A stretch of DNA of 64,000 bases from Macrostomum lignano. Its lineage: Eukaryota. Shown here piece by piece: positions 1 through 64,000 of the stretch. The stretch spans positions 226,119 through 290,118 of the forward strand of contig NIVC01001430.1 in NCBI GenBank assembly GCA_002269645.1, written 5' to 3'. Positions within the stretch are counted from its first letter, which is position 1. The number at the start of each line of letters is the position of its first letter. Below the pieces are notes generated by a model, which ran no database searches, was not told where the DNA came from, and saw only the letters and a list, made by a program, of their open reading frames with translations. The translations under genes were made by a program, and so were the position numbers.

Positions 1-129
1 AGAGAAAAAAAGAGGATTTTTAAAAAAATCTGAGTGACATTCTCAGGGGGATAATTGTAGGAGTGAAAATTGTTAAATTTGTCAGAATCAACATTGTCAT
101 ACGAATTGTCAGAATCGAAGTTGTCAAAA

Positions 130-2990
130 TCAATTTTCAGAATCTTTTTTGTCAGAATTGAAATTGTTAGAAAAATTGTCAGAACCAACTTTGTCGATCA
201 GGTTTGACATTGTCAGACTGAACATTTTCAGAAGATTTGTCAGAATCAACATTGTCAGAAGATTTGTCAGAATCATCATTGTCAGAAGATTGGTCGAAAT
301 CAACACTGTCAGAAGATTGGTCAGAATCAACATTGTCAGAAGATTTGTCAGAATCATCATTGTCAGAAGATTGGTCGGAATCAACACTGTCAGAAGATTG
401 GTCAGAATCAACATTGTCAGAAGATTGGTCAGAATCAACATTGTCAGAATCAACATTGTCAGAAGATTGGTCAGAATCAACATTGTCAGAAGATTGGTCA
501 GAATCAACATTGTCAGAATCAGCATTGTCAGAATCAACATTGTCAGAAGATTGGTCAGAATCAACACTGTCAGAATAAACACTGTCAGAAGATTGGTCAG
601 AATCAACACTGTCAGAAGATTGGTCAGAATCAACATTGTCAGAATCAACATTGTCAGAAGATTGGTCAGAATCAACATTGTCAGAATCAACATTGTCAAA
701 AGATTGGTCAGAATCAACATTGTCAGAAGATTGGTCAGAATCAACATTGTCAGAATCAACATTGTCAGAAGATTGGTCAGAATCAACATTGTCAGAAGAT
801 TGGTCAGAATCAACATTGTCAGAATCAGCATTGTCAGAATCAACATTGTCAGAATCAGCATTGTCAGAATCAACATTGTCAGAAGATTGGTCAGAATCAA
901 CATTGTCAGAATCAGCATTGTCAGAATCAACATTGTCAGAAGATTGGTCAGAATCAACACTGTCAGAATATTGGTCAGAATCAACACTGTCAGAAGATTG
1001 GTCAGAATCAACATTGTCAGAATCAACATTGTCAGAATCAGCATTGTCAGAATCAACATTGTCAGAAGATTGGTCAGAATCAACACTGTCAGAATCAACA
1101 CTGTCAGAAGATTGGTCAGAATCAACACTGTCAGAAGATTGGTCAGAATCAACATTGTCAGAATCAACATAGTCAGAATCAACATTGTCAGAATCAACAT
1201 TGTCAGAATCAACATTGTCAGAATCAGCATTGTCAGAATTAACATTGTCAGAAGATTGGTCAGAATCAACACTGTCAGAATCAACACTGTCAGAAGATTG
1301 GTCAGAATCAACACTGTCAGAAGATTGGTCAGAATCAACATTGTCAGAATCAACATTGTCAGAAGATTGGTCAGAATCAACATTGTCAGAATCAGCATTG
1401 TCAGAATCAACATTGTCAGAAGATTGGTCAGAATCAACACTGTCACAATATTGGTCAGAATCAACACTGTCAGAAGATTGGTCAGAATCAACATTGTCAG
1501 AATCAACATTGTCAGAATCAGCATTGTCAGAATCAACATTGTCAGAAGATTGGTCAGAATCAACACTGTCAGAATCAACACTGTCAGAAGATTGGTCAGA
1601 ATCAACACTGTCAGAAGATTGGTCAGAATCAACATTGTCAGAATCAACATAGTCAGAATCAACATTGTCAGAATCAACATTGTCAGAATCAACATTGTCA
1701 GAATCAGCATTGTCAGAATTAACATTGTCAGAAGATTGGTCAGAATCAACACTGTCAGAATCAACACTGTCAGAAGATTGGTCAGAATCAACACTGTCAG
1801 AAGATTGGTCAGAATCAACATTGTCAGAATCAACATTGTCAGAAGATTGGTCAGAATCAACATTGTCAGAATCAGCATTGTCAGAATCAACATTGTCAGA
1901 AGATTGGTCAGAATCAACACTGTCAGAATATTGGTCAGAATCAACACTGTCAGAAGATTGGTCAGAATCAACATTGTCAGAATCAACATTGTCAGAATCA
2001 GCATTGTCAGAATCAACATTGTCAGAAGATTGGTCAGAATCAACACTGTCAGAATCAACACTGTCAGAAGATTGGTCAGAATCAACACTGTCAGAAGATT
2101 GGTCAGAATCAACATTGTCAGAATCAACATAGTCAGAATCAACATTGTCAGAATCAACATTGTCAGAATCAACATTGTCAGAATCAGCATTGTCAGAATT
2201 AACATTGTCAGAAGATTGGTCAGAATCAACACTGTCAGAATCAACACTGTCAGAAGATTGGTCAGAATCAACACTGTCAGAAGATTGGTCAGAATCAACA
2301 TTGTCAGAATCAACATTGTCAGAAGATTGGTCAGAATCAACATTGTCAGAATCAACATTGTCAGAAGATTGGTCAGAATCAACATTGTCAGAATCAACAT
2401 TGTCAGAAGATTGGTCAGAATTAACATTGTCAGAAGATTGGTCAGAATCAATATTGTCAGAAGATTTGTCAGAATCAACATTGTCAGAATCAGCATTGTC
2501 AGAATCAACATTGTCAGAAGATTGGTCAGAATCAACATTGTCAGAAGATTAATCAGAATCAACATTGTCAGAAGATTGGTCAGAATCAACACTGTCAGAA
2601 TCAACATTGTCAGAATCAGCATTGTCAGAATCAACACTGTCAGAAGATTGGTCAGAATCAACACTGTCAGAAGATTGGTCAGAATCAACATTGTCAGAAT
2701 CAACATTGTCAGAATCAGCATTGTCAGAATCAACATTGTCAGAAGATTGGTCAGAATCAACACTGTCAGAATCAACATTGTCAGAATCAGCATTGTCAGA
2801 ATCAACATTGTCAGAAGATTGGTCAGAATCAACACTGTCAGAAGATTGGTCAGAATCAACACTGTCAGAAGATTGGTCAGAATCAACATTGTCAGAATCA
2901 ACATTGTCAGAATCAACATTGTCAGAATCAACTTTGTCAGAATCAACATTGTCAGAATCAACTTTGTCAGAAGATTTGTCAGCAGCAACA
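130..2990. repeat. Satellite built from a 15-bp (GTCAGAATCAACATT) and a 12-bp (GTCAGAAGATTG) module, with a 480-bp higher-order repeat
   Basis: Both modules are directly visible. The rare variant AACATAGTCAG recurs at ~1166, ~1646 and ~2126 (480-bp period). Confidence 0.97.
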
Positions 2991-3999
2991 TAGAAAATTA
3001 AGTAAAAAACGGATTGTCATGATCTACCTGAACACTATAAGTGACGACACTAACTGACAACAAATACGATCAGGCCTATCTAACAATCTAACAACACGCC
3101 GATGAAAAGACAAAAGACAAGCAATTCTTTGTTAAATTTTGTAAATTTGTTTTTAAAAGAAACAGAGCCAGAGAACACGCGTGCCCACAAGTTTGGGGGC
3201 TTTTATATTTTTAAACACATTATTAATATTAACATGTATATGCATTTAATTATTAATTATGTATGAATTTCAACGAATTTAAAAAATGGTAGAGTCTGCA
3301 GCAGCAAAATTTGATTAATGATTCGGCATTGGGGGGGGGGGGGCATTCAGTTTGAATTATAAAAATTCAATTATTATTAAGTTTGTTAATCCGCACGGGA
3401 ATTTAGAAAACAGGGGTAAATTTTAGGGACAATAAAAGTGAGAGGAAAATTCGTGGGGAGTTGACAGCAATGTACAGAATATGCCAAATTTAGCATGCCT
3501 TTTACTATCGATACTTTCGGGCCTGATATAGAAAATTTAGGCGATTAAGTTATGTTTAAAAAATTATGTGACGATAAAATCATAGAAATACAACAAACGT
3601 TGGTACAAGCAGAGCACATGATTCTTCTAGATAGCGCGTATAAATAAACACCGTATGTACATTGCTAATCATACTACTGCTGGCTAAGTAGTAGTAATTT
3701 TAGTAGCTGCAGACGCGGAGAGCGGAAAAATTCATCAACCTTAAATAGCTGAGAAAACATTAGTTTTCTAATTAATTAATAACAAACATGATAAAAATGG
3801 CCAATTTGTACACATTTATAAGCAATCCTAATGTGCAACACACTGTATTTAGTTAGTTTGAATTTAATATTTTAGTAACACAGGCAGACCGACAGGGTTA
3901 TTAATGCTGTTATGCTTTGTATAGGCATTTCGCGCACTAGTTGCCATGGTAACTCATATGTACGAGGGCGACTATCTGCTAAAATATGAGGACAGAAAA

Positions 4000-4302
4000 G
4001 TCATTGCTATGAAAACACTCCGTTGCTGAGGGGACCCTAGTTGCTATAGAAATTCTGGTTACTATGGAAACACTCCGTTGCTGAGGGAACCCTAGTTGCC
4101 ATAGAAACTCTGGGGTTACTATGGAAACACTCCGTTGCTGGGGGAACCCTAGTTGCCATAGAAACTCTGGGGTTACTATGGAAACACTCCGTTGCTGAGG
4201 GAACCCTAGTTGCTATAGAAACTCTGGGGTTACTATGGAAACACTCCGTTGCTGAGGGAACCCTAGTTGCTATAGAAACCCTGGGGTTACTATGGAAACA
4301 CT
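4000..4302. repeat. 57-bp minisatellite, about 5 copies
   Basis: CACTCC recurs at 4071, 4128, 4185, 4242 and CACT at 4299. Confidence 0.93.
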
Positions 4303-4342
4303 AACCGATTACCAAACTCCTACACTTGTTTGATGCAACAGA

Positions 4343-4970
4343 AATTATTCTTTTGAAAAAAGTTAACAATCAATAAGCTATTTGTTACCTGATTAAGAAG
4401 CGCTCAGAGTGACTATGACTATGACTATGACTATGACTATGATAAGTGCTTCCGGCGCCTCAGCCTAAGTAAAAAGGCTCTTACGCCACTAGAGATAAAT
4501 AAGTTCCAGATTGGGAGTGTACTAATGTACACTTAAAGCCAAATTAGACTATAGAGGACTGTACAGGGCAGTATCAGAAAAACCAAACCTCCCCGGGGGA
4601 CAGTAGCGGTTCGACGAACCAGTCAGGAAGCCCGTGCCCACAAACCAGGTTAGAAGGCCCCCAAAGCCTATTAGAGATGGCCCGAAGGCCTAGAGCCGTG
4701 GCAACCATGCTGGTGCCGACCGCCCCTCTACCCCCGGGTACAAATCATAAACCTCCCCGAGGCCCGTGGGGGTTGAGAGAACCAATCAGGGAAGCCCGTG
4801 CCTACTCCTGGGTTAGAAAAGCCAATGCCGGTCATTTGACCGCTCCCCACGGCCGTGGCAACCCGAAGGAGCCTCCCCCCCAACTAAGCCTAAGCCCAAC
4901 TAAATTATTCTTTTGAAAAAAAGTTAACAATCAATAAGCTATTTGTTACCTGATTAAGAAGCGCTCAGAG
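4343..4970. repeat. Pair of ~68-bp direct repeats (4343-4410, 4902-4970) flanking ~490 bp
   Basis: AAATTATTCTTTTGAAAAAA...GATTAAGAAGCGCTCAGAG occurs twice, differing by one A. A (GACTAT)n microsatellite follows the first copy. Confidence 0.85.
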
Positions 4971-5805
4971 TTAGCCAACATTAAAAAACCTGACTAAAGA
5001 ACACAACAAAGTTAGCAGTCTTCAATTTTGCTAATATATCGCTACTGTAAGTAGTGCAATAGTACTATTAATAGTAGCTGGTAAGAATTTTAATCGATCA
5101 GGTGAAATAAGATAAATTACAAAATGATAATAAAAGGGCAGGCAGGTGAAATATACCTACAAACACATTAATAGCTAAGCAATAATATTCATGATTAGTA
5201 TACTTATTACATATATATAATCATATATTTTAAACAGACGCGCAAACTGACACTGGGCTTACAAAAATCGAGCTGCCATGACATGACGCAAGAGACACAG
5301 AGACACATAGAGAAGCCAACAGGATAAACGTTTCACGCACACATTTTAGAAGGCGTATCTCCTACTCATTAGTAGTTAGTTAGCAATAGTAAACACTGAT
5401 TTATTACTTACTGGCTGTAATTGTAATTATAACCTTAATTTCTCCAGCTGACTACTAGACTATCTTAGCGAGGAAAGTAGCATATTGAGGTTATTCGGTG
5501 AAAAAGTGAATTATAATAAGAAAAAAAATTACCTGAAGGCGCCAGTAAAGGTTAGAATCCGCGCTAACTAACTATTCTATTTTGAAAATACGTATTGTTA
5601 TTAATACAATAAGAACATTATAATAGAGGCCTAAATGTATGTATGCATTAAAAAAACAAACAAACAAGAACAAACAAAACCGCCAATTGAATACAAGCGA
5701 TTTATTTTCCAAGGGAGATTTAGGGCGAATATATAAGAAATACAACAGCAAACTGACAGTAAGCTACAAACACAAGATGGACCGAATAAAGCTACAAGAA
5801 TCTAA

Positions 5806-8800
5806 TCATAGGCCACCGGCCAGGAACTGCTGATGCGACCGAAGCTGCAGCACCGAGGTTGTCGGGCCGTGCGACTGCGGCGGCTGCTGCTGCTGCTGAC
5901 CGGAAGTAGAAGCCGGAGTGGCCAGATTTTCTGCCGGCGGCATCATCTGATCTCGGCGGGAGCGTTTCACTGCGGTTGACACCGCCTGCGGCCCGCCGGC
6001 GCCCGCCGCCGACTGGATGGACGTTGACGCCGCCGCAGCCGCAGTGGCTCCGGGGCTCGGCGCAACGGCCGAAGCCTGTCCTTGCCCGCCGCCCATCGAT
6101 GGCGTCATGGACGAGTCTCGCTGACGTTTTGGCCGTCCGCGTTGTCCGGAGCCCCGGCCGGGACCGCCGCCAACAACCGAACCAGTCGCTCCGCTGATCG
6201 AACCTTCAGCGCCGCCGCCGTCTGGGCTCTCCAAAGATGACAGGTAATAAATCAAACTCTGCCATTGCGGACCAAGGCCGTTAGTGCGGACCTGCCAACC
6301 GGTGCGCAACCATTGAGCCAGCTGGGCCTTGTCTTCGCGCAATAGTTTGTTCGAGAATTCCGCTAGCACGTCGAAGAAGGCGAGATTGTGCGGCGGGGCG
6401 GCTGCGGCCGGCGATGCCGGGTCCCAGTCGGCCAGCGCGAATTTGACGCCCTCCTCGTGTAGGCAGCGCATGAGCTCGCGGACCTGGGGGAGGGGAGGGG
6501 TATTGGATGGATTGATTGAGATAATCCAGGTGTGAAATGGCACTTCCAGTATCCTAAATCAAGGAGTGAAATGGAACTTCCGGTATTCGAAATCCAGGAG
6601 TGAAATGGCACTTCCGGTATCCGAAATCCAGGTGTGAAATGGAACTTCCGGTATCCGAAATCCAAGAGTAAAATGGAACTTTCGGTATCCGAAATCCAGG
6701 AGTGAAATGGCACTTCCAGTATCCGAAATCCAGGAGTGAAATGGCACTTCCGGTATCCGAAATCCAGGAGTGAAATGGCACTTCCGGTATCCGAAATCCA
6801 GGAGTGAAATGGAACTTCCGGTATCCGAAATCCAGGAGTGAAGTGGCACTTCCGGTATCCGAAATCCAGGAGTGAAATGGAACTTCCGGTATCCGAAATT
6901 AATCCAGGAGTGAAATGGCACTTCCGGTATCCGAAATCCAGGAGTGAAATGGAACTTCCGGTATCCGAAATCCAGGAGTGAAATGGCACTTCCGGTATCC
7001 GAAATCCAGGAGTGAAATGGAACTTCCGGTATCCGAAATCCAGGAGTGAAATGGCACTTCCGGTATCCGAAATCCAGGAGTGAAATGGCACTTCCGGTAT
7101 CCGAAATCCAGGAGTGAAATGGAACTTCCGGTATCCGAAATCCAGGAGTGAAGTGGCACTTCCGGTATCCGAAATCCAGGAGTGAAATGGAACTTCCGGT
7201 ATCCGAAATTAATCCAGGAGTGAAATGGCACTTCCGGTATCCGAAATCCAGGAGTGAAATGGAACTTCCGGTATCCGAAATCCAGGAGTGAAATGGCACT
7301 TCCGGTATCCGAAATCCAGGAGTGAAATGGAACTTCCGGTATCCGAAATCCAGGAGTGAAATGGCACTTCCGGTATCCGAAATCCAGGAGTGAAACGGAA
7401 CTTCCGGTATCCGAAATCCAGGAGTGAAATGGCACTTCCGGTACCCTAAATCCAAGTGTAAAATGGCACTACCGGAACCCGAAATCAAGGTGTGAAATGG
7501 CACTTCAGAAATACACGAGATTCAGAATAACAAATTGGAATAGGAACTTCCAAGATTCAAGATGTGAACACACAATAGTATTAAAGTCAATATTAATAAC
7601 GAATTATCACCTTTGCAGCGTCCAAACCGAAGCTCAGATTGAACCTGCGAGCCAAATCCTTGAGCGCAACAAAGCCAGGGGAGCCCCGATCGGAATTAGC
7701 CGGCAATTGACTAAACGCCTTCTGCAGCGTGGCCGCTATGCACAAAGTGGTCTCTCGTTTGTTAATCTCTTTGCACTTTTGCAGCGTAGTTTTCATAATA
7801 TCGCCGAAATCGTTATAGAACCGAATGTAATGCACAAACATGTTACTAGCCAACTGTAATGGCACACAATTGTAGACGACTAATTTAGCAAAACAGGCCA
7901 GGTGCGTGCGCCGATTGTGCAGCTCTTCAATTTTGGCGTCCTCGTCAGTGTCGGGGTCGTCTTCGACAAACACCCGACGCTGCATGAAGTGCACCAGACC
8001 GGATTGAAGGCCGGCGTCGGCGACGAACGAGACGACACCCGCCGGCTGCTGTCGATCCCCTGCTTGGCCGGCCACGGCCGGTTCGTTGTGCCTGCTAAAC
8101 ACCACTAGTAAGTCGCAGATTGATACATAAGCTTCCGTTGCTATCGACTTCTCGTCGTGCGACAGGTAAGCGGTGGTCACCTTTGATTGCAGGTGGGTGG
8201 GGGTGGCATGAGACTATGTACAGATCTAGGCTATAGTAAGTACAATATATATCCACTTGTAGATATTCTAGATTTACCCTGTAGACATTTCAGATCTATC
8301 TTTAGATATTCCAGTTCTATCTATAGATATTCCACATATATTTGTCGGGTTTCCGGATGTGCCAGTGGATAATTTAGATCTAACGGTAGATATCTGTAGA
8401 TATTCTTGATCTATCTGTAGATATTCTTGATCTATCTGTAGATATTCTTGATCTATATGTAGATATTCTTGATCTATCTGTAGATATTCTTGATCTATCT
8501 GTAGACGTTCTTGATCTATCTGTAGATGTTATCGATCTATCTGTAGATGTTATCGATCTATCTGTAGATATTATCGATCTATCTGTAGATATTCTTGATC
8601 TATCTGTAGATATTCTTGATCTATCTGTAGATATTATCGATCTATCTGTAGATATTATCGATCTATCTGAAGATATACTTGATCTATCTGTAGATATTCT
8701 TGATCTATCTGTAGATATTCTTGATCTATCTGTAGATATCCTAGAGTTGAACTGCAGAAGTGTTAGTTATACAAAGTTGTAGATTGAAGCATGCTACAAA

Positions 8801-11800
8801 ATATTTATGCATACTACTTCTGACTAAGAATCAGTAATACTAGATGTAACCTAAACTCGGAATTCTTAAACAATCTATAAAAACAAAAAGGCAGTACCTG
8901 AAAAAACAGCTCAACGCATTTCTTCAAATCTTTCTGCTCATTCTTATCCGGTTGGCCCTCCTTCATCTGGCGATACTGCTGCCAGAACAGCGCAAAATAG
9001 GCGCAGCCGATGCCTCTGGCGACAACTTCTTCGTAATAGAACGGTCGCTCCTGAGCTGATCGGAATATGGTTAACAGACTGATCCACAGGTCCCACGAGG
9101 TCAGGTCGTGATAAGAATAGAATGCAAATATTCTTTTCAAAGCTGACACCAGGGCATATTTGTCGTCTTCGTCTGGTCGTTCCTCTTGAAAATAGTTGAG
9201 ATAGGCCTGCTTATAGGATTCTACTAGTCTGTCAATCAAGGTGCTGAGCACGGCAAGGCATTTGCTGCCAATCTGCAGCTCCTCCTGGGTTAGGGACTCG
9301 AATACTCGAGCAAACGATAGCAGCACCTCGGTTTCAGTGTGCTTCACAATGGACTCCTGCATGTACTTGAGCAGCAGGTCCAGATGCTTCTCCTGGCGAG
9401 TGCTAACGAACATGTCCAAGTCCATGTACTGCACAAGCGACAGCAGGTTTAACATTTTGCCTGTGTCTTCGCCGTATTTGAGAATAAGCTGAGCTAGAGT
9501 TGGAATCAGGTGCTCAGTTAGCCTCTGCTTGTCCTCTTGCACCTGGAGACAATAGTTAATAATAGGGATCGTGCGATTAGAAAACAGGCCAAGCTCATTG
9601 GGTGTAAAATATCATCAAAACCTGTCGAGTTTTGAAAAAAATAGTGTTAAAGATCCCTAAAAATATTAAACTTTACAATTAACTATCAACGATCAATGCT
9701 TGAAATGCCTATCTCAATCCCAAGAAAGTTCCTATGTTGACAGGCGAGTGTAAAAAATCTCCTAAAATCCCTATTTTGACACCTCAATTGTAAAATATCC
9801 CTAAAAATCCCCATTATGACATCCTAACTGGAAAAAATCCTTAGAATCCCCATTTCGACACCCTAATTGTAAAATATTCCCTAGAATCCCTATTTGACAC
9901 CTTAATTGTAAAATATTCCCTAGAATCCTTGTTTTGACACCTCAATTGTAAAAAAATCCCCTAAAATCTCCATTTCGACACCCTAATTGTAAAAAATCCC
10001 AATTTCGACTGCAATTGCAAGTCAACTCCCTCAGACGCACCTGTCGCATCTCGCGATTAGTCAACTGCTTCCGACTGGCCTGCCTACCAACCGGACTCTC
10101 GCCGGTGGCGGCCTGACGCGCACAGCAGGCTAGAATTTCAATTAGCGACGATTCCTGCAGATCACCTAGCGGCTCTTCGCCTCGACCTGGCTCCTCCAAC
10201 AGCAGGTCGATCATGGCCTCCCAGTCGCGCAGCATGTCGTTAATGTCGAAGAAACTATCAACTAAATAAGCGGCGTGTTCGTTTAATTCGGACTCAATAA
10301 AGAACTGGACTAGATCGCGCAATAGCACAGTGTTCTGGCTGCGCTTTTTGCCTTTCTTAGTGCGCAACTGCGGCGCGTGTTCGTCTAGTTGGAACAGTTT
10401 CAAATTCAAGAACTCGGCGGCTGCTACGGCCAACGGTCGGTGGCTTGAGTACACTAGCTCGTAGATATTCTCGGCGTCTTTGTCGTCAAGAATCCGATCG
10501 AGATTGCGCAGCATACAGGTGACGCAGCGAACAGCTTCAACGGCAACTTCGCTATCTTTGTCTAGCGTCATGTCTAATATGCGCGATTTAAACCGGCTGC
10601 TGAACAGCTCCAGCTTGTTAACAGCGTTCGGATCTTCATAGAGCGGCTGCAACGATTTCAGACAGGTTAATCGAACCTCCGACACTCGATCGTACAGAGT
10701 CCAGCCTACGTATTTTAAATAGGAATCCTCCAAGAATACGTTTGGCATCTTTTTCATCCACTGGCCAATCTCTTGGATGCAAATAGTGCGAATCTCGGCC
10801 TGCGAGTCTCTGTACCGATGGATAAAGACTCCTTTGAACAGGTAGGTGATCATAGTTTTAATCTCTTCAAGATTCTCCTGCAGCTTCTGTCGATTCTTTA
10901 ACAGGCCGTCTAGACGATCGTGTGCGCGCCGATTCTGCGCTTTCAATCGTTCGGCGTCGTATTGACGCTGCGTGTTGTCAAGATTGATTGACACGCTTAG
11001 GGACACTTCAACAAGGGCTGTGACTAACTTCACAGCTGCCAGGGTGCTTGTGTGACGAAATGCTCGCACCTGAGAATCGGTTAAACCAGTTAGCAACGAG
11101 ATCACAGTGTCAGTCATGAACTGATCATAGATGACGCTATACTGGCACTGCCGAATCAGTATAGTGATGAAGTCAACAAAGCTGGACCGGAATTTGCGCC
11201 AAACTGGCCCGGTCATGATTAGCGGATACTCGCCGCTATCCTCGTCGAATTGTTCCGTCATTTTGCGAATAATCTCGGCGTAGCTATCGTTAAGGTACAT
11301 CTGCATAGTGATGCGACCTTTGCAGCCGCTGCTGCTAATAAAAAACTGCAATAGTCTAACAAGAGCGGCGTCTCTATCCTGCTTGTACTGCTGGATCCAT
11401 TCGTCTGCAATCTGTTGCAGAGCGCCACGGCCCTGCTTGATAATAGCAAACAGTGAGCTGTCCTCGTCTTCGAGTTCGTGCGGTCGGGGACCGCGCCTAG
11501 CCCGTTTAGCGCCAGAAGGGGTGGCGCCGGCGCCCATGCCGCCTACAACGCCAACGGCTGTGTTGGTGGTGGCAGCCAGTGTTGGACCGGAGGGTTGGCT
11601 TAGCTCAACCTGCAACCATTTAGTTAAATATCTATCGTCAGTTATGGTTCATAATTATTGTTAAAACTTGGCACTAAACACTTAAATGCAACAAGAGAAC
11701 ATGAAAAAATTGTATCTATGAGTTATAGTAGATGTGCTATTGATATTCATACAGCTGTTTGTTTAGAAAATTAAGATTTTATGGTAATTTTATAAGACTA

Positions 11801-14800
11801 TGAATAAATGAATATTGATAGAGCTATAGCAGATGAACAAGATGAAAGATGAACACTTGGTCTCTCTACTATCAAAAGCAATAACAACTTCTGTGCTGAA
11901 AAATGAAAGGCTCCTATCTCTTTAATGTAACATTTCCTTGCATAATCCTTAAGTAATCCTCTACTTGTATAGGTTTTGTGTATATTGCAGCTAATAAATT
12001 TTTAATCAAACCATACTCATGGTTACGCCATACACTATAAATTTCTAATGTACTTTTGGAACAATTGGTGCATACTTGCTACACAATTTTTGGTGATCTT
12101 TTGGACTAGTAAATTCTTTTGTATGCACTTAGTGTAGATAGGCTAATGGTATACTTATGAGACTGCACTATTGAACCTTTGCAAATGTTGTATTTTGTAT
12201 CTAAATTAAGTCTAGAAGATTTAGAACTAGCACATTTGTTTTTTACTGACTTTTCTAGATACTGTTTTACCATATACATGCGCAACCTTGGGAATCACTT
12301 GGCCATTTCTATTGGCAACACACACATGTAAGTCGCTATTTTATCAATTTTATATATTTATAAGCTTTAAGCTTTTTTAACTTTTTAAAAAACTATACTT
12401 CTTGTTTTTTGTCTAACTTTAAAATAACTTAAAGAATTATATTTGTGTTGTGTTTTATATATACAAACAAAAACAAAAACTTGTGCAGTTGTTAAAATTT
12501 CAAATTGTTACCTTGTAAAAAACATGGAAATCAGTTTTGCATTAAATAGTTATCAAATTTTATAATTATAATACATGGACAACTATTGTAACTAATATTG
12601 ATAACATATTTTTTCTTTTTGTACATGTCATATACCAAAATATAAAATATGTACACCAAAAGCCTTGAACATCACACCAACATGTATGCCAAATTTTATT
12701 AGTATAGTAGTGTACCTTGGAAATTTTTGGCATATATGCCTTTTTCTAGACTATGGGCCTCTGCCCTCTAGCTCTTATCAATTTCTCTATTTATTACTCT
12801 ATCTACTACTCCATCTATTACTTTATCCATTGCTAATTTTACTAATCATCTATTGTTCTATCTGTCATTTTAGCTAATGCTCCATTTACTTATTTATAAA
12901 CTTACTCTATGTTGTGCTCAGAGGTAGTATATTATAGAAAACAAATTGGAAGCTTCCAAATTTTATTCAATATCAAATTTACATTTAATATATATCTAGT
13001 TATGGCTATCTTATGCTATTAAATGTTTGTTATTAAAACATTTTTGCTTGAATTCAGTTCTTTTCCAATTTTAGATTCCAAAATTAAAAATATAAAACAA
13101 GTGAACAAATTAATAGCTAAATATATACTGGCAGCAAAGTTGTTTGTTATAGTGAATTGCCACTTTAAATCTAGCCATACTTCCATAAGTGGCATAATTC
13201 AACTTGAAGCCATTGGTTATCTAGCTATCCAAAGAGCCATATTGCTAAAAACAATCCTTTGCAATATTGAAGTTAATTTCAAATTTATGAAAATAAATTA
13301 ATTTTTTAAATAATATACTTAAAAATTTTTACAGTTATTAGTAAAAAATATACCCAAAAATTTGTATATATAACGATTTTATTTTACTATTTTTTGTTTT
13401 TTTAAATATAGCCATTATAGGTTTTGTTATTTTGCAACAATTTTGCCATTCTATTATAGTAAATCTAAAAAATGTGTGGACACCCTGCCAGGTACACAGC
13501 CATGCAAGCTAATTTTATCAAAGGTGCACGTCTAGGGGAATGAGTTAGATGAGGGGCACAAACATCAGAAAAAGCAGGCAAATTTCACATGTTTAGAGAC
13601 TATAGATTCTGTCCTGATTGAGTTACAATTACAAAGTTGAAAATTTATATTTAGATAGAAGAGTGAGTCAATAAAGACATGTTTTAAGTTTGAAGTCAAT
13701 TGCTTTATGTGGATCAAACTTATAGCAGCCAAAAGTTAGTCAATTTTAAAACCCCTTTTACACATTTGGTCAGATAAAGGAAAGAGAGAGGCAGAGGTTG
13801 GGGTGCTTAATTTGTCTCTGACAAAAGGCAGACTAAATTTAAAAGTGCATAGCACCATCTTGGGGTTGATGAAAAAAGGCTTGTTTTGCACTCATTGCAT
13901 TTGAGGCCAGCTTTATAACCTCCCTTTTTTGATTGATTGTCTATTAGACTGGTTGGTAAAAGATAAAATTCAATCAACACCACAAATGCGAGCCCACCAC
14001 ATGTAGGATCATAAAACTTGTAGGCTTTATTGTGAATGTACATTTTGCCAGCAAACTTTGTTTAGCAAACTTTGGCCAACAAACTTCAGCAAGCAAACTT
14101 TAGCTAGCAAACTGTGGCTTTATCTGTTCTATATTCTAATGGCTAGGCCTATGGATCCAGCAGTCTTTAGCAGGCAGTTATCTATTAATGAAGTCTTAGA
14201 ACATTAGAAGTATCTTGTTTTGAATCTCATCTCATTGTTTCGTTTTGATCTTATCTTAACAAAATCTCAATATCAACCACCCATTAAAAAAGTAAAATGT
14301 TTCTACTCTAGGGCCTATTACCCATAAATTACATTATTGGAATATCACTGCCAGATCTATAGCCCTTAGAAAATGGGTTCTAGTGCCAGAATTCTAGACA
14401 TTGCCTTGAATGATAGAATAGTATAAATAGGCATAGGGCCTACTAGACACAAATTAGGCTTAGGCCTAGGCTAGGCCTAATCTTGGATCTTAATTATCTC
14501 CATAGTCCAGATCATGCTAGGTGCATGCCCGAACAAAAATTGAATAATTACAAATGCACGCCAAAAAAATTAGTGCACACCCATTCTAAAAAATATGCCG
14601 GTGTTGCGACATAAATGACCTTTTTTACATTGTGACAATAAAAGACATTTTTTAATTGCGCAATAAACCCTTATTATTAGATAATTTTGTTGCTTTTAAA
14701 GCTTTTTTGGGGATACTATTTATAGTGGAAAGTTTATACATGCAAAGTTTTTTTTAATACTTTTTTACAAGCTAGAAAAACTAGAAAGCTTGAAATTTGT

Positions 14801-16042
14801 GCCTGAAAATGAACTTTTTCATCTTTTTTCTATTTTACAATAGGCCTAACTCTTATTTACGTATGATTCTATAAAATGCATGCCAGGTGTGCACGCATAC
14901 TTTTTCAATGCACGCCCGAATTTTCGGGCATATACTACATGATCTGGAGTGTAGAATTATCTTGAAAGTAGGCCTATACCAGGATGGAATTCTTGTATTT
15001 TTTAAGTCAAATGGAATTATGCAATTTTTTTATGGCATGCAAAATATATTTTATTGGTCGCATTTTTTATTTCGGTACTTAGCACGTCGCAAAATAACAA
15101 AATAATGAAATAACGAAAGACAATAACAAAAAATGCATTCTAAAAAAATGTAGTGATTTGAATTTTCGTCCAAATATGTATGTTAAAGAATGTTACGAGT
15201 TTCTACTTTTTATAGAATTTTTTTGAATTTTTACTTTTGTGCCTTATTTAGTTTTTACTTTTTATTCTTTTTTTCTTCGTGATCTTAGCTAGTAGGATTA
15301 TCTTTTGCAAAATCCAATATCTCAAGCCCACTTTTGCATATATTAAGAATTAGCAATTTTGTCTGAAATTCTGCGACACATTTTTTCCGGATTTTTTGAT
15401 GCAAAATTGCATTTTTTCTCGCAATCGCATAACGCGTTGTGATTTTTCTGCAAGAATTCCATCCAGGGGCCTATAGATCTCAAAAATCTCAAAAATTTGA
15501 CATTGTCAGAGGCAATGTGGCTAGAGTTCCGGCACTAGAACCCATTTTCTAATGCCTATTGATCTGGCAGTGGTATGTATTCCAGTAGTGCAATTTATAG
15601 GTATAATATAGCAGAAACATTTTGCTTTTTAACAGGAGGTTGATATTGAGATTTTGTTCAAGATAAGATCAAAATGAAACGATGAGATTCAAATCAAGAT
15701 ACTTCTAATGTTTAAGATTACATTAGTAGAATACTGCCTGCAGAAGACTGCCGGATCAATAGCCATTAGTAAACGGGTTCTGGTGCTGGAACCCTAGCCA
15801 TTACCATTGACATTGTCAGAACCCTAGCACAGATTGTCCATCATATTTTTCGGCACACGCTGTGCCCCTTTTCAGACTATGGGATATAACTACTCAACTA
15901 GGTCTAGACCATTTGACATAGGCTTAATTAACACTTCCAGGCACCAATAAACATAATAACACTAAACAAAAACAAACAGAACAGTGAATCTGCCTGATTC
16001 TACATTTAATGACAGAAACGTTTGTAGCAAAACACTTACCAT
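5806..16042 (-). CDS. STAG: Cohesin subunit SA/stromalin (STAG/Scc3 family), ~1154 aa, 5 coding exons
   Basis: Exons complement(16040-16042, 10041-11609, 8898-9542, 7611-8180, 5806-6483), all GT-AG and phase 0. STAG/SCD motifs include FFISSSGCKG, RAFRHTSTLAA, HRYRDSQAEIRTICIQEIGQW, YNDFGDIMK, LKDLARRFNLSFG and NLAFFDVLAEFSNKLLR. The ATG-only first exon (ATG|GTAAGT) is the least certain part. Confidence 0.93.
6527..7510. repeat. 34-bp minisatellite in STAG intron 4 (~29 copies)
   Basis: Unit GGAGTGAAATGGCACTTCCGGTATCCGAAATCCA. Confidence 0.96.
8390..8740. repeat. 21-bp minisatellite in STAG intron 3
   Basis: Unit GTAGATATTCTTGATCTATCT with partly self-complementary arms. Confidence 0.93.
9740..10010. 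repeat. Degenerate ~40-bp tandem repeat in STAG intron 2
   Basis: Recurrent GACACC(C/T)TAATTGTAAAA...CCCTA(A/G)AATCCC. Confidence 0.75.
14150..15765. repeat. ~260-bp imperfect inverted repeat pair (14150-14406 / 15510-15765) enclosing two MITE-like elements
   Basis: AGAAAATGGGTTCTAGTGCC versus GGCACTAGAACCCATTTTCT, with further matching blocks. Inner TIR pairs: TCCAGATCATG/CATGATCTGGA (14506-14948) and GGATGGAATTCTTG/CAAGAATTCCATCC (~14984-15463). Confidence 0.75.
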
Positions 16043-17116
16043 GCGTAGAATAAAATTTGCTGTCTAACTACAATTACGATACGCTTCACTCCCCTACTTG
16101 TTTCTGGTATCGTTAAACATTCGAAAAGTACGAGGTGGCTGTGTGTGTGTGAAGTTCTCAGAATTTAGTTCGGGGCTTTATTTTTGCAAATTGAATATTT
16201 CTTACGCTTTAAAAAATTCATTGCGTAAAACAAAACCTGCATTAGGTTTTAACAAAAGCTGTTCATTATAATAAAGAATGATTAGGTCTACGTGATAAAA
16301 CTGCTGTTTTAAAATTATATATTACAGCAAAATATTTTTTAAAAAGAAGTGTTCATTTTAGAGCCTATTTTATCCATTCAGTAAAAAACGGCTTGATGCG
16401 TTTTACGTACCGTTTGACTAAACTAAAGTTACAGGTCAGGTTGATTGTATAAGTATTGTAGAAACTGATTCAGATCCGTTGACCAGCACTAGATGTAACG
16501 ACTTGGCAAGAAAGTAGTAAAAGTAGATCTGTGATTGAATAAAGAATAACATACATATAACTCGTAACTACTAGTCACAGCTGTAACCTGTAAAGAATAA
16601 GAAGAGGATATAAATATGAAAACTCAAGTGCGATTTAAAAAATGCGTCCTTCATCAATTTTGATCACTTTATGCCTTTACCATAATTCTCCACGCTTTGA
16701 AAACTAAACCCGGACTACATGTAAATATATCAGGTGCGGATCCATGCAGAAGTATACATGTATATGTATGTAATGTATGTAACACGATAATGTTTTTTCC
16801 ATATAAAAAATAAATAAATTCTAACGGGGGGCGCACCTTGTGCGTTTTCTAAATCTACCATCCATGGTAAATGTATATGTACACACAGTACAATTAATCA
16901 AACAATAATCCTGAATTTAATAAATCAGCGTTATTATGGTGACATAAAAAATTATGAATATACTACAGTATATGTGTGCTAGCTATATAATATTTAATGC
17001 TTAGAAACTGTGGAAATGGGTACATTTCAATATTCAACAACTGACGATGGCCATCTTGCTAATAAACTAAAATCCAAAATACGTGCATGTGCACTAAAAT
17101 TTACTCACACTCTTGA

Positions 17117-17321
17117 CAGTGGTAGCGCAATCAGAAATTTGTTGAGGGTGCGAATTCTGGAGGGTAAAGACCGAAGGGGGTGGAGGGGGTGCGCGGCTCT
17201 GTATTTTGGCGACCGCTGGCCCTCCTTTGATTTTTTTCTGGTTTCCGCCTAAAGGGGGAGCGCGCGTGACCGCGCGCCCCCGTGCCCCGCCTCCACCACC
17301 CCCCCGCCCGGTTGCGCCACT
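17117..17321. mobile_element. Possible hAT-like MITE (~200 bp)
   Basis: Imperfect termini CAGTGGTAGCGCAATC / GGTTGCGCCACTG. No clear TSD. Confidence 0.4.
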
Positions 17322-18734
17322 GTTAACATTTAATGAAGATCTCTGAACTTTATACCGTTCAAAAAATCAAAAAGTATCTTTCTTCAAGACGTTTACACCT
17401 GAACATGTGTAGGCATACTTACGAAAGTTCTTATGCTTCGAAGTAGTGATGAACATTAAATGACTCATTAAGTGATTGCAAAGTCAAATCGAAGCGCGGC
17501 TGCATGCAAATTCATTTCAATCTTTCGATGGTCGGTTAAAAAGACACTCGGAAGATAGTATGTATAGTAAACAAGAAAAAATGTGTACTTTTATTTAAAG
17601 ACAATAATTATCGTAGACAAACATTTCAACCTCTCTTAAACAAAAAAGTTTTCACAGAGACATTAAAATTTCTGAGCACCATAAACGTTACCATACGACA
17701 TACATACTAATGAAAGTAGAATATGGAAGGGAAATGTCACGCTGCATCTTTTTTAGACTTTTCATTAATACATTCGAATGATCGCATGATGGGTTTCTAT
17801 TCTAATATAATTTACAAAGCTGTCGGCCTGTCACTGTAAAGCAAAAGTGCAAATCGGATTGATGGGTGTTGTGGTTTTTCGGAATGAAATTGAAGGTAAG
17901 GATGATTGTGTTAGTAAATTTTATGAATAAAAACTGTTTACTAATAGTGTGCGCAAGTTGAGCGAGAAGTTATATATAGATACTGAATAAAAAATTGAGT
18001 AATATTTGTCATGGAAGGCTGATAAGCATACGCATGTACTCCAGGATCATGGCTAATGCATTTTTGGCTAAGAGATCTCAATCACAGCTTACATTAATAA
18101 AGAACCAATGTATGAGTTAGAAAATGAAAAAATGAAAAAATTACAACGGAATATATCAAGTAGTTAGTTTGAACGACAATATCAGCATACTGCTATAGTG
18201 GTCTTTGGTTTGGCCATAGACAAATTTTATTCTTTCCTCCATGGAAACATCTCTAAAAGTTTTCTTTTAATTTAACTCGGTAGACCATAGATCTACCATA
18301 GATAGACCACTTTGTATTGCAGCAATAGGGAAAGTGGCAATAGGAAAAAAAGCCGACATGGGTTGCTTATAAATTTGAGTTCAGTAGCTTAGGGACATAG
18401 ACGCTATCTTTTGAGAATTTGATGAACTACTTATGAACTAAATAAAAAAGCTACTCAATGAAACTAAGAATGATGCATGCACTGCAGAGACTACTGACGA
18501 AATTGAGTTCAGTAGTTGATTGTTGCGCTGCCCGCGAGTTGCAGAATTTTTCACATTGGCTTCTATGGCCAGTTAAGTGGTTTATAATGAGTGGCCTATC
18601 TTGTGGCCCAGCCAACCTATACTCACACGCTTGAACCAAAATGACATCTGCGCATAAATAAACAGTCTGCTTGTTCTCTCAAGTAGTTAATTATACGCCC
18701 GTAACGAGCTTCTACGTTTTTTCTATTCGATTGA

Positions 18735-21700
18735 TCAGTCGCTCAGAGCCGTTTGCAGCTGAGCCCAGGTCCTGATGTGCAGCAACTCAGCCCACAGCAC
18801 CAGCCTCGTTGGCGATGAGCCGAGCTTCTGTCCGAAAGTCAGCAGCACGTGAGGTCGCACGGAGTCGACATTGGAGGCTGCTGACGATGCCGAAGCGGCC
18901 GAGAGTCGAGCTGCGGCTCGATGACGCCGTTGGCTTTGCTGCTGTTGCTTATTGAAAGCCGTCTCCGTCAAGAAGGCATTGGCGCTGAATATCTGCTGCT
19001 GCTGCAGCCGCGACAGCTCCTGAGGCTTGGCGCTGTACTCGCCGCCAACGCACTCGTAGGCGAACACTCTGGTGTGGCACCTTTGGAGAGCGGGGCTTTT
19101 TGATAGCAGTAGTATTTTTCAGCTCTTACCGATGCGTTTGCATGGATAGTTTGTTGAATTTCAGATCCGCAGCCAGAGAGGAGGAGGCAAGCATGTCTCA
19201 TGCCTCTGTAACAGATACGTACGCAGGCACGAACTCACACAAGGTGTACAGACAGTGGCCCTGACTTTCTTGTTGTCAGGTATGTACATGTACACACATA
19301 GGGCCTTGAGGATTGGCCCGCATAGCAAGAGCAAGGACTATACTCAACTAGAAGGACGGGGAAAACCTCGTTTCTTAGAAAATTTTAGGAGACAGCTATA
19401 GGTTTTCCCGAAAAAATACACTACGGAGATAGAAAGCTTTTGATATTTCTTGCCTTTCTTATAGCTTCAGAAAGTAAGGATTCTATATTGATTTTTTATT
19501 CTACGTACAATTGCACGTGTCCTGCGCCTAGAAACCATTAAAATTCGGCATGGCTCAGCTAGTTTGTCTTATGAATCTATTTTTGTCATTCTTATAGCTG
19601 ACAGCTGTGTAGCAATACGCGTACCATGCCCAACGAAAATTATAGCTATGAGGAGAGCGCCCGAGTCGGACTGCAAATCAACGCATGCCAGACGGAGGTG
19701 CAGCACGTGGGCACCGATGCAGCACCAATCCTGACCCTACCAGATGGGCAAGTCATTTCAGTCTGCAGAGACTTCCGGTACCTGGACTCCCTCGTGATGA
19801 GCCCTGACTCCATCATCGCTGACCGGAGGTCACAGGCCTGGCGTGCGGCTCATCTCCTCAGGGAGGTCTTCAGCTCAGCTGCCAACGACGACCTGAAGGT
19901 GCGCCTGTTCCGCGCTGCCGTAGAGCCAATCTTCCTGCACGGACTGGAGGCAATGCCAATGACCGACTCGAGGTCCCGAGCCCTGGACGCTGCCTACCGA
20001 TCGCTGCTGCGGTTCGCCCTTGGCATCCATTACCCAGAGCGGCTGCCGACGGACCTGCTGATGGCGAGAGCTTGCGTGCCTCAGCTCAGTGCCACCCTCC
20101 AGCGGCGCCGGCTAATGCTCGTCGGCCACTGCCTCCGCAGCTACGACAGAGGGGAGCAAAACCCGCTGGCGCTCACCCTGCTGCATCAGCCAACCGAGCG
20201 TCTCCGACGGGGCCAAGGCCGCGGACCGCCACGCCAGAGTCTGACCTACAAGCCATTAACCTGACCCCAAAATCTGTCACAAACTCAATCACAGTCACAG
20301 TCACTCAGTCACAAACAAAAAATCAATATAGAATCCTAATAAGAGCTACATAAGATGAACTTTGGGTCTGCCTCCTATCAAAAGCAATAACAAATTTTGT
20401 ATTGAAAACATGCAAACTTCCAATTTCCGTAGTTTGTAGTTTTTCGGAAAAAACCTGCCTCCTAAAATTTTCCAAGAAACGAAGCTTCACGTCCTTCTAC
20501 TTGAGTAGTCAGTCCTTGAGCAAGAGCCGTATCTGCAGAGTGATGTACACCATGATCTGACGATTAGAAAGGCTGAGCCTCTGTACTCATGTATGAGTGT
20601 GTCTGCGAGAGGAATGACTGTGGGTCTGACCTTCAATGATATTTAAAAAGATCTACAGTTTAAAAGTGGACGTAAATCTCTTGTCAGGCTCTTGTAACTT
20701 TCTAGCATGTTAAAATGACTGAAAAACGCATTTATTCTACTGTTAGTAGCAATAATCAAAAGCTTTGCCGCTGTAACTCACTTTCGATTAGCTTCAATGA
20801 TAAAATCGCCGTTAGATTGATAAACTCGAAGCTGCAGACCCCCGCTGAGAAAGACGAGCACGTCAGAGATGAGCCACTTGTGCTTGGCCACGGCGTCTGG
20901 GACATCGACCGACACCAACTCTGGTTGCTGCACTGCTCCCGGCTCCGTCTGGGTGTCCCCTGTCTGCTCCGGCTCGGCACACCTGAGGATCGAAGCGCAA
21001 AGTATCACCGCTTGCAAATATTTTTTTACTTTTCAAGTTAGATGTAGACCCGTATGTAGGAGCTCAGTAATGCATGTATTATTCTCTTAATCGAACAATG
21101 CATGGGAATATCCTGCGATAGGTCCTGATATTGATTTTTGCAGGGTCAAGTGAATTTGAGTGTCTACCCCGCTGCTCAACGTGTCTACTACTCCCACACT
21201 TGAGAAGTTAATCGGAGCATATGTGCATGTAATGTGACGATGTTTGAAAACTTTGAAAATCGCATTTCATGCACTCATACACACGCTCACTCAGGGTGTA
21301 CAGCGCCCCCTGACTTTCTTGATCGTCAGGAATGTACCCGTGCCCCGGGTCTATAATTTGACACGGAACAGTGAACTCACCCAACCACAAATCCCTGCTC
21401 TTCCCCTAGCAGCTGGCCGCATTGAATGCAGGCCCCAGCAGGATTCGTGATGAGCTGATGGAACAGCCGGTGTTTCATGTGGTGAAACACCAGCAGGAAT
21501 GCCCCACCGCTGGGACTGGCCGGATCCAACAGCCAAGCACTCTCATCGGTGCTCAGCGTTGGACAAGCGTCGGGAAATCCGCCGATTGCTCTGGCCAGCT
21601 CTTCGCCGAGCTGAAGTAGCCGACGGTGTCGCAGTTGGGCCATCAGATTCTGTTGACGGTGCAGCTCAACCTGCCGTTGACGTTCCTGGCGTTGAAGTAG

Positions 21701-23235
21701 TTTGTCGCGCTGTAGCTTCGAGTATTCCTCGTCGCTAGGCGTTAAGTTTACCAGTTGAAATCTGCGCTGCCCGTTTCTCGGCTTTCGGTCGACGACTTTG
21801 ATGAGGCTGCAGTGAGGAGAGGATATTCTGGATGATGTCTATTCTCAGCTCTGACTCTAGATGATGTCTATTCTCAGCTCTGACTCTAGATGATGTCTAT
21901 TCTCAGCTCTGACTCTGGATGATGTCTATTCTCAGCTCTGAATCTGGATGATGTCTATTCTCAGTTCTGACTCTAGATTCTGTCTATTCTAAGCTCTGAA
22001 TCTGAATGATGTCTATTCTCAGCTCTGACTCTGGATGATGTCTATTCTCATCCCTCACTCTAGATGATGTCTATTCTCAACTCTGACTCTGGATGATGTC
22101 TATTCTCATCCCTAACTCTAGATGATGTCTATTCTCAGCTCTGACTCTGGATGATGTCTATTCTCATCCCTCACTCTAGATGATGTCTATTCTCATCCCT
22201 CACTCTAGATGATGTCTATTCTCAGCTCTGACTCTGGATGATGTCTATTCTCATCCCTCACTCTAGATGATGTCTATTCTCAACTCTGACTCTGGATGAT
22301 GTCTATTCTCATCCCTAACTCTAGATGATGTCTATTCTCAGCTCTGACTCTGGATGATGTCTATTCTCATCCCTAACTCTAGATGATGTCTATTCTCATC
22401 CCTCACTCTGGATGATGTCTATTCTCATCCCTCACTCTAGATGATGTCTATTCTCAGCTCTGACTCTGGATGATGTCTATTCTCAGCCCTGACTCTAGAT
22501 GATGTCTATTCTCATCCCTCACTCTAGATGATGTCTATTCTCAGCTCTGACTCTGGATGATGTCTATTCTCAGCTCTGACTCTGGATGATGTCTATTCTC
22601 ATCCCTCACTCTAGATGATGTCTATTCTCAGCTCTGAATCTGGATGCTGTCTATTCTCAGCTCTGACTCTGGATGATGTCTATTCTCATCCCTGACTCTA
22701 GATTATGTCTATTCTTATCTGTGACTCTGGATGATATCTATTCTCATCCCTGACTTTGGATGATGTCTATTCTTATCTGTGACTCTGGATGGTGCCTACC
22801 CTTATCTGTGACTCCTAGTAAGCCTAAATGGATGGGATGGTTATTGTAGATTCTCACGGGCTCTTATTGATAGCGCAGCGAAGTCGAGCCTTGCAGGCCG
22901 TCCAGTCCGAGCAAATGCCTGCGTTGCCAGTAGCCTTGTTCCTATTGCTGTATCTCTCCCAATCGAGAAACACCTGAATTTCAAATGAATCAAGACCATA
23001 GTTTTACATTAATCTATAGCAACTTTATGGACAAAAATAGTAAAATTAGAAGTTGTAAGTAAATTCCAAACCTTACCTCGAACTCCTCCGGATTCCAAGA
23101 GCTGCTATTGTGGTGCATCCAGGACATGGTGAAAATGCCAGCACTCTTGTCTACCCAGGCCAATCTTTGGAATCGGCCTTCATTAAGTCTGGTTTTAAGC
23201 CAGGTAGTCAGCATGTGCTTTGCTTTTGGAGCCAT
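18735..23235 (-). CDS. IRF: Interferon regulatory factor family protein with N-terminal DNA-binding domain and C-terminal IAD (SMAD/FHA-like) domain, ~415 aa, 5 exons
   Basis: Exons complement(23077-23235, 22858-22973, 21381-21806, 20782-20982, 18735-19080), all GT-AG with consistent phases 0,2,2,2. Trp pentad W12/27/39/47/58 and helix CKARLRCAINKS. IAD-like NRKCHTRVF...QIFSANAFLTE...RPHVLLTFGQ. Confidence 0.88.
19220..20620. repeat. ~250-bp imperfect inverted repeats (19220-19470 / 20390-20620) flanking the LINE fragment
   Basis: TACTCAACTAGAAGGACG...CGTTTCTTAGAAAATTTTAGGAG matches the reverse complement of CTCCTAAAATTTTCCAAGAAACG...CGTCCTTCTACTTGAGTA. Confidence 0.75.
19626..20230 (+). mobile_element. 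5'-truncated RTE-like non-LTR retrotransposon fragment (RT C-terminus) in IRF intron 4
   Basis: GLQINACQTE...FRYLDS...KVRLFRAAVEPIFLHGLE...LQRRRLMLVGHCLR, typical of the RTE-clade post-YADD region. Confidence 0.85.
21828..22815. repeat. 30-bp minisatellite in IRF intron 2
   Basis: Unit GGATGATGTCTATTCTCAGCTCTGACTCTA, with a CATCCCTCACTC variant. Confidence 0.96.
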
Positions 23236-26139
23236 GCAGTATATGTTGACAATGACCAAAGATCAACAGATATGCACAATATTACATGTTTTTGACACAT
23301 GATTTAAACATTTTAACTCTAAATACATAAAAATCACACTAAAAGAGTATAACCTCTACAGCTGCTAGCAGGAAATCGAAATTTTGATTTTAAAAAATAT
23401 TCTACTGGATTATCCTATCCACTATACTAAAAATGGTTTGTCTTTTCTAGGTAAATAGGTAGGTATGTGATTGATTATTTAATAATTACAACAAGAATTC
23501 ATTTCATTTAGCCTAGCCTCAGTGCATGGCTTAGTGTGTTAATGAATATGGTTATTCTATTCCATATTTAAAACCTGTTAATGACAAAACTAGAACTTTT
23601 CCCATATCAAAATAGTAGCTAATAATTGTTTTAGCATAAAATTACATGGGTCTACTTTTGAACAAAATCAATGCTATATGTCCCACGTAACTGATGTAAA
23701 ACTACGTAGATTTAAGACAATGTATAAAGTTCATACAAAAAAATATGACTCTTTTCATACAGAAAATAACTAGTTGTTGTTGCTGCTTAGCAACAAATAA
23801 CTAGTTCGAGCTATAGCTATTAAGATTTGTCTTTGAATGAGTTTTAACCAAAAAGTAGAAAAAGAATGAAACAACTTTTTTTACTCAAGCCTACCGTTTT
23901 GAGGATTGTTGGTTATTTAAAAAAATTAACATTAGGCCCAGGAAAAATTTATATCAAAACACTAAACTACCCGCTACGCTAAACTAAAAATCTGTGAAAC
24001 ACAGACGAGTATCACAATTCAGACTCAGACTCCAGAGAAGACAACTGAGACAAGGTGTAGTTCCGGAATCGAGTTTTGCAATAGTGCAACTTTTTGATAG
24101 AAAACACTTGTTTTGGCTAAGCACAATGGATCACAGTTAAAAAAAATTAATTGTTTAGTGGCCCATCTGAGTCTTTGATTCTAATAATAGCAATCGAGTT
24201 TCGTTTTCGAATAGATTCTGTACATGTTATTGTTAAGCGCAAGAATTCCTGAAGTTGAAGCTTTGTTTCTAGTGTCATTCTGCATAATAAAGAATTAGTA
24301 ACATTTATTTCCTTTGATGTACAAATGGAAGGATCTCTAAACTTTATAAAAATTAATGAATCATACATTAAAGCAAGCTAGTTTAATTCATATTTTTGTT
24401 GGAAAATATTTTGTTTTAATGCATTTAATTTTAAGCCCGGTAGTTCGCTTCTACTAGCTAGTCGCTAGCTGGGTCCTATCCACTTTTAAGCCCATGCCCC
24501 AGAAAAGGCTTGAAAATTGATAGATTAGTATATAAAAGTATGCCTCAAAAAGTTTTAACATTCAATCTTTTTTGAGTGGGCTTGCTGGTTCAGCCGAGTT
24601 GGCATTTGTGGTTAAAAGATCTCTCCTCCAAAACAGCAAGTTGAAACATTGCACCAAATAATAAATAAAATATAATAGCATCTCTATTCTTACTTTTAGC
24701 AAAACTTTTAGAAAAAACTTTTAGGAATTCAGAGAAATCAGGCTTAACGTTTAAATTCACGCAATCCGCGGCGCATTTCTGCTTGCTCCATTCCATGCAT
24801 GAGAACTTGCATGAGAAACTTGCATGAGAACTGATGATGAGAACTTGCCGGCGAACCAGAGGCGTGCACTAAATAGGCACTTTTTTCGACTGCAGCTTGC
24901 TTGCTTGCTTTCGCCGATCTATTATTGCACCTAAAAAAGCTATTGAAATGTTTAAGACCATCGTCATAACGTTACCTTTTTGCCCAAAGTACATGCACAC
25001 TGCATCCATTTCATTTTAAAGTTTAACTGTAACTTTACTGCGAGGAGCAATAAAATATTATTGAGTCATAAATATATTGCAGGATGTTTTGGGCACCACC
25101 TTTTAACGCAACGCTTTCGGTAAATTCGTGAAAACGAATTTCGGTGATCTCGGATATGCTGTAAGCAGGAACCGTGGCTCATTATACGCGTTTTTCTCTG
25201 GTGCCTTTATCGGATAATCCTTATTAACTGGATAATCCAGAGACCAGCACAAATAGAGCGAGTTAAGATCTGAAATCGCGCAAGATGGGAAAAAGGAAGC
25301 TTGTACACGAATTTAGCTAGTTCTATTAATAGGTTGCTAAGTGTGTGGGTTAGAAATTCGGAGTTTTGTAAATCATGCTTTGAGTTGGATAAATTTTGGG
25401 ATAGAAGTCTTCCTTCTCTTAACTCTAACCATAGATGATTAAATTAACAGTCCTCTCTCGGTTGTCAAGCTACTTGGGGTTGACCTCGCCTTCTTGTTGG
25501 CCAGCTTCGGGTTGGATAGAAGTCCGTGGGGCGGGCCGTGCGATTCTCCTCCAAAGTTCGCCCGGTTCTTACGCGTGCCACGGACCGATTGCTCTTTTTG
25601 ACGTCATTGCTGTCTGAGTCGGGCTTCTCCCGGCCGGTTTGAGCGCCATTGTGCCTGCGCGGGTGTTGCTAGTCGCTGGAATGGAAAGAGGCTTTATTAG
25701 ATTCGGTCATTCATACCTGACTTGACAGTTTATTAATTGTCTTAATGCTGCTTCTGTTTGCCCTTCTAATAGCTATCTAGGGGTTCCATTGTGCTTTTCT
25801 GCCTCGCCCTTCACTGCGCCTGGGCATTTCATAGTTTTCTACTTATATCTTCTGGTTTAGGGTCAAAACTACAGATTGTCATTAACTTTCCTGAGCTCAA
25901 GTGTCCCTTTTCGGGGTATCAATAAATGAAATTTCGTCTCAAATTTTCGTAGTCTATGGTAAAACAAGTTACAATCAAGAATGCTTTTATATTTGAAAAG
26001 AAATTATACTTTTATAGGATTATTATGATTTAGTTTTCTTTTACGTTTTCGTACTTTTATAATTTCGTAACAGTAACGCAACAATTTTCGGCTTGTTAGT
26101 TTAGTTCATTCAATCAAACGACATTTTACTTTTTCCAAG

Positions 26140-26610
26140 CTACTGCTTACCAACTCCAGTTAGATTAAACGTGCAATTCTGGAAGGTCCCGTTAAAGTTC
26201 ACGACGATTGCAGCCGGCTCTGATTGCCGTTCTCCATACTTGGTTTCAATAGCCCTTGGTTTCAATATCTCACTGATCGCCACTTCACCATCCTGACCAA
26301 CACGACGGATAGAGACCTGGGAGGCGCTTGTCTCGACGCTCAGCGCTGATGACATCGCACGGAAGTCGGCATCGCGCCTCACTCGCGTATAGCGCTCCAC
26401 GCTCGCTGAACTCTTTAAGGTCGGTGTTAACCGCGATGGTCCTGATCTTCGCTTAGGTCCTGCTGAATCTCTTCAGCGTCTAGTTGTCGAGCGAACTCGC
26501 CACTCAATTCTTCCAAATAGCGGGTTGCTGACTCTGACGACACCCAATTCAACTCCTCTGTTGACAGACCGCTGATAAGTTGGTCGGGCAGATTCGCATA
26601 GTTGAACATT
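26140..26610 (-). mobile_element. Crypton/DUF3504-like tyrosine recombinase remnant (C-terminal part, internally deleted)
   Basis: SVERYTRVRRDADFRAMSSALS followed by FNGTFQNCTFNL resembles the region after the catalytic Tyr of Crypton YRs. Recognised from memory of the family only. Confidence 0.45.
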
Positions 26611-28118
26611 CTTAGTCAGTAGTTGATTAGACAGACAGAACTTTCTAGAATCGTTGCTTCAAAACGCGGCTCCATAGCCCCGTCCTCTCGATTAATCCGA
26701 GTGTTTAGTCTATGGCACAAAGATTTGCCCATCCACCGAAAAAAATAGCCTTCGACCATAGACTTTCTTAACTTTCTGCCTATCTCTAACATAGTGCCCG
26801 CAAATTTCCACATTGTTATCCGCAAATTTCTTGCATTGATTAAGTTAATGACAATCTTATTGACATAGAATTTTGCTAGTTGTCAATGTTAATGTTATAT
26901 TTTTAACTCTTAACAGGGTGTACCATGGTCCTGCATGACTTTCTAATCGTCAGCCCATGTACACTAGCTTTGTGCCTTGGGGGTTGGCGCTCATGAGTGC
27001 ATATTGCATGTATATCAATCCTGTCTTTACATTTGCCATTACAACCCTTGAGTTCTGCAACTCGGGTAATACCCATACTTTTGATAACGGACGCCAAATC
27101 AGAGGTGTTGGGCGCCACCCTTGCCACACCCACTATAGGTGTGGCAAGCGCTTTCAGTGGCTTCCCAATCCCATAGCAAGATCATCTCTTTCTCAAGTTA
27201 GATCGCAGTGGGAATCACATGCTCTGCTGGAGACTGAACGTTAGGAAACGTCGAAAACCCAGATTTAGCAGCCACTTTCACAAGGTCGAAAACTTAACAT
27301 AACAAGAGCCATATCCAGTAGTTTTTGGCGTTGTAAAATTTCGACCCTATGAAGCGACTTGCTGGATGTAAGGTTTTTGATGAGAAATTTCGGGCTTATG
27401 AAGTTTCGAAGTTTCGATACATGCAGCTTAATTATGGTTGATTTTTTACTGCGAATTAAAAATATTTAAATAATTGTTGCTTATACATCTAATGTTGCTA
27501 AATAATTCTGAGGTTAAGGTCGTAAAACTCTCTACGAAAGATTGGTGTATCCACGATGCGTGGATTTTTCTTGGCTTTTTAAATTTTTTTCTGCATAAGT
27601 TGCCAAGCTCTAGTCTAGATCGAAAAATTGCAACCGAACGTGAGCCCCAAAGATTTGAGAGCGGTGCGCTTATTATGATAAATCAAACTCGAGATTACTT
27701 CTTATTTTATTATAATTACGTTAAACTTTTAAACGTTTTATTGAAAGTCACTGCAGACAAAAAGACAAAAAGATTAGCTAAGCTACATGTGGTATTTTGG
27801 CTTTCCGATCCACCAGCCTTTCTGGAAACGCTCCGGGGCGAAAGCCACGCCCCTATTACAATACAGTCGAACGCACTCATTTATATCAAGTGTTTGTTTG
27901 TATAGCATCGTCAACAACTAATTATGATGAAGCACGTGATGGGTACAGCTGCACGTGAAGGGATTCACAAAGAAATATTTTAATAGGACGGAATAACTTT
28001 CCAAAAATAATGCATGCACATGTACCATCTAGTTAAAAAATTACCGCCATTTTGTTTATAATGTATATAAAGCTCGTTAGTTATTTTTACATGTAGCTCG
28101 ATGTATAAGTGGGGTTGG

Positions 28119-29168
28119 CAGGGCCGTCGCCATGGATTTTATGGTGGCGAGACGAAGCCAACAATTATACATGTACATGACTAAATTCCAACATGTACAT
28201 TATTTTCAGAATCGGTGTTGTCAGCACTCATTTTAGCGCCGAACAGGCACTCATTTTAGCGCCGCAGGCACTCATTTTAGCGCCGCACAGGCACTCATTT
28301 TAGCGCCGAACAGGCACTCATTTTAGTGCCACAGGCACTCAGTTTAGCTTCGCACAGGCACTCAGTTTAGCGCCGCACAGGCACTCATTTTGGCGCCGGA
28401 GACACACATTTTAGCTCCGCAGGCACTCAGTTTAGCTCCGCAGGCACTCATTTTAGCGCCACAGGCACTCATTTTAGCGCCGCACAGGCACTCATTTTAG
28501 CGCCGCAGGCACTCATTTTAGCGCCGCACAGGCACTTATTTTAGCGCCACAGGCACTCAGTTTAGCGCCGCACAGGCACTCAGTTTAGCGCCGCAGGCAC
28601 TCATTATAGCGCCGCGGGCAATCATTATAGCGCCGCACAGGCACTCATTTTAGCGCCGCATGCACTCATTTTAGCGCCGCAGGCACTCATTTTAGCGCCG
28701 CAGGCACTCATTTTAGCGCCGCAGGCACTCAGTTTAGCGCCGCAGGCACTCATTTTAGCGCCGCACAGGCACTCATTTTAGCGCCGCACAGGCACTCATT
28801 TTGGCGCCGCAAGCACTCATTTTAGCGCCGCAAGCACTCATTTTAGCGCCGCAGGCACTCATTATAGCGCCGCGGGCACTCAGTTTAGCGCTGCAGGCAC
28901 TCATTTGAGCGCCGCAGGCACTCATTTTAACGCCGCAGGCACTCATTTAGCGCCGCAGGCACTCAGTTTAGCGCCGCAGGCACTCATTTTAGCGCCGCAG
29001 GCACTCATTTTAGCGCCGCAGTCGCTATGTTTTGTCGCCCTGTAGCAAATTTTTTTATTTCCATAACGGGTCAAGGTACGGGGTGGGGGGACAAAGAATT
29101 GTCATGTCCCTGCCAGGTCTTTTATTGGGGGGACATGTCCCCCCTTTCCCCCGTTGGCGACGCCACTG
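28119..29168. mobile_element. hAT-like MITE carrying an internal 21-23-bp minisatellite (28225-29020)
   Basis: Termini CAGGGCCGTCGCCA / TGGCGACGCCACTG. Internal unit CAGGCACTCATTTTAGCGCCG(CA). TSD not clean. Confidence 0.65.
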
Positions 29169-29169
29169 C

Positions 29170-29325
29170 GAGGTTGTAGCCCAGTGGTTAGGGCGTCGGA
29201 ACTCACGACTGAAAGGTCAGGGGTTCGATTCTCGACCCACTCGGAAAAATTTGTGTCCTCGAGCAAGGCGCTCAACTCTGCATTGCTTCAGTTCACCCAG
29301 CTGTAAAATGGGTGCCAGCATTAGC
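29170..29325 (+). mobile_element. tRNA-derived SINE with CORE-like domain
   Basis: Box A TAGCCCAGTGG (29177-29187) and box B GGTTCGATTCT (29222-29232), then TGTGTCCTCGAGCAAGGCGCTCAAC...CAGCTGTAAAATGGG, resembling the MIR CORE domain. Confidence 0.8.
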
Positions 29326-29993
29326 CATTGAATAATTGTAGGTGTGTGTTGGCGACGCCCCCGTCCCTAGAGCTTCAAATGCTTGAATGACGAGATGACC
29401 ATGATAAATCTCTTTTTATAGGTTTTAATAAATATTTTGTTTCCGGCTCCATTTTGACTCTTACGATCAATTCACATCCTCTTTACCGACAGCGGTCTCA
29501 ATAATTTTAGCAAGCACTGAATCCTTGTCACTAACTTGTCCATCAGCACATGTTGCAAAATTAATTTGCACAAATATTGCCGAATGAGGCGATGGCAAGC
29601 AATAATCGGAAAGCCCAATAACTGCATGCAGCCCCAAACCAAAGAGGGTTTTTACTTTGGGTACCGCCCTTGTTTACTTCTGTGAGAAATTACTGGAAAA
29701 TGAGTGTATTTAAACAAACGTATTGACAGTTTGGAACTCAGACGCATTGTTGGTTCAAATTGAGCGAAGTACGACGTATAACCTGTATTGTAAGTATGAC
29801 AGAAGCAAAAAATGTCTAAAGATTTCAAAGACTACACCGGTAAGTACAGAATATATTTTCAACGTTCGAACTCTTTAACTATACCCATAGCTACATGTTT
29901 CTGTAAAGTTGCTATGGATTTAATTAATGAAGCTCCCCGAAGATTTTATTTATCAAAATATTTTCTAAAATTTTAGCCTATCGAGAATTTGAG

Positions 29994-31680
29994 ATGCAGC
30001 GCAGAAACGGGACTTGGCCAGAGGAAAAGATTTATAGAGGGTTTCTCAACCTTCTGCGTACTGAATTGAAGCGAGATATTGAGTATCACTCCGGCGTCGT
30101 AAAGGCTGTTGGATTTCCGCTGGGATTTCTGCTTCAAATTCTCACGATAATCTTTCTAGTCAGGGGACAGTCGGGCTACTCACAGTCAGCCAGGAGCTGG
30201 TTCTTGGTCGTTCTCAGCGCCGATGTCTGCAGCACGCTCTATCGACTGTACGAGCTCATTACTGTGGACTTCCAAAACGCCAATCCGGACTCAAGGGAAA
30301 CGCCTGGAATGGACTTCATGTACCTAATGTGGGGTCTGATACGTGCTGAAGACAAGGAGCTGCAGGAAGTGATGTGCAAGATATTCTTCTTCATCTTGTA
30401 CTTCCCAGTGATTCTGTCACCGGTGGCGCTAACAATCTGCTCACTGATTCGCACCTATGCGGTCAAGTATCCACTGAAAGCGAAGTTTGTACTAACGAAA
30501 TTTCGCGACCGATGCCTGATGCTATTAGCGGCCGGCATCTCGGCTGCTGCGTCGCTGGTTTTCTGCATGCTGCTCATTGAGCCGTTCGCATGGTTGGGGC
30601 CGTTCAAAGTAACCACGCTGGATGGCCGGCGGCGGTATTATGGCCGCTGCAGCATACCGGACTTCTCTAGTTTCAATACCAATAAGACCAATCATGCGAT
30701 TGGCAGTTTAATCATGCTTGTCATCATATTCACTATCTGCTCATTGACATTCGTCTCATCCGTTATCATAATTATTGTCCTGTTTGACTCGAAGCGGAAA
30801 CGTTTACAAATGGGCGTTGCTACGCACAATTCGAGCGAGAAGAATGAAGTTCGAGCGACTGCGATTCTTCTCGGCATGAACGTGTCGTTCTTTTTCTGCT
30901 TCCTGATGTCCAGAATCTGCATGGTTGTCAACACTCAAGTACACATATTTTACGACTACAAAGTGTGTAAGTAGTCGACAGTTGTCGCATACAGTTTACT
31001 ATTATAACTACCCGGCTAGTTTTTTATCATTTCATTGTATTCCTCTTTATTTTGCTTTCGGTTAACCACTCTTAATGAACGAAAAAAGGATGTCAGCTGA
31101 AGCATCATCAGAATGAAGCCTGAAGTACAGCTCTGGACGAAACCAACTGCAATCGACAGGTGGCCAGCTAGAGAGCAGAGGCATCTCTTCTGTGTCGCTC
31201 CGGAACACCGGTTTGACTTCTATGGAACTCAGGAGACCATCAAGTTGACATGAATTCCTATATATTCCTGCATAGTCTATTCAACCTTTGATGATAATTT
31301 TTCCCAGGCCGGCACTATTTTCAGTGGTTTCTTAATACACTGACATGAAAAAGTGATTAAACTTTCAGGAAAAATCGTATCAAATGTCTTGGTGGAACTG
31401 TATTTTGCTGAAATTACAATATTTTGTAAAACACCCAACAGTTTGCGTGCCGTTTCCTGTTTTATTGCAATCAGCATTAAACTCAACGCTCTCATTTTCA
31501 GCTATTCTGACGGAAAAGTTCGCTGCATTCGCGTTCACCATTCCGTACTACACCAACGCTCTGTTCATAGCCGGATTATCGAAAAGATTCTACTACTTTT
31601 ACATACCCTGTCTACAAAGGCTGGGTTCAGCAACATCAAAGAGCAGCGTGAATTCCAGCGGTAGTCAGAGGACTCTGTAG
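29994..31680 (+). CDS. Class A (rhodopsin-like) 7TM GPCR, paralogue 1, ~392 aa
   Basis: Exons 29994-30966 and 31475-31680 (alternative acceptor at 31502), phase 1 GTAAGT/CAG. Six hydrophobic segments in exon 1 and TM7 in exon 2. Divergent motifs: IRT for DRY, NALFI for NPxxY. Confidence 0.85.
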
Positions 31681-33119
31681 ATTGAATGAATTCAGTGAAT
31701 TCAATCTTACCGTGATTTGAAAACAATGTTGTTTGACAAACTAGATTAATCGGAATACAATCGTGAAACGTTTTGTTTTTGCATTCAAATCGCTCTGTTA
31801 AACAGAATTTTTAACGCTTGAAAAGAAAATGAATTAAATCGACGAGTTACTTTTTGCATTCTATATTTTGACGTTTTATGTTAAATATATTCAACTAAAG
31901 TTTCAGCAGGCAAACTACATTAAGACGCGACCCTAAGAAAAATAAAATAGAATCGAAAATAGAATCGAAAATTGTAATGGGCATTCTTTGTTGGCTCCTC
32001 AACGATAGAAGAAGCGTTATAAAATAATAAAGGATGTGTTAAGTCAAAAAGAAAGAAAGTTAGCTACTTAAAATAGAAAAGAACGTCATGTCCGACATAA
32101 ATGAAGCGTCATGTCAAACATAGAGGATTCATTTAGGAATTGCTATGATGTCAAGGCTTGAAGTGGATCGATCGCTATAATGCTGTGATCCTCTTGGGGA
32201 GAATTAGCTACTGAAATTTCAAAGCTTACGGTGGAGGAATTGCTGAAATGTCAAGAATTTAGGGTTATGGTTAGGGTTAGGGCTAGGGTTATGGGGGCAT
32301 TGTTGAGATGCCTAGGTTCACGCGCGGGGTGGGGGAATAGCTGAGCTGTCAAGGCTTCCGAGGGAATTCACCAAGATGTCAATTCTTACAAGGGGAATTG
32401 CTGAGCATATTTCACGTAGAAGCTACATGCTGTTTATTCAAAAAATTGTGTTTCATTCATTGTTGGCTCCCAACGGGGGGCGCTGATTACTAGTCCACAT
32501 ACTAAAAATGGTTTGTTGGTAGGTAGCTATGCGATCGTTTTACGAGCGTAGGTCCAAAATTTCAGAAAGTTTATTCTGTGAAAAAGTCCTGATAACAATT
32601 CCACAATCCTAAAATTTAATTAGCTTGAAACTATATGGCTTGAAATTGCACAATCTAAGAATATTTTGAGTTTTTTAGTGATTTTGTCCTCCGAAGGTAT
32701 TAAATAAAACAAAGTTACAAGTTACAAAGGACACATTTTAAGTTCTATAAAACACTCTTGACTCCTAAACCGTCTGGGGTCTCCTAAATCTTGAATCCTT
32801 GATCAAAAATGTGTCCAATGAACAAAAGAGTAAACTTAAAGTGCTAGGAGACACTTGTAGGAGTCTAGGAGTAAATTTTAGGAGGGCATGTCCTATAAAA
32901 CGGAATCCTCCTAGACCACACTACTCACTCGTGTTTAAGATATTACGAGCTAAGAGTGGAAAGGCGTACCTACTTTATGAATAGTCAATAAAAATTTTGC
33001 ATATTACTCACGTTTTCTGACTCTGTCGGACGACAGCTTCTGGGATTCTCTAGCCAGCCGCAGACGTCCGCGACGCTTTAGGGAAAGAGTAAATTTCTTT
33101 CTTTTAGAAGCTGAAAACG

Positions 33120-34490
33120 GGTACCTCTCATTTCGCCGATTCTCGGTTCGCCGATTCTCGTTTCGCCGACATTCTCATTTCGCCAATTCTCGTTTCGCCG
33201 ACAGGTACAAATATCCCATAATGTGAAGCAGCTGCCCTCCACGCGAACTTGGGACAAAAGTAGCTAATTGTAGTGCTGCTTGAGCCATGGTGCGTTTGCT
33301 TGAAAGTTGGATGTTATTCCTCAACCTCCTACCATACATATATACCACTGGCTATAGACTTTTTACCATAGACTATGCAGAAGGATTACCATAGACTATA
33401 CAGAAGGAAGAATTACTAATTTTAAATTTATTTTTCAAGCCAGAGGATCTAAATCACACTTGCATTAGTGTAGTTGTCTATGGTCTAATGTCCAGATGGT
33501 TATGAAACTAATTTCGGCGAACCGAGAATCGGCGAAATGAGAATGTCGGCGAAACGAGAATCGGCGAAATGAGAATGTCGGCGAAATGAGAATCGGCGAA
33601 ATGAGAATGTCGGCGAAACGAGAATCGGCGAAATGAGAATGTCGGCGAAACGAGAATCGGCGAAATGAGAATGTCGGCGAAACGAGAATCGGCGAAATGA
33701 GAATGTCGGCGAAACGAGAATCGGCGAAATGAGAATGTCGGCGAAATGAGAATCGGCGAAATGAGAATGTCGGCGAAACGAGAATCGGCGAAATGAGAAT
33801 GTCGGCGAAACGAGAATCGGCGAAATGAGAATGTCGGCGAAACGAGAATCGGCGAAATGAGAATGTCGGCGAAACGAGAATTGGCGAAATGAGAATGTCG
33901 GCGAAACGAGAATCGGCGAAATGAGAATGTCGGCGAAATGAGAATCGGCGAAATGAGAATCGGCGAAATGAGAATCGGCGAAATGAGAATCGGCGAAATG
34001 AGAATGTCGGCGAAACGAGAATCGGCGAAATGAGAATGTCGGCGAAACGAGAATCGGCGAAATGAGAATGTCGGCGAAATGAGAATGTCGGCGAAACGAG
34101 AATCGGCGAAATGAGAATCGGCGAAATGAGAATCGGCGAAATGAGAATCGGCGAAATGAGAATCGGCGAAATGAGATTCGGCGAAACGAGAATCGGCGAA
34201 ACGAGAATCGGCGAAACGAGAATCGGCGAAACGAGAATCGGCGAAACGAGAATTGGCGAAACGAGAATCGGCGAAACGAGAATCGGCGAAACGAGAATCG
34301 GCGAAACGAGAATTGGCGAAACGAGAATCGGCGAAACGAGAATTGGCGAAATGAGAATCGGCGAAATGAGAATCGGCGAAATGAGAATCGGCGAAATGAG
34401 AATCGGCGAAATGAGATTCGGCGAAATGAGAATGTCGGCGAACCGAGAATCGGCGAAACGAGAATCGGCGAAACGAGAATCGGCTGAAAA
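33120..34490. repeat. Foldback-like element: short arm 33124-33203 inverted to a ~1-kb 15/17-bp tandem array (33515-34485)
   Basis: CTCATTTCGCCGATTCTCGGTTCGCCGA is the exact reverse complement of the array start TCGGCGAACCGAGAATCGGCGAAATGAG. Confidence 0.85.
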
Positions 34491-34904
34491 CATCAATTCG
34501 TTTGACGCATCCCCAAATAAATGAATTAACCGAACGGCTACGCTGTGGGTATGCTTGGAGCACCCAACCAGTCGTAGTTGCGCTTTTGCTGGTGCAAATA
34601 AGGTGCAAATTTTAGAACACAATCAACCAACACTCCTAAAGTAATTGCGCAATAATTTCATACCAACCTCCAACTCTTAGCCCGCACTCCTAGAGTTTAG
34701 CTCTTGAGAAGTGAGTGGTTTATCGGACAAGATTTGGAGTCCCTCTTGAACCGGGAGACTCTTGGCTCTCCTGGCACTTGACTCTTTGTTTCTGGTTTGC
34801 AACATATTTTATTCAGATCTAATTTTATTATTGAAAGCCCTTTAAAATCAAATTAGATGGCTTCGTAAACGAAAATTTCACTAACAAAGGTGATTAGAAA
34901 CTTT

Positions 34905-35270
34905 TTCAATCCCGGGGATCCCGGGATTAGCAAAGTCCGGGATATCCCGATCTCGAGAATCCCAGGATTAGCTAAACTCGGGATTCGGTATTCCCTAAGG
35001 ACAACTGGGTTATGATTTTCACCTGACAAGTAAGCTCAGCTGCAAATACTGCTAATCGATTACTAATGAGAGCCAGCTCATGCAGCACTGTCGGGGTTTG
35101 ATATTTTCGGGATCCCGACGGTCAATCCCTGGATTTTTTAATTCCGGACAATTGTGATCCCGGGATTGTATTCCCTACCAAACTCCCATAGATTCTTCAA
35201 TCCTGGGATCCCCGTCAGGATTTTGCCTCAATCCCGGGATGGCGGACCGCGTCCCGGCCGGGATGGGTTA
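34905..35270. mobile_element. Fragments of a non-autonomous DNA transposon rich in ATCCCGGGAT motifs
   Basis: Repeated palindromic ATCCCGGGAT and two terminal-like ...TATTCCCTA ends. Confidence 0.45.
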
Positions 35271-35429
35271 CGAATAAAAACGCAGGACCAAAACTTTGCT
35301 CTTCTGGGACGCGACTTTGTCAACATTGACCTGTAATTAAAAGTTACAATCGGGCACACTCAGGTACAGATAGATCAGTTCAAAGCTAAGCTCCAGCTGC
35401 AGGTAGATGAAGCTGTGCCGAAGTACATC

Positions 35430-37765
35430 AAGGTGCGCAAAGCTCAAGGCGGAGATTGACAATCTCGTCAACAGCAGATTTCCAACGCCTACGTCTGAGG
35501 AAGCATTCTCTGCAGTCACCAGTAGCCGGGTGCAACATTTACACAATACTCGACCTTAAAAGGCCTAAAATCAGGTGGAACTGCAGCTGGACGAGTCGTC
35601 AAAAGACCTGACCGTCATGTCGACTCCGTTTGGGAACTATCGATGTAACAGACTGTTTTTGGTATAAAAATGCACCGAGCTTGTTTCAGCGCTACATAAC
35701 TGAAGTAGTGCAAGGAATTCAAGGAACGGTTGCTTATGTCGATGGCATCTTGATCGGAGGTTCCACAACCGAAGAGCTAAGACTTCGACAGACCGATGTG
35801 AAAAACCGTTTGGCTCGTCATAACCTCAGCGTCAACGAAGAAAAGTGTCAAATAATGAAAACTCGAGTCAGATTCCTTGGCTCTTGGCTCTTAACTCTGG
35901 AACTATTCGACCAGATGAATGAAAAGGTGCGCGCTATAAGAGAAATGTCGGCTCCGAGGAACGGCGTGGAGTTGGAGTCGCTGTTGGGTCTGGTGAACTG
36001 AAGCGGAAGCGGAAGGGAACGGACTTCGTTTGGGGCGCTGAACAGGAAGTTTCAGACAGCACTTTCGGAGAACTCGATGCGACGGTGCTAGTGTCATACG
36101 ACCCAGGTAAAGCTGTGGAACTTGAATGTGACGCTTCTCAGGTGGCTATTGGAGCGGTACTAAGTCAAGAGGGACGCCCAGTTGCCTCTGTGAGGAAGAT
36201 TTTGTCATCGGCAGAAAGGAGCTACTTTCAAATCAAACGTGAAGCCTTGGCAATTCTGTCGGCAATTCGCTGTTGTCACCGATTCCTCTATGGAAGGACA
36301 TTTAACCTGATCACGGATCATCATCCACTCACATAAGTTTTCGGAGAGTAGAGCCAACTGCCAGAGAGAGTGTCAACAAGGCTTCAACGTTGGTCTATCC
36401 TGCTGTCTGAATATGATTATAACATTGAATATCGGAAATCAGCAGAGATTAAGTCTGATTCACTCCCAAGACTAGTGCCAGTAAGTTCCAGGTGAGTCGC
36501 AACAACCCACAGCATTGGACAGACAGATCCCTATCTTCAAAGGAAATCTGCTATCATGAGAGAAGATATCGAGGCTCACTCTGCGTCATGTTTAGAGCTT
36601 CGATTGGTGAGGGATGCGATAAAAAGTGGAAGGTGTGGTTCGAGCAACAGAGCGTACAATACAAAGCAGTACTCCAGGAGCTCTCATGCCAGGATTCGCT
36701 GGTTCTGCGAGGAACAAGGCTAGTTTTACCTATCGTGTTGAGCTTGAAGGGTGTCAGTGCTGCCCATGGCGTCTACTAAGGAATGGAATTCGCACCATCA
36801 CATCCATCAGTCTATTCTGAGAGAACAATTCTGGTGGCCTGAAATGGATCGGCTGGTTGAACGGAAGGTGAGCGGATGTCAAACGTGCAAGTTGGTTATG
36901 TCTATAGGAGTAGGAATTACCGGTCGACTTGGCCTCATCCAGGCGCTCCTTGGGAGAAAGTACACGTGGACTTTGCCGGTCCCATCGACGGAACCTATCT
37001 CCTAGTGCTTGTAGACGCATTTTCCAGCCATTCTCAAGTGCACTTAACTAAAGATATAGGACATCAGCCGCCGTGATCTCAAGGCTACGAAGAAAATTTT
37101 CACCCTGAGAGCAACGGCTTGGCCGAGCGTTTCGTACCGACAATAAAGAAGGCTGTTAAATCCAACGGAATGAGTCATGCAGCTATCGATCGCTATCGAC
37201 TATTCTATCGAGCTTTGAAGGGAAGCAAGGACTGTTGCCTGAGGAACTGCTGTCAGGGCGAAAGCTAAGGGTACCTCTCCTATCGGCTGAATGGAGTCCA
37301 TCCGACAAGCTGGTGTCAAGGTGTTATGAGTATCATGCTACGCTGCTATGCGAATTACTAAGCAAAAAGGCCACTAAAACCATAGACACATGCATTCAAA
37401 GCGGCCTTTTAGAATTCTGCCAATATTTGCAAGTGTAACGTCCTGTGTTCTTAAGTAGTCCTTGGCTAGTGTATGGAGCGCGTAGTTGCGAGGCCACAAT
37501 AATGGTGAGTCCGCAGGGTTCAAGTACGGCTCTTGTCCGGCTGGAGGATCAGCGCACCGTGAAGGCTCATCGGGACCAAATACAGCGTTGTGACCCGCCG
37601 CCAGAACAGGCGGCAGACACCGGGGTCCCTTACTGCAGCGTTGTTCAAGCAACTCCACGAGTTCAGGCTAAGCCGACAGTTGAGCCTGAGTCGATGAAAC
37701 CGACCAACGCCGGGTCGGAGGCACCGTTACAGGATGGTGGTACACCCATACCTCCAAGAAGGAGT
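35430..37765 (+). mobile_element. Decayed Ty3/Gypsy pol (RT, RNase H, integrase) with many stops and frameshifts
   Basis: RT AYVDGILIGG; RNase H LECDASQVAIGAVLSQ...KREALAI...LITDHHPL; integrase FWWPEMDRLVERKVSGCQTC, PWEKVHVDFAGP, HPESNGLAERFV. Confidence 0.92.
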
Positions 37766-38151
37766 TGTGACGTTGTCAGTTTAAGTAGTCCCGCCACCTT
37801 CTGGTCCCGCCTGGCTTAGCGTCCCCGCCTGTAGACTCTTGCCGCCTTTACTTGTTTAATTGCCTTCTCTCTCTCTGCCTCGCTTCGCCACGGCTTTAGG
37901 CCACGCCTCTGCCACTCTCAGCCACGCCACTTCTACTACCTATCTATCTAACTCGTTGTTGTGTAGCCGCCAGTGCATCGTTACGATTCCAACCTGTACT
38001 TTTGTTGACAATAAACCAAGCCTGCAGCCATTGATCGCATTAGCATTAACTTTAACTGATATTACGGCCAAGTGCTACCGCTACAAATTTGCCTCTGCCG
38101 CATTCATTTGCCTTCGCTTATTCTCGAGGCCGCCAAACTAGTATCGTCACA
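37766..38151 (+). mobile_element. 3' LTR (386 bp) of the Gypsy element
   Basis: Polypurine tract AAGAAGGAG just upstream, terminal inverted TGTGACG...CGTCACA and an internal AATAAA. No matching 5' LTR in the window. Confidence 0.8.
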
Positions 38152-38424
38152 GAGTGAACGGCTACAGCTTCAACCACGAGTCTGCTATAAGTCGCAACTG
38201 TCAAGCATTTAGCCTTTTCAAAGAGGAAGGTGTTGTGGTGCACTTTTAATCATTTTTATTCCGTTTTCTATGGCTAAAACCCATAGACATTGACAATTAA
38301 TACGGTATTCAATGCATGTAACACCGTAGGGGGTGTTATTATATTTGAACCTAAGTGTGGTTTACAGTGTGGCTGTACAGTGTACAGTGCGTCACAGTTG
38401 GCGCACTCCAGTGAAAATAAGGGA

Positions 38425-38620
38425 CGATTCCAGACACTGACAGAAGCGGACGTTCAGCGAGAGATTGAGGAGAGCTCGCCTTCGACAACAAGAAGGAAGG
38501 CAGAATGGTCAATACAAATCTTCCAAGACTGGCACAACGAGAAAAAGCATCTCTGAGGCACAGGCGGTGGTCCATCTCTACTGGTTTTAAGCGACGTGGA
38601 CGAAATGTCAAAAGTGAGCT
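38425..38620 (+). mobile_element. Crypton-like tyrosine recombinase N-terminal remnant
   Basis: GRFQTLTEADVQREIEESSPSTTRRKAEWSIQIFQDWHNEK, then DVDEMSK(S)ELD after a frameshift. Matches the recalled RF..SEEE...NT...T.WA...F..W pattern of Crypton/KIAA1958-type proteins. Confidence 0.55.
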
Positions 38621-39672
38621 GGACTAACTAAACTAACTAACTAGTTAAAGGCTTATTAACTTTGTTATTTTTTCTTCTCTTGTTCTAATTTTTTCGCTGT
38701 TCTGCACTAGCGATTTCACGGCCATTTCTCCCGTCGTAAGATATTTCATGGCCCAGCCATTAAATAAAATGCGTTACATACTATGCCGACTCGGACAGCT
38801 GACGAAATAAAAGGAATAAAAAAGAGAAGAAACAATACAATTATTGACGCACAATTCAAAGAACTTCCTCTTCGCAGTCTGCGAGACGGGAGAGTCTCTC
38901 TCTGACTGTCATTTGTTTGAACTTCTAAGCATAAAAACATAAAACGATGGGGTATATTGTTGTCAACAAACATTTCATTAGAAAAAATGGGGGGACGCTT
39001 TGGCATTCGACCGATAAGCAGAACTATGAGCATATGAAACCTTGAGACCCAGTGATCTTTGTTGGATAACTCATGAAAGCTTTCAAAAGGCAAAAACGTT
39101 AGAAAGTAATCAGCAGCGTTGTACCTAAACAGTAGCAAACAGCTGAAAAAAGGGAAGATGCTGACAATAATAGTGCGACGCCTAACACCAAACTAGCGGC
39201 TCACTACCCAAATAAGACGAAGCTCGCATTGCCAAATAATACATTCGTCATCAATGTATTATGAATTCTTCGCTTCAAACATCAAAAGACATTTGACTTG
39301 ACGAATTGTGATATACAGCCCTATAACTGCTGTCCCAATCCTTTTTTCTTCTACACTAAGATTTCTTCCACTCGTCAATAAGAAAGAATGGAACCGCCCT
39401 TGTTTATTTCTGCGCTGGAATTAAAGAAGCGCATCTATTTAAGTCACTCAAAACTGGCTGTCCCGGATTTCTGCAATGATGCCACTTCCTACGACAACTG
39501 TAACATACTGAAATAGGTAACCAAAATGTCGAAACATTTCCCCAGCTATGCTGGTAAGTACAAAAAATGTTTACCTTTATTATTCGAATTTTCCGGTTAT
39601 CCATCTGGAGTCCTGAATTTTTGACACGGAAATTCCAAATTCGTCTGAAATATTTTAGCCTACCGTGAATAC

Positions 39673-41198
39673 ATGATGATTCGCAGCAACATGACATGGT
39701 CAGAGGATAGGATTTTAATCAATTTTCTCAACCTTCTGCGCAATGAATTGAAGCGAGATATTGAGTACCACTCCGGCATCGTGAAGGCTGTTGGATTTCC
39801 GCTGGGATTTCTGCTTCAAATTCTCACGATAATCTTTCTAGTCAGGGGGCAGTCTGGCTACTCACAGTCAGCCAGGAGCTGGTTCTTGGTCGTTCTCAGC
39901 GCCGATGTCTGCAGCACGCTCTACCGACTGTACGAGCTCATTACTGTGGACTTCCAAAGCGCCAATCCGGACTCAAAGGAAACGCCTGGAATGGACTTCA
40001 TGCACCTAATGTGGGGTCTGATGCGTACTGAAGACAATGAGCTGCAGGAAGTGATGTGCAAGATATTCTTCTTCATCTTGTACTTCCCAGTGATTCTGTC
40101 ACCGGTGGCGCTAACAATCTGCTCACTGATTCGCACCTATGCGGTCAAGTATCCACTGAAAGCGAAGTTTGTACTAACGAAATTTCGCGACCGATGCCTG
40201 ATGTTATTAGCGGCCGGCATCTCGGCTGCTGCGTCGCTGGTTTTCTGCATGCTGCTAATTCAGGCGACATTTTTTCTTTTACCGTTCAAAATAACCACGC
40301 TGGATGGCCGGAAGATTTACCCTGGCCGCTGCAGCATGCCGGACTTCTCTAGTTTCAATACCAATAAAACCAATCATGCGATTGGCAGTTTAATCATGCT
40401 TGTCATCATATTCACTATCTGCGCATTGACATTCGTCTCATCCGTTATCATAATTATTGTCCTGTTTGACTCGAAGCGGAAACGTTTACAAATGGGCGTT
40501 GCTACGCACAATTCGAGCGAGAAGAATGAAGTTCGAGCGACTGCGATTCTTCTCGGCATGAACGTGTCGTTCTTTTTCTGCTTCCTGATGTCCAGAATCT
40601 GCATGGTTGTCAACACTCAAGTACACATATTTTACGACTACAAAGTGTGTAAGTAGTCCATACAAGTCTTGTGGATAATTTTCCTCCCTAATTTTGTAAA
40701 AAAAGATGCATGTATGATCTTATAAATCAAAGATTGAAAGGGAGTTCGATCGAAAATTTAGAAGAAGCGTACCCTTGGCATGGATTTTTCATTTGATCCT
40801 AGCTTATAATAATATAATTTTTCATGTGTACTAATTGTTTTGATCAGAAGGGCACTGGCATCTGTGGTTTTTGCATGCAATTTTGAGAGCTGAAAATTTA
40901 CCATGGAAAATTGCAAAGTTTTGGTCCTAATTAAACTTTTCGGTACTACACCAAACCCGTTTGCGTGCCGTTTCCTGTTTTATTGCAATCAGCATTAAAC
41001 TCAACGCTCTCATTTTCAGCTATTCTGACGGAAAAGTTCGCTGCATTCGCGTTCACCATTCCGTACTACACCAACGCTCTGTTCATAGCCGGATTATCGA
41101 AAAGATTCTACTACTTTTACATGCCCTGTCTAAAAAGGCTGGGTTCAGCAACATCAAAGAGCAGCTTGAATTCCAGCGGAAGTCAGAGGACTCTGTAG
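39673..41198 (+). CDS. Class A 7TM GPCR, paralogue 2, ~393 aa
   Basis: Exons 39673-40648 and 40993-41198, with the same intron position and phase as paralogue 1 and near-identical TM sequence. Confidence 0.85.
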
Positions 41199-42339
41199 AT
41201 TGAATGAACTCACCGTGGACTTTACCCTGATAAGCTACGTGGAATATTTTGCCAATTAATCGGAATACGAAAATAACAATTAAGAGACATTTTGTTCTTG
41301 CAATAAAAATCGCTGTGTAAACATATTTTTAAACGCTTGCAAAAATTTATTCAAATTCACAAATAATTTTTTTGCATCATATATTTTTATCTTTATGTGC
41401 TAAATAGCATCAGCTAAGCAACGAGCTACATATCATTCAAAAAGACGCCAAGACACGGTTCCAGGGTTCTAGACAAAGAGACCGGAGGTAGTTGCGCTTG
41501 CAGTTAGTGCAAACGAACAAAGTTCACCCTGCTGGATCGAGTTGTCGGCCGTCACACCTATAGCAGAGTCAGTCAAAGTCTAGCTTCATTACACTACAGC
41601 GAAATCTGAAAATCAGACTGAAGGTTGACCCGGCAATGAAGTGTAATACGTTAAATAGTATGTGCAGTATAGCCATGTAGTAGGTATATAGTAAATATAG
41701 TTCAAATATTCCTTTCTTTTGTAAATTACTGTAAATTAAATTATTGATATAGTAGTATTCACTGTACCGTAATGCTTTGTTATTTTTTACCCAAACACTT
41801 TGTAAGTAAAGTGTTATAAGATTAATAATACCCTATGTTATCTTGGAAAGTTTAAATGGTGTTACACTTACCTGGCTATTGCAGTATCGTGCCGTAGAGC
41901 GTGAACTCTCATTTTTGTTGGCATATTGCGACAGCAAGTGTAAGTTTACAGCAGCGCTTTATTATTCTCGTTGCAATGTCTTATTTATAGTCCACGTACG
42001 ATGATCTAATTTTACGTGGCTCAAGGTGAGCAGCGAGATGTCTGTACCGGTAGAGTCCGGGACAGTCACTCGGCGCGGATCACGTGGTTGTAGCTGAACC
42101 CCTTTGGCACAGTATAAACAGGGCATCGTTACTGACGCTCTCGGTAAGCAATAGCTCGAGCCACAGAGTGGGAAAGAAAACGCCTTCTATTTTCACTTCT
42201 TTTTTCATGTTTTTATGAGCTATTTCGCGGACCTGCAAGTCGAGCATGATTGCTCTCTTTATTGATTTCAACTTTCAACTTTCAACTCGGTCTTGAGGGC
42301 CGTGCTCCCAATAGTGCTTCTTCGTGCGTACAACGTGCC

Positions 42340-43440
42340 AGATTTCCGCCGTCATGGCGCTGGATGATCATGGCACAAGCGCGCTGCTGTGCTAACACCA
42401 GACGGTCAGTCAGATTTTTTTGAGACATCGGCCTCTGGAGTGCTTCTGGGGAGATACGCTTGCGCCCTTCCTGTTCGTCCTGGTGCTTGACTGGGTGCTG
42501 CGGACTGTTCTACCTTCTAACGACGACGGCTTCCTGCGACGCGTGGGTCGACGCCAATCGGGGAGGCAGCTCAGCGTGCTTTTTTCTACGCCGACGATCT
42601 CGCCTTGCTGTCCTCGACCGTCGAAGGCGCCGAGCGCCAGCTGGACCGGCTGGGAAGCGTTGCGGCGAGCGTCGGCCTGGTGGTCAAAATACGCAGCTAG
42701 AAGACTGTCGTTCTCTGCGTGCCGGACGACATCGAGGCATAATGTAAATTATGCATCAGTCAAGCGAGGAGCGATCGTGGGGCGCTGAGCAACCGATCGA
42801 CGGTGGAGGGCCAGCTGGTGTAGTCCCTACTGATGAGTGTCTGGGCAGATGAGGAAGCTTCTGCACTGTCAGCAGTTCATCTACCTCGCGGTCTGCTGGT
42901 GCCTGACGTTCGCGAGGACCTGCGACGTCGTCACCGTGCATGGACTTGCCTGGGCTACCTTTCCGCTCCTGTGAGGGCTGTCCTGCAATCCGAAGCCCTG
43001 CCCGATCGCCAGAGGGCGGCGCTGTTCCAGCCGCGGTGATCAAGACCGTCCTGTTGTACAACACCGCGATACTTGTTGGACGCTGATGAAATCGCTCGAA
43101 CAGCAGGCAGGTCGATGCGGCGCACTCTTGCCTGCTAGTGCCACGTTCAAGATCGGCTACGATACGAGCACGTCATCAATGCACAGCACTCTATCGCAGC
43201 ACCGGCCTGTCCAGCCCCAGCGAACTGTTGAGCGGTTGGCGACTCCAGCTGGCGCAGGCCATATCAATCCGAGCCGAGTCGTACTGCCCGCAGCCGGTGC
43301 AGGAAGTGCTGCTGCTGACGCTGCAGGCAAACGGGGAGGACAGGCGCGCACTCGGCGTTTCATCGACTGCCTGCTGGCTGATGCTTGCGCCCCGCGGACA
43401 CTGTCGGCGGTGCGGCCTACGTTAACCGCGCCCAGGCCCC
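42340..43440 (+). mobile_element. Degenerate RTE-like LINE fragment (RT core to C-terminus)
   Basis: GDTLAPFLFVLVLDWVLR, YADDLALLSST and KTVLLY, spread over shifting frames. Confidence 0.85.
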
Positions 43441-44607
43441 CCCCCCCTGTGTGACGTTTTTCTGCCTCTCATGACTCGTTTGACTGGCTGACCACGTATT
43501 TCGTTGTTTCTGTTGTTATATTTGTTATATTCATGTATTCTATCGGCCTTGTAATTTATTCTGTGTGACGTAAAGAGCACATTTACGATGCGAAAATTGA
43601 CGCGAGATACGAGTAATACTAAAGATAAGTTTGGATGTAAAACATTTGTGCGGACAGATAGTTATCTATAATCGGGTCTGATCGAAAGAATCGTTCCTCG
43701 TTCTCAAATCGATGAAGAATCTCAAAGTTTCTGACTTTAATTGGGTGTTTATGCTCAGGTCTGGTTTTGTTGCTGAGCATTCAGAAAGTCATATATAATC
43801 TAGGGAAACCGATCGAGTTCGGGATGGAAAATGGTGGACATGGGAAGAAAATCTGAGATGGGCAGAAATTTTTTAAAGTTCTCGGGGCCGCCCAGCACCA
43901 TGCATGCCTTTGTGCAATTGGACACTATGTCTCGTACAACATGTGCCACCCCACGTCTTGTACCAACCTCACACGTCTTTGTTAGAATTCGCACGTTGAT
44001 CAACCTAGGTCCGGCCTAGCCTATCTTATCTGATACATACATGTGTGTATTATAGATACAAGATTCCTCATTAACACTTCTAAAGGAAAGGTATTTCACT
44101 TTTCAATATCGAGAAACCCTATTACCCTATGAAAGAAAAGATGAGTAGCAAAATAAAGTGTAATTAACTATACCTATAGACGATAGTATCTTGTGGAAAC
44201 ACGATGAAATTTGCGTTGCAATTGTACGAGAAATTTGAGAATTCCCATAATGGCTCTAGTCTCTCATGTCTCTGGCACTATCTTCCAACTTTATACGAGA
44301 CGAGTTATTCTGTCTGAAAATAGACCTCATTGGCCTATTGTCCCAGGGAGTTCCTTCTACTAGGGCCTACAGTATGTAGTATTCCACTGCTGTCTTATCA
44401 ATATCAGATTGTGGAAGGGCATATATTGCTAATTCTTTCCTTAATTTCAGGGAGTAGGCTACCCTATTATGGCCTAGGTAGCAGGAGGACAAGGTGTCCA
44501 AGCAGCAAGAAGACACTGAATTTTAATCTGATTCCAAGCTTCAACAGTGTTATTTGGGATCAGGGAATGTCCAATGATAGGCCCTGTGTTATACCTTTAT
44601 TGGGTGA

Positions 44608-47074
44608 TGGTCATTTCGTCAACTGGCGTTTCGTCAACTCGGTTGACGAAGTGACCAAAGCGTTGGGGCGACTTTACTGGTGGTTGACGAAGTGATCAAT
44701 GCCTAGGTCCTTCCCATTTGCTTGTTGACGAAGTGACTAAAATTTTCATGATATGAATGATATACGTATGTAGCTGATACAGCTGCATATCTTGTATAGC
44801 TTACAATTATTGTTATATCGATTACTTGTTTTATTAATTGCCTTATTTTTTTAAAAACGAACAAATTTTGCAATTTTGCAATACCAGACTGCATGTCAAT
44901 TAGGTTAAATTTTTCGATGCAAATGCGTCACCCCATGCGCACTCATACCCATATGCGTCCAGGCATTAATGAATCTTGAGTATTTGTGTGTTATGCGACC
45001 ATACATGCGACTACATAACATGGGTATTTCTCCTATCAAAACGCGTCGAGGACTGCTATAAAGTCCCCTATATATGGAGTCGTAAAAATTGGTGGACTGC
45101 GTGCGCCTTCCCACCCCTCCATCCCGCTGTGCACAGCCAACCGAAGCCCCCGCAGCGAATCTTGATATCCGGTAATGCTCTTGATCGGAGTATATAATTA
45201 CGCACGATTCACGCGCGCTCATCGATCGATCATGCCGTACATGTATTAAGGTATTTCACTCCTGTCATGATTAACACTAAAATGTACAATGCACTGTAAG
45301 AAGACACAAGCAGACACGAGCAGACAGACGCAAAGGCACAGGCAGACGCGCAAACCGATCAGCGATATTGGGTGCAGTACCACAGCGGCGTGCTCTTGAT
45401 TCGTGCATTCCTGCTCATGTAGCTGCACAAGACTTGGCCATGTGTCTAAGCCTAGTGCTTTTACGTGTCAGGGTCAGCAAACTTTTTAGTTTTTTACAGA
45501 TTGAGAACCTAGCGCAATGACTGCATTGGGTCCTTCTGGGTCCGCTTCGCTGGGCCCCTAAGCAAAATGCACCCAGGAGTCCCTGATGATTGCAAGCCAA
45601 AGGCCGAGGGAGAGATTGAGGATAGGGAATAGACTCGAGAAATATGAGCTGGCGTACTCGTAGAAGAAAGGAGAGGCGAAGGAATAAGGATAAGAGAGTA
45701 TACGATCGATAGGAGAGATATGAAATAGGAGAGGATCGATCGAGAGGAGCTAGGAGAGACGAAATAGAAGAGAGAGGAGAGTAGATCGAGGATCGAGAGA
45801 GGAGGGAAGGGAGAAGAGAATGGAGAAGAAAAGGAAGAGGAGAGGAGAGAGGTAAAAGCTAAAAGAATAGAGACAGCACCAAGAGATCCAGAAAATTACT
45901 GGTCTTGCCCTTGCAATTTTAATTCATTTGAGATATATATGACGACTATATACTAAATAAATTAGTCAAGGACCACTGAAGTCACTTAAGCGCAGTCCTT
46001 GAAATGAGTGCAGTACAGTTGCGCAATGTTTGAATTAGTTGAAAATTTGAGCATTTTCAGCTAGACTTTTGGCTACTCCAACACAGAATTGAATATTGGC
46101 CTGGTTATGTCATATTGCCACAAACTCATATAACAGCAGGAGTTTGGGTGCCCTTAGATTAGAAGAAATTAATGTGCAATGTGCCCTCCCCCACAATAGC
46201 CCCCCCCACTCTGAAATATGTTCCGACACTACTGGCTTGAGCTACAGTACATTTACATGTCTGGGGGAGTCCTGCAGTCCGAGGCCAGCTTAATGTAACA
46301 GCTGACCGCTAGAGGGCAGCGTTGTTCCAGGCGAGGCGGTGATAGAGACCGTCCTGCTGTACACTGTCAAGACCTGGACGCTGATGAAGTCGCTCGAGCA
46401 ACAAGTTGACGCGGCGCTCGCTGGCCTGCTGCGCGCCGCCTTCAAGTTAAGATCGCCTATGCGAGTGACCAACGCGGCTTTTGTATCACCGCGCCGACCT
46501 GTTCCGTCCAAGCGACCTGCTGCGCAGTAATACATGACCACATACATGTATGTAATGGCTTGATTTGGAATGCTTTCTATATGTATGTTTTGCGAATAGA
46601 GGACCCGGCCCCTTTAAGCGTTATCTTGGTCTGGGTACTCCTCAACTACGTGTACTACTTCTTAATTAACTTCTGCATTCAAAATTTAACATATACAAAA
46701 GTGTAACACGGGATGTCAACCCCGTCGTGCTGCACACGTTTCAAACACATGAGCGCATTATATTTTGTTAGTACATGTACAAGCGTATAACAGAGACGCA
46801 TTGATCAAAAGCCGGCAGATGTTGCAGAAGGGTATGAATATTAATTAGCCTGTTGACTTAGTCATTTCAGGGTTCAGTTTTACCTTTTTGCGGCTGTGGG
46901 GGGTAGTTTATTGGCAGTTGACGAAGTGACCAATGTTGGAACACTTCCTGTTGGCCAGTTGACGAAGTGACCGAGGTTTGAGATCGCTTCATTGGCTAGT
47001 TGACGAAACGACCAGTGATAAAACCGAGTTGACGAAATGGCCAGTTGACGAAACGCCAGTTGACGAAATGACTA
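44608..47074. mobile_element. ~2.5-kb foldback/Mutator-like non-autonomous element with subterminal GTTGACGAA(G/A)TGAC repeats
   Basis: Left TGGTCATTTCGTCAACTGGCGTTTCGTCAACT is inverted to right AGTTGACGAAACGCCAGTTGACGAAATGACTA. No clean TSD. Confidence 0.65.
46300..46530 (+). mobile_element. Short RTE-like LINE fragment, same family as 42340-43440
   Basis: IETVLLYTVKTWTLMKSLEQQVDAALAGLLRAAFK, sharing CTGATGAA(A/G)TCGCTCGA with the 43080 copy. Confidence 0.75.
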
Positions 47075-47457
47075 GATGGTTTGCAAAATTTTTCAACATT
47101 TGTTATCTCATTTCCTAGGCTAATCGTAGGGGCCTAATTCTATTCCTAATCCTAATGCATATTAGGCTCTAGGCCTATAGGCCCTATATAATTCTAGCTT
47201 GAGCAAATAATTTTTTTGCTAATTTCTAGGCCTACGTAAGTAATAAATATCTATGTAGAAAACAGGATATGGTTTATAATTATATAGGCCTATTGTGCTA
47301 TTACATTATCTAGGCCTTTAACTATAAGGCGCATGACTAAGACTAGAAGCCCCATATACAAAGACTAGGCTAGGCCTACCACAGCTATTACTAGCTATTA
47401 TTGGTATTGAGGAGGAGCTACCAATCTAACAATCTTCTAGTCTAGAATCAGAACATA

Positions 47458-47611
47458 CATGCACAACAGTCGGCCGAGTCGGCCGATCCAGCTGACCGAT
47501 TTGGCGACCAACCAAGGAAGTTGCAAAAATGCCCACCCAAAAAACAGTAACACCCACAAGTAGTAGTAGTACTAAGTAGCTGACGAGGCATTTTGGCTTA
47601 ATAAGAGTCAT
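47458..47611 (-). CDS. Putative first coding exon of an unidentified type II membrane or secreted protein
   Basis: CAG acceptor 9 nt upstream of the ATG, signal-anchor-like YLVLLLLVGVTVFWVGIFATSLV and a phase-0 CAT|GTATGT donor. Downstream exons not identified. Confidence 0.4.
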
Positions 47612-47921
47612 AGTTACTCCTGCCGTTTACCCAAAGTTGTGTTAACTTTGCTTTACTTTTTTTATATGCAAGTGGCATTTTTTGCCAAAAACTATGTTGC
47701 ATTTTTGTTAAAACTAAGTTGCACGGCCAACCAAATTTTGGAGGTTGCGCATGTATGGTTCAGATACTGGGTCAGAAAAACTTATGGGGCCTATAAACAT
47801 GGTATGGAGACTAGGTCTAGGCCAAATTTTAAATTGTAAAAATTTTCATTGTAGGGGCCTAAATTAAATAAAAAAACACTTGGCTGCCTTCTAGTTCTAT
47901 ACAATATATAGGCCTACATAA

Positions 47922-48290
47922 CTTTTTTTATTAGAGGCAGGGGGGTTGTGTGCACCCTGGGGCACTTTAAGCGACATAGGCACACAACCGGCGAGAGACA
48001 TTACTGCCCATTCCGCCGACTCCCCTGAGCAGGCATACAAGCGCGCGGATACGTACGCAGGCACACACTCACATAGGAGTGTACAGCGGCCCTAACTTTA
48101 TATTATCGTTAGGCATGTACACTTCACTGTGCCTTGGGGGGGGGGGGGTTGGCCCTCAAGGCCATTAATTGCACGAGCAGAGCCAAGCTGAGATTCTAAT
48201 TCAGCCCCAAATTAATATGACTGCACTTGGAATCGAGCCTGGGTCGCTGGCACACCAGAGCAGCTGCGCTACCGCTGGGCTACGGCCCCC
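47922..48290 (-). mobile_element. tRNA-derived SINE with a hairpin-forming central domain and A-rich tail
   Basis: Minus-strand box A TAGCCCAGCGG (48272-48282), box B GGCTCGATTCC (48229-48239) and tail AATAAAAAAAG. The central domain is shared with partial copies at ~19244, ~20545, ~21295 and ~26917. Confidence 0.78.
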
Positions 48291-49774
48291 TTGGCCTACA
48301 TAATATTAATAATTATAAATTATAATCATATAGTATAGTTGTTGGAACATTTTAAAATGTTAGGACCTAGGGGAATGGCAATAACTATAGATAAATATGA
48401 TGACTAGGACTAGGGCAGGGGTGGCATAAGGTATAGGCCCCTGGCCTTAGTCTAATTGGCCTAGATTATTGCAAAGCAAATAAAAGTTTGAATTTTCTTT
48501 GCTTAAAAAAATAAGGCTAATTATTTATTATAATAGTAGGGACATCAATTCCCTAGAAAATTTGCTTTCTAAGGACAAATTTTTTGCTCAAACCTTGGCT
48601 AGGGTCCCTAATAATTAATGTTTAGGCTTACAAATAAAAATATACTTATCCAATATTCAAATCCAAAAGATAGCCATAGATATGGTCCCTAAAATAAAAA
48701 TAGTCTATCTAACCCCTAGTATATATGTTCTGAATTTGCATTTGATTGTATAATTGCTAGTATAGTAACAATATCATGTAGAATATAGTAGAGATAACAA
48801 ACAAAGTAAAAACATTGCTAAATGCCATTGCTACCCAAATTGCAATGTGACTAATTGCCTGTCTACCATGCTTCCTACTTATTTAAATGCTTGGATGTAT
48901 GTCTGCTTGCTATACAAATTTTGTCAAATAGAATAGTCTACTATTTAGATCACTGTTTGCAGGCAGCATATATATAAGGGTTTCATAGTTGACTAAAAGC
49001 ACCCAAAGAAAGAATAAAAATAGTTTTACTCAATGTTTGACTATGTTTTCTTGTTTTAGTGACAGATTACAATAAAAACTTCTCAAAACAGCTAAATTTT
49101 TACTTCAACTTTTTTCTTAGATCCCTAATTGCCCCTAGTCCAAAAGCCCTAAAATTTCAACAATGATATAATGAATCATGATGCATAAGTCTATTTATAA
49201 GTCTATCTAGGCTATAGCCATAATTTACATCTACAAAGCAAATGGTAAATTGGAATAAGTCTATAATTATTTTTGTCTATTTGATTAGGCTTAATTTCTT
49301 TTTGACTATAAATCCATGTACTCTTATCTTATCAAACTTCTTAAAGCCTAGATATATTTATCAATTATCCTTTGTCCAATATTATGTTCCATAAAGCTAT
49401 TCTGTTTTATTGCACAAATTGTCTAAGCATAGGCCTAATTTAGACTATTCAATGTTGATATAGTGGCTAACATAGCAAAATGCTTGGCCTAAGATATAGA
49501 CCTAGCTTATGCCATGGGCAAAAGTAGAAGCTATTGCTATAATAAAAAAGAAAACTAAATCAAATAGAAAAATGATATCTATTATTATAATCTAAAGCTT
49601 ATATCTTCTTTCAGAGTCATAATTACTATATTTGTTGCTTCTCTAGCTAGTTGTATCTCCACTTTAAGATTTCTATCTATGCCACTAAAATACCTTAGGA
49701 ACAATATATCTCCCAAACACACTTCTGTGCGATCCAGATTTAACAGAGGAGGAGACAGCTGTCCTAACTTCCAG

Positions 49775-52700
49775 GCTGTCTCGTCAACAGCAGCACCAGC
49801 AACAGTCATCTCTGTTATCTGGCTGCGAAAAATGTTGCCAAAAAGACAATTGTCCAGTGACCAGGGTCCGCTCCGCTCAAGCAGTCTGTCGCCAGTGCTT
49901 TCTAGCTTATTGCACTCATCAATTTAGGGCCGGCTTTGGTAAAAGTCAGCTGATCAGAGCTGGGGAACGGGTCCTGGTTGGCTTCTCTGGCGGCAATGGG
50001 GCTTGTGCTCTGCTGCGGCTTGTTAAACAGGTATGTGTGTTCCCTGCTCCCTGAGCCCCCTGGTTTCACTGGCCTCTGCTCCCTGAGCCCCCTGGTTTCA
50101 CTGGCCTCTGCTCCCTGAGCCCCCTGGTTTCACTGGCCTCTGCTCCCTGAGCCCCCTGGTTTCACTGGCCTCTGCTCCCTGAGCCCCCTGGTTTCACTGG
50201 CCTCTGCTCCCTGAGCCCCCTGGTTTCACTGGCCTCTGCTCCCTGAGCCCCCTGGTTTCACTGGCCTCTGCTCCCTGAGCCCCCTGGTTTCACTGGCCTC
50301 TGCTCCCTGAGCTGGCACTCTCCTGAACCCCCAGCTTCCTGAGCTGGCACTCTTCTGAACCCTCAGCTTCCTGAGCTGGCACTCTCCTGAACCCCCAGCT
50401 TCCTGAGCTTGCACTCTCCTGAACCCCCAGCTTCCTGAGCTGGCACTCTCCTGAACCCCCAGCTTCCTGAGCTGGCACTCTCCTGAACCCTCAGCTCCCT
50501 GAGCTGGCACTCTCCTGAACCCTCAGCTTCCTGAGCTGGCACTCTCCTGAACCCTCAGCTTCCTGAGCTGGCACTCTCCTGAACCCAAGCTACAAGCGAG
50601 CCCTAATTCAACAATTGCACCGCCTGATGACTCACACGCAGGGCCTAGCGGAGTCAACCCATCGCAAGCTTCGTTTCACACCAGTTTTTGTGTACATCGA
50701 TTTCGCCACCGTGTTCAACGACAATGGCGACGGGCCCCTTTCCGGGCGACGGGCGGCTGTGCTCGAACAGTTCGACGCCCATCTGCCGGTTGAGTTCGAA
50801 AGGCACTGCTTGACTGCGGCAGAACTTCTGCCAGGTTTGTCCGAAGCCTTGGCCGCCATGACTGACGGGTGCGCAAATTAAATTTATCGATGAGTATGTT
50901 ACAAAGAGAAACACGTGGTACTCTAATCCGCTCCTTTTGTCACTCCAATCCACTCCCGTTTGTCACTCCAATCCGCTCCCGTTTGTCACTCCAATCCGCT
51001 CCCGTTTGTCACTCCAATCCGCTCCCTGTCACTCCAATCCGCTCCCGTTTGTCACTCCAATCCACTCCCGTTTGTCACTCCAATCCGCTCCTTTTTGTCA
51101 CTCCAATCCACTCCCGTTCGTCACTCCAATCCGCTCCCGTTTGTCACTCCAATCCGCTCCCGTTTGTCACTCCAATCCGCTCCCTGTCACTCCAATCCGC
51201 TCCCGTTTGTCACTCCAATCCACTCCCGTTTGTCACTCCAATCCGCTCCTTTTGTCACTTCAATCTGCTCCCGTTTGTCACTCCAATCTGCTCCCGTTTG
51301 TCACTCCAATCCACTCCCGTTTGTCACTCCAATCCACTCCCGTTTGTCACTCCAATCCGCTCCCTGTCACTCCAATCCGCTCATGTTTGTCACTCCAATC
51401 TACTCCCGTTTGTCACTCCAATCCGCCCCCTGTTTCACTCCAATCCGCCCCCTGTTTCACTCCAATCCGCTCGTTTTTGTCACTTTAATCCGCCCCTGTG
51501 TCACTCCAATCCGCTCCGTTTGTCACTCCAATCCGCTCCCGTTTGTCACTTCAATCCGCCCCCTGTGTCACTCCAATCCGCCCCCGTTTGTCACTCAAAT
51601 CCGCTCCCGTTTGTCTCCCCAATCCGCTCCCGTTTGTCACTCCAATCCGCTCCCGTTTGTCTCCCCAATCCGCTCCCGTTTGTCACTCCAATCTGCTTCC
51701 GGTTGTCACTCCAATCCGCCCCCTGTGTCACTCCAATCCGCTCCGTTTGTCACTCCAATCCGCCCCCTGTGTCACTCCAATCCGCCCCCTGTGTCACTCC
51801 AATATTACATTATTAATAGTACTCGTATTTTACTTTATTTAACAGCACCGGTTACCGCGAACTGCTGCACCGGTCCGTGCACCGGTGCCTAGCCCTGGCC
51901 AGTCGGCAGTTCAACTGCAGCCGAGTGCTCACCGGTGAGACAGCCAGCCGGCTGGCCGAGCTCACCCTGCGCAGCGTCGCCCAGGGTCGGCTGAGCGCCG
52001 ATTCGGGCGCATTCAGCGCCATCGCAGCTGGTGGCGTCTGCCAGGTGCGGCCCCTGCGTCAGCTCACTTCGGCCGAGACCGCCCTGCTGAGTTGGCTGGC
52101 CGCCGACGGCCTCATGCCGGTGTGTCCGCGACCGGCCGACCCGGACAGTCCGTTGTTGAATGACGGCCAAGGCGGCGGCAGTATACCGGGGGTGATTGCC
52201 AGCTTCCTGGGCGGACTGCAACAGGTGATCTTCCGGGTTTGTGGGTCAGTTAGTGAGTCCGTTAGTGGGTCATTGAGACCTTTAGTGGGTCACTAAGTCC
52301 GTTAGTAGGTCATTGAGTCTGTTAGTTGATCATTGAGTCCGTTAGTGTGTCATTGAGTCTGTTAGTTGATCATTGAGTCCGTTAGTGGGTCATTGAGTCT
52401 GTTAGTGGGTCATTGTCTCAGTTAGTGGGTCACTGAGTCAGTTAGTGAGTCATCGAGTCCGTTAGGGGTCATTGAGACCTTTAGTGGGTCATTGAAACCG
52501 TTAGTGGGTCACTAAGTCCGTCAGTAGGTCATTGAGTCCGTTAGTGGGTCATTGAGTCCGTTAGTGGGTCATTGTCTCAGTTAGTGGGTCACTGAGTCAG
52601 TTAGTGAGTCATCGAGTCCGTTAGGGGTCATTGAGACCTTTAGTGGGTCATTGAAACCGTTAGTGGGTCACTAAGTCCGTCAGTAGGTCATTGAGTCCGT

Positions 52701-53438
52701 TAGTGGGTCATTGAGTCCGTTAGTGGGTCATTGTCTCAGTTAGTGGGTCACTGAGTCAGTTAGTGAGTCATCGAGTCCGTTAGGGGTCATTGAGACCTTT
52801 AGTGGGTCATTGAAACCGTTAGTGGGTCACTAAGTCCGTCAGTAGGTCATTGAGTCCGTTAGTGGGTCATTGAGTCCGTTAGTGGGTCAGTCAGTGTTTG
52901 GATTGAGAGAAGCAGCAGGCAGGTAATTTAATGTGTTAACTTGTTTTATTTTGATTTTCTTTAGAATTTCCATAAGCACTACTTACTCCTAATCGGTTGA
53001 GTAGTATGCAATGTATAGTAAAAAAACTCGAATGGATCTTATCGATTTCTCTTCCCGCAGTCGTTCCCAGCCACGGTGTACAATATTCTGCGCACTGGCG
53101 AGAAACTCCAGTCAGACAGTGTGGCAGCGGGCAGCTCCTCGTCTGACTCTGCAGCCGCCGCCGCCACACCTTGTCCTGCCTGCGGTCTGTCGATGCAGCA
53201 ACAGCCATCTGGCGATGACGGTGGCAACGTCAGAAGCAATTGCAACGCTTTGCGAGCTCTTCGACTGTCGGAGAATCTGGCTAGATCCGGGGACTCTCCA
53301 GAGCCTTCGACTGCTGCTGCCGGTCTGTGGGCGAAGGAGGGCGGGCGCTACTGTTACAGCTGCTCTGTGCTGCTCAACGGCTGCTCGAAACGGGCCGTGC
53401 TTGAGGAGTGCCTGATTGATGCCGATGGCGCTGACTGA
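49775..53438 (+). CDS. CTU2: Cytoplasmic tRNA 2-thiolation protein 2 (CTU2/NCS2), 5' end unresolved
   Basis: Exons 49775-50030, 50642-50868, 51846-52224 and 53061-53438 (phases 0,2,0). Motifs CEKC, CRQCF..HQFRAGFGK..GERVLVGFSGG, RVLTGETASRLA, VRPLRQLTSAE, SFPATVYNILRTGEKL, CYSC. The frame is also open upstream to ~49700. Confidence 0.9.
50045..50590. repeat. Two adjacent 32-bp minisatellites in a CTU2 intron
   Basis: TGAGCCCCCTGGTTTCACTGGCCTCTGCTCCC (50052-50310), then GAGCTGGCACTCTCCTGAACCCCCAGCTTCCT (50309-50590). Confidence 0.95.
50925..51800. repeat. ~23-bp minisatellite in a CTU2 intron
   Basis: Unit TTTGTCACTCCAATCCGCTCCCG. Confidence 0.95.
52240..52895. repeat. ~20-bp minisatellite with higher-order blocks in a CTU2 intron
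   Basis: Unit GTTAGTGGGTCATTGAGTCC. Confidence 0.93.
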
Positions 53439-53484
53439 GTGGTTGCTGTTGATTGATTGACCGGCTGGGAGGACATAATACTGT

Positions 53485-53486
53485 AC

Positions 53487-53520
<34 letters not shown>

Positions 53521-55325
53521 GATTTGGTTGATCAATTTATTGACTAAATGGTTGGTTGATTGATTGATTGATTGTCTAAATGGTTGATTGATTGATTGAT
53601 TGATTGTCTAAATGGTTGATTGATTGATTGACTAAATGGTTGATTGATTGATTGACTAAATGGTTGATTGATTGATTGTCTAAATGGTTGATTGATTGAT
53701 TGTCTAAATGGTTGATTGATTGATTGTCTAAATGGTTGATTGATTGATTGATTGTCTAAATGTTTGATTGATTGATTGTCTAAATGGTTAATTGATTGAT
53801 TGACTGTCTAAATGACTGATTGATTGTCTAAATGGTTGATTGATTGATTGACTAAATGGTTGATTGATTGATTGTCTAAATGGTTGATTGATTGATTGTC
53901 TAAATGGTTGATTGATTGATTGTCTAAATGGTTGATTGATTGATTGATTGTCTAAATGTTTGATTGATTGATTGTCTAAATGGTTAATTGATTGATTGAC
54001 TGTCTAAATGACTGATTGATTGTCTAAATGGTTGATTGATTGATTGACTAAATGGTTGATTGATTGATTGTCTAAATGGTTGATTGATTGATTGTCTAAA
54101 TGGTTGATTGATTGATTGTCTAAATGGTTGATTGATTGATTGATTGTCTAAATGTTTGATTGATTGATTGTCTAAATGGTTAATTGATTGATTGACTGTC
54201 TAAATGACTGATTGATTGTCTAAATGGTTGATTGATTGATTGACAAAATGGTTGATTGATTGATTGACTAAATGGTTGATTGATTGATTGTCTAAATGGT
54301 TGATTGATTGATTGTCTAAATGGTTGATTGATTGATTGATTGTCTAAATGTTTGATTGATTGATTGTCTAAATGGTTAATTGATTGATTGACTGTCTAAA
54401 TGATTGATTGATTGTCTAAATGGTTGATTGATTGATTGACTAAATGGTTGATTGATTGATTGACTAAATGGTTGATTGATTGATTGTCTAAATGGTTGAT
54501 TGATTGATTGTCTAAATGGTTGATTGATTGATTGACTAAATGGTTGATTGATTGATTGACTAAATGGTTGATTGATTGATTGTCTAAATGGTTGATTGAT
54601 TGATTGACTGATTGACTGACTAAATGGTTGATTGATTGATTGACTAAATGGTTGATTGATTGATTGTCTAAATGGTTGATTGATTGATTGTCTAAATGTT
54701 TGATTGATTGATTGTCTAAATGGTTAATTGATTGATTGACTGTCTAAATGACTGATTGATTGTCTAAATGGTTGATTGATTGATTGACAAAATGGTTGAT
54801 TGATTGATTGACTAAATGGTTGATTGATTGATTGTCTAAATGGTTGATTGATTGATTGACTGATTGACTGACTAAATGGTTGATTGATTGATTGACTAAA
54901 TGGTTGATTGATTGATTGTCTAAATGGTTGATTGATTGATTGTCTAAATGTTTGATTGATTGATTGTCTAAATGGTTGATTGATTGATTGTCTAAATGGT
55001 TGATTGATTGATTGTCTAAATGTTTGATTGATTGATTGTCTAAATGGTTAATTGATTGATTGACTGTCTAAATGACTGATTGATTGTCTAAATGGTTGAT
55101 TGATTGATTGACTAAATGGTTGATTGACTGATTGTCTAAATGGTTGATTGATTGATTGTCTAAATGGTTGATTGATTGATTGTCTAAATGGTTAATTGAC
55201 TGATTGACTGACTAAATGGTTGATTGGTTGGCTAAATGGTTGATTGACTGATTGTCTAAATGGTTGATTGATTGATTGACTGATTGACTGACTAAATGAT
55301 TGATTGATTGGCTAAAGGGTTGATT
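53485..55325. repeat. (TTGA)n-based compound satellite punctuated by TCTAAATGG
   Basis: Directly visible ~24-bp periodicity. Confidence 0.97.
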
Positions 55326-55745
55326 TGATATTGCATTGGTTACGAAGATGATTTATCTATTTACTTGATTGATTGTTGAGCTGACAGGCCGACTGAATTT
55401 TTAATTAAGGCAACCAGGATTGAGACTGATTTTTAAAAACATATTTAATGTGCTCCAACTGCATTCTTAATTTGAATTTTCGGTGTTTTGTCTATTTCTA
55501 TTTGCTGTACTTATATATTTATGGTAACTGTTGAAAATAAAAATGCTTCAATTTGAAAACTTCTCTTGACAAAGAAATTATTGCATATTTGAAAGTCGGT
55601 AACTTTTGTCTTGAGCAAATTTGTTTTTCTCAGCCGGCCAAAGATTCTGATTGGCTGCGTGCAGATCTACGATCTCGTATTAAATATGCACGCCTGAGCC
55701 GTCTCAAGAACTTCCATCTCATCTGCTGCGAAATCGTCAGCAACC

Positions 55746-55885
55746 ATGCCTTCGTGCAACAATGACTCGCGAAATTTCACTTCATCGTCAGCTGTTGAAA
55801 AACTGGCCCAGCCTCTGTTGCTCTTGTCCGGAGCTCTGCCGGCCGCTGCTAGCGCTGTGCTTGCAGTTATTGTGCATCGAAACAG
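55746..55885 (+). CDS. Putative first coding exon of a host membrane protein (GPCR-like N-terminus plus TM1)
   Basis: MPSCNNDSRNFTSSSAVEKLAQPLLLLSGALPAAASAVLAVIVHRNR has NxS/T sequons and one hydrophobic helix. Upstream TTTTCTCAG acceptor (~55633) and AG|GTGAGT donor at 55886. Confidence 0.5.
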
Positions 55886-56206
55886 GTGAGTAGTATTATT
55901 AAATTACACGCACCCCACATTTTTACATGTAAAAATGAATATAGTCCCCACCTACACTCGAACTGTAATACGCCTCCGTCAGTTCGAGCTAACGAACGAA
56001 ACGCAACTCGCCCAAGCCGGCGTTCGATAAGGTACAAATCTTAGCTTTCTTATCTTAATACGACACACTAACCAACACTAGCGTTCTCCCAAAAGAAATA
56101 TTGAATTCAAAGTCCAATTCTTCCTTAGCCTTGGCCATTTATTTCTGCAAAGTATATTTGACTGAATTCGCCGCAAGTCCATACGCATTAAAAACGAGTA
56201 AGCAAA

Positions 56207-56752
56207 TTACCGCAATCTAATACGCAGATAGTTCATCGCGAAAGAACGCAAACGATTATAACAGCGCTTAAACAGATTCTCGGCGCCACCACCACTAATC
56301 ATGCTCGCTAGAAAATCCTTCAAACCACCACCACGATGCAGTTTAAAGTATAAATAAAACAAAACCCATATACCACAGTGCAGACTTGTTGGTTCTTGAA
56401 TAGCAAAACGCGAATATTCCCAATTTCCCCCTCCACAATTCCGTATAAACCACCGACGTATTAACTCACATGGATTTAACCCCAAGGAATCGAAATACTC
56501 TCCCTTCCTAGAGCCCCTCCTACCCAACCTAAAACCCCCCACCCATAACAAAACCCAATGAGAACCCGGCAAATTTGAAGTATCGGTATTCACGATCAGA
56601 AAATAATGCCTTCTGTCTCTCGGGATTCGCGGGATACTACTCAACAAATCGACAGGAAAAATACCCAAAAAACAAACGTCTTTAAAACCGTTACATAGAA
56701 TAATCACAACACGTTGCAAGAACAAGTTCGTTACACCTTCGCCTCGCCTCAT
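56207..56752 (-). CDS. Adenain-like cysteine maturation protease, 181 aa
   Basis: NTDTSNLPGSHW, EYFDSLG and QEPTSLHCG give the His/Asp/Cys triad. The ATG overlaps the MCP stop (ATGA). AATAAA lies at 56138-56143. Confidence 0.92.
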   Translation of the reverse strand: MRRGEGVTNLFLQRVVIILCNGFKDVCFLGIFPVDLLSSIPRIPRDRRHYFLIVNTDTSNLPGSHWVLLWVGGFRLGRRGSRKGEYFDSLGLNPCELIRRWFIRNCGGGNWEYSRFAIQEPTSLHCGIWVLFYLYFKLHRGGGLKDFLASMISGGGAENLFKRCYNRLRSFAMNYLRIRLR

Positions 56753-58071
56753 TTCCAAGCGGTTCCTGGCACAACGTCCCGCAGTTCGGTAATCTGTAGT
56801 TGCTTGTCGAAAACACCACCGAAAATAACGTTATAGACCTCCGCTGTAGCCGTTCCAAAACGCATCTCCAGTCGGACATTCCCTTCCTTATACAATTGTA
56901 CCGCCGGCGCAACTCCCCCGTCAGATCCTAACGAATACGCGAGTATCGTATACCCTCCGTTGTAGTCCGCCATCGAGAACCCCAAATCCCGTCCTTGTAA
57001 ATACAAACCCAGTTGTTGACGCAGAGTTGTATACTCCTTTGCACAATCCCCTGTGAAGTCGAATTGACTAGGCCGTGTCGGTACCGCCTCACCATTTACG
57101 TAAACTCCAACGCTGATCAAATTCGCATGCACGAAATTGAACGGATTTGTCGCCAGACTTCCATTAAATGCAGTATTTCCAACGACTACCACCAGCAAAA
57201 GACGTGGCACTCCGCTCGGAAACAGATTTTCGTGCGTATGGCTTAACGACCCTTGCGGTATTGTGAACGTACCCAATGATAAACTGCGATGAGGGTACAA
57301 GGCATTATGGGTCTTCAAACCATGTGCATGGGCTCCAATCACACTGGCAGATGGCTGAACATACCGCAAACGAAGCTCCGCACTCTGAATCTCAACCTCG
57401 TAATCCTTTAACACTGCCTCACCAATCTGTGCGGCACTTAACACGAATTTGCTCTTTGCCGGTAGTAACTTTATCCGCAAAGGCGTCTTTGACAACAAAT
57501 ACCGTGGCTGACGAAATAGATCCAAAAACAAAGGCCCTGAAACCGTACAAGTTCTCCCACCCGCAATTAGTGCCTGTCGCTTCACTCGCCCAACGTTCGC
57601 GACGCCGGTGGCATTCATTTTTCCAGCAGTGTCCTTGTAAAATCCCCAGGCAGCCAATCCGCCGTCTTGTCCCAACCGACCATACTCCAAAAGCGTCAGA
57701 AGCATGGCCTTGTACGGATACATGAAGCTCCCGCCTTCAACGACCGTATCTCCTATCCGCAATTGCACGTCTTCGAACAGCGTACTCACCACCATGTTAT
57801 TCAGACAGACATAGTTTTTCGCAGCATCCACAGCCCCTCCACTCTCGTCTACTACTCGGATTCCAACAGTTAGAACTGTTTCTTGTAAGTCGACATACAA
57901 ATCTCCAGCCGGTACAATCTCGAACTCAATTGGCCCTCCTTGCGTAATCCCATGTTGAGGCTGTATATCCGTGTAGCGACTGTCCACAACACTGAATTGT
58001 ACTGGTGGGCTGTCAAATAACGTCAACTCACTTTTCAATCCAGCGACGTCAGGCCCCAACAACTGATCCAT
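56749..58071 (-). CDS. Double jelly-roll major capsid protein, 440 aa, intact
   Basis: KSELTLFDSPPVQ, GPIEFEI, MYPYKAMLLTLL, DLFRQPRYLL and NPFNFVH, all Polinton MCP motifs. Confidence 0.92.
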   Translation of the reverse strand: MDQLLGPDVAGLKSELTLFDSPPVQFSVVDSRYTDIQPQHGITQGGPIEFEIVPAGDLYVDLQETVLTVGIRVVDESGGAVDAAKNYVCLNNMVVSTLFEDVQLRIGDTVVEGGSFMYPYKAMLLTLLEYGRLGQDGGLAAWGFYKDTAGKMNATGVANVGRVKRQALIAGGRTCTVSGPLFLDLFRQPRYLLSKTPLRIKLLPAKSKFVLSAAQIGEAVLKDYEVEIQSAELRLRYVQPSASVIGAHAHGLKTHNALYPHRSLSLGTFTIPQGSLSHTHENLFPSGVPRLLLVVVVGNTAFNGSLATNPFNFVHANLISVGVYVNGEAVPTRPSQFDFTGDCAKEYTTLRQQLGLYLQGRDLGFSMADYNGGYTILAYSLGSDGGVAPAVQLYKEGNVRLEMRFGTATAEVYNVIFGGVFDKQLQITELRDVVPGTAWK

Positions 58072-58464
58072 CTACTTGCCAAACAAACTGAATAACTTTT
58101 TAGTCGTGGCGCTCGGCTTTTTCTTTTTACGTATGCGTCTAACTCGCCGACCACGTCCAACCTGTTTTTTTACCGCAGGTGTCTTTCTGCTTATACCCTT
58201 TTTCCTGACTCGTCGTCGCTTAACCACAACTGGTCCATCAGTAGTCGTCAATCTACGTTTCTTACCCATTCCAATCGTCTTCTTCAGGAAGCTTAAACCG
58301 CCCTCTACTAAATCCTTCCGAGCTCTACGTAGCACGGGATATATCACTCTCTCTGTTAAATTCGTCAAATATCCGTATCCCTCGTACACAGGTATCGAAC
58401 TCGACCCACCACCCGTCCGCGGCTGTGTACTAGGTCCCGAATAGAATGCAAAAACCGGATCCAT
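58072..58464 (-). CDS. Basic core-like protein, 130 aa
   Basis: Gly motifs (RTGGG, YEGYG, VEGG) and an R/K-rich C-terminus. Its TAG directly abuts the MCP ATG. Confidence 0.75.
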   Translation of the reverse strand: MDPVFAFYSGPSTQPRTGGGSSSIPVYEGYGYLTNLTERVIYPVLRRARKDLVEGGLSFLKKTIGMGKKRRLTTTDGPVVVKRRRVRKKGISRKTPAVKKQVGRGRRVRRIRKKKKPSATTKKLFSLFGK

Positions 58465-58493
58465 GAATGCCGAGCGAAACTATACGTCAAAAT

Positions 58494-59636
58494 CTACTTA
58501 AAGTGCTTTGCTAATACCCGTGCTGTCTCTTTATCTAGATCTGATTCAGCCAACCACTGACCTCTCGAGTCGGGCATTCCCTCCCACTTGACAAAATATC
58601 GCCTGCCCTTCTTCCCCATACGCTCAACACGCTCGACCCGATCAATTTTAACAACCTCCGCCTCAGGTTCAGCCACTAGAAGCAGTTCACCTTGGTTGAA
58701 TCGACCCTCCAACACTGTCGAATCGTCCTCGGGGTCTAACAGACCATAAGACGGTGGCTTCGTAGAATACACCCGATGAATTCGATACACCCTATTACTC
58801 CATGTCGTTGTGTAACCCTTCTCAAATTTTCCCTTTTGACGTGCAAGTCGTACCCAATCACCAACCTTAAAACGCGGAATAGGCCTCACATCGTCGCCAT
58901 ACAACTCCTCCCACACCATGCCCTGCAGATGGCCATCCGCACTCACATCAATGGGGCTACGACCATTTAAACTGCGGTGTGGAGAGTTATTCAACGCAAG
59001 CTCTAATTTTGGTAGAACATCAAACCACCGGGCCAGATTTCGAGTCCGAAATAGTCGTAGTAATCGCTCCTTCACGGTGCGTATCAATCGCTCAGCCATG
59101 CTCGCTTTGTAGGTACTCTGACTTACGAAAAATCGTACGCCCTCACGCTTTAACATCGACTGAGTTTCTCGCCCAAGAAACTCTCGACCAGCATCGCCTT
59201 GTAAGTACAGCGGTTTAAACCCCGTGCGGAATATCTCATACAATACACGGCTCACCTCACTTGGCTTCTTCGTCTTCAAAGCTCTCAAGCGAGCCAACCT
59301 AGTGAAACAGTCGACTAATACGAGGATGTACCTGTAACCACGGTTTTCGTCCTGATATTGCGGTAAGTCTGCCAAATCAATCTGCATTTGAAATTTTGCA
59401 ACGGGCGGTAGTTGTATTTTCGGAGTTTTGAACTTCCGATTCGACTTCTGGAACAGATGTATCTCCTTCGTCCTACGCACCCACTTGTCAACAACAGCCT
59501 TGGCTTTTTTTTGCGTTAACTCCGGATACCTCCGCCTCAAAACTCGTATAAATTGCTTCTTATTACCACTAAACGCAGTAGGGCGTTCCAAGTCGAAAAA
59601 TGCCACGTCCAGAAACTTAAAAAAAATCGCTTCCAT
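58494..59636 (-). CDS. Retroviral-like (rve) DDE integrase with C-terminal chromodomain, 380 aa, intact
   Basis: QIDLAD, QGDAGREF and MAERLIRTVK supply D,D,E. Chromodomain-like RYFVKWEGMPDSRGQWL. Confidence 0.93.
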   Translation of the reverse strand: MEAIFFKFLDVAFFDLERPTAFSGNKKQFIRVLRRRYPELTQKKAKAVVDKWVRRTKEIHLFQKSNRKFKTPKIQLPPVAKFQMQIDLADLPQYQDENRGYRYILVLVDCFTRLARLRALKTKKPSEVSRVLYEIFRTGFKPLYLQGDAGREFLGRETQSMLKREGVRFFVSQSTYKASMAERLIRTVKERLLRLFRTRNLARWFDVLPKLELALNNSPHRSLNGRSPIDVSADGHLQGMVWEELYGDDVRPIPRFKVGDWVRLARQKGKFEKGYTTTWSNRVYRIHRVYSTKPPSYGLLDPEDDSTVLEGRFNQGELLLVAEPEAEVVKIDRVERVERMGKKGRRYFVKWEGMPDSRGQWLAESDLDKETARVLAKHFK

Positions 59637-59663
59637 CCTCCGTATTAGCGGCTCTCCAAATTT

Positions 59664-59837
59664 TTATGATGCAGAACCCACATTAGTATTGCAACAGTTA
59701 AAACTTGCCTTTACCGTTACGTCTCCGTCAGGCTCCTCTGCGCGCAGTACGCGTTCCAATAAATTCGCAATGCAACCACCCTCCCCCAAAAAACAAATTC
59801 TAAAACGCTTGTACAACCACTGAAACACATTCGCCAT
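59664..59837 (-). CDS. Small viral ORF, 57 aa (below the ORF-track cutoff)
   Basis: MANVFQWLYKRF...ILMWGSAS. It fills the intergenic gap, and its ATG lies 34 nt downstream of a TATAAGCA motif. Confidence 0.5.
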   Translation of the reverse strand: MANVFQWLYKRFRICFLGEGGCIANLLERVLRAEEPDGDVTVKASFNCCNTNVGSAS

Positions 59838-59880
59838 CCCCAGACTCGATATATTTCACGTAAAATACAATGCTTATACA

Positions 59881-60552
59881 TTACGCTAGAGTCTCATAAT
59901 CTTCCAAGGCTTGCAAGTCCCCACCGCGCGACTCTGACTCGGGAGTAGGTTCCATGGGTGTTCCTTCCTCCAGAACGTTTCGCATATGCCGCCCTAGCAT
60001 CGACGGTGGAATTGATTCCCTGCGAAGCAGTGAGACGAAACGTTCCAGCTCTGCCGCCGGAGGCGATCTCCCTCGTTTCAATGGTTGGTCGCGAGTGACA
60101 TACTCTACTAGCTCGTCAAAATCTCCTCCTCCAATCTCATTCGCAGCACCTGTCAGCCTTGCCTTCAGACGGTCGAAACGTGGTTGTACATTACGGGGGA
60201 GTCGCCTCCCCTTCTCGGTCTCACCCTCCGTCGGGCCATCATGACCAACGGATGAGCGAACCTCTGGCGGGGTCTCACCATTCTTATTGTACAGAGACCG
60301 CGTTTGTAGCAACCGACTCTCCAAATCAGTTCTTTCCAACTGTGCGGTTGTAGGCTGCAGACTAGTCGATTCACCAATCTCCCGGTCAAGCCTATTCATC
60401 TCACCTTGCATTTCAACAATATTCTTACCCAAAGCGTCCACAGGTCCGTCCAATACTCCCGTCCTTCGCTCATCTTTCGACGTACATTCCAAATAAGCCT
60501 GCAACGGCAGCAAAACCATTCGCTGAAGAGTTCCTCCTCTATTGACTGGCAT
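59881..60552 (-). CDS. Viral protein of unknown function, 223 aa
   Basis: Intact ORF starting 1 nt after the upstream stop. RMVLLP N-terminal motif and a probable coiled coil. Confidence 0.75.
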   Translation of the reverse strand: MPVNRGGTLQRMVLLPLQAYLECTSKDERRTGVLDGPVDALGKNIVEMQGEMNRLDREIGESTSLQPTTAQLERTDLESRLLQTRSLYNKNGETPPEVRSSVGHDGPTEGETEKGRRLPRNVQPRFDRLKARLTGAANEIGGGDFDELVEYVTRDQPLKRGRSPPAAELERFVSLLRRESIPPSMLGRHMRNVLEEGTPMEPTPESESRGGDLQALEDYETLA

Positions 60553-60553
60553 A

Positions 60554-60991
60554 TTACCTACGCCGTCCGGCCCGAATTGCTCGAACTAGATTTGCCGTCC
60601 CCGCAGCCGTACCGGCCAATCCCGATGTAATCCCTAGAGCCGTGCCAATGGCTGGCAAAGCAGAAATTATCGGAGCAAGAAACGGCAGGAAACCACCACG
60701 CTGTACCAAAATTTCCTTCCTGGCTCTAGTTGATTTTTTCTCCTTCAACAATTCTTGTATCGGTTTCCGATAGCGTTCTAAACGTTTCTTGTCACACGAC
60801 TTTAACGGCACGCGTCCTTTTACGATATTCAAAAGAAACTCAACCAGGCAACGCACCTCGCCCGGACTTAAACTTCGCAGAAATCGCTTGCGCTGGTCCA
60901 ATCCCCGAAGCCTCGCGACAACTTGCAATAGGAAGGCACACTGGGACAATGATCGCGCGCTTTGTACGCTCTTTTCTGTCAGCCCGGTCAT
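60554..60991 (-). CDS. Core/pX(mu)-like precursor, 145 aa
   Basis: Basic N-terminal domain, then QRGG|FLPFLAPIISALPAIG...RRR, resembling adenovirus pX (MRGG|ILPLLIPLIAAAIGAVPG) and a conserved Polinton protein. Confidence 0.78.
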   Translation of the reverse strand: MTGLTEKSVQSARSLSQCAFLLQVVARLRGLDQRKRFLRSLSPGEVRCLVEFLLNIVKGRVPLKSCDKKRLERYRKPIQELLKEKKSTRARKEILVQRGGFLPFLAPIISALPAIGTALGITSGLAGTAAGTANLVRAIRAGRRR

Positions 60992-61035
60992 TGTCTATCA
61001 TGCCTTCTACTGATTCCGACTGTACTTGCTTATAA

Positions 61036-61440
61036 TCAATCGTCTCGTACCCTGAAGTGCAGCACAGCAATCACATGGCTTCCATCAGGGAAATTCAAAT
61101 CTTGCCCCCGTTGGTCGGCCAGACGAATGGAGATCTCATTAATGTAGCTCCGATTTGTCCGCAAGTAATATGGCGTCTGCAAAGCATTTCCGTCTCGTCG
61201 AAATATTCCGTTCTTTTCCTGGCGAAACTCAACCACGCGAAGTAGCGGAACCTGACGACTTCCAACCATTTGATATTCAACAATGTCGCTATAGCAGTAC
61301 ATGTAAACACTCCGCAGTATCGCTTCGGGTATTCTATCCAAATAGACCTTCGTCAGACCCCACGCACGATTTTTCCTCCAATACTCAACCACCTCCTTTA
61401 ACGTATCCCCGGCAGGCCGTATTACCTGCGTACTCTTCAT
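61036..61440 (-). CDS. Minor capsid (penton) C-terminal half, 134 aa from the ATG at 61440
   Basis: YSDIVEYQMVGSRQVPLLRVV...EISIRLADQRGQDLNF...VLHFR, a Polinton mCP signature. Confidence 0.85.
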   Translation of the reverse strand: MKSTQVIRPAGDTLKEVVEYWRKNRAWGLTKVYLDRIPEAILRSVYMYCYSDIVEYQMVGSRQVPLLRVVEFRQEKNGIFRRDGNALQTPYYLRTNRSYINEISIRLADQRGQDLNFPDGSHVIAVLHFRVRDD

Positions 61441-61991
61441 CCAGACGGCGAAACCAGGTTCCAAACAGCACGAAAATCGTACCAATTCGAATCTAATATA
61501 CCTGCCTCGTCCATTGCATTCGTTATGTTCGTCCAGGATTCACCCGCCGCATCCGCGGGTTGGGTGCGTCCGTCGTGAGCTGTCAAACCCCACGTACTGA
61601 AACCAAAGCATGTCAAAAAACTCCTTGGCAGTTCAATGCCCATACGTCGGCTGCCGGAATTTCGCAAATACCAAACATATGCTTTAGTAGCCGGCGTCCA
61701 CGACAAGTGTACCTCCAAATCATCGGCCTGCCAGACCTTACCCAAGAAGACTTCATCTGTTTTCTCGATAATTTTCTCGATGTTGCAATAATATATCACC
61801 TTCACCTCTTCTCGAAGTTCCGCCGAGGAAGTTTCCGCCGGCGGGCTGTTACATAGCAAATCCACCAAAGCCACTTCATACTTCCCAGCCGGCGCTAGAT
61901 TCAATGGTGTAGTTAGCCGCACCCGAAACTCGTGCGCAGAATTGGTCGGATAACTACGATCGTTTGACGGAATAAACACAAAGAAACTCAT
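61437..61991 (-). CDS. Minor capsid (penton) N-terminal half, 184 aa
   Basis: FFVFIPSNDRSYPTNSAHEFRVRLTTPLNL...YEVALVDL, a Polinton mCP N-terminal signature. Confidence 0.85.
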   Translation of the reverse strand: MSFFVFIPSNDRSYPTNSAHEFRVRLTTPLNLAPAGKYEVALVDLLCNSPPAETSSAELREEVKVIYYCNIEKIIEKTDEVFLGKVWQADDLEVHLSWTPATKAYVWYLRNSGSRRMGIELPRSFLTCFGFSTWGLTAHDGRTQPADAAGESWTNITNAMDEAGILDSNWYDFRAVWNLVSPSG

Positions 61992-62021
61992 AATCTCACC
62001 CCATAAGCTGTAGCCGCTTCC

Positions 62022-62735
62022 TCAAAACTTGCTTATAATATCCTCCTCCTTGATAGTCTCCGGACGCATATAAACAACCTGGTGAGTGTCACTCGGAAAG
62101 ACATTCGTCCGTATGCGTATCATATCCGGCGTGTCCTGTCGTAAGTCTATGAAGAGATAGCTGAAGGCCTTGTCACCCGTCGCGTCGTCATAAGCCTGCA
62201 CCAGAAATCTACTAGCTCGGGGGTACATCTGCCGACCCAAATGTTCAACGGCGCTACGATCCCTAACATTTCGGCTTAAACAGATATAACTCGTCGATAA
62301 ACTTCTTTTTCTTGCCTCAGGATCCGCAGGGTCAAACAAATTTTGGCACAAATAAAGACAAGTCAATGGCGTATGATGAGCCAATTTGGTGAATACAGCG
62401 GTAAAAGCGCGTTGCTTTGCAACTTCACCCTGCAAATCATCAACAACGACTAAATCGTGCGGCTTGAATCTAGCCAACAACTGATCGGGGAATCCCTGTA
62501 CGAAGTGACATTCGCCACTTCCACCCAATGTCCAACATTCTCGAACTCGTTTTTCCTCAGACGAATGTAACTCTGTACCGTGACACCAAATTAGACGCCT
62601 TGGTACTACTCGAAACAGACCCAAGCGCTCCCTTACCAGTCGAAGCACCCATTCAGTCTTTCCCGAATTCGAAGGACCTGCGACGATAAACGTCGAGTCA
62701 TGAGCAAATCGCAAGTCGAATGTACGCCTGTCCAT
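62022..62735 (-). CDS. A32/FtsK-like DNA packaging ATPase, 237 aa, intact
   Basis: Walker A GPSNSGKT, Walker B LVVVDD, then AHH, LCQNLF and YLFIDL. Confidence 0.93.
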   Translation of the reverse strand: MDRRTFDLRFAHDSTFIVAGPSNSGKTEWVLRLVRERLGLFRVVPRRLIWCHGTELHSSEEKRVRECWTLGGSGECHFVQGFPDQLLARFKPHDLVVVDDLQGEVAKQRAFTAVFTKLAHHTPLTCLYLCQNLFDPADPEARKRSLSTSYICLSRNVRDRSAVEHLGRQMYPRASRFLVQAYDDATGDKAFSYLFIDLRQDTPDMIRIRTNVFPSDTHQVVYMRPETIKEEDIISKF

Positions 62736-62736
62736 T

Positions 62737-63160
62737 CTAGGCACCCAAACGCTGTTTTACGTTCATAACACGGGATACCAGTTTTGCGGCCAAACGTTCC
62801 CCCACTTAGTTGTAGGATCCGCAGCAATCTCTCGAGCTCCTGCTTCGAGTTGTTGATCGGCCTTTGAACGCTCTGCCACGTCCGAGTGCTTCTCGTATGC
62901 CAGGTCGTGTAAGAGACACAATTTATCGAGCCGATTCTTCCCAGTATCGCCCCGCGCTAAACGTTCTCTCAATCTGGTCCCGGGGCGCAGAATTGGTAAC
63001 CCCCCGGCAAATGAAGCTCCCCTGGGAGATGATTTATTACCCAATTAACAATACCAAACCCCGTCTGACCTCGACGAGAAGAGATTTTCTTAGCTCGAGT
63101 CGACTTTGCTGCTGTCGAACGCACTCGCTTCTTCTTCTTCTGTCGGCCTTGTGTTCCCAT
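62737..63160 (-). pseudogene. Parvovirus VP1u-like phospholipase A2, two apparent 1-nt deletions (141 aa when restored)
   Basis: LHLPGGYQFC[G]PGTRL...LDKLCLLHDLAY...ADQQL. Restoring a G at ~62986 and ~62800 yields one ORF ending 1 nt before the ATPase ATG. Confidence 0.85.
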
Positions 63161-63303
63161 CCCACTTAATTGTACCAAAAGAACCAATTGCATTTGCTTA
63201 TACACACAGTGGTTAAATCACGAGCAGTATATTGTATTAATAATCAAAGTGACAAGCCGCCACCATTCCCACCACCGACCGACGGCTCCGGGCGTGACCA
63301 GCA

Positions 63304-63799
63304 TCACATGTTAGTGCTGCCCATGCCACCCGTCTCGCGAACCGCCACCGGCTCCGGTTGTCGTGCCACACCCCGGCAGCTGGCCCTCGCGAGCTCGACG
63401 ACTTCTACCGGGGCGTGACGCAGCGCTCCAGAATCAATTGGGCCAACGCTGGTGGCACACGACAGATGAACTTTCTCATCTGACGTGTTGTGCAGGATCA
63501 CGCGGTTCCCGTATAGTCCGGGTCAACCACGCCCCCGCACATTTAGGCCTCGGTTGGCCCAACTGGACCGGCTCGCTATCCGACCATGGTGCCCGGCGGC
63601 GGCAGCATCACCCGGAGGCCGGTGCGAATGATGGCCGTGTCAAAGGCCTTCACAGTGCGGTCTTCGCACGTGGTAGGTCGTAGCCACACCCACGGCCGTA
63701 GCTCGCGAGGCATCACTGCCCCGGCATCCGTGAGCACTACGCGCAGCGGGACGTCGAGCAAGAGTCGGAGCTCATAGTGGCTGCGGGATCATAGTTCAT
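63304..63799 (-). pseudogene. dut: Trimeric dUTPase with several frameshifts
   Basis: Motifs in order across frames: GYDL, IIRTGL, ASRSS, GVVDPDYTG, ILHN, RETGGMGST. Confidence 0.8.
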
Positions 63800-64000
63800 C
63801 TTATGCTTAGGAGGTTCTTCGTCCTCTAAAATAAGTCTAGTACTACCCGCGTAATCCTCGTCCGCAATCAAAAAAACTAAGCCTAGTACTAATCCCCTGC
63901 AACTGCCATCATAGGCCTAGAAAAACGAAGAGAAAGAAGGAAAGGCGGATTCTTGCATATACATTCGATAATTGCGCGCATATATTGTGTGCAGAAAAAG

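Follow-up and report, generated by a model that had tools for sequence, protein, structure and literature searches.

Element boundaries and gene layout

The window, which is the whole 64,000-nt stretch of DNA analysed here, ends within a Maverick/Polinton element that occupies positions 55889 to 64000, so that its terminal 8.1 kb is visible. The element lies ~2.4 kb downstream of the host CTU2 gene. Its features are as follows:

55883–55888, plus strand: candidate target-site duplication (TSD), six host bases left of the junction, one side visible
55889–56206: candidate left terminus, AGTAGT end motif followed by ~320 nt of non-coding DNA (probable TIR and subterminal region)
56207–56752, minus strand: putative adenain/Ulp1-like maturation protease, 181 aa, intact, with His65, Asp88 and a Gln...Cys motif
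56749–58071, minus strand: predicted major capsid protein (MCP), double jelly roll, 440 aa, intact
58072–58464, minus strand: basic 130-aa ORF, 28% Lys+Arg, immediately 5' of the MCP gene, open
58494–59636, minus strand: intact 380-aa predicted rve integrase carrying a C-terminal chromodomain, with DDE-type motifs
59881–60552, minus strand: 223-aa ORF, open frame
60554–60991, minus strand: basic 145-aa ORF with an adenovirus pX-like C-terminal part and a GGF site at about residue 99
61036–61440, minus strand: predicted penton (minor capsid protein), C-terminal piece, in a frame open from 61539
61437–61991, minus strand: predicted penton, N-terminal piece, out of frame with the C-terminal piece
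62022–62735, minus strand: intact 237-aa putative packaging ATPase of A32/FtsK-like type, with Walker motifs A and B at residues 20 and 95
62737–63193, minus strand: putative parvovirus-type phospholipase A2 (PLA2), broken into three pieces in three frames
63304–63750, minus strand: putative dUTPase, heavily broken, its five motifs spread over three frames

All visible genes lie on one strand (minus), in the order dUTPase, PLA2, ATPase, penton, 145-aa ORF, 223-aa ORF, integrase, 130-aa ORF, MCP and protease. Nine ATG-initiated ORFs of at least 100 aa cover 76% of this strand between 55889 and 64000, far above what was obtained from 200 base shuffles of the same span (mean 0.43 ORFs, maximum three, maximum cover 13%); the count of about 12 ORFs given by an earlier, sequence-only reading of this DNA is reached only if broken pieces are included. 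Seven genes, totalling ~5.2 kb, are free of lesions: those for the protease, MCP, integrase and ATPase, and the three small ORFs. The MCP and protease genes overlap as ATGA, and two further junctions of the element have gaps of 0–1 nt.

The left boundary probably lies at 55889, where GC skew turns negative and AGTAGT stands 318 nt outside the last gene (protease). The 19-mer at this terminus occurs once in the window; the AGTAGT hexamer by itself is common there (26 and 18 occurrences on the two strands). (AGT)2 is the most frequent end motif of vertebrate Mavericks (PMC8097293). Within the 64,000-nt window, neither an inverted partner of the left terminus nor a second copy or solo end of the element was found, and no pPolB gene lies inside the window, which ends at 64000. 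With only one end in view, the TIR at 55889 is putative. The TSD, the possession of pPolB and the age of the insertion are likewise presumed.

Capsid, integration and packaging genes

Sequence searches with the MCP against PDB and Pfam gave nothing useful, and the protein was identified by fold search only. Its AlphaFold model (pLDDT 91) matched the capsid proteins of SGIV (Foldseek E 2e-17) and Sputnik (5e-17) and aligned with a PBCV-1 capsid chain at Z 28.3 and rmsd 2.9 over 354 residues; the top 16 rows of the structural comparison were all viral capsid or scaffold proteins. The model thus indicates that a double-jelly-roll MCP is present. Its 103 homologues include many fish proteins named F54H12.2-like (29–34% identical) and one named 'Major capsid protein', with no insect-named protein among them. 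The closest relatives, P0001, P0002 and P0003, show 65%, 64% and 45% identity along the whole protein, and in a quick tree of 75 rows, built without an Alpha reference and rooted for drawing only, they form with the MCP a long-branch clade of four members (support 100), the MCP sitting outside the fish clade.

The predicted integrase matches Pfam rve (E 5e-7, below the curated cut-off), the NCBIfam IS481 transposase model (DDE type; E 7e-14) and, at residues 338–371, Pfam Chromo (E 1.5e-5). The definition of adintoviruses (PMC11071296) includes an integrase with a C-terminal chromodomain, and the protein predicted here has this architecture. In the scheme of Starrett et al., adintoviruses also have a PolB of Alpha or Beta class bearing an OTU-like domain at its N terminus; the polymerase gene of this element would lie outside the window. 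The protease has no Pfam match and gave a weak PDB match to ASFV pS273R (E 0.039), in which the NTD...HW and YFDS motifs align. For the ATPase, a weak match to Pfam Pox_A32 (E 0.023) was found, the sequence search against PDB was uninformative and the Walker motifs were read from the sequence; its A32/FtsK family label is weakly supported. Taken alone, each of the database matches of these two proteins is weak.

Two of the small ORFs, of 130 and 223 aa, have no match in Pfam, NCBIfam or PHROG. The former is, by its position and a presumed motif likeness, probably a PW/'cupiennin'-type core protein. The 223-aa ORF, for which all Atlas leads fall below 0.9, is possibly PZ-like to judge from gene order. 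The 145-aa ORF matches Pfam Adeno_PX at residues 88–134 (E 1.3e-4), and its top Atlas cluster (0.90) is viral and assigned to Preplasmiviricota, with a weak recognition score; it is probably a PM/'GasderminX'-type core protein. In vertebrate Mavericks, PW adjoins the MCP gene (PMC8097293). Fold, domains, gene set and end motif agree with the family first proposed for this locus (Maverick/Polinton/adintovirus), and assignment of the element to the Mavericks/Polintons, class Polintoviricetes, is well supported.

A penton gene in two frames

The penton was absent from the gene list of the sequence-only reading. Its C-terminal piece (the second; 134 aa) has 724 homologues at E<=0.001 and aligns with positions 174–261 of a 271-position profile of 88 homologues (E 1e-37; hhalign 99.8%). 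The N-terminal piece (the first; 184 aa) aligns with positions 1–74 of that profile (E 1e-11), hhalign (97%) placing its residues 1–133 on columns 6–162, and it was also recovered by 62 of 104 homologues of 200–450 aa in a lenient tblastn search. One homologue, P0279, has a penton fold that resembles those of mavirus (Foldseek E 6e-12) and adenovirus. These similarities indicate that a single-jelly-roll penton gene is present, though in two frames. The homologues themselves are single chains, many of which match both pieces as one chain; among the matches listed, 113 of 150 are at least 200 aa long, the 37 shorter ones being counted by length. Among 77 candidates of 106–340 aa, no relative of the N-terminal piece was found with either a whole or a split gene.

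A single break, if there is one, would fall within 61437–61539. In this 99-nt overlap, the two frames score 18.9 against 19.2 for shuffles and 18.5 against 18.7, respectively (81 homologues); as neither exceeds its shuffles, finer placement of the break is not possible. The overlap contains no canonical slippery heptamer, and programmed frameshifting was discarded on that ground. At their junction, the stop codon ending the first piece and the start codon of the second share the sequence ATGA, as between MCP and protease. By chance, a run-off frame ends in this way from 92 of 1480 start points (6.2%) or, counted by distinct stops, in 7 of 91 cases in intact genes.

Accessory gene remnants and the distribution of breaks

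The putative PLA2 gene is broken near 62985 and near 62800. Its middle piece matches Pfam Phospholip_A2_4 (E 6e-4, profile positions 20–59 of 80), and searches of the pieces against PDB gave nothing useful. A putative calcium-loop-like motif lies in a second frame and a putative tail motif in the third. No pX extension of PLA2 was found before the ATPase gene. In the dUTPase region, at least five and probably seven frame switches occur. One frame, with X at stops, matches Pfam dUTPase (E 0.0011) and PDB 3so2 (E 2e-9), and each of the other two alone gave no dUTPase match; in a per-frame comparison with a phage dUTPase, collinear blocks alternate between frames. A 52-aa piece of this region had only chance phage matches. 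Both genes, previously listed as part of the element, are present only as remnants, PLA2 in three frames and dUTPase with its five or more switches.

Seven of the eight breaks are located in the right-most 12.7% of coding nucleotides (p ~4e-6). Their number rises from none in the first 5.5 kb to one in the penton, two in PLA2 and at least five in dUTPase, and they look like frame changes, not stops inside matched blocks. Either the accessory genes have decayed while the core was kept, or errors in the sequence become more frequent as the end of the window is approached; the frame-change pattern and right-end clustering also fit sequencing error. A neighbouring host cohesin gene, which groups with flatworms (SH-aLRT 99, three trematode rows among 20), has exons of ~470 and ~230 codons that align in single frames, and the assembly there is therefore frameshift-free.

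The proposal of a largely intact virion module is not confirmed: the MCP, integrase, protease, ATPase and core-like genes are uninterrupted, but the penton gene is in two frames. By the usage of PMC8097293, an intact Maverick has every core ORF unbroken as well as TIRs and a TSD; this copy, as assembled, does not qualify. Nor does the assembly support the suggested ability to make particles, the penton jelly roll being spread over two frames and PLA2 broken: read-confirmed disabling mutations were named beforehand as what would remove the potential for activity, and at assembly level disabling mutations are present. These lesions are presumed genuine. A fairly young insertion, as first suggested, is plausible in view of the seven lesion-free genes, from which a recent age would be deduced. 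A defective copy is the expected state, since degradation has affected 96% of the Maverick loci of vertebrates (PMC8097293).

Comparison with known elements

Vertebrate Mavericks, or Beta (Terrapene-class) adintoviruses, have an MCP of the same family and the same (AGT)2 end (PMC8097293; PMC8502044). They share with the element the integrase, penton, MCP, protease and ATPase, as well as a small basic ORF beside the MCP gene and a pX-bearing small ORF. Most vertebrate elements comprise two converging modules, whereas those of Xenopus tropicalis are on one strand, as here. In contrast to Beta, the element carries PLA2 and dUTPase remnants and its MCP falls outside the fish clade. PLA2 is characteristic of Alpha virion modules (Starrett et al.). 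Alpha (Mayetiola-class) adintoviruses/group 2 Maverick-Polintons resemble the element in having a parvovirus-type PLA2 beside the ATPase and an rve-chromodomain integrase; unlike them, it has a PLA2 without pX extension (pX being on a separate ORF) and no insect-named MCP match. Compared by gene content, the Beta virion module (a Beta-class hexon with GasderminX and Cupiennin accessory genes) may be represented here by the many fish MCP matches and the pX-bearing small ORF, with a PLA2 remnant also present.

Polintons have already been reported in flatworms, both in Schmidtea mediterranea (PMC8532177) and as insertions in Rhabditophora (bioRxiv 10.1101/2025.04.19.649669); compared by description only, these belong to the same element class and the same phylum. 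No published description of a Polinton/Maverick in Macrostomum was found in the literature covered, which was mostly open-access and without Repbase. None of the nine element proteins is identical to any in the collection searched, and P0001, P0002 and P0003, compared by MCP alone, are not near-identical to the element. The idea that the lineage may be undescribed draws support from this lack of identical proteins and from a best MCP match that is unnamed and 65% identical; it is weakened by the flatworm Polintons in print. The element is a further member of the well-known Maverick group, not a ready-to-go virus.

State of this copy and alternative explanations

On the biology of the family, established or proposed in the literature, which supplies every function assigned here, a protein-primed polymerase would copy the excised linear genome from the repeated end motif, and insertion by the rve integrase would leave a 6-bp duplication, with the chromodomain perhaps recognising chromatin. 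An icosahedral shell would be built from trimers of the MCP and pentamers of the penton; the ATPase would package DNA into it, and the protease would mature the small core proteins, which are basic. Entry through membranes would be assisted by PLA2, and dUTPase would prevent the incorporation of uracil into DNA. What the sequence shows is the identity of the genes, which of them are open and which broken, and the flatworm surroundings. We regard the locus, with modest confidence, as a defective Maverick/Polinton provirus with genuine lesions, integrated in a flatworm chromosome. Seven unbroken genes would mark a recent copy, and the want of a one-piece penton, PLA2 or dUTPase as assembled would make it a defective provirus, able at most to transpose (if pPolB is intact) or to rely on complementation from sister copies. 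Relaxed selection probably allowed the decay of the accessory genes, or some of their sequence is in error; the penton gene would have been hit once, at a later time.

It is possible, though on the whole unlikely, that the element is intact and that the breaks are long-read or consensus errors, becoming more frequent as the assembly nears a thinly covered or collapsed stretch; the full coding set of a Maverick, including PLA2 and dUTPase, would then be present. The gradient of breaks toward the right end (none, one, two, at least five) points in this direction, as do dUTPase blocks that alternate between two frames and still match known dUTPases well. However, the ATPase gene, between penton and PLA2, is clean over 714 nt, and host exons are clean, although 45 kb away; the window end is not necessarily the contig end, and accessory genes would also be expected to decay first.

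The ATGA overlap of the penton pieces, exactly as at the MCP/protease junction, with two more junctions at gaps of 0–1 nt, has to be weighed as a sign that this lineage naturally encodes its penton as two ORFs, coupled in translation, whose products would pair as a heterodimer to rebuild a single jelly roll; the accessory genes alone would then be dead. Such an ending would arise by chance only ~6% of the time, the break is in a variable insertion region outside the conserved strands, and adintovirus pentons are architecturally plastic according to PMC11071296. We nevertheless hold a natural split to be very unlikely: a 6% coincidence is weak, most listed homologues are long (113 of 150), with many spanning both pieces as one chain, the N-terminal piece is without a relative among the 77 candidates, neither overlap frame resembles homologues beyond shuffles, the neighbouring genes carry many breaks, and the accessible portions of the adintovirus/Maverick literature examined yielded no split penton. 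Very little credence is given to a flatworm Maverick lineage that joins a natural ATGA-coupled two-gene penton to a Beta-like capsid module, a stand-alone PLA2 and a dUTPase; if it were real, and the right-hand breaks were errors, the virus would still be functional, its vertex protein made of two chains. A non-canonical origin, as a related integrating virus that lacks pPolB and relies on a helicase or primase, or as a truncated or mis-joined fragment, would accord with a pPolB, second TIR and TSD unseen within the window, and in group 2 Maverick-Polintons pPolB has often been replaced and phospholipase is common (bioRxiv 10.64898/2026.06.19.733378). It appears highly improbable given an MCP whose homology to the F54H12.2-like Maverick capsids of fish and invertebrates extends along the entire protein, and an rve-chromodomain integrase, protease and (AGT)2 end that are traits of canonical elements.

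Significance

Control by piRNA has been documented for planarian Polintons (PMC8532177), and virions of animal Mavericks have not been observed, according to PMC8097293 and bioRxiv 10.64898/2026.06.19.733378. Because these virions are unobserved, a coding-complete flatworm copy would suit a search for particles and for piRNA control; the defective provirus favoured here, as it stands, is without that use. Young, near-intact Mavericks are frequent in animal genomes, and a specialist would for this reason file the element as a further example. Its value is more modest and lies in the unusual gene order, in the pairing of PLA2 with a capsid of the fish-Maverick family, and in the host context it provides for a divergent capsid clade otherwise represented by three unnamed records.

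Identity and extent of the element

The sequence-only reading of a Polinton holds: the minus-strand gene cluster from 55889 to the window end at 64000 is a Maverick/Polinton, and all hallmarks of the family that are testable inside the window are present, while pPolB, the paired TIR and the TSD fall beyond it. ATG-initiated ORFs 100 aa or longer number nine here and take up 76% of this span; 200 base shuffles of the region averaged 0.43 such ORFs and never gave more than three.

The element terminus likely lies at 55889, where AGTAGT occurs and GC skew becomes negative. (AGT)2 is the most frequent end motif among vertebrate Mavericks in the accessible text of PMC8097293, and the first 19 bases of the element occur once in the window. 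Since the hexamer alone is common (44 occurrences in the window, both strands together) and neither an inverted partner nor a second element copy was found within the 64 kb, the assignment is likely but short of proof. At the junction the sequence resembles the consensus of a splice donor (CAG/GTGAGT, the last three bases supplied by the element start), which may place the insertion at the edge of an exon. Abutting the element on its left is a GC-rich stretch (53%) of about 200 nt (55690-55894), preceded by AT-rich DNA (32%) and with no Pfam match in three frames.

Intact genes

MCP, integrase, protease and ATPase each form one open ORF, as had been claimed.

Uninterrupted minus-strand genes of the element
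56749-58071, minus: MCP, 440 aa; homologues and predicted fold
minus: integrase, 380 aa; rve (E 5e-7) and chromodomain (E 1.5e-5), both Pfam
minus: protease, 181 aa; protease motifs, weak match to ASFV pS273R (E 0.039)
62022-62735, minus: ATPase, 237 aa; Walker A and B motifs, weak Pox_A32 match (E 0.023)
minus: 145-aa ORF; adenovirus pX-like end (E 1.3e-4)
minus: 130-aa ORF; Lys plus Arg 28%

For the MCP, 103 of 8000 scored candidates qualify as homologues at E<=0.001, headed by three unnamed records (65, 64 and 45% identity); named matches comprise fish F54H12.2-like proteins and sea cucumber, snail and coral proteins (29-35%). The predicted MCP model (pLDDT 91, 78-sequence alignment) matched the double-jelly-roll capsids of SGIV (E 2e-17) and Sputnik (E 5e-17) in a fold search, and superposed on a PBCV-1 capsid chain over 354 residues (Z 28.3, rmsd 2.9). 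The 145-aa ORF also scored 0.90 in Atlas to a Preplasmiviricota cluster, a weak assignment, and a 223-aa ORF had no match in Pfam, NCBIfam or PHROG and stayed below 0.9 in Atlas. The 145-, 130- and 223-aa ORFs are presumed to be PM/GasderminX-, PW/Cupiennin- and PZ-like; these putative labels follow in part the gene order in the available portion of PMC8097293. The 244-nt gap separating the 223-aa ORF and the integrase contains a 57-aa ATG ORF (59664-59837, minus) that begins with hydrophobic residues, includes a Cys-Cys motif and lacks a Pfam match. An exact look-up of nine proteins in the protein collection returned none.

By family precedent, as far as the accessible texts describe it (PMC4028283, PMC8502044, PMC10748475), such an element would replicate by protein priming and integrate through its rve integrase; an icosahedral particle could be assembled, with PLA2 aiding entry.

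Penton, PLA2 and dUTPase

As assembled, the penton gene is divided over two frames. A sequence search with ORF 61036-61440 found 724 relatives; one of these penton relatives, P0279, has a predicted structure (pLDDT 95) resembling the penton of mavirus (E 6e-12) and the penton bases of adenoviruses. The N-terminal piece as query found no close relatives among 77 candidates of 106-340 aa. A profile of the 88 hits of 230-370 aa among the matches listed aligned to ORF 61437-61991 through positions 1-74 (E 1e-11) and to the different frame of 61036-61440 through positions 174-261 (E 1e-37). Profile-profile comparison again matched both pieces, as did lenient tblastn for 62 of 104 listed hits 200-450 aa long. 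Because both chain ends of P0279 contribute to its jelly roll, and about residues 52-164 between them form an insertion domain, neither piece would be expected to form the jelly roll alone. Judged from the reading frames, a break, if single, must lie within the overlap 61437-61539, with no finer placement; this overlap holds no canonical slippery heptamer. Six penton relatives of 600-650 aa (P0226, P0227, P0230, P0236, P0298 and P0338) each match the window's penton pieces twice, which suggests double-jelly-roll or duplicated penton-like proteins.

The proposed PLA2 and dUTPase genes are recognizable, but only as remnants spread over frames. Within the PLA2 gene (62737-63193), the middle piece resembles Pfam Phospholip_A2_4 (E 6e-4), but the match is confined to positions 20-59 of the 80-position profile; a putative motif block ahead of it and a putative tail, both presumed from family motifs, occupy the two other frames, and there are therefore two breaks. 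Read in one frame with X at stops, the dUTPase (63304-63750) matches Pfam (E 0.0011) and PDB dUTPases (E 2e-9), its five presumed motifs lying over three frames. Against a phage dUTPase, collinear blocks swap between two frames five times, at a low threshold that also listed many off-diagonal chance segments; a second comparator gave fewer blocks. The frame switches become seven when motif 1 and an upstream block from the PDB alignment are added. Upstream of this remnant, at 63790-63900, a CTAGTACTA motif in two repeats is possibly a viral promoter element.

Readings of the damage

With its penton in two frames and PLA2 and dUTPase broken, the element is less intact than the 'largely intact' module first described. 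At minimum break counts of one (penton), two (PLA2) and five (dUTPase), seven of the eight breaks crowd into 12.7% of the 7085 coding bases, at the far right (p = 4e-6 if decay were uniform), a pattern that reflects either accessory-gene decay with core genes kept or sequence quality falling toward the window end. On balance, the element as assembled is probably a young but defective provirus, this copy being without a one-piece penton, PLA2 or dUTPase. The gradient of breaks toward the window end and the still good residual similarity of the dUTPase would also suit an intact element with sequence errors; this is rather unlikely, given that the ATPase, between damaged genes, is clean, and that host cohesin exons (~470 and ~230 codons), though 45 kb distant, align in single frames with eight homologues.

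The penton might instead be naturally split into two genes: the stop of its first piece and the ATG of its second share the sequence ATGA, an overlap also seen at the MCP/protease junction. In the intact genes, such endings arise by chance from 6.2% of run-off start points (92 of 1480), or at 7 of 91 distinct stops, and the overlap thus keeps a natural split alive, albeit as an improbable reading. A non-canonical or truncated element is, if anything, slightly more improbable. As assembled, this copy is not an 'intact' Maverick in the sense of PMC8097293, and in the accessible text of that paper the same goes for 96% of vertebrate Maverick loci.

Host neighbourhood

Host genes in the window
6184-11648, minus: cohesin subunit SA (STAG) gene; very long exons, introns filled by minisatellites
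49689-53438, plus: CTU2 (tRNA thiolation) gene; last exon Pfam E 3e-8

The best named STAG matches are trematodes (69-70%), and a 20-row quick tree, in which 19 rows are named hits picked from the 120 listed, placed the window gene as sister to three trematode rows (SH-aLRT 99). This places the host among flatworms, outside those digeneans. CTU2, whose introns are mostly 20-66-nt tandem repeats, is followed by the element about 2.4 kb downstream, past a 1.8-kb minisatellite. The window is minisatellite-rich with few introns, a layout that might suit a free-living, Macrostomum-like host; large arrays (79-2990, 21827-22798, 28224-29021, 33513-34489 and 53487-55281; periods 15-480 nt) give rise to long but spurious ORFs, and at 32259 there is a short run of TTAGGG. 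Two near-duplicate, long-exon rhodopsin-family GPCR ORFs (29931-30974, Pfam 7tm_1 E 4e-7, and 39649-40656, plus) lie about 10 kb apart, with a degraded LTR-retrotransposon pol between them (35600-37800, plus; RT E 8e-15 and RNase H E 6e-20 in separate frames). By eye, 19602-20264, which has no Pfam match, and 42396-42788 (both plus) resemble non-LTR retrotransposon reverse-transcriptase ends.

Lineage and relation to known elements

In a quick tree of 75 capsids, including 74 of the 103 hits, the window MCP and three unnamed records formed a long-branch clade (support 100) separate from the fish clade. PLA2 beside a fish-type capsid is mildly odd, with Alpha/Beta class judged from published descriptions, because PLA2X characterizes Alpha virion modules, and the pair of GasderminX and Cupiennin Beta ones, in the available text of Starrett et al. 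(PMC8502044), and phospholipase is frequent in group 2 elements (bioRxiv 10.64898/2026.06.19.733378, accessible part). The oddity is tempered by module swapping, on record in excerpts of PMC8502044 and PMC11071296. No description of a Polinton or Maverick in Macrostomum was found in the literature covered, Repbase and most subscription papers being outside its scope. In the accessible texts, Polintons are known from the planarian Schmidtea (PMC8532177) and from Rhabditophora assemblies (bioRxiv 10.1101/2025.04.19.649669), and the present element adds one more Maverick/Polinton in flatworms, a group from which they were already reported.

What the first reader, a model, noticed from the sequence alone, without database searches (positions are those of the whole stretch)
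56207..63202. Viral genes organised as TATAAGCA-headed, stop-start-coupled groups
Seen: exact TATAAGCA five times in ~8 kb on the coding strand, against about 0.12 expected for a given 8-mer under uniform composition. Four copies lie 34-39 nt before the ATGs of PLA2, penton-N, the pX-like gene and a 57-aa ORF. The next gene carries no such motif just upstream of its ATG and is tightly coupled: PLA2-ATPase 1-nt gap, pentonN-pentonC ATGA overlap, pX-223aa 1-nt gap, 57aa-integrase 27 nt, core-MCP 0 nt, MCP-protease ATGA. Inference: a shared promoter giving very short 5' UTRs, plus termination-reinitiation, leaky scanning or splicing to express the second cistron. The core ATAAG also recalls the baculovirus late TAAG motif, perhaps by coincidence.
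Basis: partly seen in the sequence, partly recalled or inferred. Interest (0 to 1): 0.8.

Follow-up and report, generated by a model that had tools for sequence, protein, structure and literature searches.

The report
Shared TATA-type promoter box in Polinton
A decaying virus-like transposon (Polinton/Maverick, adintovirus-like) in an invertebrate genome carries the same 8-base TATA-type box in front of each group of its capsid genes. Its relatives carry the box at the same places, so it is most likely the element's own promoter signal rather than a chance repeat.

Summary
TATAAGCA occurs five times on the coding (minus) strand between 63202 and 58188 and never on the other strand. Four copies lie 33-38 nt before the ATGs of PLA2, penton, pX and a 57-aa ORF.

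The count alone is borderline: some 8-mer reaches five dispersed copies in 5.8% of shuffles. Conservation decides it. Five related lineages carry the same box at the same gene heads, amid unconserved flanks. More distant relatives carry TATAAACA or TATAAAGA there, so the baculovirus TAAG likeness is coincidental.

All 18 upstream ATGs lie within 33 nt of the box's first T. This fits a TATA box about 30 nt before the start site, giving leaders of roughly 10-25 nt.

- The fifth copy, inside the core gene, is the conserved MCP promoter, so core-MCP is not translational coupling.
- "Penton-N/C" is one gene broken by a frameshift. PLA2 and dUTPase are also decayed.
- Two one-mismatch copies head core and probably dUTPase.

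The tight junctions (PLA2-ATPase, pX-223aa, MCP-protease) are conserved. The pX ORF is the longest ATG-free stretch of the gene array, which favours leaky scanning there. No transcript data exist, so the mechanism is inferred.

The parts
63954..63961 (-). TATATGCA, a one-mismatch copy of the box, 49 nt before an ATG at the head of the dUTPase remnant. Possible seventh head.
   Evidence: The same variant heads the small ORF in L001 (sequence). In L024 the dUTPase is headed by TATAAATA.
63400..63700 (-). dUTPase remnant (bounds rounded). Broken: only 36% of the L024 homologue aligns, with 3 stops inside the aligned stretch.
   Evidence: The L024 homologue matches PF00692 at 3.9e-31.
63195..63202 (-). 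TATAAGCA copy 1, head of the PLA2-ATPase unit (ATG at +42 from the first T).
   Evidence: Homologous boxes: CATAAGCA in L003 and L029, TATAAGCT in L024, TATAAGCG in L031.
62737..63160 (-). PLA2-like gene, parvovirus-VP1-type. Broken: at least 2 frameshifts (homology found in three frames).
   Evidence: The L003 homologue matches PF08398 at 1.7e-11.
62022..62735 (-). Packaging ATPase (237 aa, intact). Starts 1 nt after the PLA2 stop.
   Evidence: Pox_A32, E 0.023, below the cut-off. Homologues at 52-62% identity. Single frame.
62030..62037 (-). TATAAGCA copy 2, inside the last codons of the ATPase gene. Head of penton (ATG at +46).
   Evidence: Exact in L003, L024, L029 and L031; TATAAGTA in L030. 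In those five the TAA inside the box is the ATPase stop codon.
61036..61991 (-). Penton-like gene.
   Evidence: It is a single ORF of 302 aa in L003 and 304 aa in L031. Two alignment segments (HSPs) in two frames. The penton fold itself was not tested.
61027..61034 (-). TATAAGCA copy 3, 2 nt after the penton stop. Head of the pX-223aa unit (ATG at +43).
   Evidence: L001 has the exact box (+41); L003 has TATAAGCG (+42).
60554..60991 (-). pX-like core protein gene (145 aa). It has no internal ATG in any frame.
   Evidence: PF05829 Adeno_PX, E 1.3e-4. It is the longest ATG-free interval of the array.
59881..60552 (-). 223-aa gene of unknown function. Starts 1 nt after the pX stop.
   Evidence: 34% identical to the 247-aa gene of L001.
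59871..59878 (-). TATAAGCA copy 4, 2 nt after the 223-aa stop. Head of the small-ORF-integrase unit (ATG at +41).
   Evidence: L003 has the exact box (+39).
59664..59837 (-). Conserved small ORF (57 aa) with an acidic stretch and paired cysteines near its C-terminus.
   Evidence: Similar peptides lie just before or overlapping the integrase start in L001, L003, L004, L026 and L032.
58494..59636 (-). Integrase, rve core plus chromodomain (380 aa, intact).
   Evidence: PF00665 at 5.2e-7 and PF00385 at 1.5e-5. Single frame.
58509..58516 (-). TATTAGCA, a one-mismatch copy inside the integrase 3' end. Head of the core gene (ATG at +52).
   Evidence: The homologous site is exact in L003 (+46) and TATAAGTA in L001 (+47).
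58072..58464 (-). Basic core-like protein gene (130 aa).
58188..58195 (-). TATAAGCA copy 5, inside the core gene. Inferred MCP promoter: the MCP ATG is the first ATG downstream (+124).
   Evidence: Exact in L001 (+159) and L003 (+207), with identical ATA AGC codons. Analogous boxes lie inside the core gene in L004, L032 and L033.
56749..58071 (-). Major capsid protein, double jelly-roll (440 aa, intact).
   Evidence: 103 homologues. Model pLDDT 86.6. Foldseek top hits are iridovirus, Sputnik, PBCV-1 and mavirus MCPs, E about 1e-16.
56207..56752 (-). Cysteine protease, adenain/Ulp1-like (181 aa). Its start overlaps the MCP stop (ATGA).
   Evidence: Weak match to ASFV S273R protease, E 0.039. 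45% identical to the L001 homologue.
56138..56143 (-). AATAAA, 64 nt after the protease stop. Apart from one inside PLA2 (63038), it is the only such hexamer on the coding strand of the array. Possible common poly(A) signal.

Best explanation
What the region is. Window 56207-64000 (minus strand) is the 3' part of an endogenous, partly decayed Polinton/Maverick of the adintovirus type. Its gene order is dUTPase, PLA2, ATPase, penton, pX, 223-aa gene, small ORF, integrase, core, MCP, protease. The polymerase side lies beyond the window end.

What the motif is. TATAAGCA (extended consensus TATAAGCAA) is this lineage's version of a TATA-type core-promoter box. It is inferred to direct host RNA polymerase II to start about 30 nt downstream. 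The result is six or seven transcription units:
- (dUTPase)
- PLA2-ATPase
- penton
- pX-223aa
- small ORF-integrase
- core
- MCP-protease

Inferred leaders are about 11-22 nt, and about 94 nt for MCP, whose box is embedded in the core gene.

3' ends. No canonical poly(A) hexamer separates the units, so the transcripts are probably 3' co-terminal near 56120.

Downstream ORFs. These are inferred to be translated from the same mRNAs:
- The 223-aa gene by leaky scanning across the short-leadered, ATG-free pX ORF.
- Protease, and probably ATPase, by low-efficiency re-initiation at the overlapping stop/start.
- Integrase after the small ORF, which would act as a damping upstream ORF.

Shown versus inferred.
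- Shown: motif positions, strand, conservation, junction conservation, ATG distributions and gene identities.
- Inferred: that the box is a promoter, the start-site position, the polymerase, the 3' ends and all translational mechanisms.
For: 1. Conservation as an island. Across 21 heads from 7 loci, only positions 0-8 carry information (0.8-2.1 bits; flanks at most 0.3). Homologous heads keep the box in lineages with MCP identity of 45-65% and ATPase identity of 52-62%.

2. The constraint is on DNA, not protein.
- The ATPase-end copy supplies the stop codon in L003, L024, L029, L030 and L031, but is read in another frame in the window.
- The copy inside the core gene keeps identical ATA AGC codons in three lineages whose core proteins align over only 36-46% of their length.

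3. TATA nature. L032 (MCP 37% identical) has 9 exact TATAAACA against 0.79 expected. Eight of them lie at gene heads in the right orientation, with the ATG at +34 to +39. L033 has TATAAAGA or TATAAGAA before pX and penton and inside the core gene before MCP. The dUTPase of L024 has TATAAATA.

4. Geometry.
- True start codons, judged by N-terminal homology, lie at +37 to +60 from the first T (+84 for one PLA2 head).
- All 18 upstream ATGs lie at +8 to +33. None lies in the 265 nt from +34 to the start codons (P about 3e-4 under uniform placement).
- Metazoan TATA boxes sit at -32 to -29 of the start site (PMC4691747).

5. Strand. There are 14 exact copies on coding strands of the window, L001, L003, L024, L029 and L031, and none on the other strand.

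6. Coupling. Sixteen junctions of four pair types lie between -11 and +3 nt across six lineages.

7. The pX ORF.
- It is the longest ATG-free interval of the whole array in the window (439 nt), L001 (440 nt) and L003 (398 nt). It also has no internal ATG in L032.
- Short leaders increase leaky scanning (PMC3177215).
- Invertebrate densoviruses combine TATA boxes with leaky scanning (PMC3820778).
Against: - No transcript data of any kind. Start sites, polycistrony and 3' ends are all inferred.
- TATAAGCA departs from the canonical box at positions 6-7, and the invariant GCA(A) tail is not explained by TBP contacts alone.
- In two further lineages the heads carry TTAAGCA (L004) or CGTAAGTG (L026). 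These keep TAAG but lose the TATA part.
- No initiator consensus appears near +30.
- In L032 the inferred leaders would be only about 4-9 nt.
- The ATG-free MCP leaders are not significant once composition is allowed for (P(0) = 0.68, 0.35, 0.77).
- The ATG-free pX ORF is only weakly beyond what its amino-acid sequence gives (synonymous shuffles, p = 0.09-0.5). The pX, PLA2 and small-ORF start codons have a purine at -3, which does not favour leaky scanning.
- No 18S-complementary pentamer of the calicivirus type lies near the stop/start junctions.
- The window copy is decayed, so it may not be expressed at all.
Confidence: 0.55

Rival explanations
1. Virus-specific late promoter. The uniform box is not simply a host TBP site. 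It is a late-gene code read with the help of an element-encoded factor (a TBP or PC4 homologue), which would give the virion module its own timing. The analogy is the non-canonical late TATA variant of beta- and gamma-herpesviruses, which is read by a viral TBP-like protein (recalled knowledge).
For: - The box is identical to 8-9 bases within a genome, beyond what TBP contacts need.
- It differs between lineages: TATAAGCA, TATAAACA, TATAAAGA.
- The non-virion dUTPase gene of L024 uses TATAAATA instead.
- Relative L004 encodes a TBP-repeat protein (PF00352, 5.3e-8). The L033 locus encodes a PC4 homologue (PF02229, 2.4e-18) about 2.5 kb beyond its protease gene, and whether that gene belongs to the element was not tested.
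- TBP homologues were noted in adinto-like viruses of protists (PMC8502044).
Against: - No such factor has been seen in the window clade. Its polymerase-side genes are outside the window and outside L024.
- The early-versus-late contrast rests on a single gene.
- L004, the TBP carrier, has the least TATA-like boxes.
Confidence: 0.15
2. Initiator-type element. Transcription starts inside the motif, as at the baculovirus late TAAG element. The polymerase might then be non-host (dependence on a helper virus).
For: - TAAG is the part retained in the divergent heads of L004 (TTAAGCA) and L026 (CGTAAGTG).
- ATGs are enriched just after the box, and about a third of them are in frame with the gene.
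- Adintovirus particles were recovered from baculovirus-infected insect cells (PMC8502044).
Against: - The homologous heads in L032 and L033 have no TAAG.
- Out-of-frame upstream ATGs at +12 to +33 would burden such mRNAs. Some of them open long overlapping ORFs. Yet none occurs beyond +33.
- No RNA polymerase gene was seen in any locus.
- The host's cohesin SA gene is closest to flatworm and mollusc sequences, not to hosts of baculoviruses.
Confidence: 0.1
3. RNA-level boundary signal. The motif would mark 3'-end formation, or processing of a polycistronic precursor (for example before spliced-leader addition), at the ends of upstream genes.
For: - Copies sit on, or 2 nt after, the stop codons of ATPase, penton and the 223-aa gene. 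In five relatives the TAA of the box is the ATPase stop.
- The host may be a flatworm, a group known for trans-splicing (recalled knowledge).
Against: - The best-conserved copy lies inside the core ORF, 124-207 nt before its stop.
- The copy before core lies inside the integrase ORF.
- There is no polypyrimidine/AG acceptor next to the boxes.
- The distance to the downstream ATG is constrained, not the distance to the upstream stop.
Confidence: 0.08
4. Compaction only. The boxes are promoters, but the tight junctions mean nothing for translation. Each downstream gene would have its own unrecognised promoter or a spliced mRNA, with the acceptor just before its ATG as in densoviruses.
For:
- The PLA2-ATPase junctions read TAG-A-ATG in the window and CAG-T-ATG in L003. 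These resemble the CAG/aATG acceptor reported for a densovirus (PMC3820778).
- L004 has clear acceptor-like sequences before several ATGs.
- MCP holds more than 20 internal ATGs, and no re-initiation motif was found.
Against: - No box variant within one mismatch lies before ATPase, the 223-aa gene, integrase or protease. The one near-match in MCP is a by-product of coding for a conserved peptide and is absent in relatives.
- The same four pairs stay juxtaposed in rearranged genomes such as L032.
- There is no polypyrimidine tract at the window junctions.
Confidence: 0.3
5. Chance repeat, or a by-product of coding.
For: Some 8-mer reaches five dispersed copies in 5.8% of shuffles of the region. 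Three of the five copies overlap coding sequence.
Against: - Position, strand and conservation at homologous heads in five other lineages.
- Different reading frames at the same site.
- Unconserved flanks.
Confidence: 0.02

Closest known systems
Polintons/Mavericks of animals (adintoviruses; Starrett et al. 2021, PMC8502044)
   Same: - Gene set: double jelly-roll MCP, penton-like gene, A32-type ATPase, adenain-like protease, pX-like core protein, parvovirus-type PLA2, and an rve integrase with a chromodomain.
- Protein-primed PolB lies upstream in relative L024.
- The element is integrated in an animal genome.
   Different: - PLA2 and pX are separate genes in separate units here. That paper describes a fused PLA2X.
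- That paper contains no promoter or splicing analysis. I found no description of a shared head motif in animal Polintons.
Metazoan TATA-box core promoter
   Same: An A/T-rich box on the coding strand. The inferred start site lies about 30 nt downstream, matching the -32 to -29 preference (PMC4691747). Relatives carry canonical-looking versions (TATAAACA, TATAAAGA, TATAAATA).
   Different: - G-C at positions 6-7.
- An invariant tail (GCAA).
- Identical copies at every unit head.
- Very short inferred leaders.
- No recognisable initiator.
Uniform promoter motifs of virophages and polinton-like viruses (mavirus; PgVV-14T, bioRxiv 10.1101/2022.07.28.501842)
   Same: One short motif is repeated in front of most genes of a small Polinton-related genome.
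   Different: Those motifs copy the late promoter of a giant helper virus and work in its cytoplasmic factory. Here no helper is indicated, and the motif looks like a nuclear Pol II TATA box.
Baculovirus late promoter
   Same: The letters TAAG occur in the box and in the variants of L004 and L026.
   Different: - The homologous boxes of L032 and L033 lack TAAG.
- The upstream-ATG pattern places the start downstream of the box.
- There is no viral RNA polymerase gene.
- The host is probably not an arthropod.
Late promoters of beta- and gamma-herpesviruses read by a viral TBP-like protein (recalled knowledge)
   Same: A distinctive TATA variant restricted to virion (late) genes. Some Polinton relatives encode TBP or PC4 homologues.
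   Different: No such factor is known for the window clade, and there is no expression timing data.
Bicistronic expression in compact eukaryotic viruses: leaky scanning (densovirus NS1/NS2, PMC3820778; rice tungro bacilliform virus, recalled) and termination-reinitiation (caliciviruses, influenza B; recalled)
   Same: - An ATG-free upstream ORF (pX) with a short leader.
- ATGA or near-adjacent stop/start junctions, conserved among relatives.
   Different: - Start contexts are not weak.
- No upstream 18S-complementary motif was found.
- MCP is far longer than typical re-initiation-permissive ORFs.
- Nothing has been shown at the RNA or protein level.

Membership tests
Polinton/Maverick (adintovirus-like element) | Double jelly-roll major capsid protein | tested here: met
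   Model pLDDT 86.6. Foldseek E about 1e-16 to iridovirus, Sputnik, PBCV-1 and mavirus MCPs. Homologues include fish 'F54H12.2-like' proteins and a coral 'Major capsid protein'.
Polinton/Maverick (adintovirus-like element) | Retrovirus-like (rve) integrase | tested here: met
   PF00665 at 5.2e-7 plus chromodomain PF00385 at 1.5e-5.
Polinton/Maverick (adintovirus-like element) | Protein-primed family B DNA polymerase | not testable with these tools
   None in the window; the element runs off at 64000. In relative L024 a PF03175 polymerase (1.8e-25) lies directly upstream of dUTPase-PLA2-ATPase.
Polinton/Maverick (adintovirus-like element) | Packaging ATPase and adenain-like maturation protease | tested here: inconclusive
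   ATPase: Pox_A32 E 0.023, below the cut-off; the homologue in L031 gives a weak PF04665 match. Protease: E 0.039 to ASFV S273R. Position and synteny fit.
Polinton/Maverick (adintovirus-like element) | Penton (single jelly-roll minor capsid protein) | not tested
   No family or PDB sequence match for the intact L003 homologue. It is named by position only.
Polinton/Maverick (adintovirus-like element) | Terminal inverted repeats and target-site duplication | not testable with these tools
   One end is outside the window. The 3' flank shows no similarity to the tails of L001 or L003.
TATA-box core promoter | TBP-type A/T-rich box upstream of genes, on the coding strand | tested here: met
   TATAAGCA occurs at 5 heads plus 2 variants. 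The homologous boxes are TATAAACA (L032), TATAAAGA (L033) and TATAAATA (L024 dUTPase).
TATA-box core promoter | Box at about -30 of the transcription start | tested here: inconclusive
   Indirect only. All 18 upstream ATGs lie at or before +33 and none beyond. There are no 5'-end data.
Baculovirus-type late initiator | TAAG core conserved at the heads | tested here: not met
   Present in the window clade, L004 and L026, but absent from the homologous heads of L032 and L033.
Baculovirus-type late initiator | Virus-encoded RNA polymerase; start inside the motif | not testable with these tools
   No polymerase-like ORF was noticed in the loci, but no complete genome of the window clade is in hand. 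The start site is unknown.
Termination-reinitiation (stop-start coupling) | Overlapping or adjacent stop and start codons | tested here: met
   Distances are -11 to +3 nt at PLA2-ATPase, pX-next gene, core-MCP and MCP-protease in six lineages.
Termination-reinitiation (stop-start coupling) | Upstream ribosome-tethering motif complementary to 18S rRNA | tested here: not met
   The calicivirus-type pentamer occurs in the 100 nt upstream of only 2 of 18 junctions. This was a simple test and other tethers are not excluded.
Leaky-scanning bicistronic mRNA | Upstream ORF free of AUGs in all frames | tested here: met
   Met for pX only: 0 internal ATGs in the window, L001 and L032, and 1 in L003. It is the longest ATG-free interval of each array. 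Not met for MCP or the small ORF.
Leaky-scanning bicistronic mRNA | Weak context or cap-proximal first AUG | tested here: inconclusive
   The context has a purine at -3 (not weak). Cap proximity (about 11-13 nt) is inferred from the box position only.

The most novel reading that the evidence does not exclude
Animal Polintons carry their own promoter code. A genome-wide uniform, lineage-specific TATA variant is restricted to the virion (late) module. It is read with an element-encoded general-transcription-factor homologue (TBP or PC4 type, as found in relatives L004 and L033). This would give these 'transposons' a virus-like early/late programme, comparable to the viral pre-initiation complex of herpesvirus late genes.
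Probability: 0.15. Interest if true: 0.7.

Novelty: new variant of a known kind. Interest (0 to 1): 0.45.

Why it matters
How animal Polintons/adintoviruses are transcribed is almost unknown. The papers I could search annotate proteins but not promoters.

What the finding offers:
- A conserved box marks each unit head, including an MCP promoter hidden inside the core-protein gene. This gives a concrete, testable transcript map.
- It provides a simple sequence marker for finding unit boundaries and true start codons in new Polinton genomes.
- It gives a handle on whether these elements run an autonomous late programme.
- The conserved bicistronic pairs suggest how structural and enzymatic proteins are kept in proportion.

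It does not change the picture of what Polintons are, and TATA-driven compact units are what one would expect of a nuclear DNA virus.

Tried and rejected
- Baculovirus-like initiator: rejected as the main reading. L032 and L033 heads lack TAAG, and upstream ATGs stop at +33.
- ATG-free MCP leaders as proof of an MCP mRNA: they looked striking (124, 159 and 207 nt), but composition-aware resampling gives P(0) = 0.68, 0.35 and 0.77. I rely instead on conservation of the box and its codons.
- TATAAGGA at 56892 as a protease promoter: rejected. It encodes a conserved MCP peptide and is not kept at DNA level in L001 or L003.
- Poly(A)/terminator reading: the copies inside ORFs argue against it.
- Initiator search near +30: no information.
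- Calicivirus-type tethering pentamer near the junctions: absent.
- Contig ends of Logan relatives as transcript ends: there are no poly(A) tails and the flanks look genomic.
- Finding the element's 3' end by similarity to the tails of relatives, or finding other copies in the window: nothing.
- Rfam scan of the window: no hits.
- IMG/VR scan with the MCP: no relatives.
- The JGI metagenome scan gave only distant, short loci without the motif.
- Host identification from SRA run numbers in the literature: no hits.
- Penton identity by PDB, PHROG or Pfam sequence search: nothing.
- One look-up (P0026) was not on record.

Full report
**1. What is there**

The minus strand of window 56207-64000 carries a colinear set of virus-like genes:
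- a dUTPase remnant
- a parvovirus-type PLA2
- an ATPase
- a penton-like gene
- a pX-like core protein (PF05829, E 1.3e-4)
- a 223-aa gene
- a 57-aa ORF
- an integrase with rve and chromo domains
- a basic core-like protein
- a 440-aa capsid protein
- a cysteine protease (Pfam results)

Evidence for the gene identities:
- The capsid protein has 103 homologues, including fish 'F54H12.2-like' proteins and a coral 'Major capsid protein'.
- Its model (pLDDT 86.6) matches the double jelly-roll capsid proteins of iridovirus, Sputnik, PBCV-1 and mavirus at E about 1e-16.
- The protease weakly matches the ASFV S273R protease.
- No polymerase is in the window. In relative L024 a protein-primed PolB (PF03175, 1.8e-25) lies directly upstream of dUTPase-PLA2-ATPase. 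The element therefore runs off the window at 64000.

Surroundings and host:
- Downstream of the protease lie host satellite arrays.
- Elsewhere the window holds host genes, for example cohesin SA. Its best matches are trematodes and a sea slug at 65-70% identity.
- The thing is therefore an endogenous Polinton/Maverick of the adintovirus type in an invertebrate, possibly a flatworm.

The copy is decaying:
- PLA2 has at least two frameshifts.
- The penton-like gene has one frameshift.
- The dUTPase is a remnant with three stops in the aligned part.
- The other eight genes align to relatives in a single frame.

**2. The observation**

- TATAAGCA is present five times on the coding strand and never on the other strand of the element.
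- Four copies end 34, 38, 35 and 33 nt before the ATGs of PLA2, penton, pX and the 57-aa ORF. The fifth lies inside the core gene.
- The statistic needs care. For a pre-specified 8-mer about 0.14 copies are expected. When any 8-mer may be chosen, five dispersed copies arise in 5.8% of dinucleotide shuffles.
- Placement and conservation are what establish the motif.

**3. Conservation**

Contigs encoding close homologues of the MCP and ATPase were fetched. The box at each homologous head is listed below.

| Head | Window | Relatives |
|---|---|---|
| ATPase stop / penton head | exact | exact in L003, L024, L029, L031; TATAAGTA in L030 |
| pX head | exact | exact in L001; TATAAGCG in L003 |
| Small-ORF head | exact | exact in L003; TATATGCA in L001 |
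| Integrase 3' end / core head | TATTAGCA | exact in L003; TATAAGTA in L001 |
| Inside the core gene, before MCP | exact | exact in L001 and L003 |
| PLA2 head | exact | CATAAGCA in L003 and L029; TATAAGCT in L024; TATAAGCG in L031 |

- Anchored on the box, 21 heads show information only at positions 0-8 (TATAAGCAA). The flanks are unconserved.
- The constraint is on the nucleic acid. At the ATPase end the TAA of the box is the stop codon in five relatives, but the window reads it in another frame.
- Inside the core gene the same ATA AGC codons persist in three lineages whose core proteins barely align.

**4. What kind of signal**

Two further lineages keep TAAG but lose TATA: TTAAGCA in L004 and CGTAAGTG in L026. 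Two other lineages decide against it:
- L032 (MCP 37% identical) has nine exact TATAAACA against 0.79 expected. Eight are at gene heads in the right orientation, with the ATG at +34 to +39.
- L033 has TATAAAGA or TATAAGAA before pX and penton, and inside the core gene before MCP.
- The dUTPase of L024 has TATAAATA.

The family-wide element is therefore a TATA-type box with lineage-specific letters.

Geometry agrees:
- Start codons judged by N-terminal homology lie at +37 to +60 from the first T.
- All 18 upstream ATGs lie at +8 to +33.
- None lies in the 265 nt between +34 and the start codons (P about 3e-4).
- Several of those upstream ATGs open long out-of-frame ORFs. They would be harmful if transcribed.
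- Metazoan TATA boxes sit at -32 to -29 (PMC4691747). A start about 30 nt downstream explains the boundary.

Inferred leaders in the window are about 12, 16, 13, 11 and 22 nt, and about 94 nt for MCP. No initiator consensus emerged.

**5. The groups**

The boxes define these units:
- (dUTPase)
- PLA2-ATPase
- penton
- pX-223aa
- small ORF-integrase
- core
- MCP-protease

- The penton pair is one broken gene. It is a single ORF of 302-304 aa in L003 and L031.
- MCP has its own box inside the core gene in every lineage examined.

The remaining pairs are real and conserved. Sixteen junctions across six lineages lie between -11 and +3 nt. The same pairs persist in the rearranged genome of L032. 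No box within one mismatch precedes the downstream genes.

Only two canonical poly(A) hexamers lie on the coding strand of the window array. One is inside PLA2 and one is 64 nt after the protease. This suggests 3' co-terminal transcripts.

**6. How the second cistrons might be read (inference)**

- **pX to the 223-aa gene.** The pX ORF is the longest ATG-free interval of the whole array in the window (439 nt), L001 (440 nt) and L003 (398 nt). It also has no internal ATG in L032. An inferred leader of about 12 nt, together with the known rise of leaky scanning on short leaders (PMC3177215), favours leaky scanning to the 223-aa gene. The depletion is only weakly beyond what the protein sequence gives, and the start context is not weak.
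- **MCP to protease.** MCP has more than 20 internal ATGs, so the protease would need re-initiation, splicing or an unseen promoter. No calicivirus-type tethering pentamer was found.
- **Small ORF to integrase.** The small ORF is conserved and abuts or overlaps the integrase start. It may act as a damping upstream ORF.
- **Splicing.** This cannot be excluded. The PLA2-ATPase junction resembles the acceptor-before-ATG arrangement of a densovirus (PMC3820778).

**7. Comparison and novelty**

- The element is a new member of the animal Polinton/adintovirus group. Unlike the fused PLA2X described for that group (PMC8502044), PLA2 and pX are separate genes here.
- Uniform promoter motifs are known for virophages and polinton-like viruses, where they copy a giant helper virus.
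- For animal Polintons I found no description of a shared head motif.
- The most novel reading not excluded is a virus-specific late-promoter code. It is prompted by the within-genome uniformity of the box, by the canonical box on the dUTPase of L024, and by TBP and PC4 homologues in the loci of relatives. I give it 0.15.

**8. Verdict**

- The mechanism is probable but untested at the RNA level.
- Interest is moderate.

Noticed in passing
window 60554-60991 (-); L001 573-1016; L003 3080-3514; L032 2612-3001 (-): The pX ORF contains no ATG in any frame. It is the longest ATG-free interval of each gene array, running exactly from its own start codon to the start codon of the next gene.
   Followed up: yes
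window 59664-59837 (-); upstream of the integrase in L001, L003, L004, L026, L032: A small ORF with an acidic stretch and paired cysteines near its end is conserved just before, or overlapping, the integrase start in lineages down to 36% MCP identity. Function unknown.
   Followed up: partly
L004 11955-12203 (-); L033 14358-14717 (-): The loci of two Polinton relatives encode homologues of general Pol II factors: a single TBP repeat (PF00352, 5.3e-8) and PC4 (PF02229, 2.4e-18). Whether the PC4 gene lies inside the element was not checked.
   Followed up: partly
L026 183-193 and 1283-1293 (same in L027, L028): A lineage with 52% ATPase identity has no TATAAGCA. It carries CGTAAGTGTTG at the PLA2 head and just after the ATPase stop. 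Its penton-like gene is also called as two overlapping ORFs (182 + 116 aa).
   Followed up: partly
L004 880-2140: Three repeated modules of roughly 100 nt (about 880-990, 1750-1850 and a shorter third copy about 2050-2135) each end in a polypyrimidine tract, AG and TAAGCATGG. They look like 3' splice sites placed directly before start codons, which suggests spliced mRNAs in that lineage.
   Followed up: no
window 62022-62037 (-) versus L003 2097, L024 4838, L029 1885, L030 1125, L031 1226: In five relatives the ATPase stop codon is the TAA inside the box. In the window the ATPase reads through the box in another frame and ends 8 nt after it.
   Followed up: partly
window 50044-55281: Four adjacent satellite arrays (periods 32, 23, 20 and 24/48/72 nt) with strong strand skew lie directly downstream of the element. 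The element's own 3' end, somewhere between about 55300 and 56207, could not be placed.
   Followed up: partly
window 130-3001: A satellite with a period of about 21 nt stays open in several frames on both strands and gives 950-aa pseudo-ORFs.
   Followed up: no
window 7593-11615 (-): Host cohesin SA/STAG exons, one of them 557 codons long. The best matches are trematodes (Echinostoma, Schistosoma) and Elysia at 65-70% identity. This is the only clue to the host. Tandem repeats at 6363-7503 lie next to it.
   Followed up: partly
window 29994-30974 and 39673-40656 (+): Two near-identical ORFs of 326 and 327 aa lie about 9.7 kb apart. They are rich in hydrophobic stretches and look like multi-pass membrane proteins, and they appear to be a recent tandem duplication.
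   Followed up: no
window 3817 (+), 9208, 18364, 27478 (-): Four further exact TATAAGCA copies lie outside the element. That is about the number expected by chance, and they were not examined for gene context.
   Followed up: no
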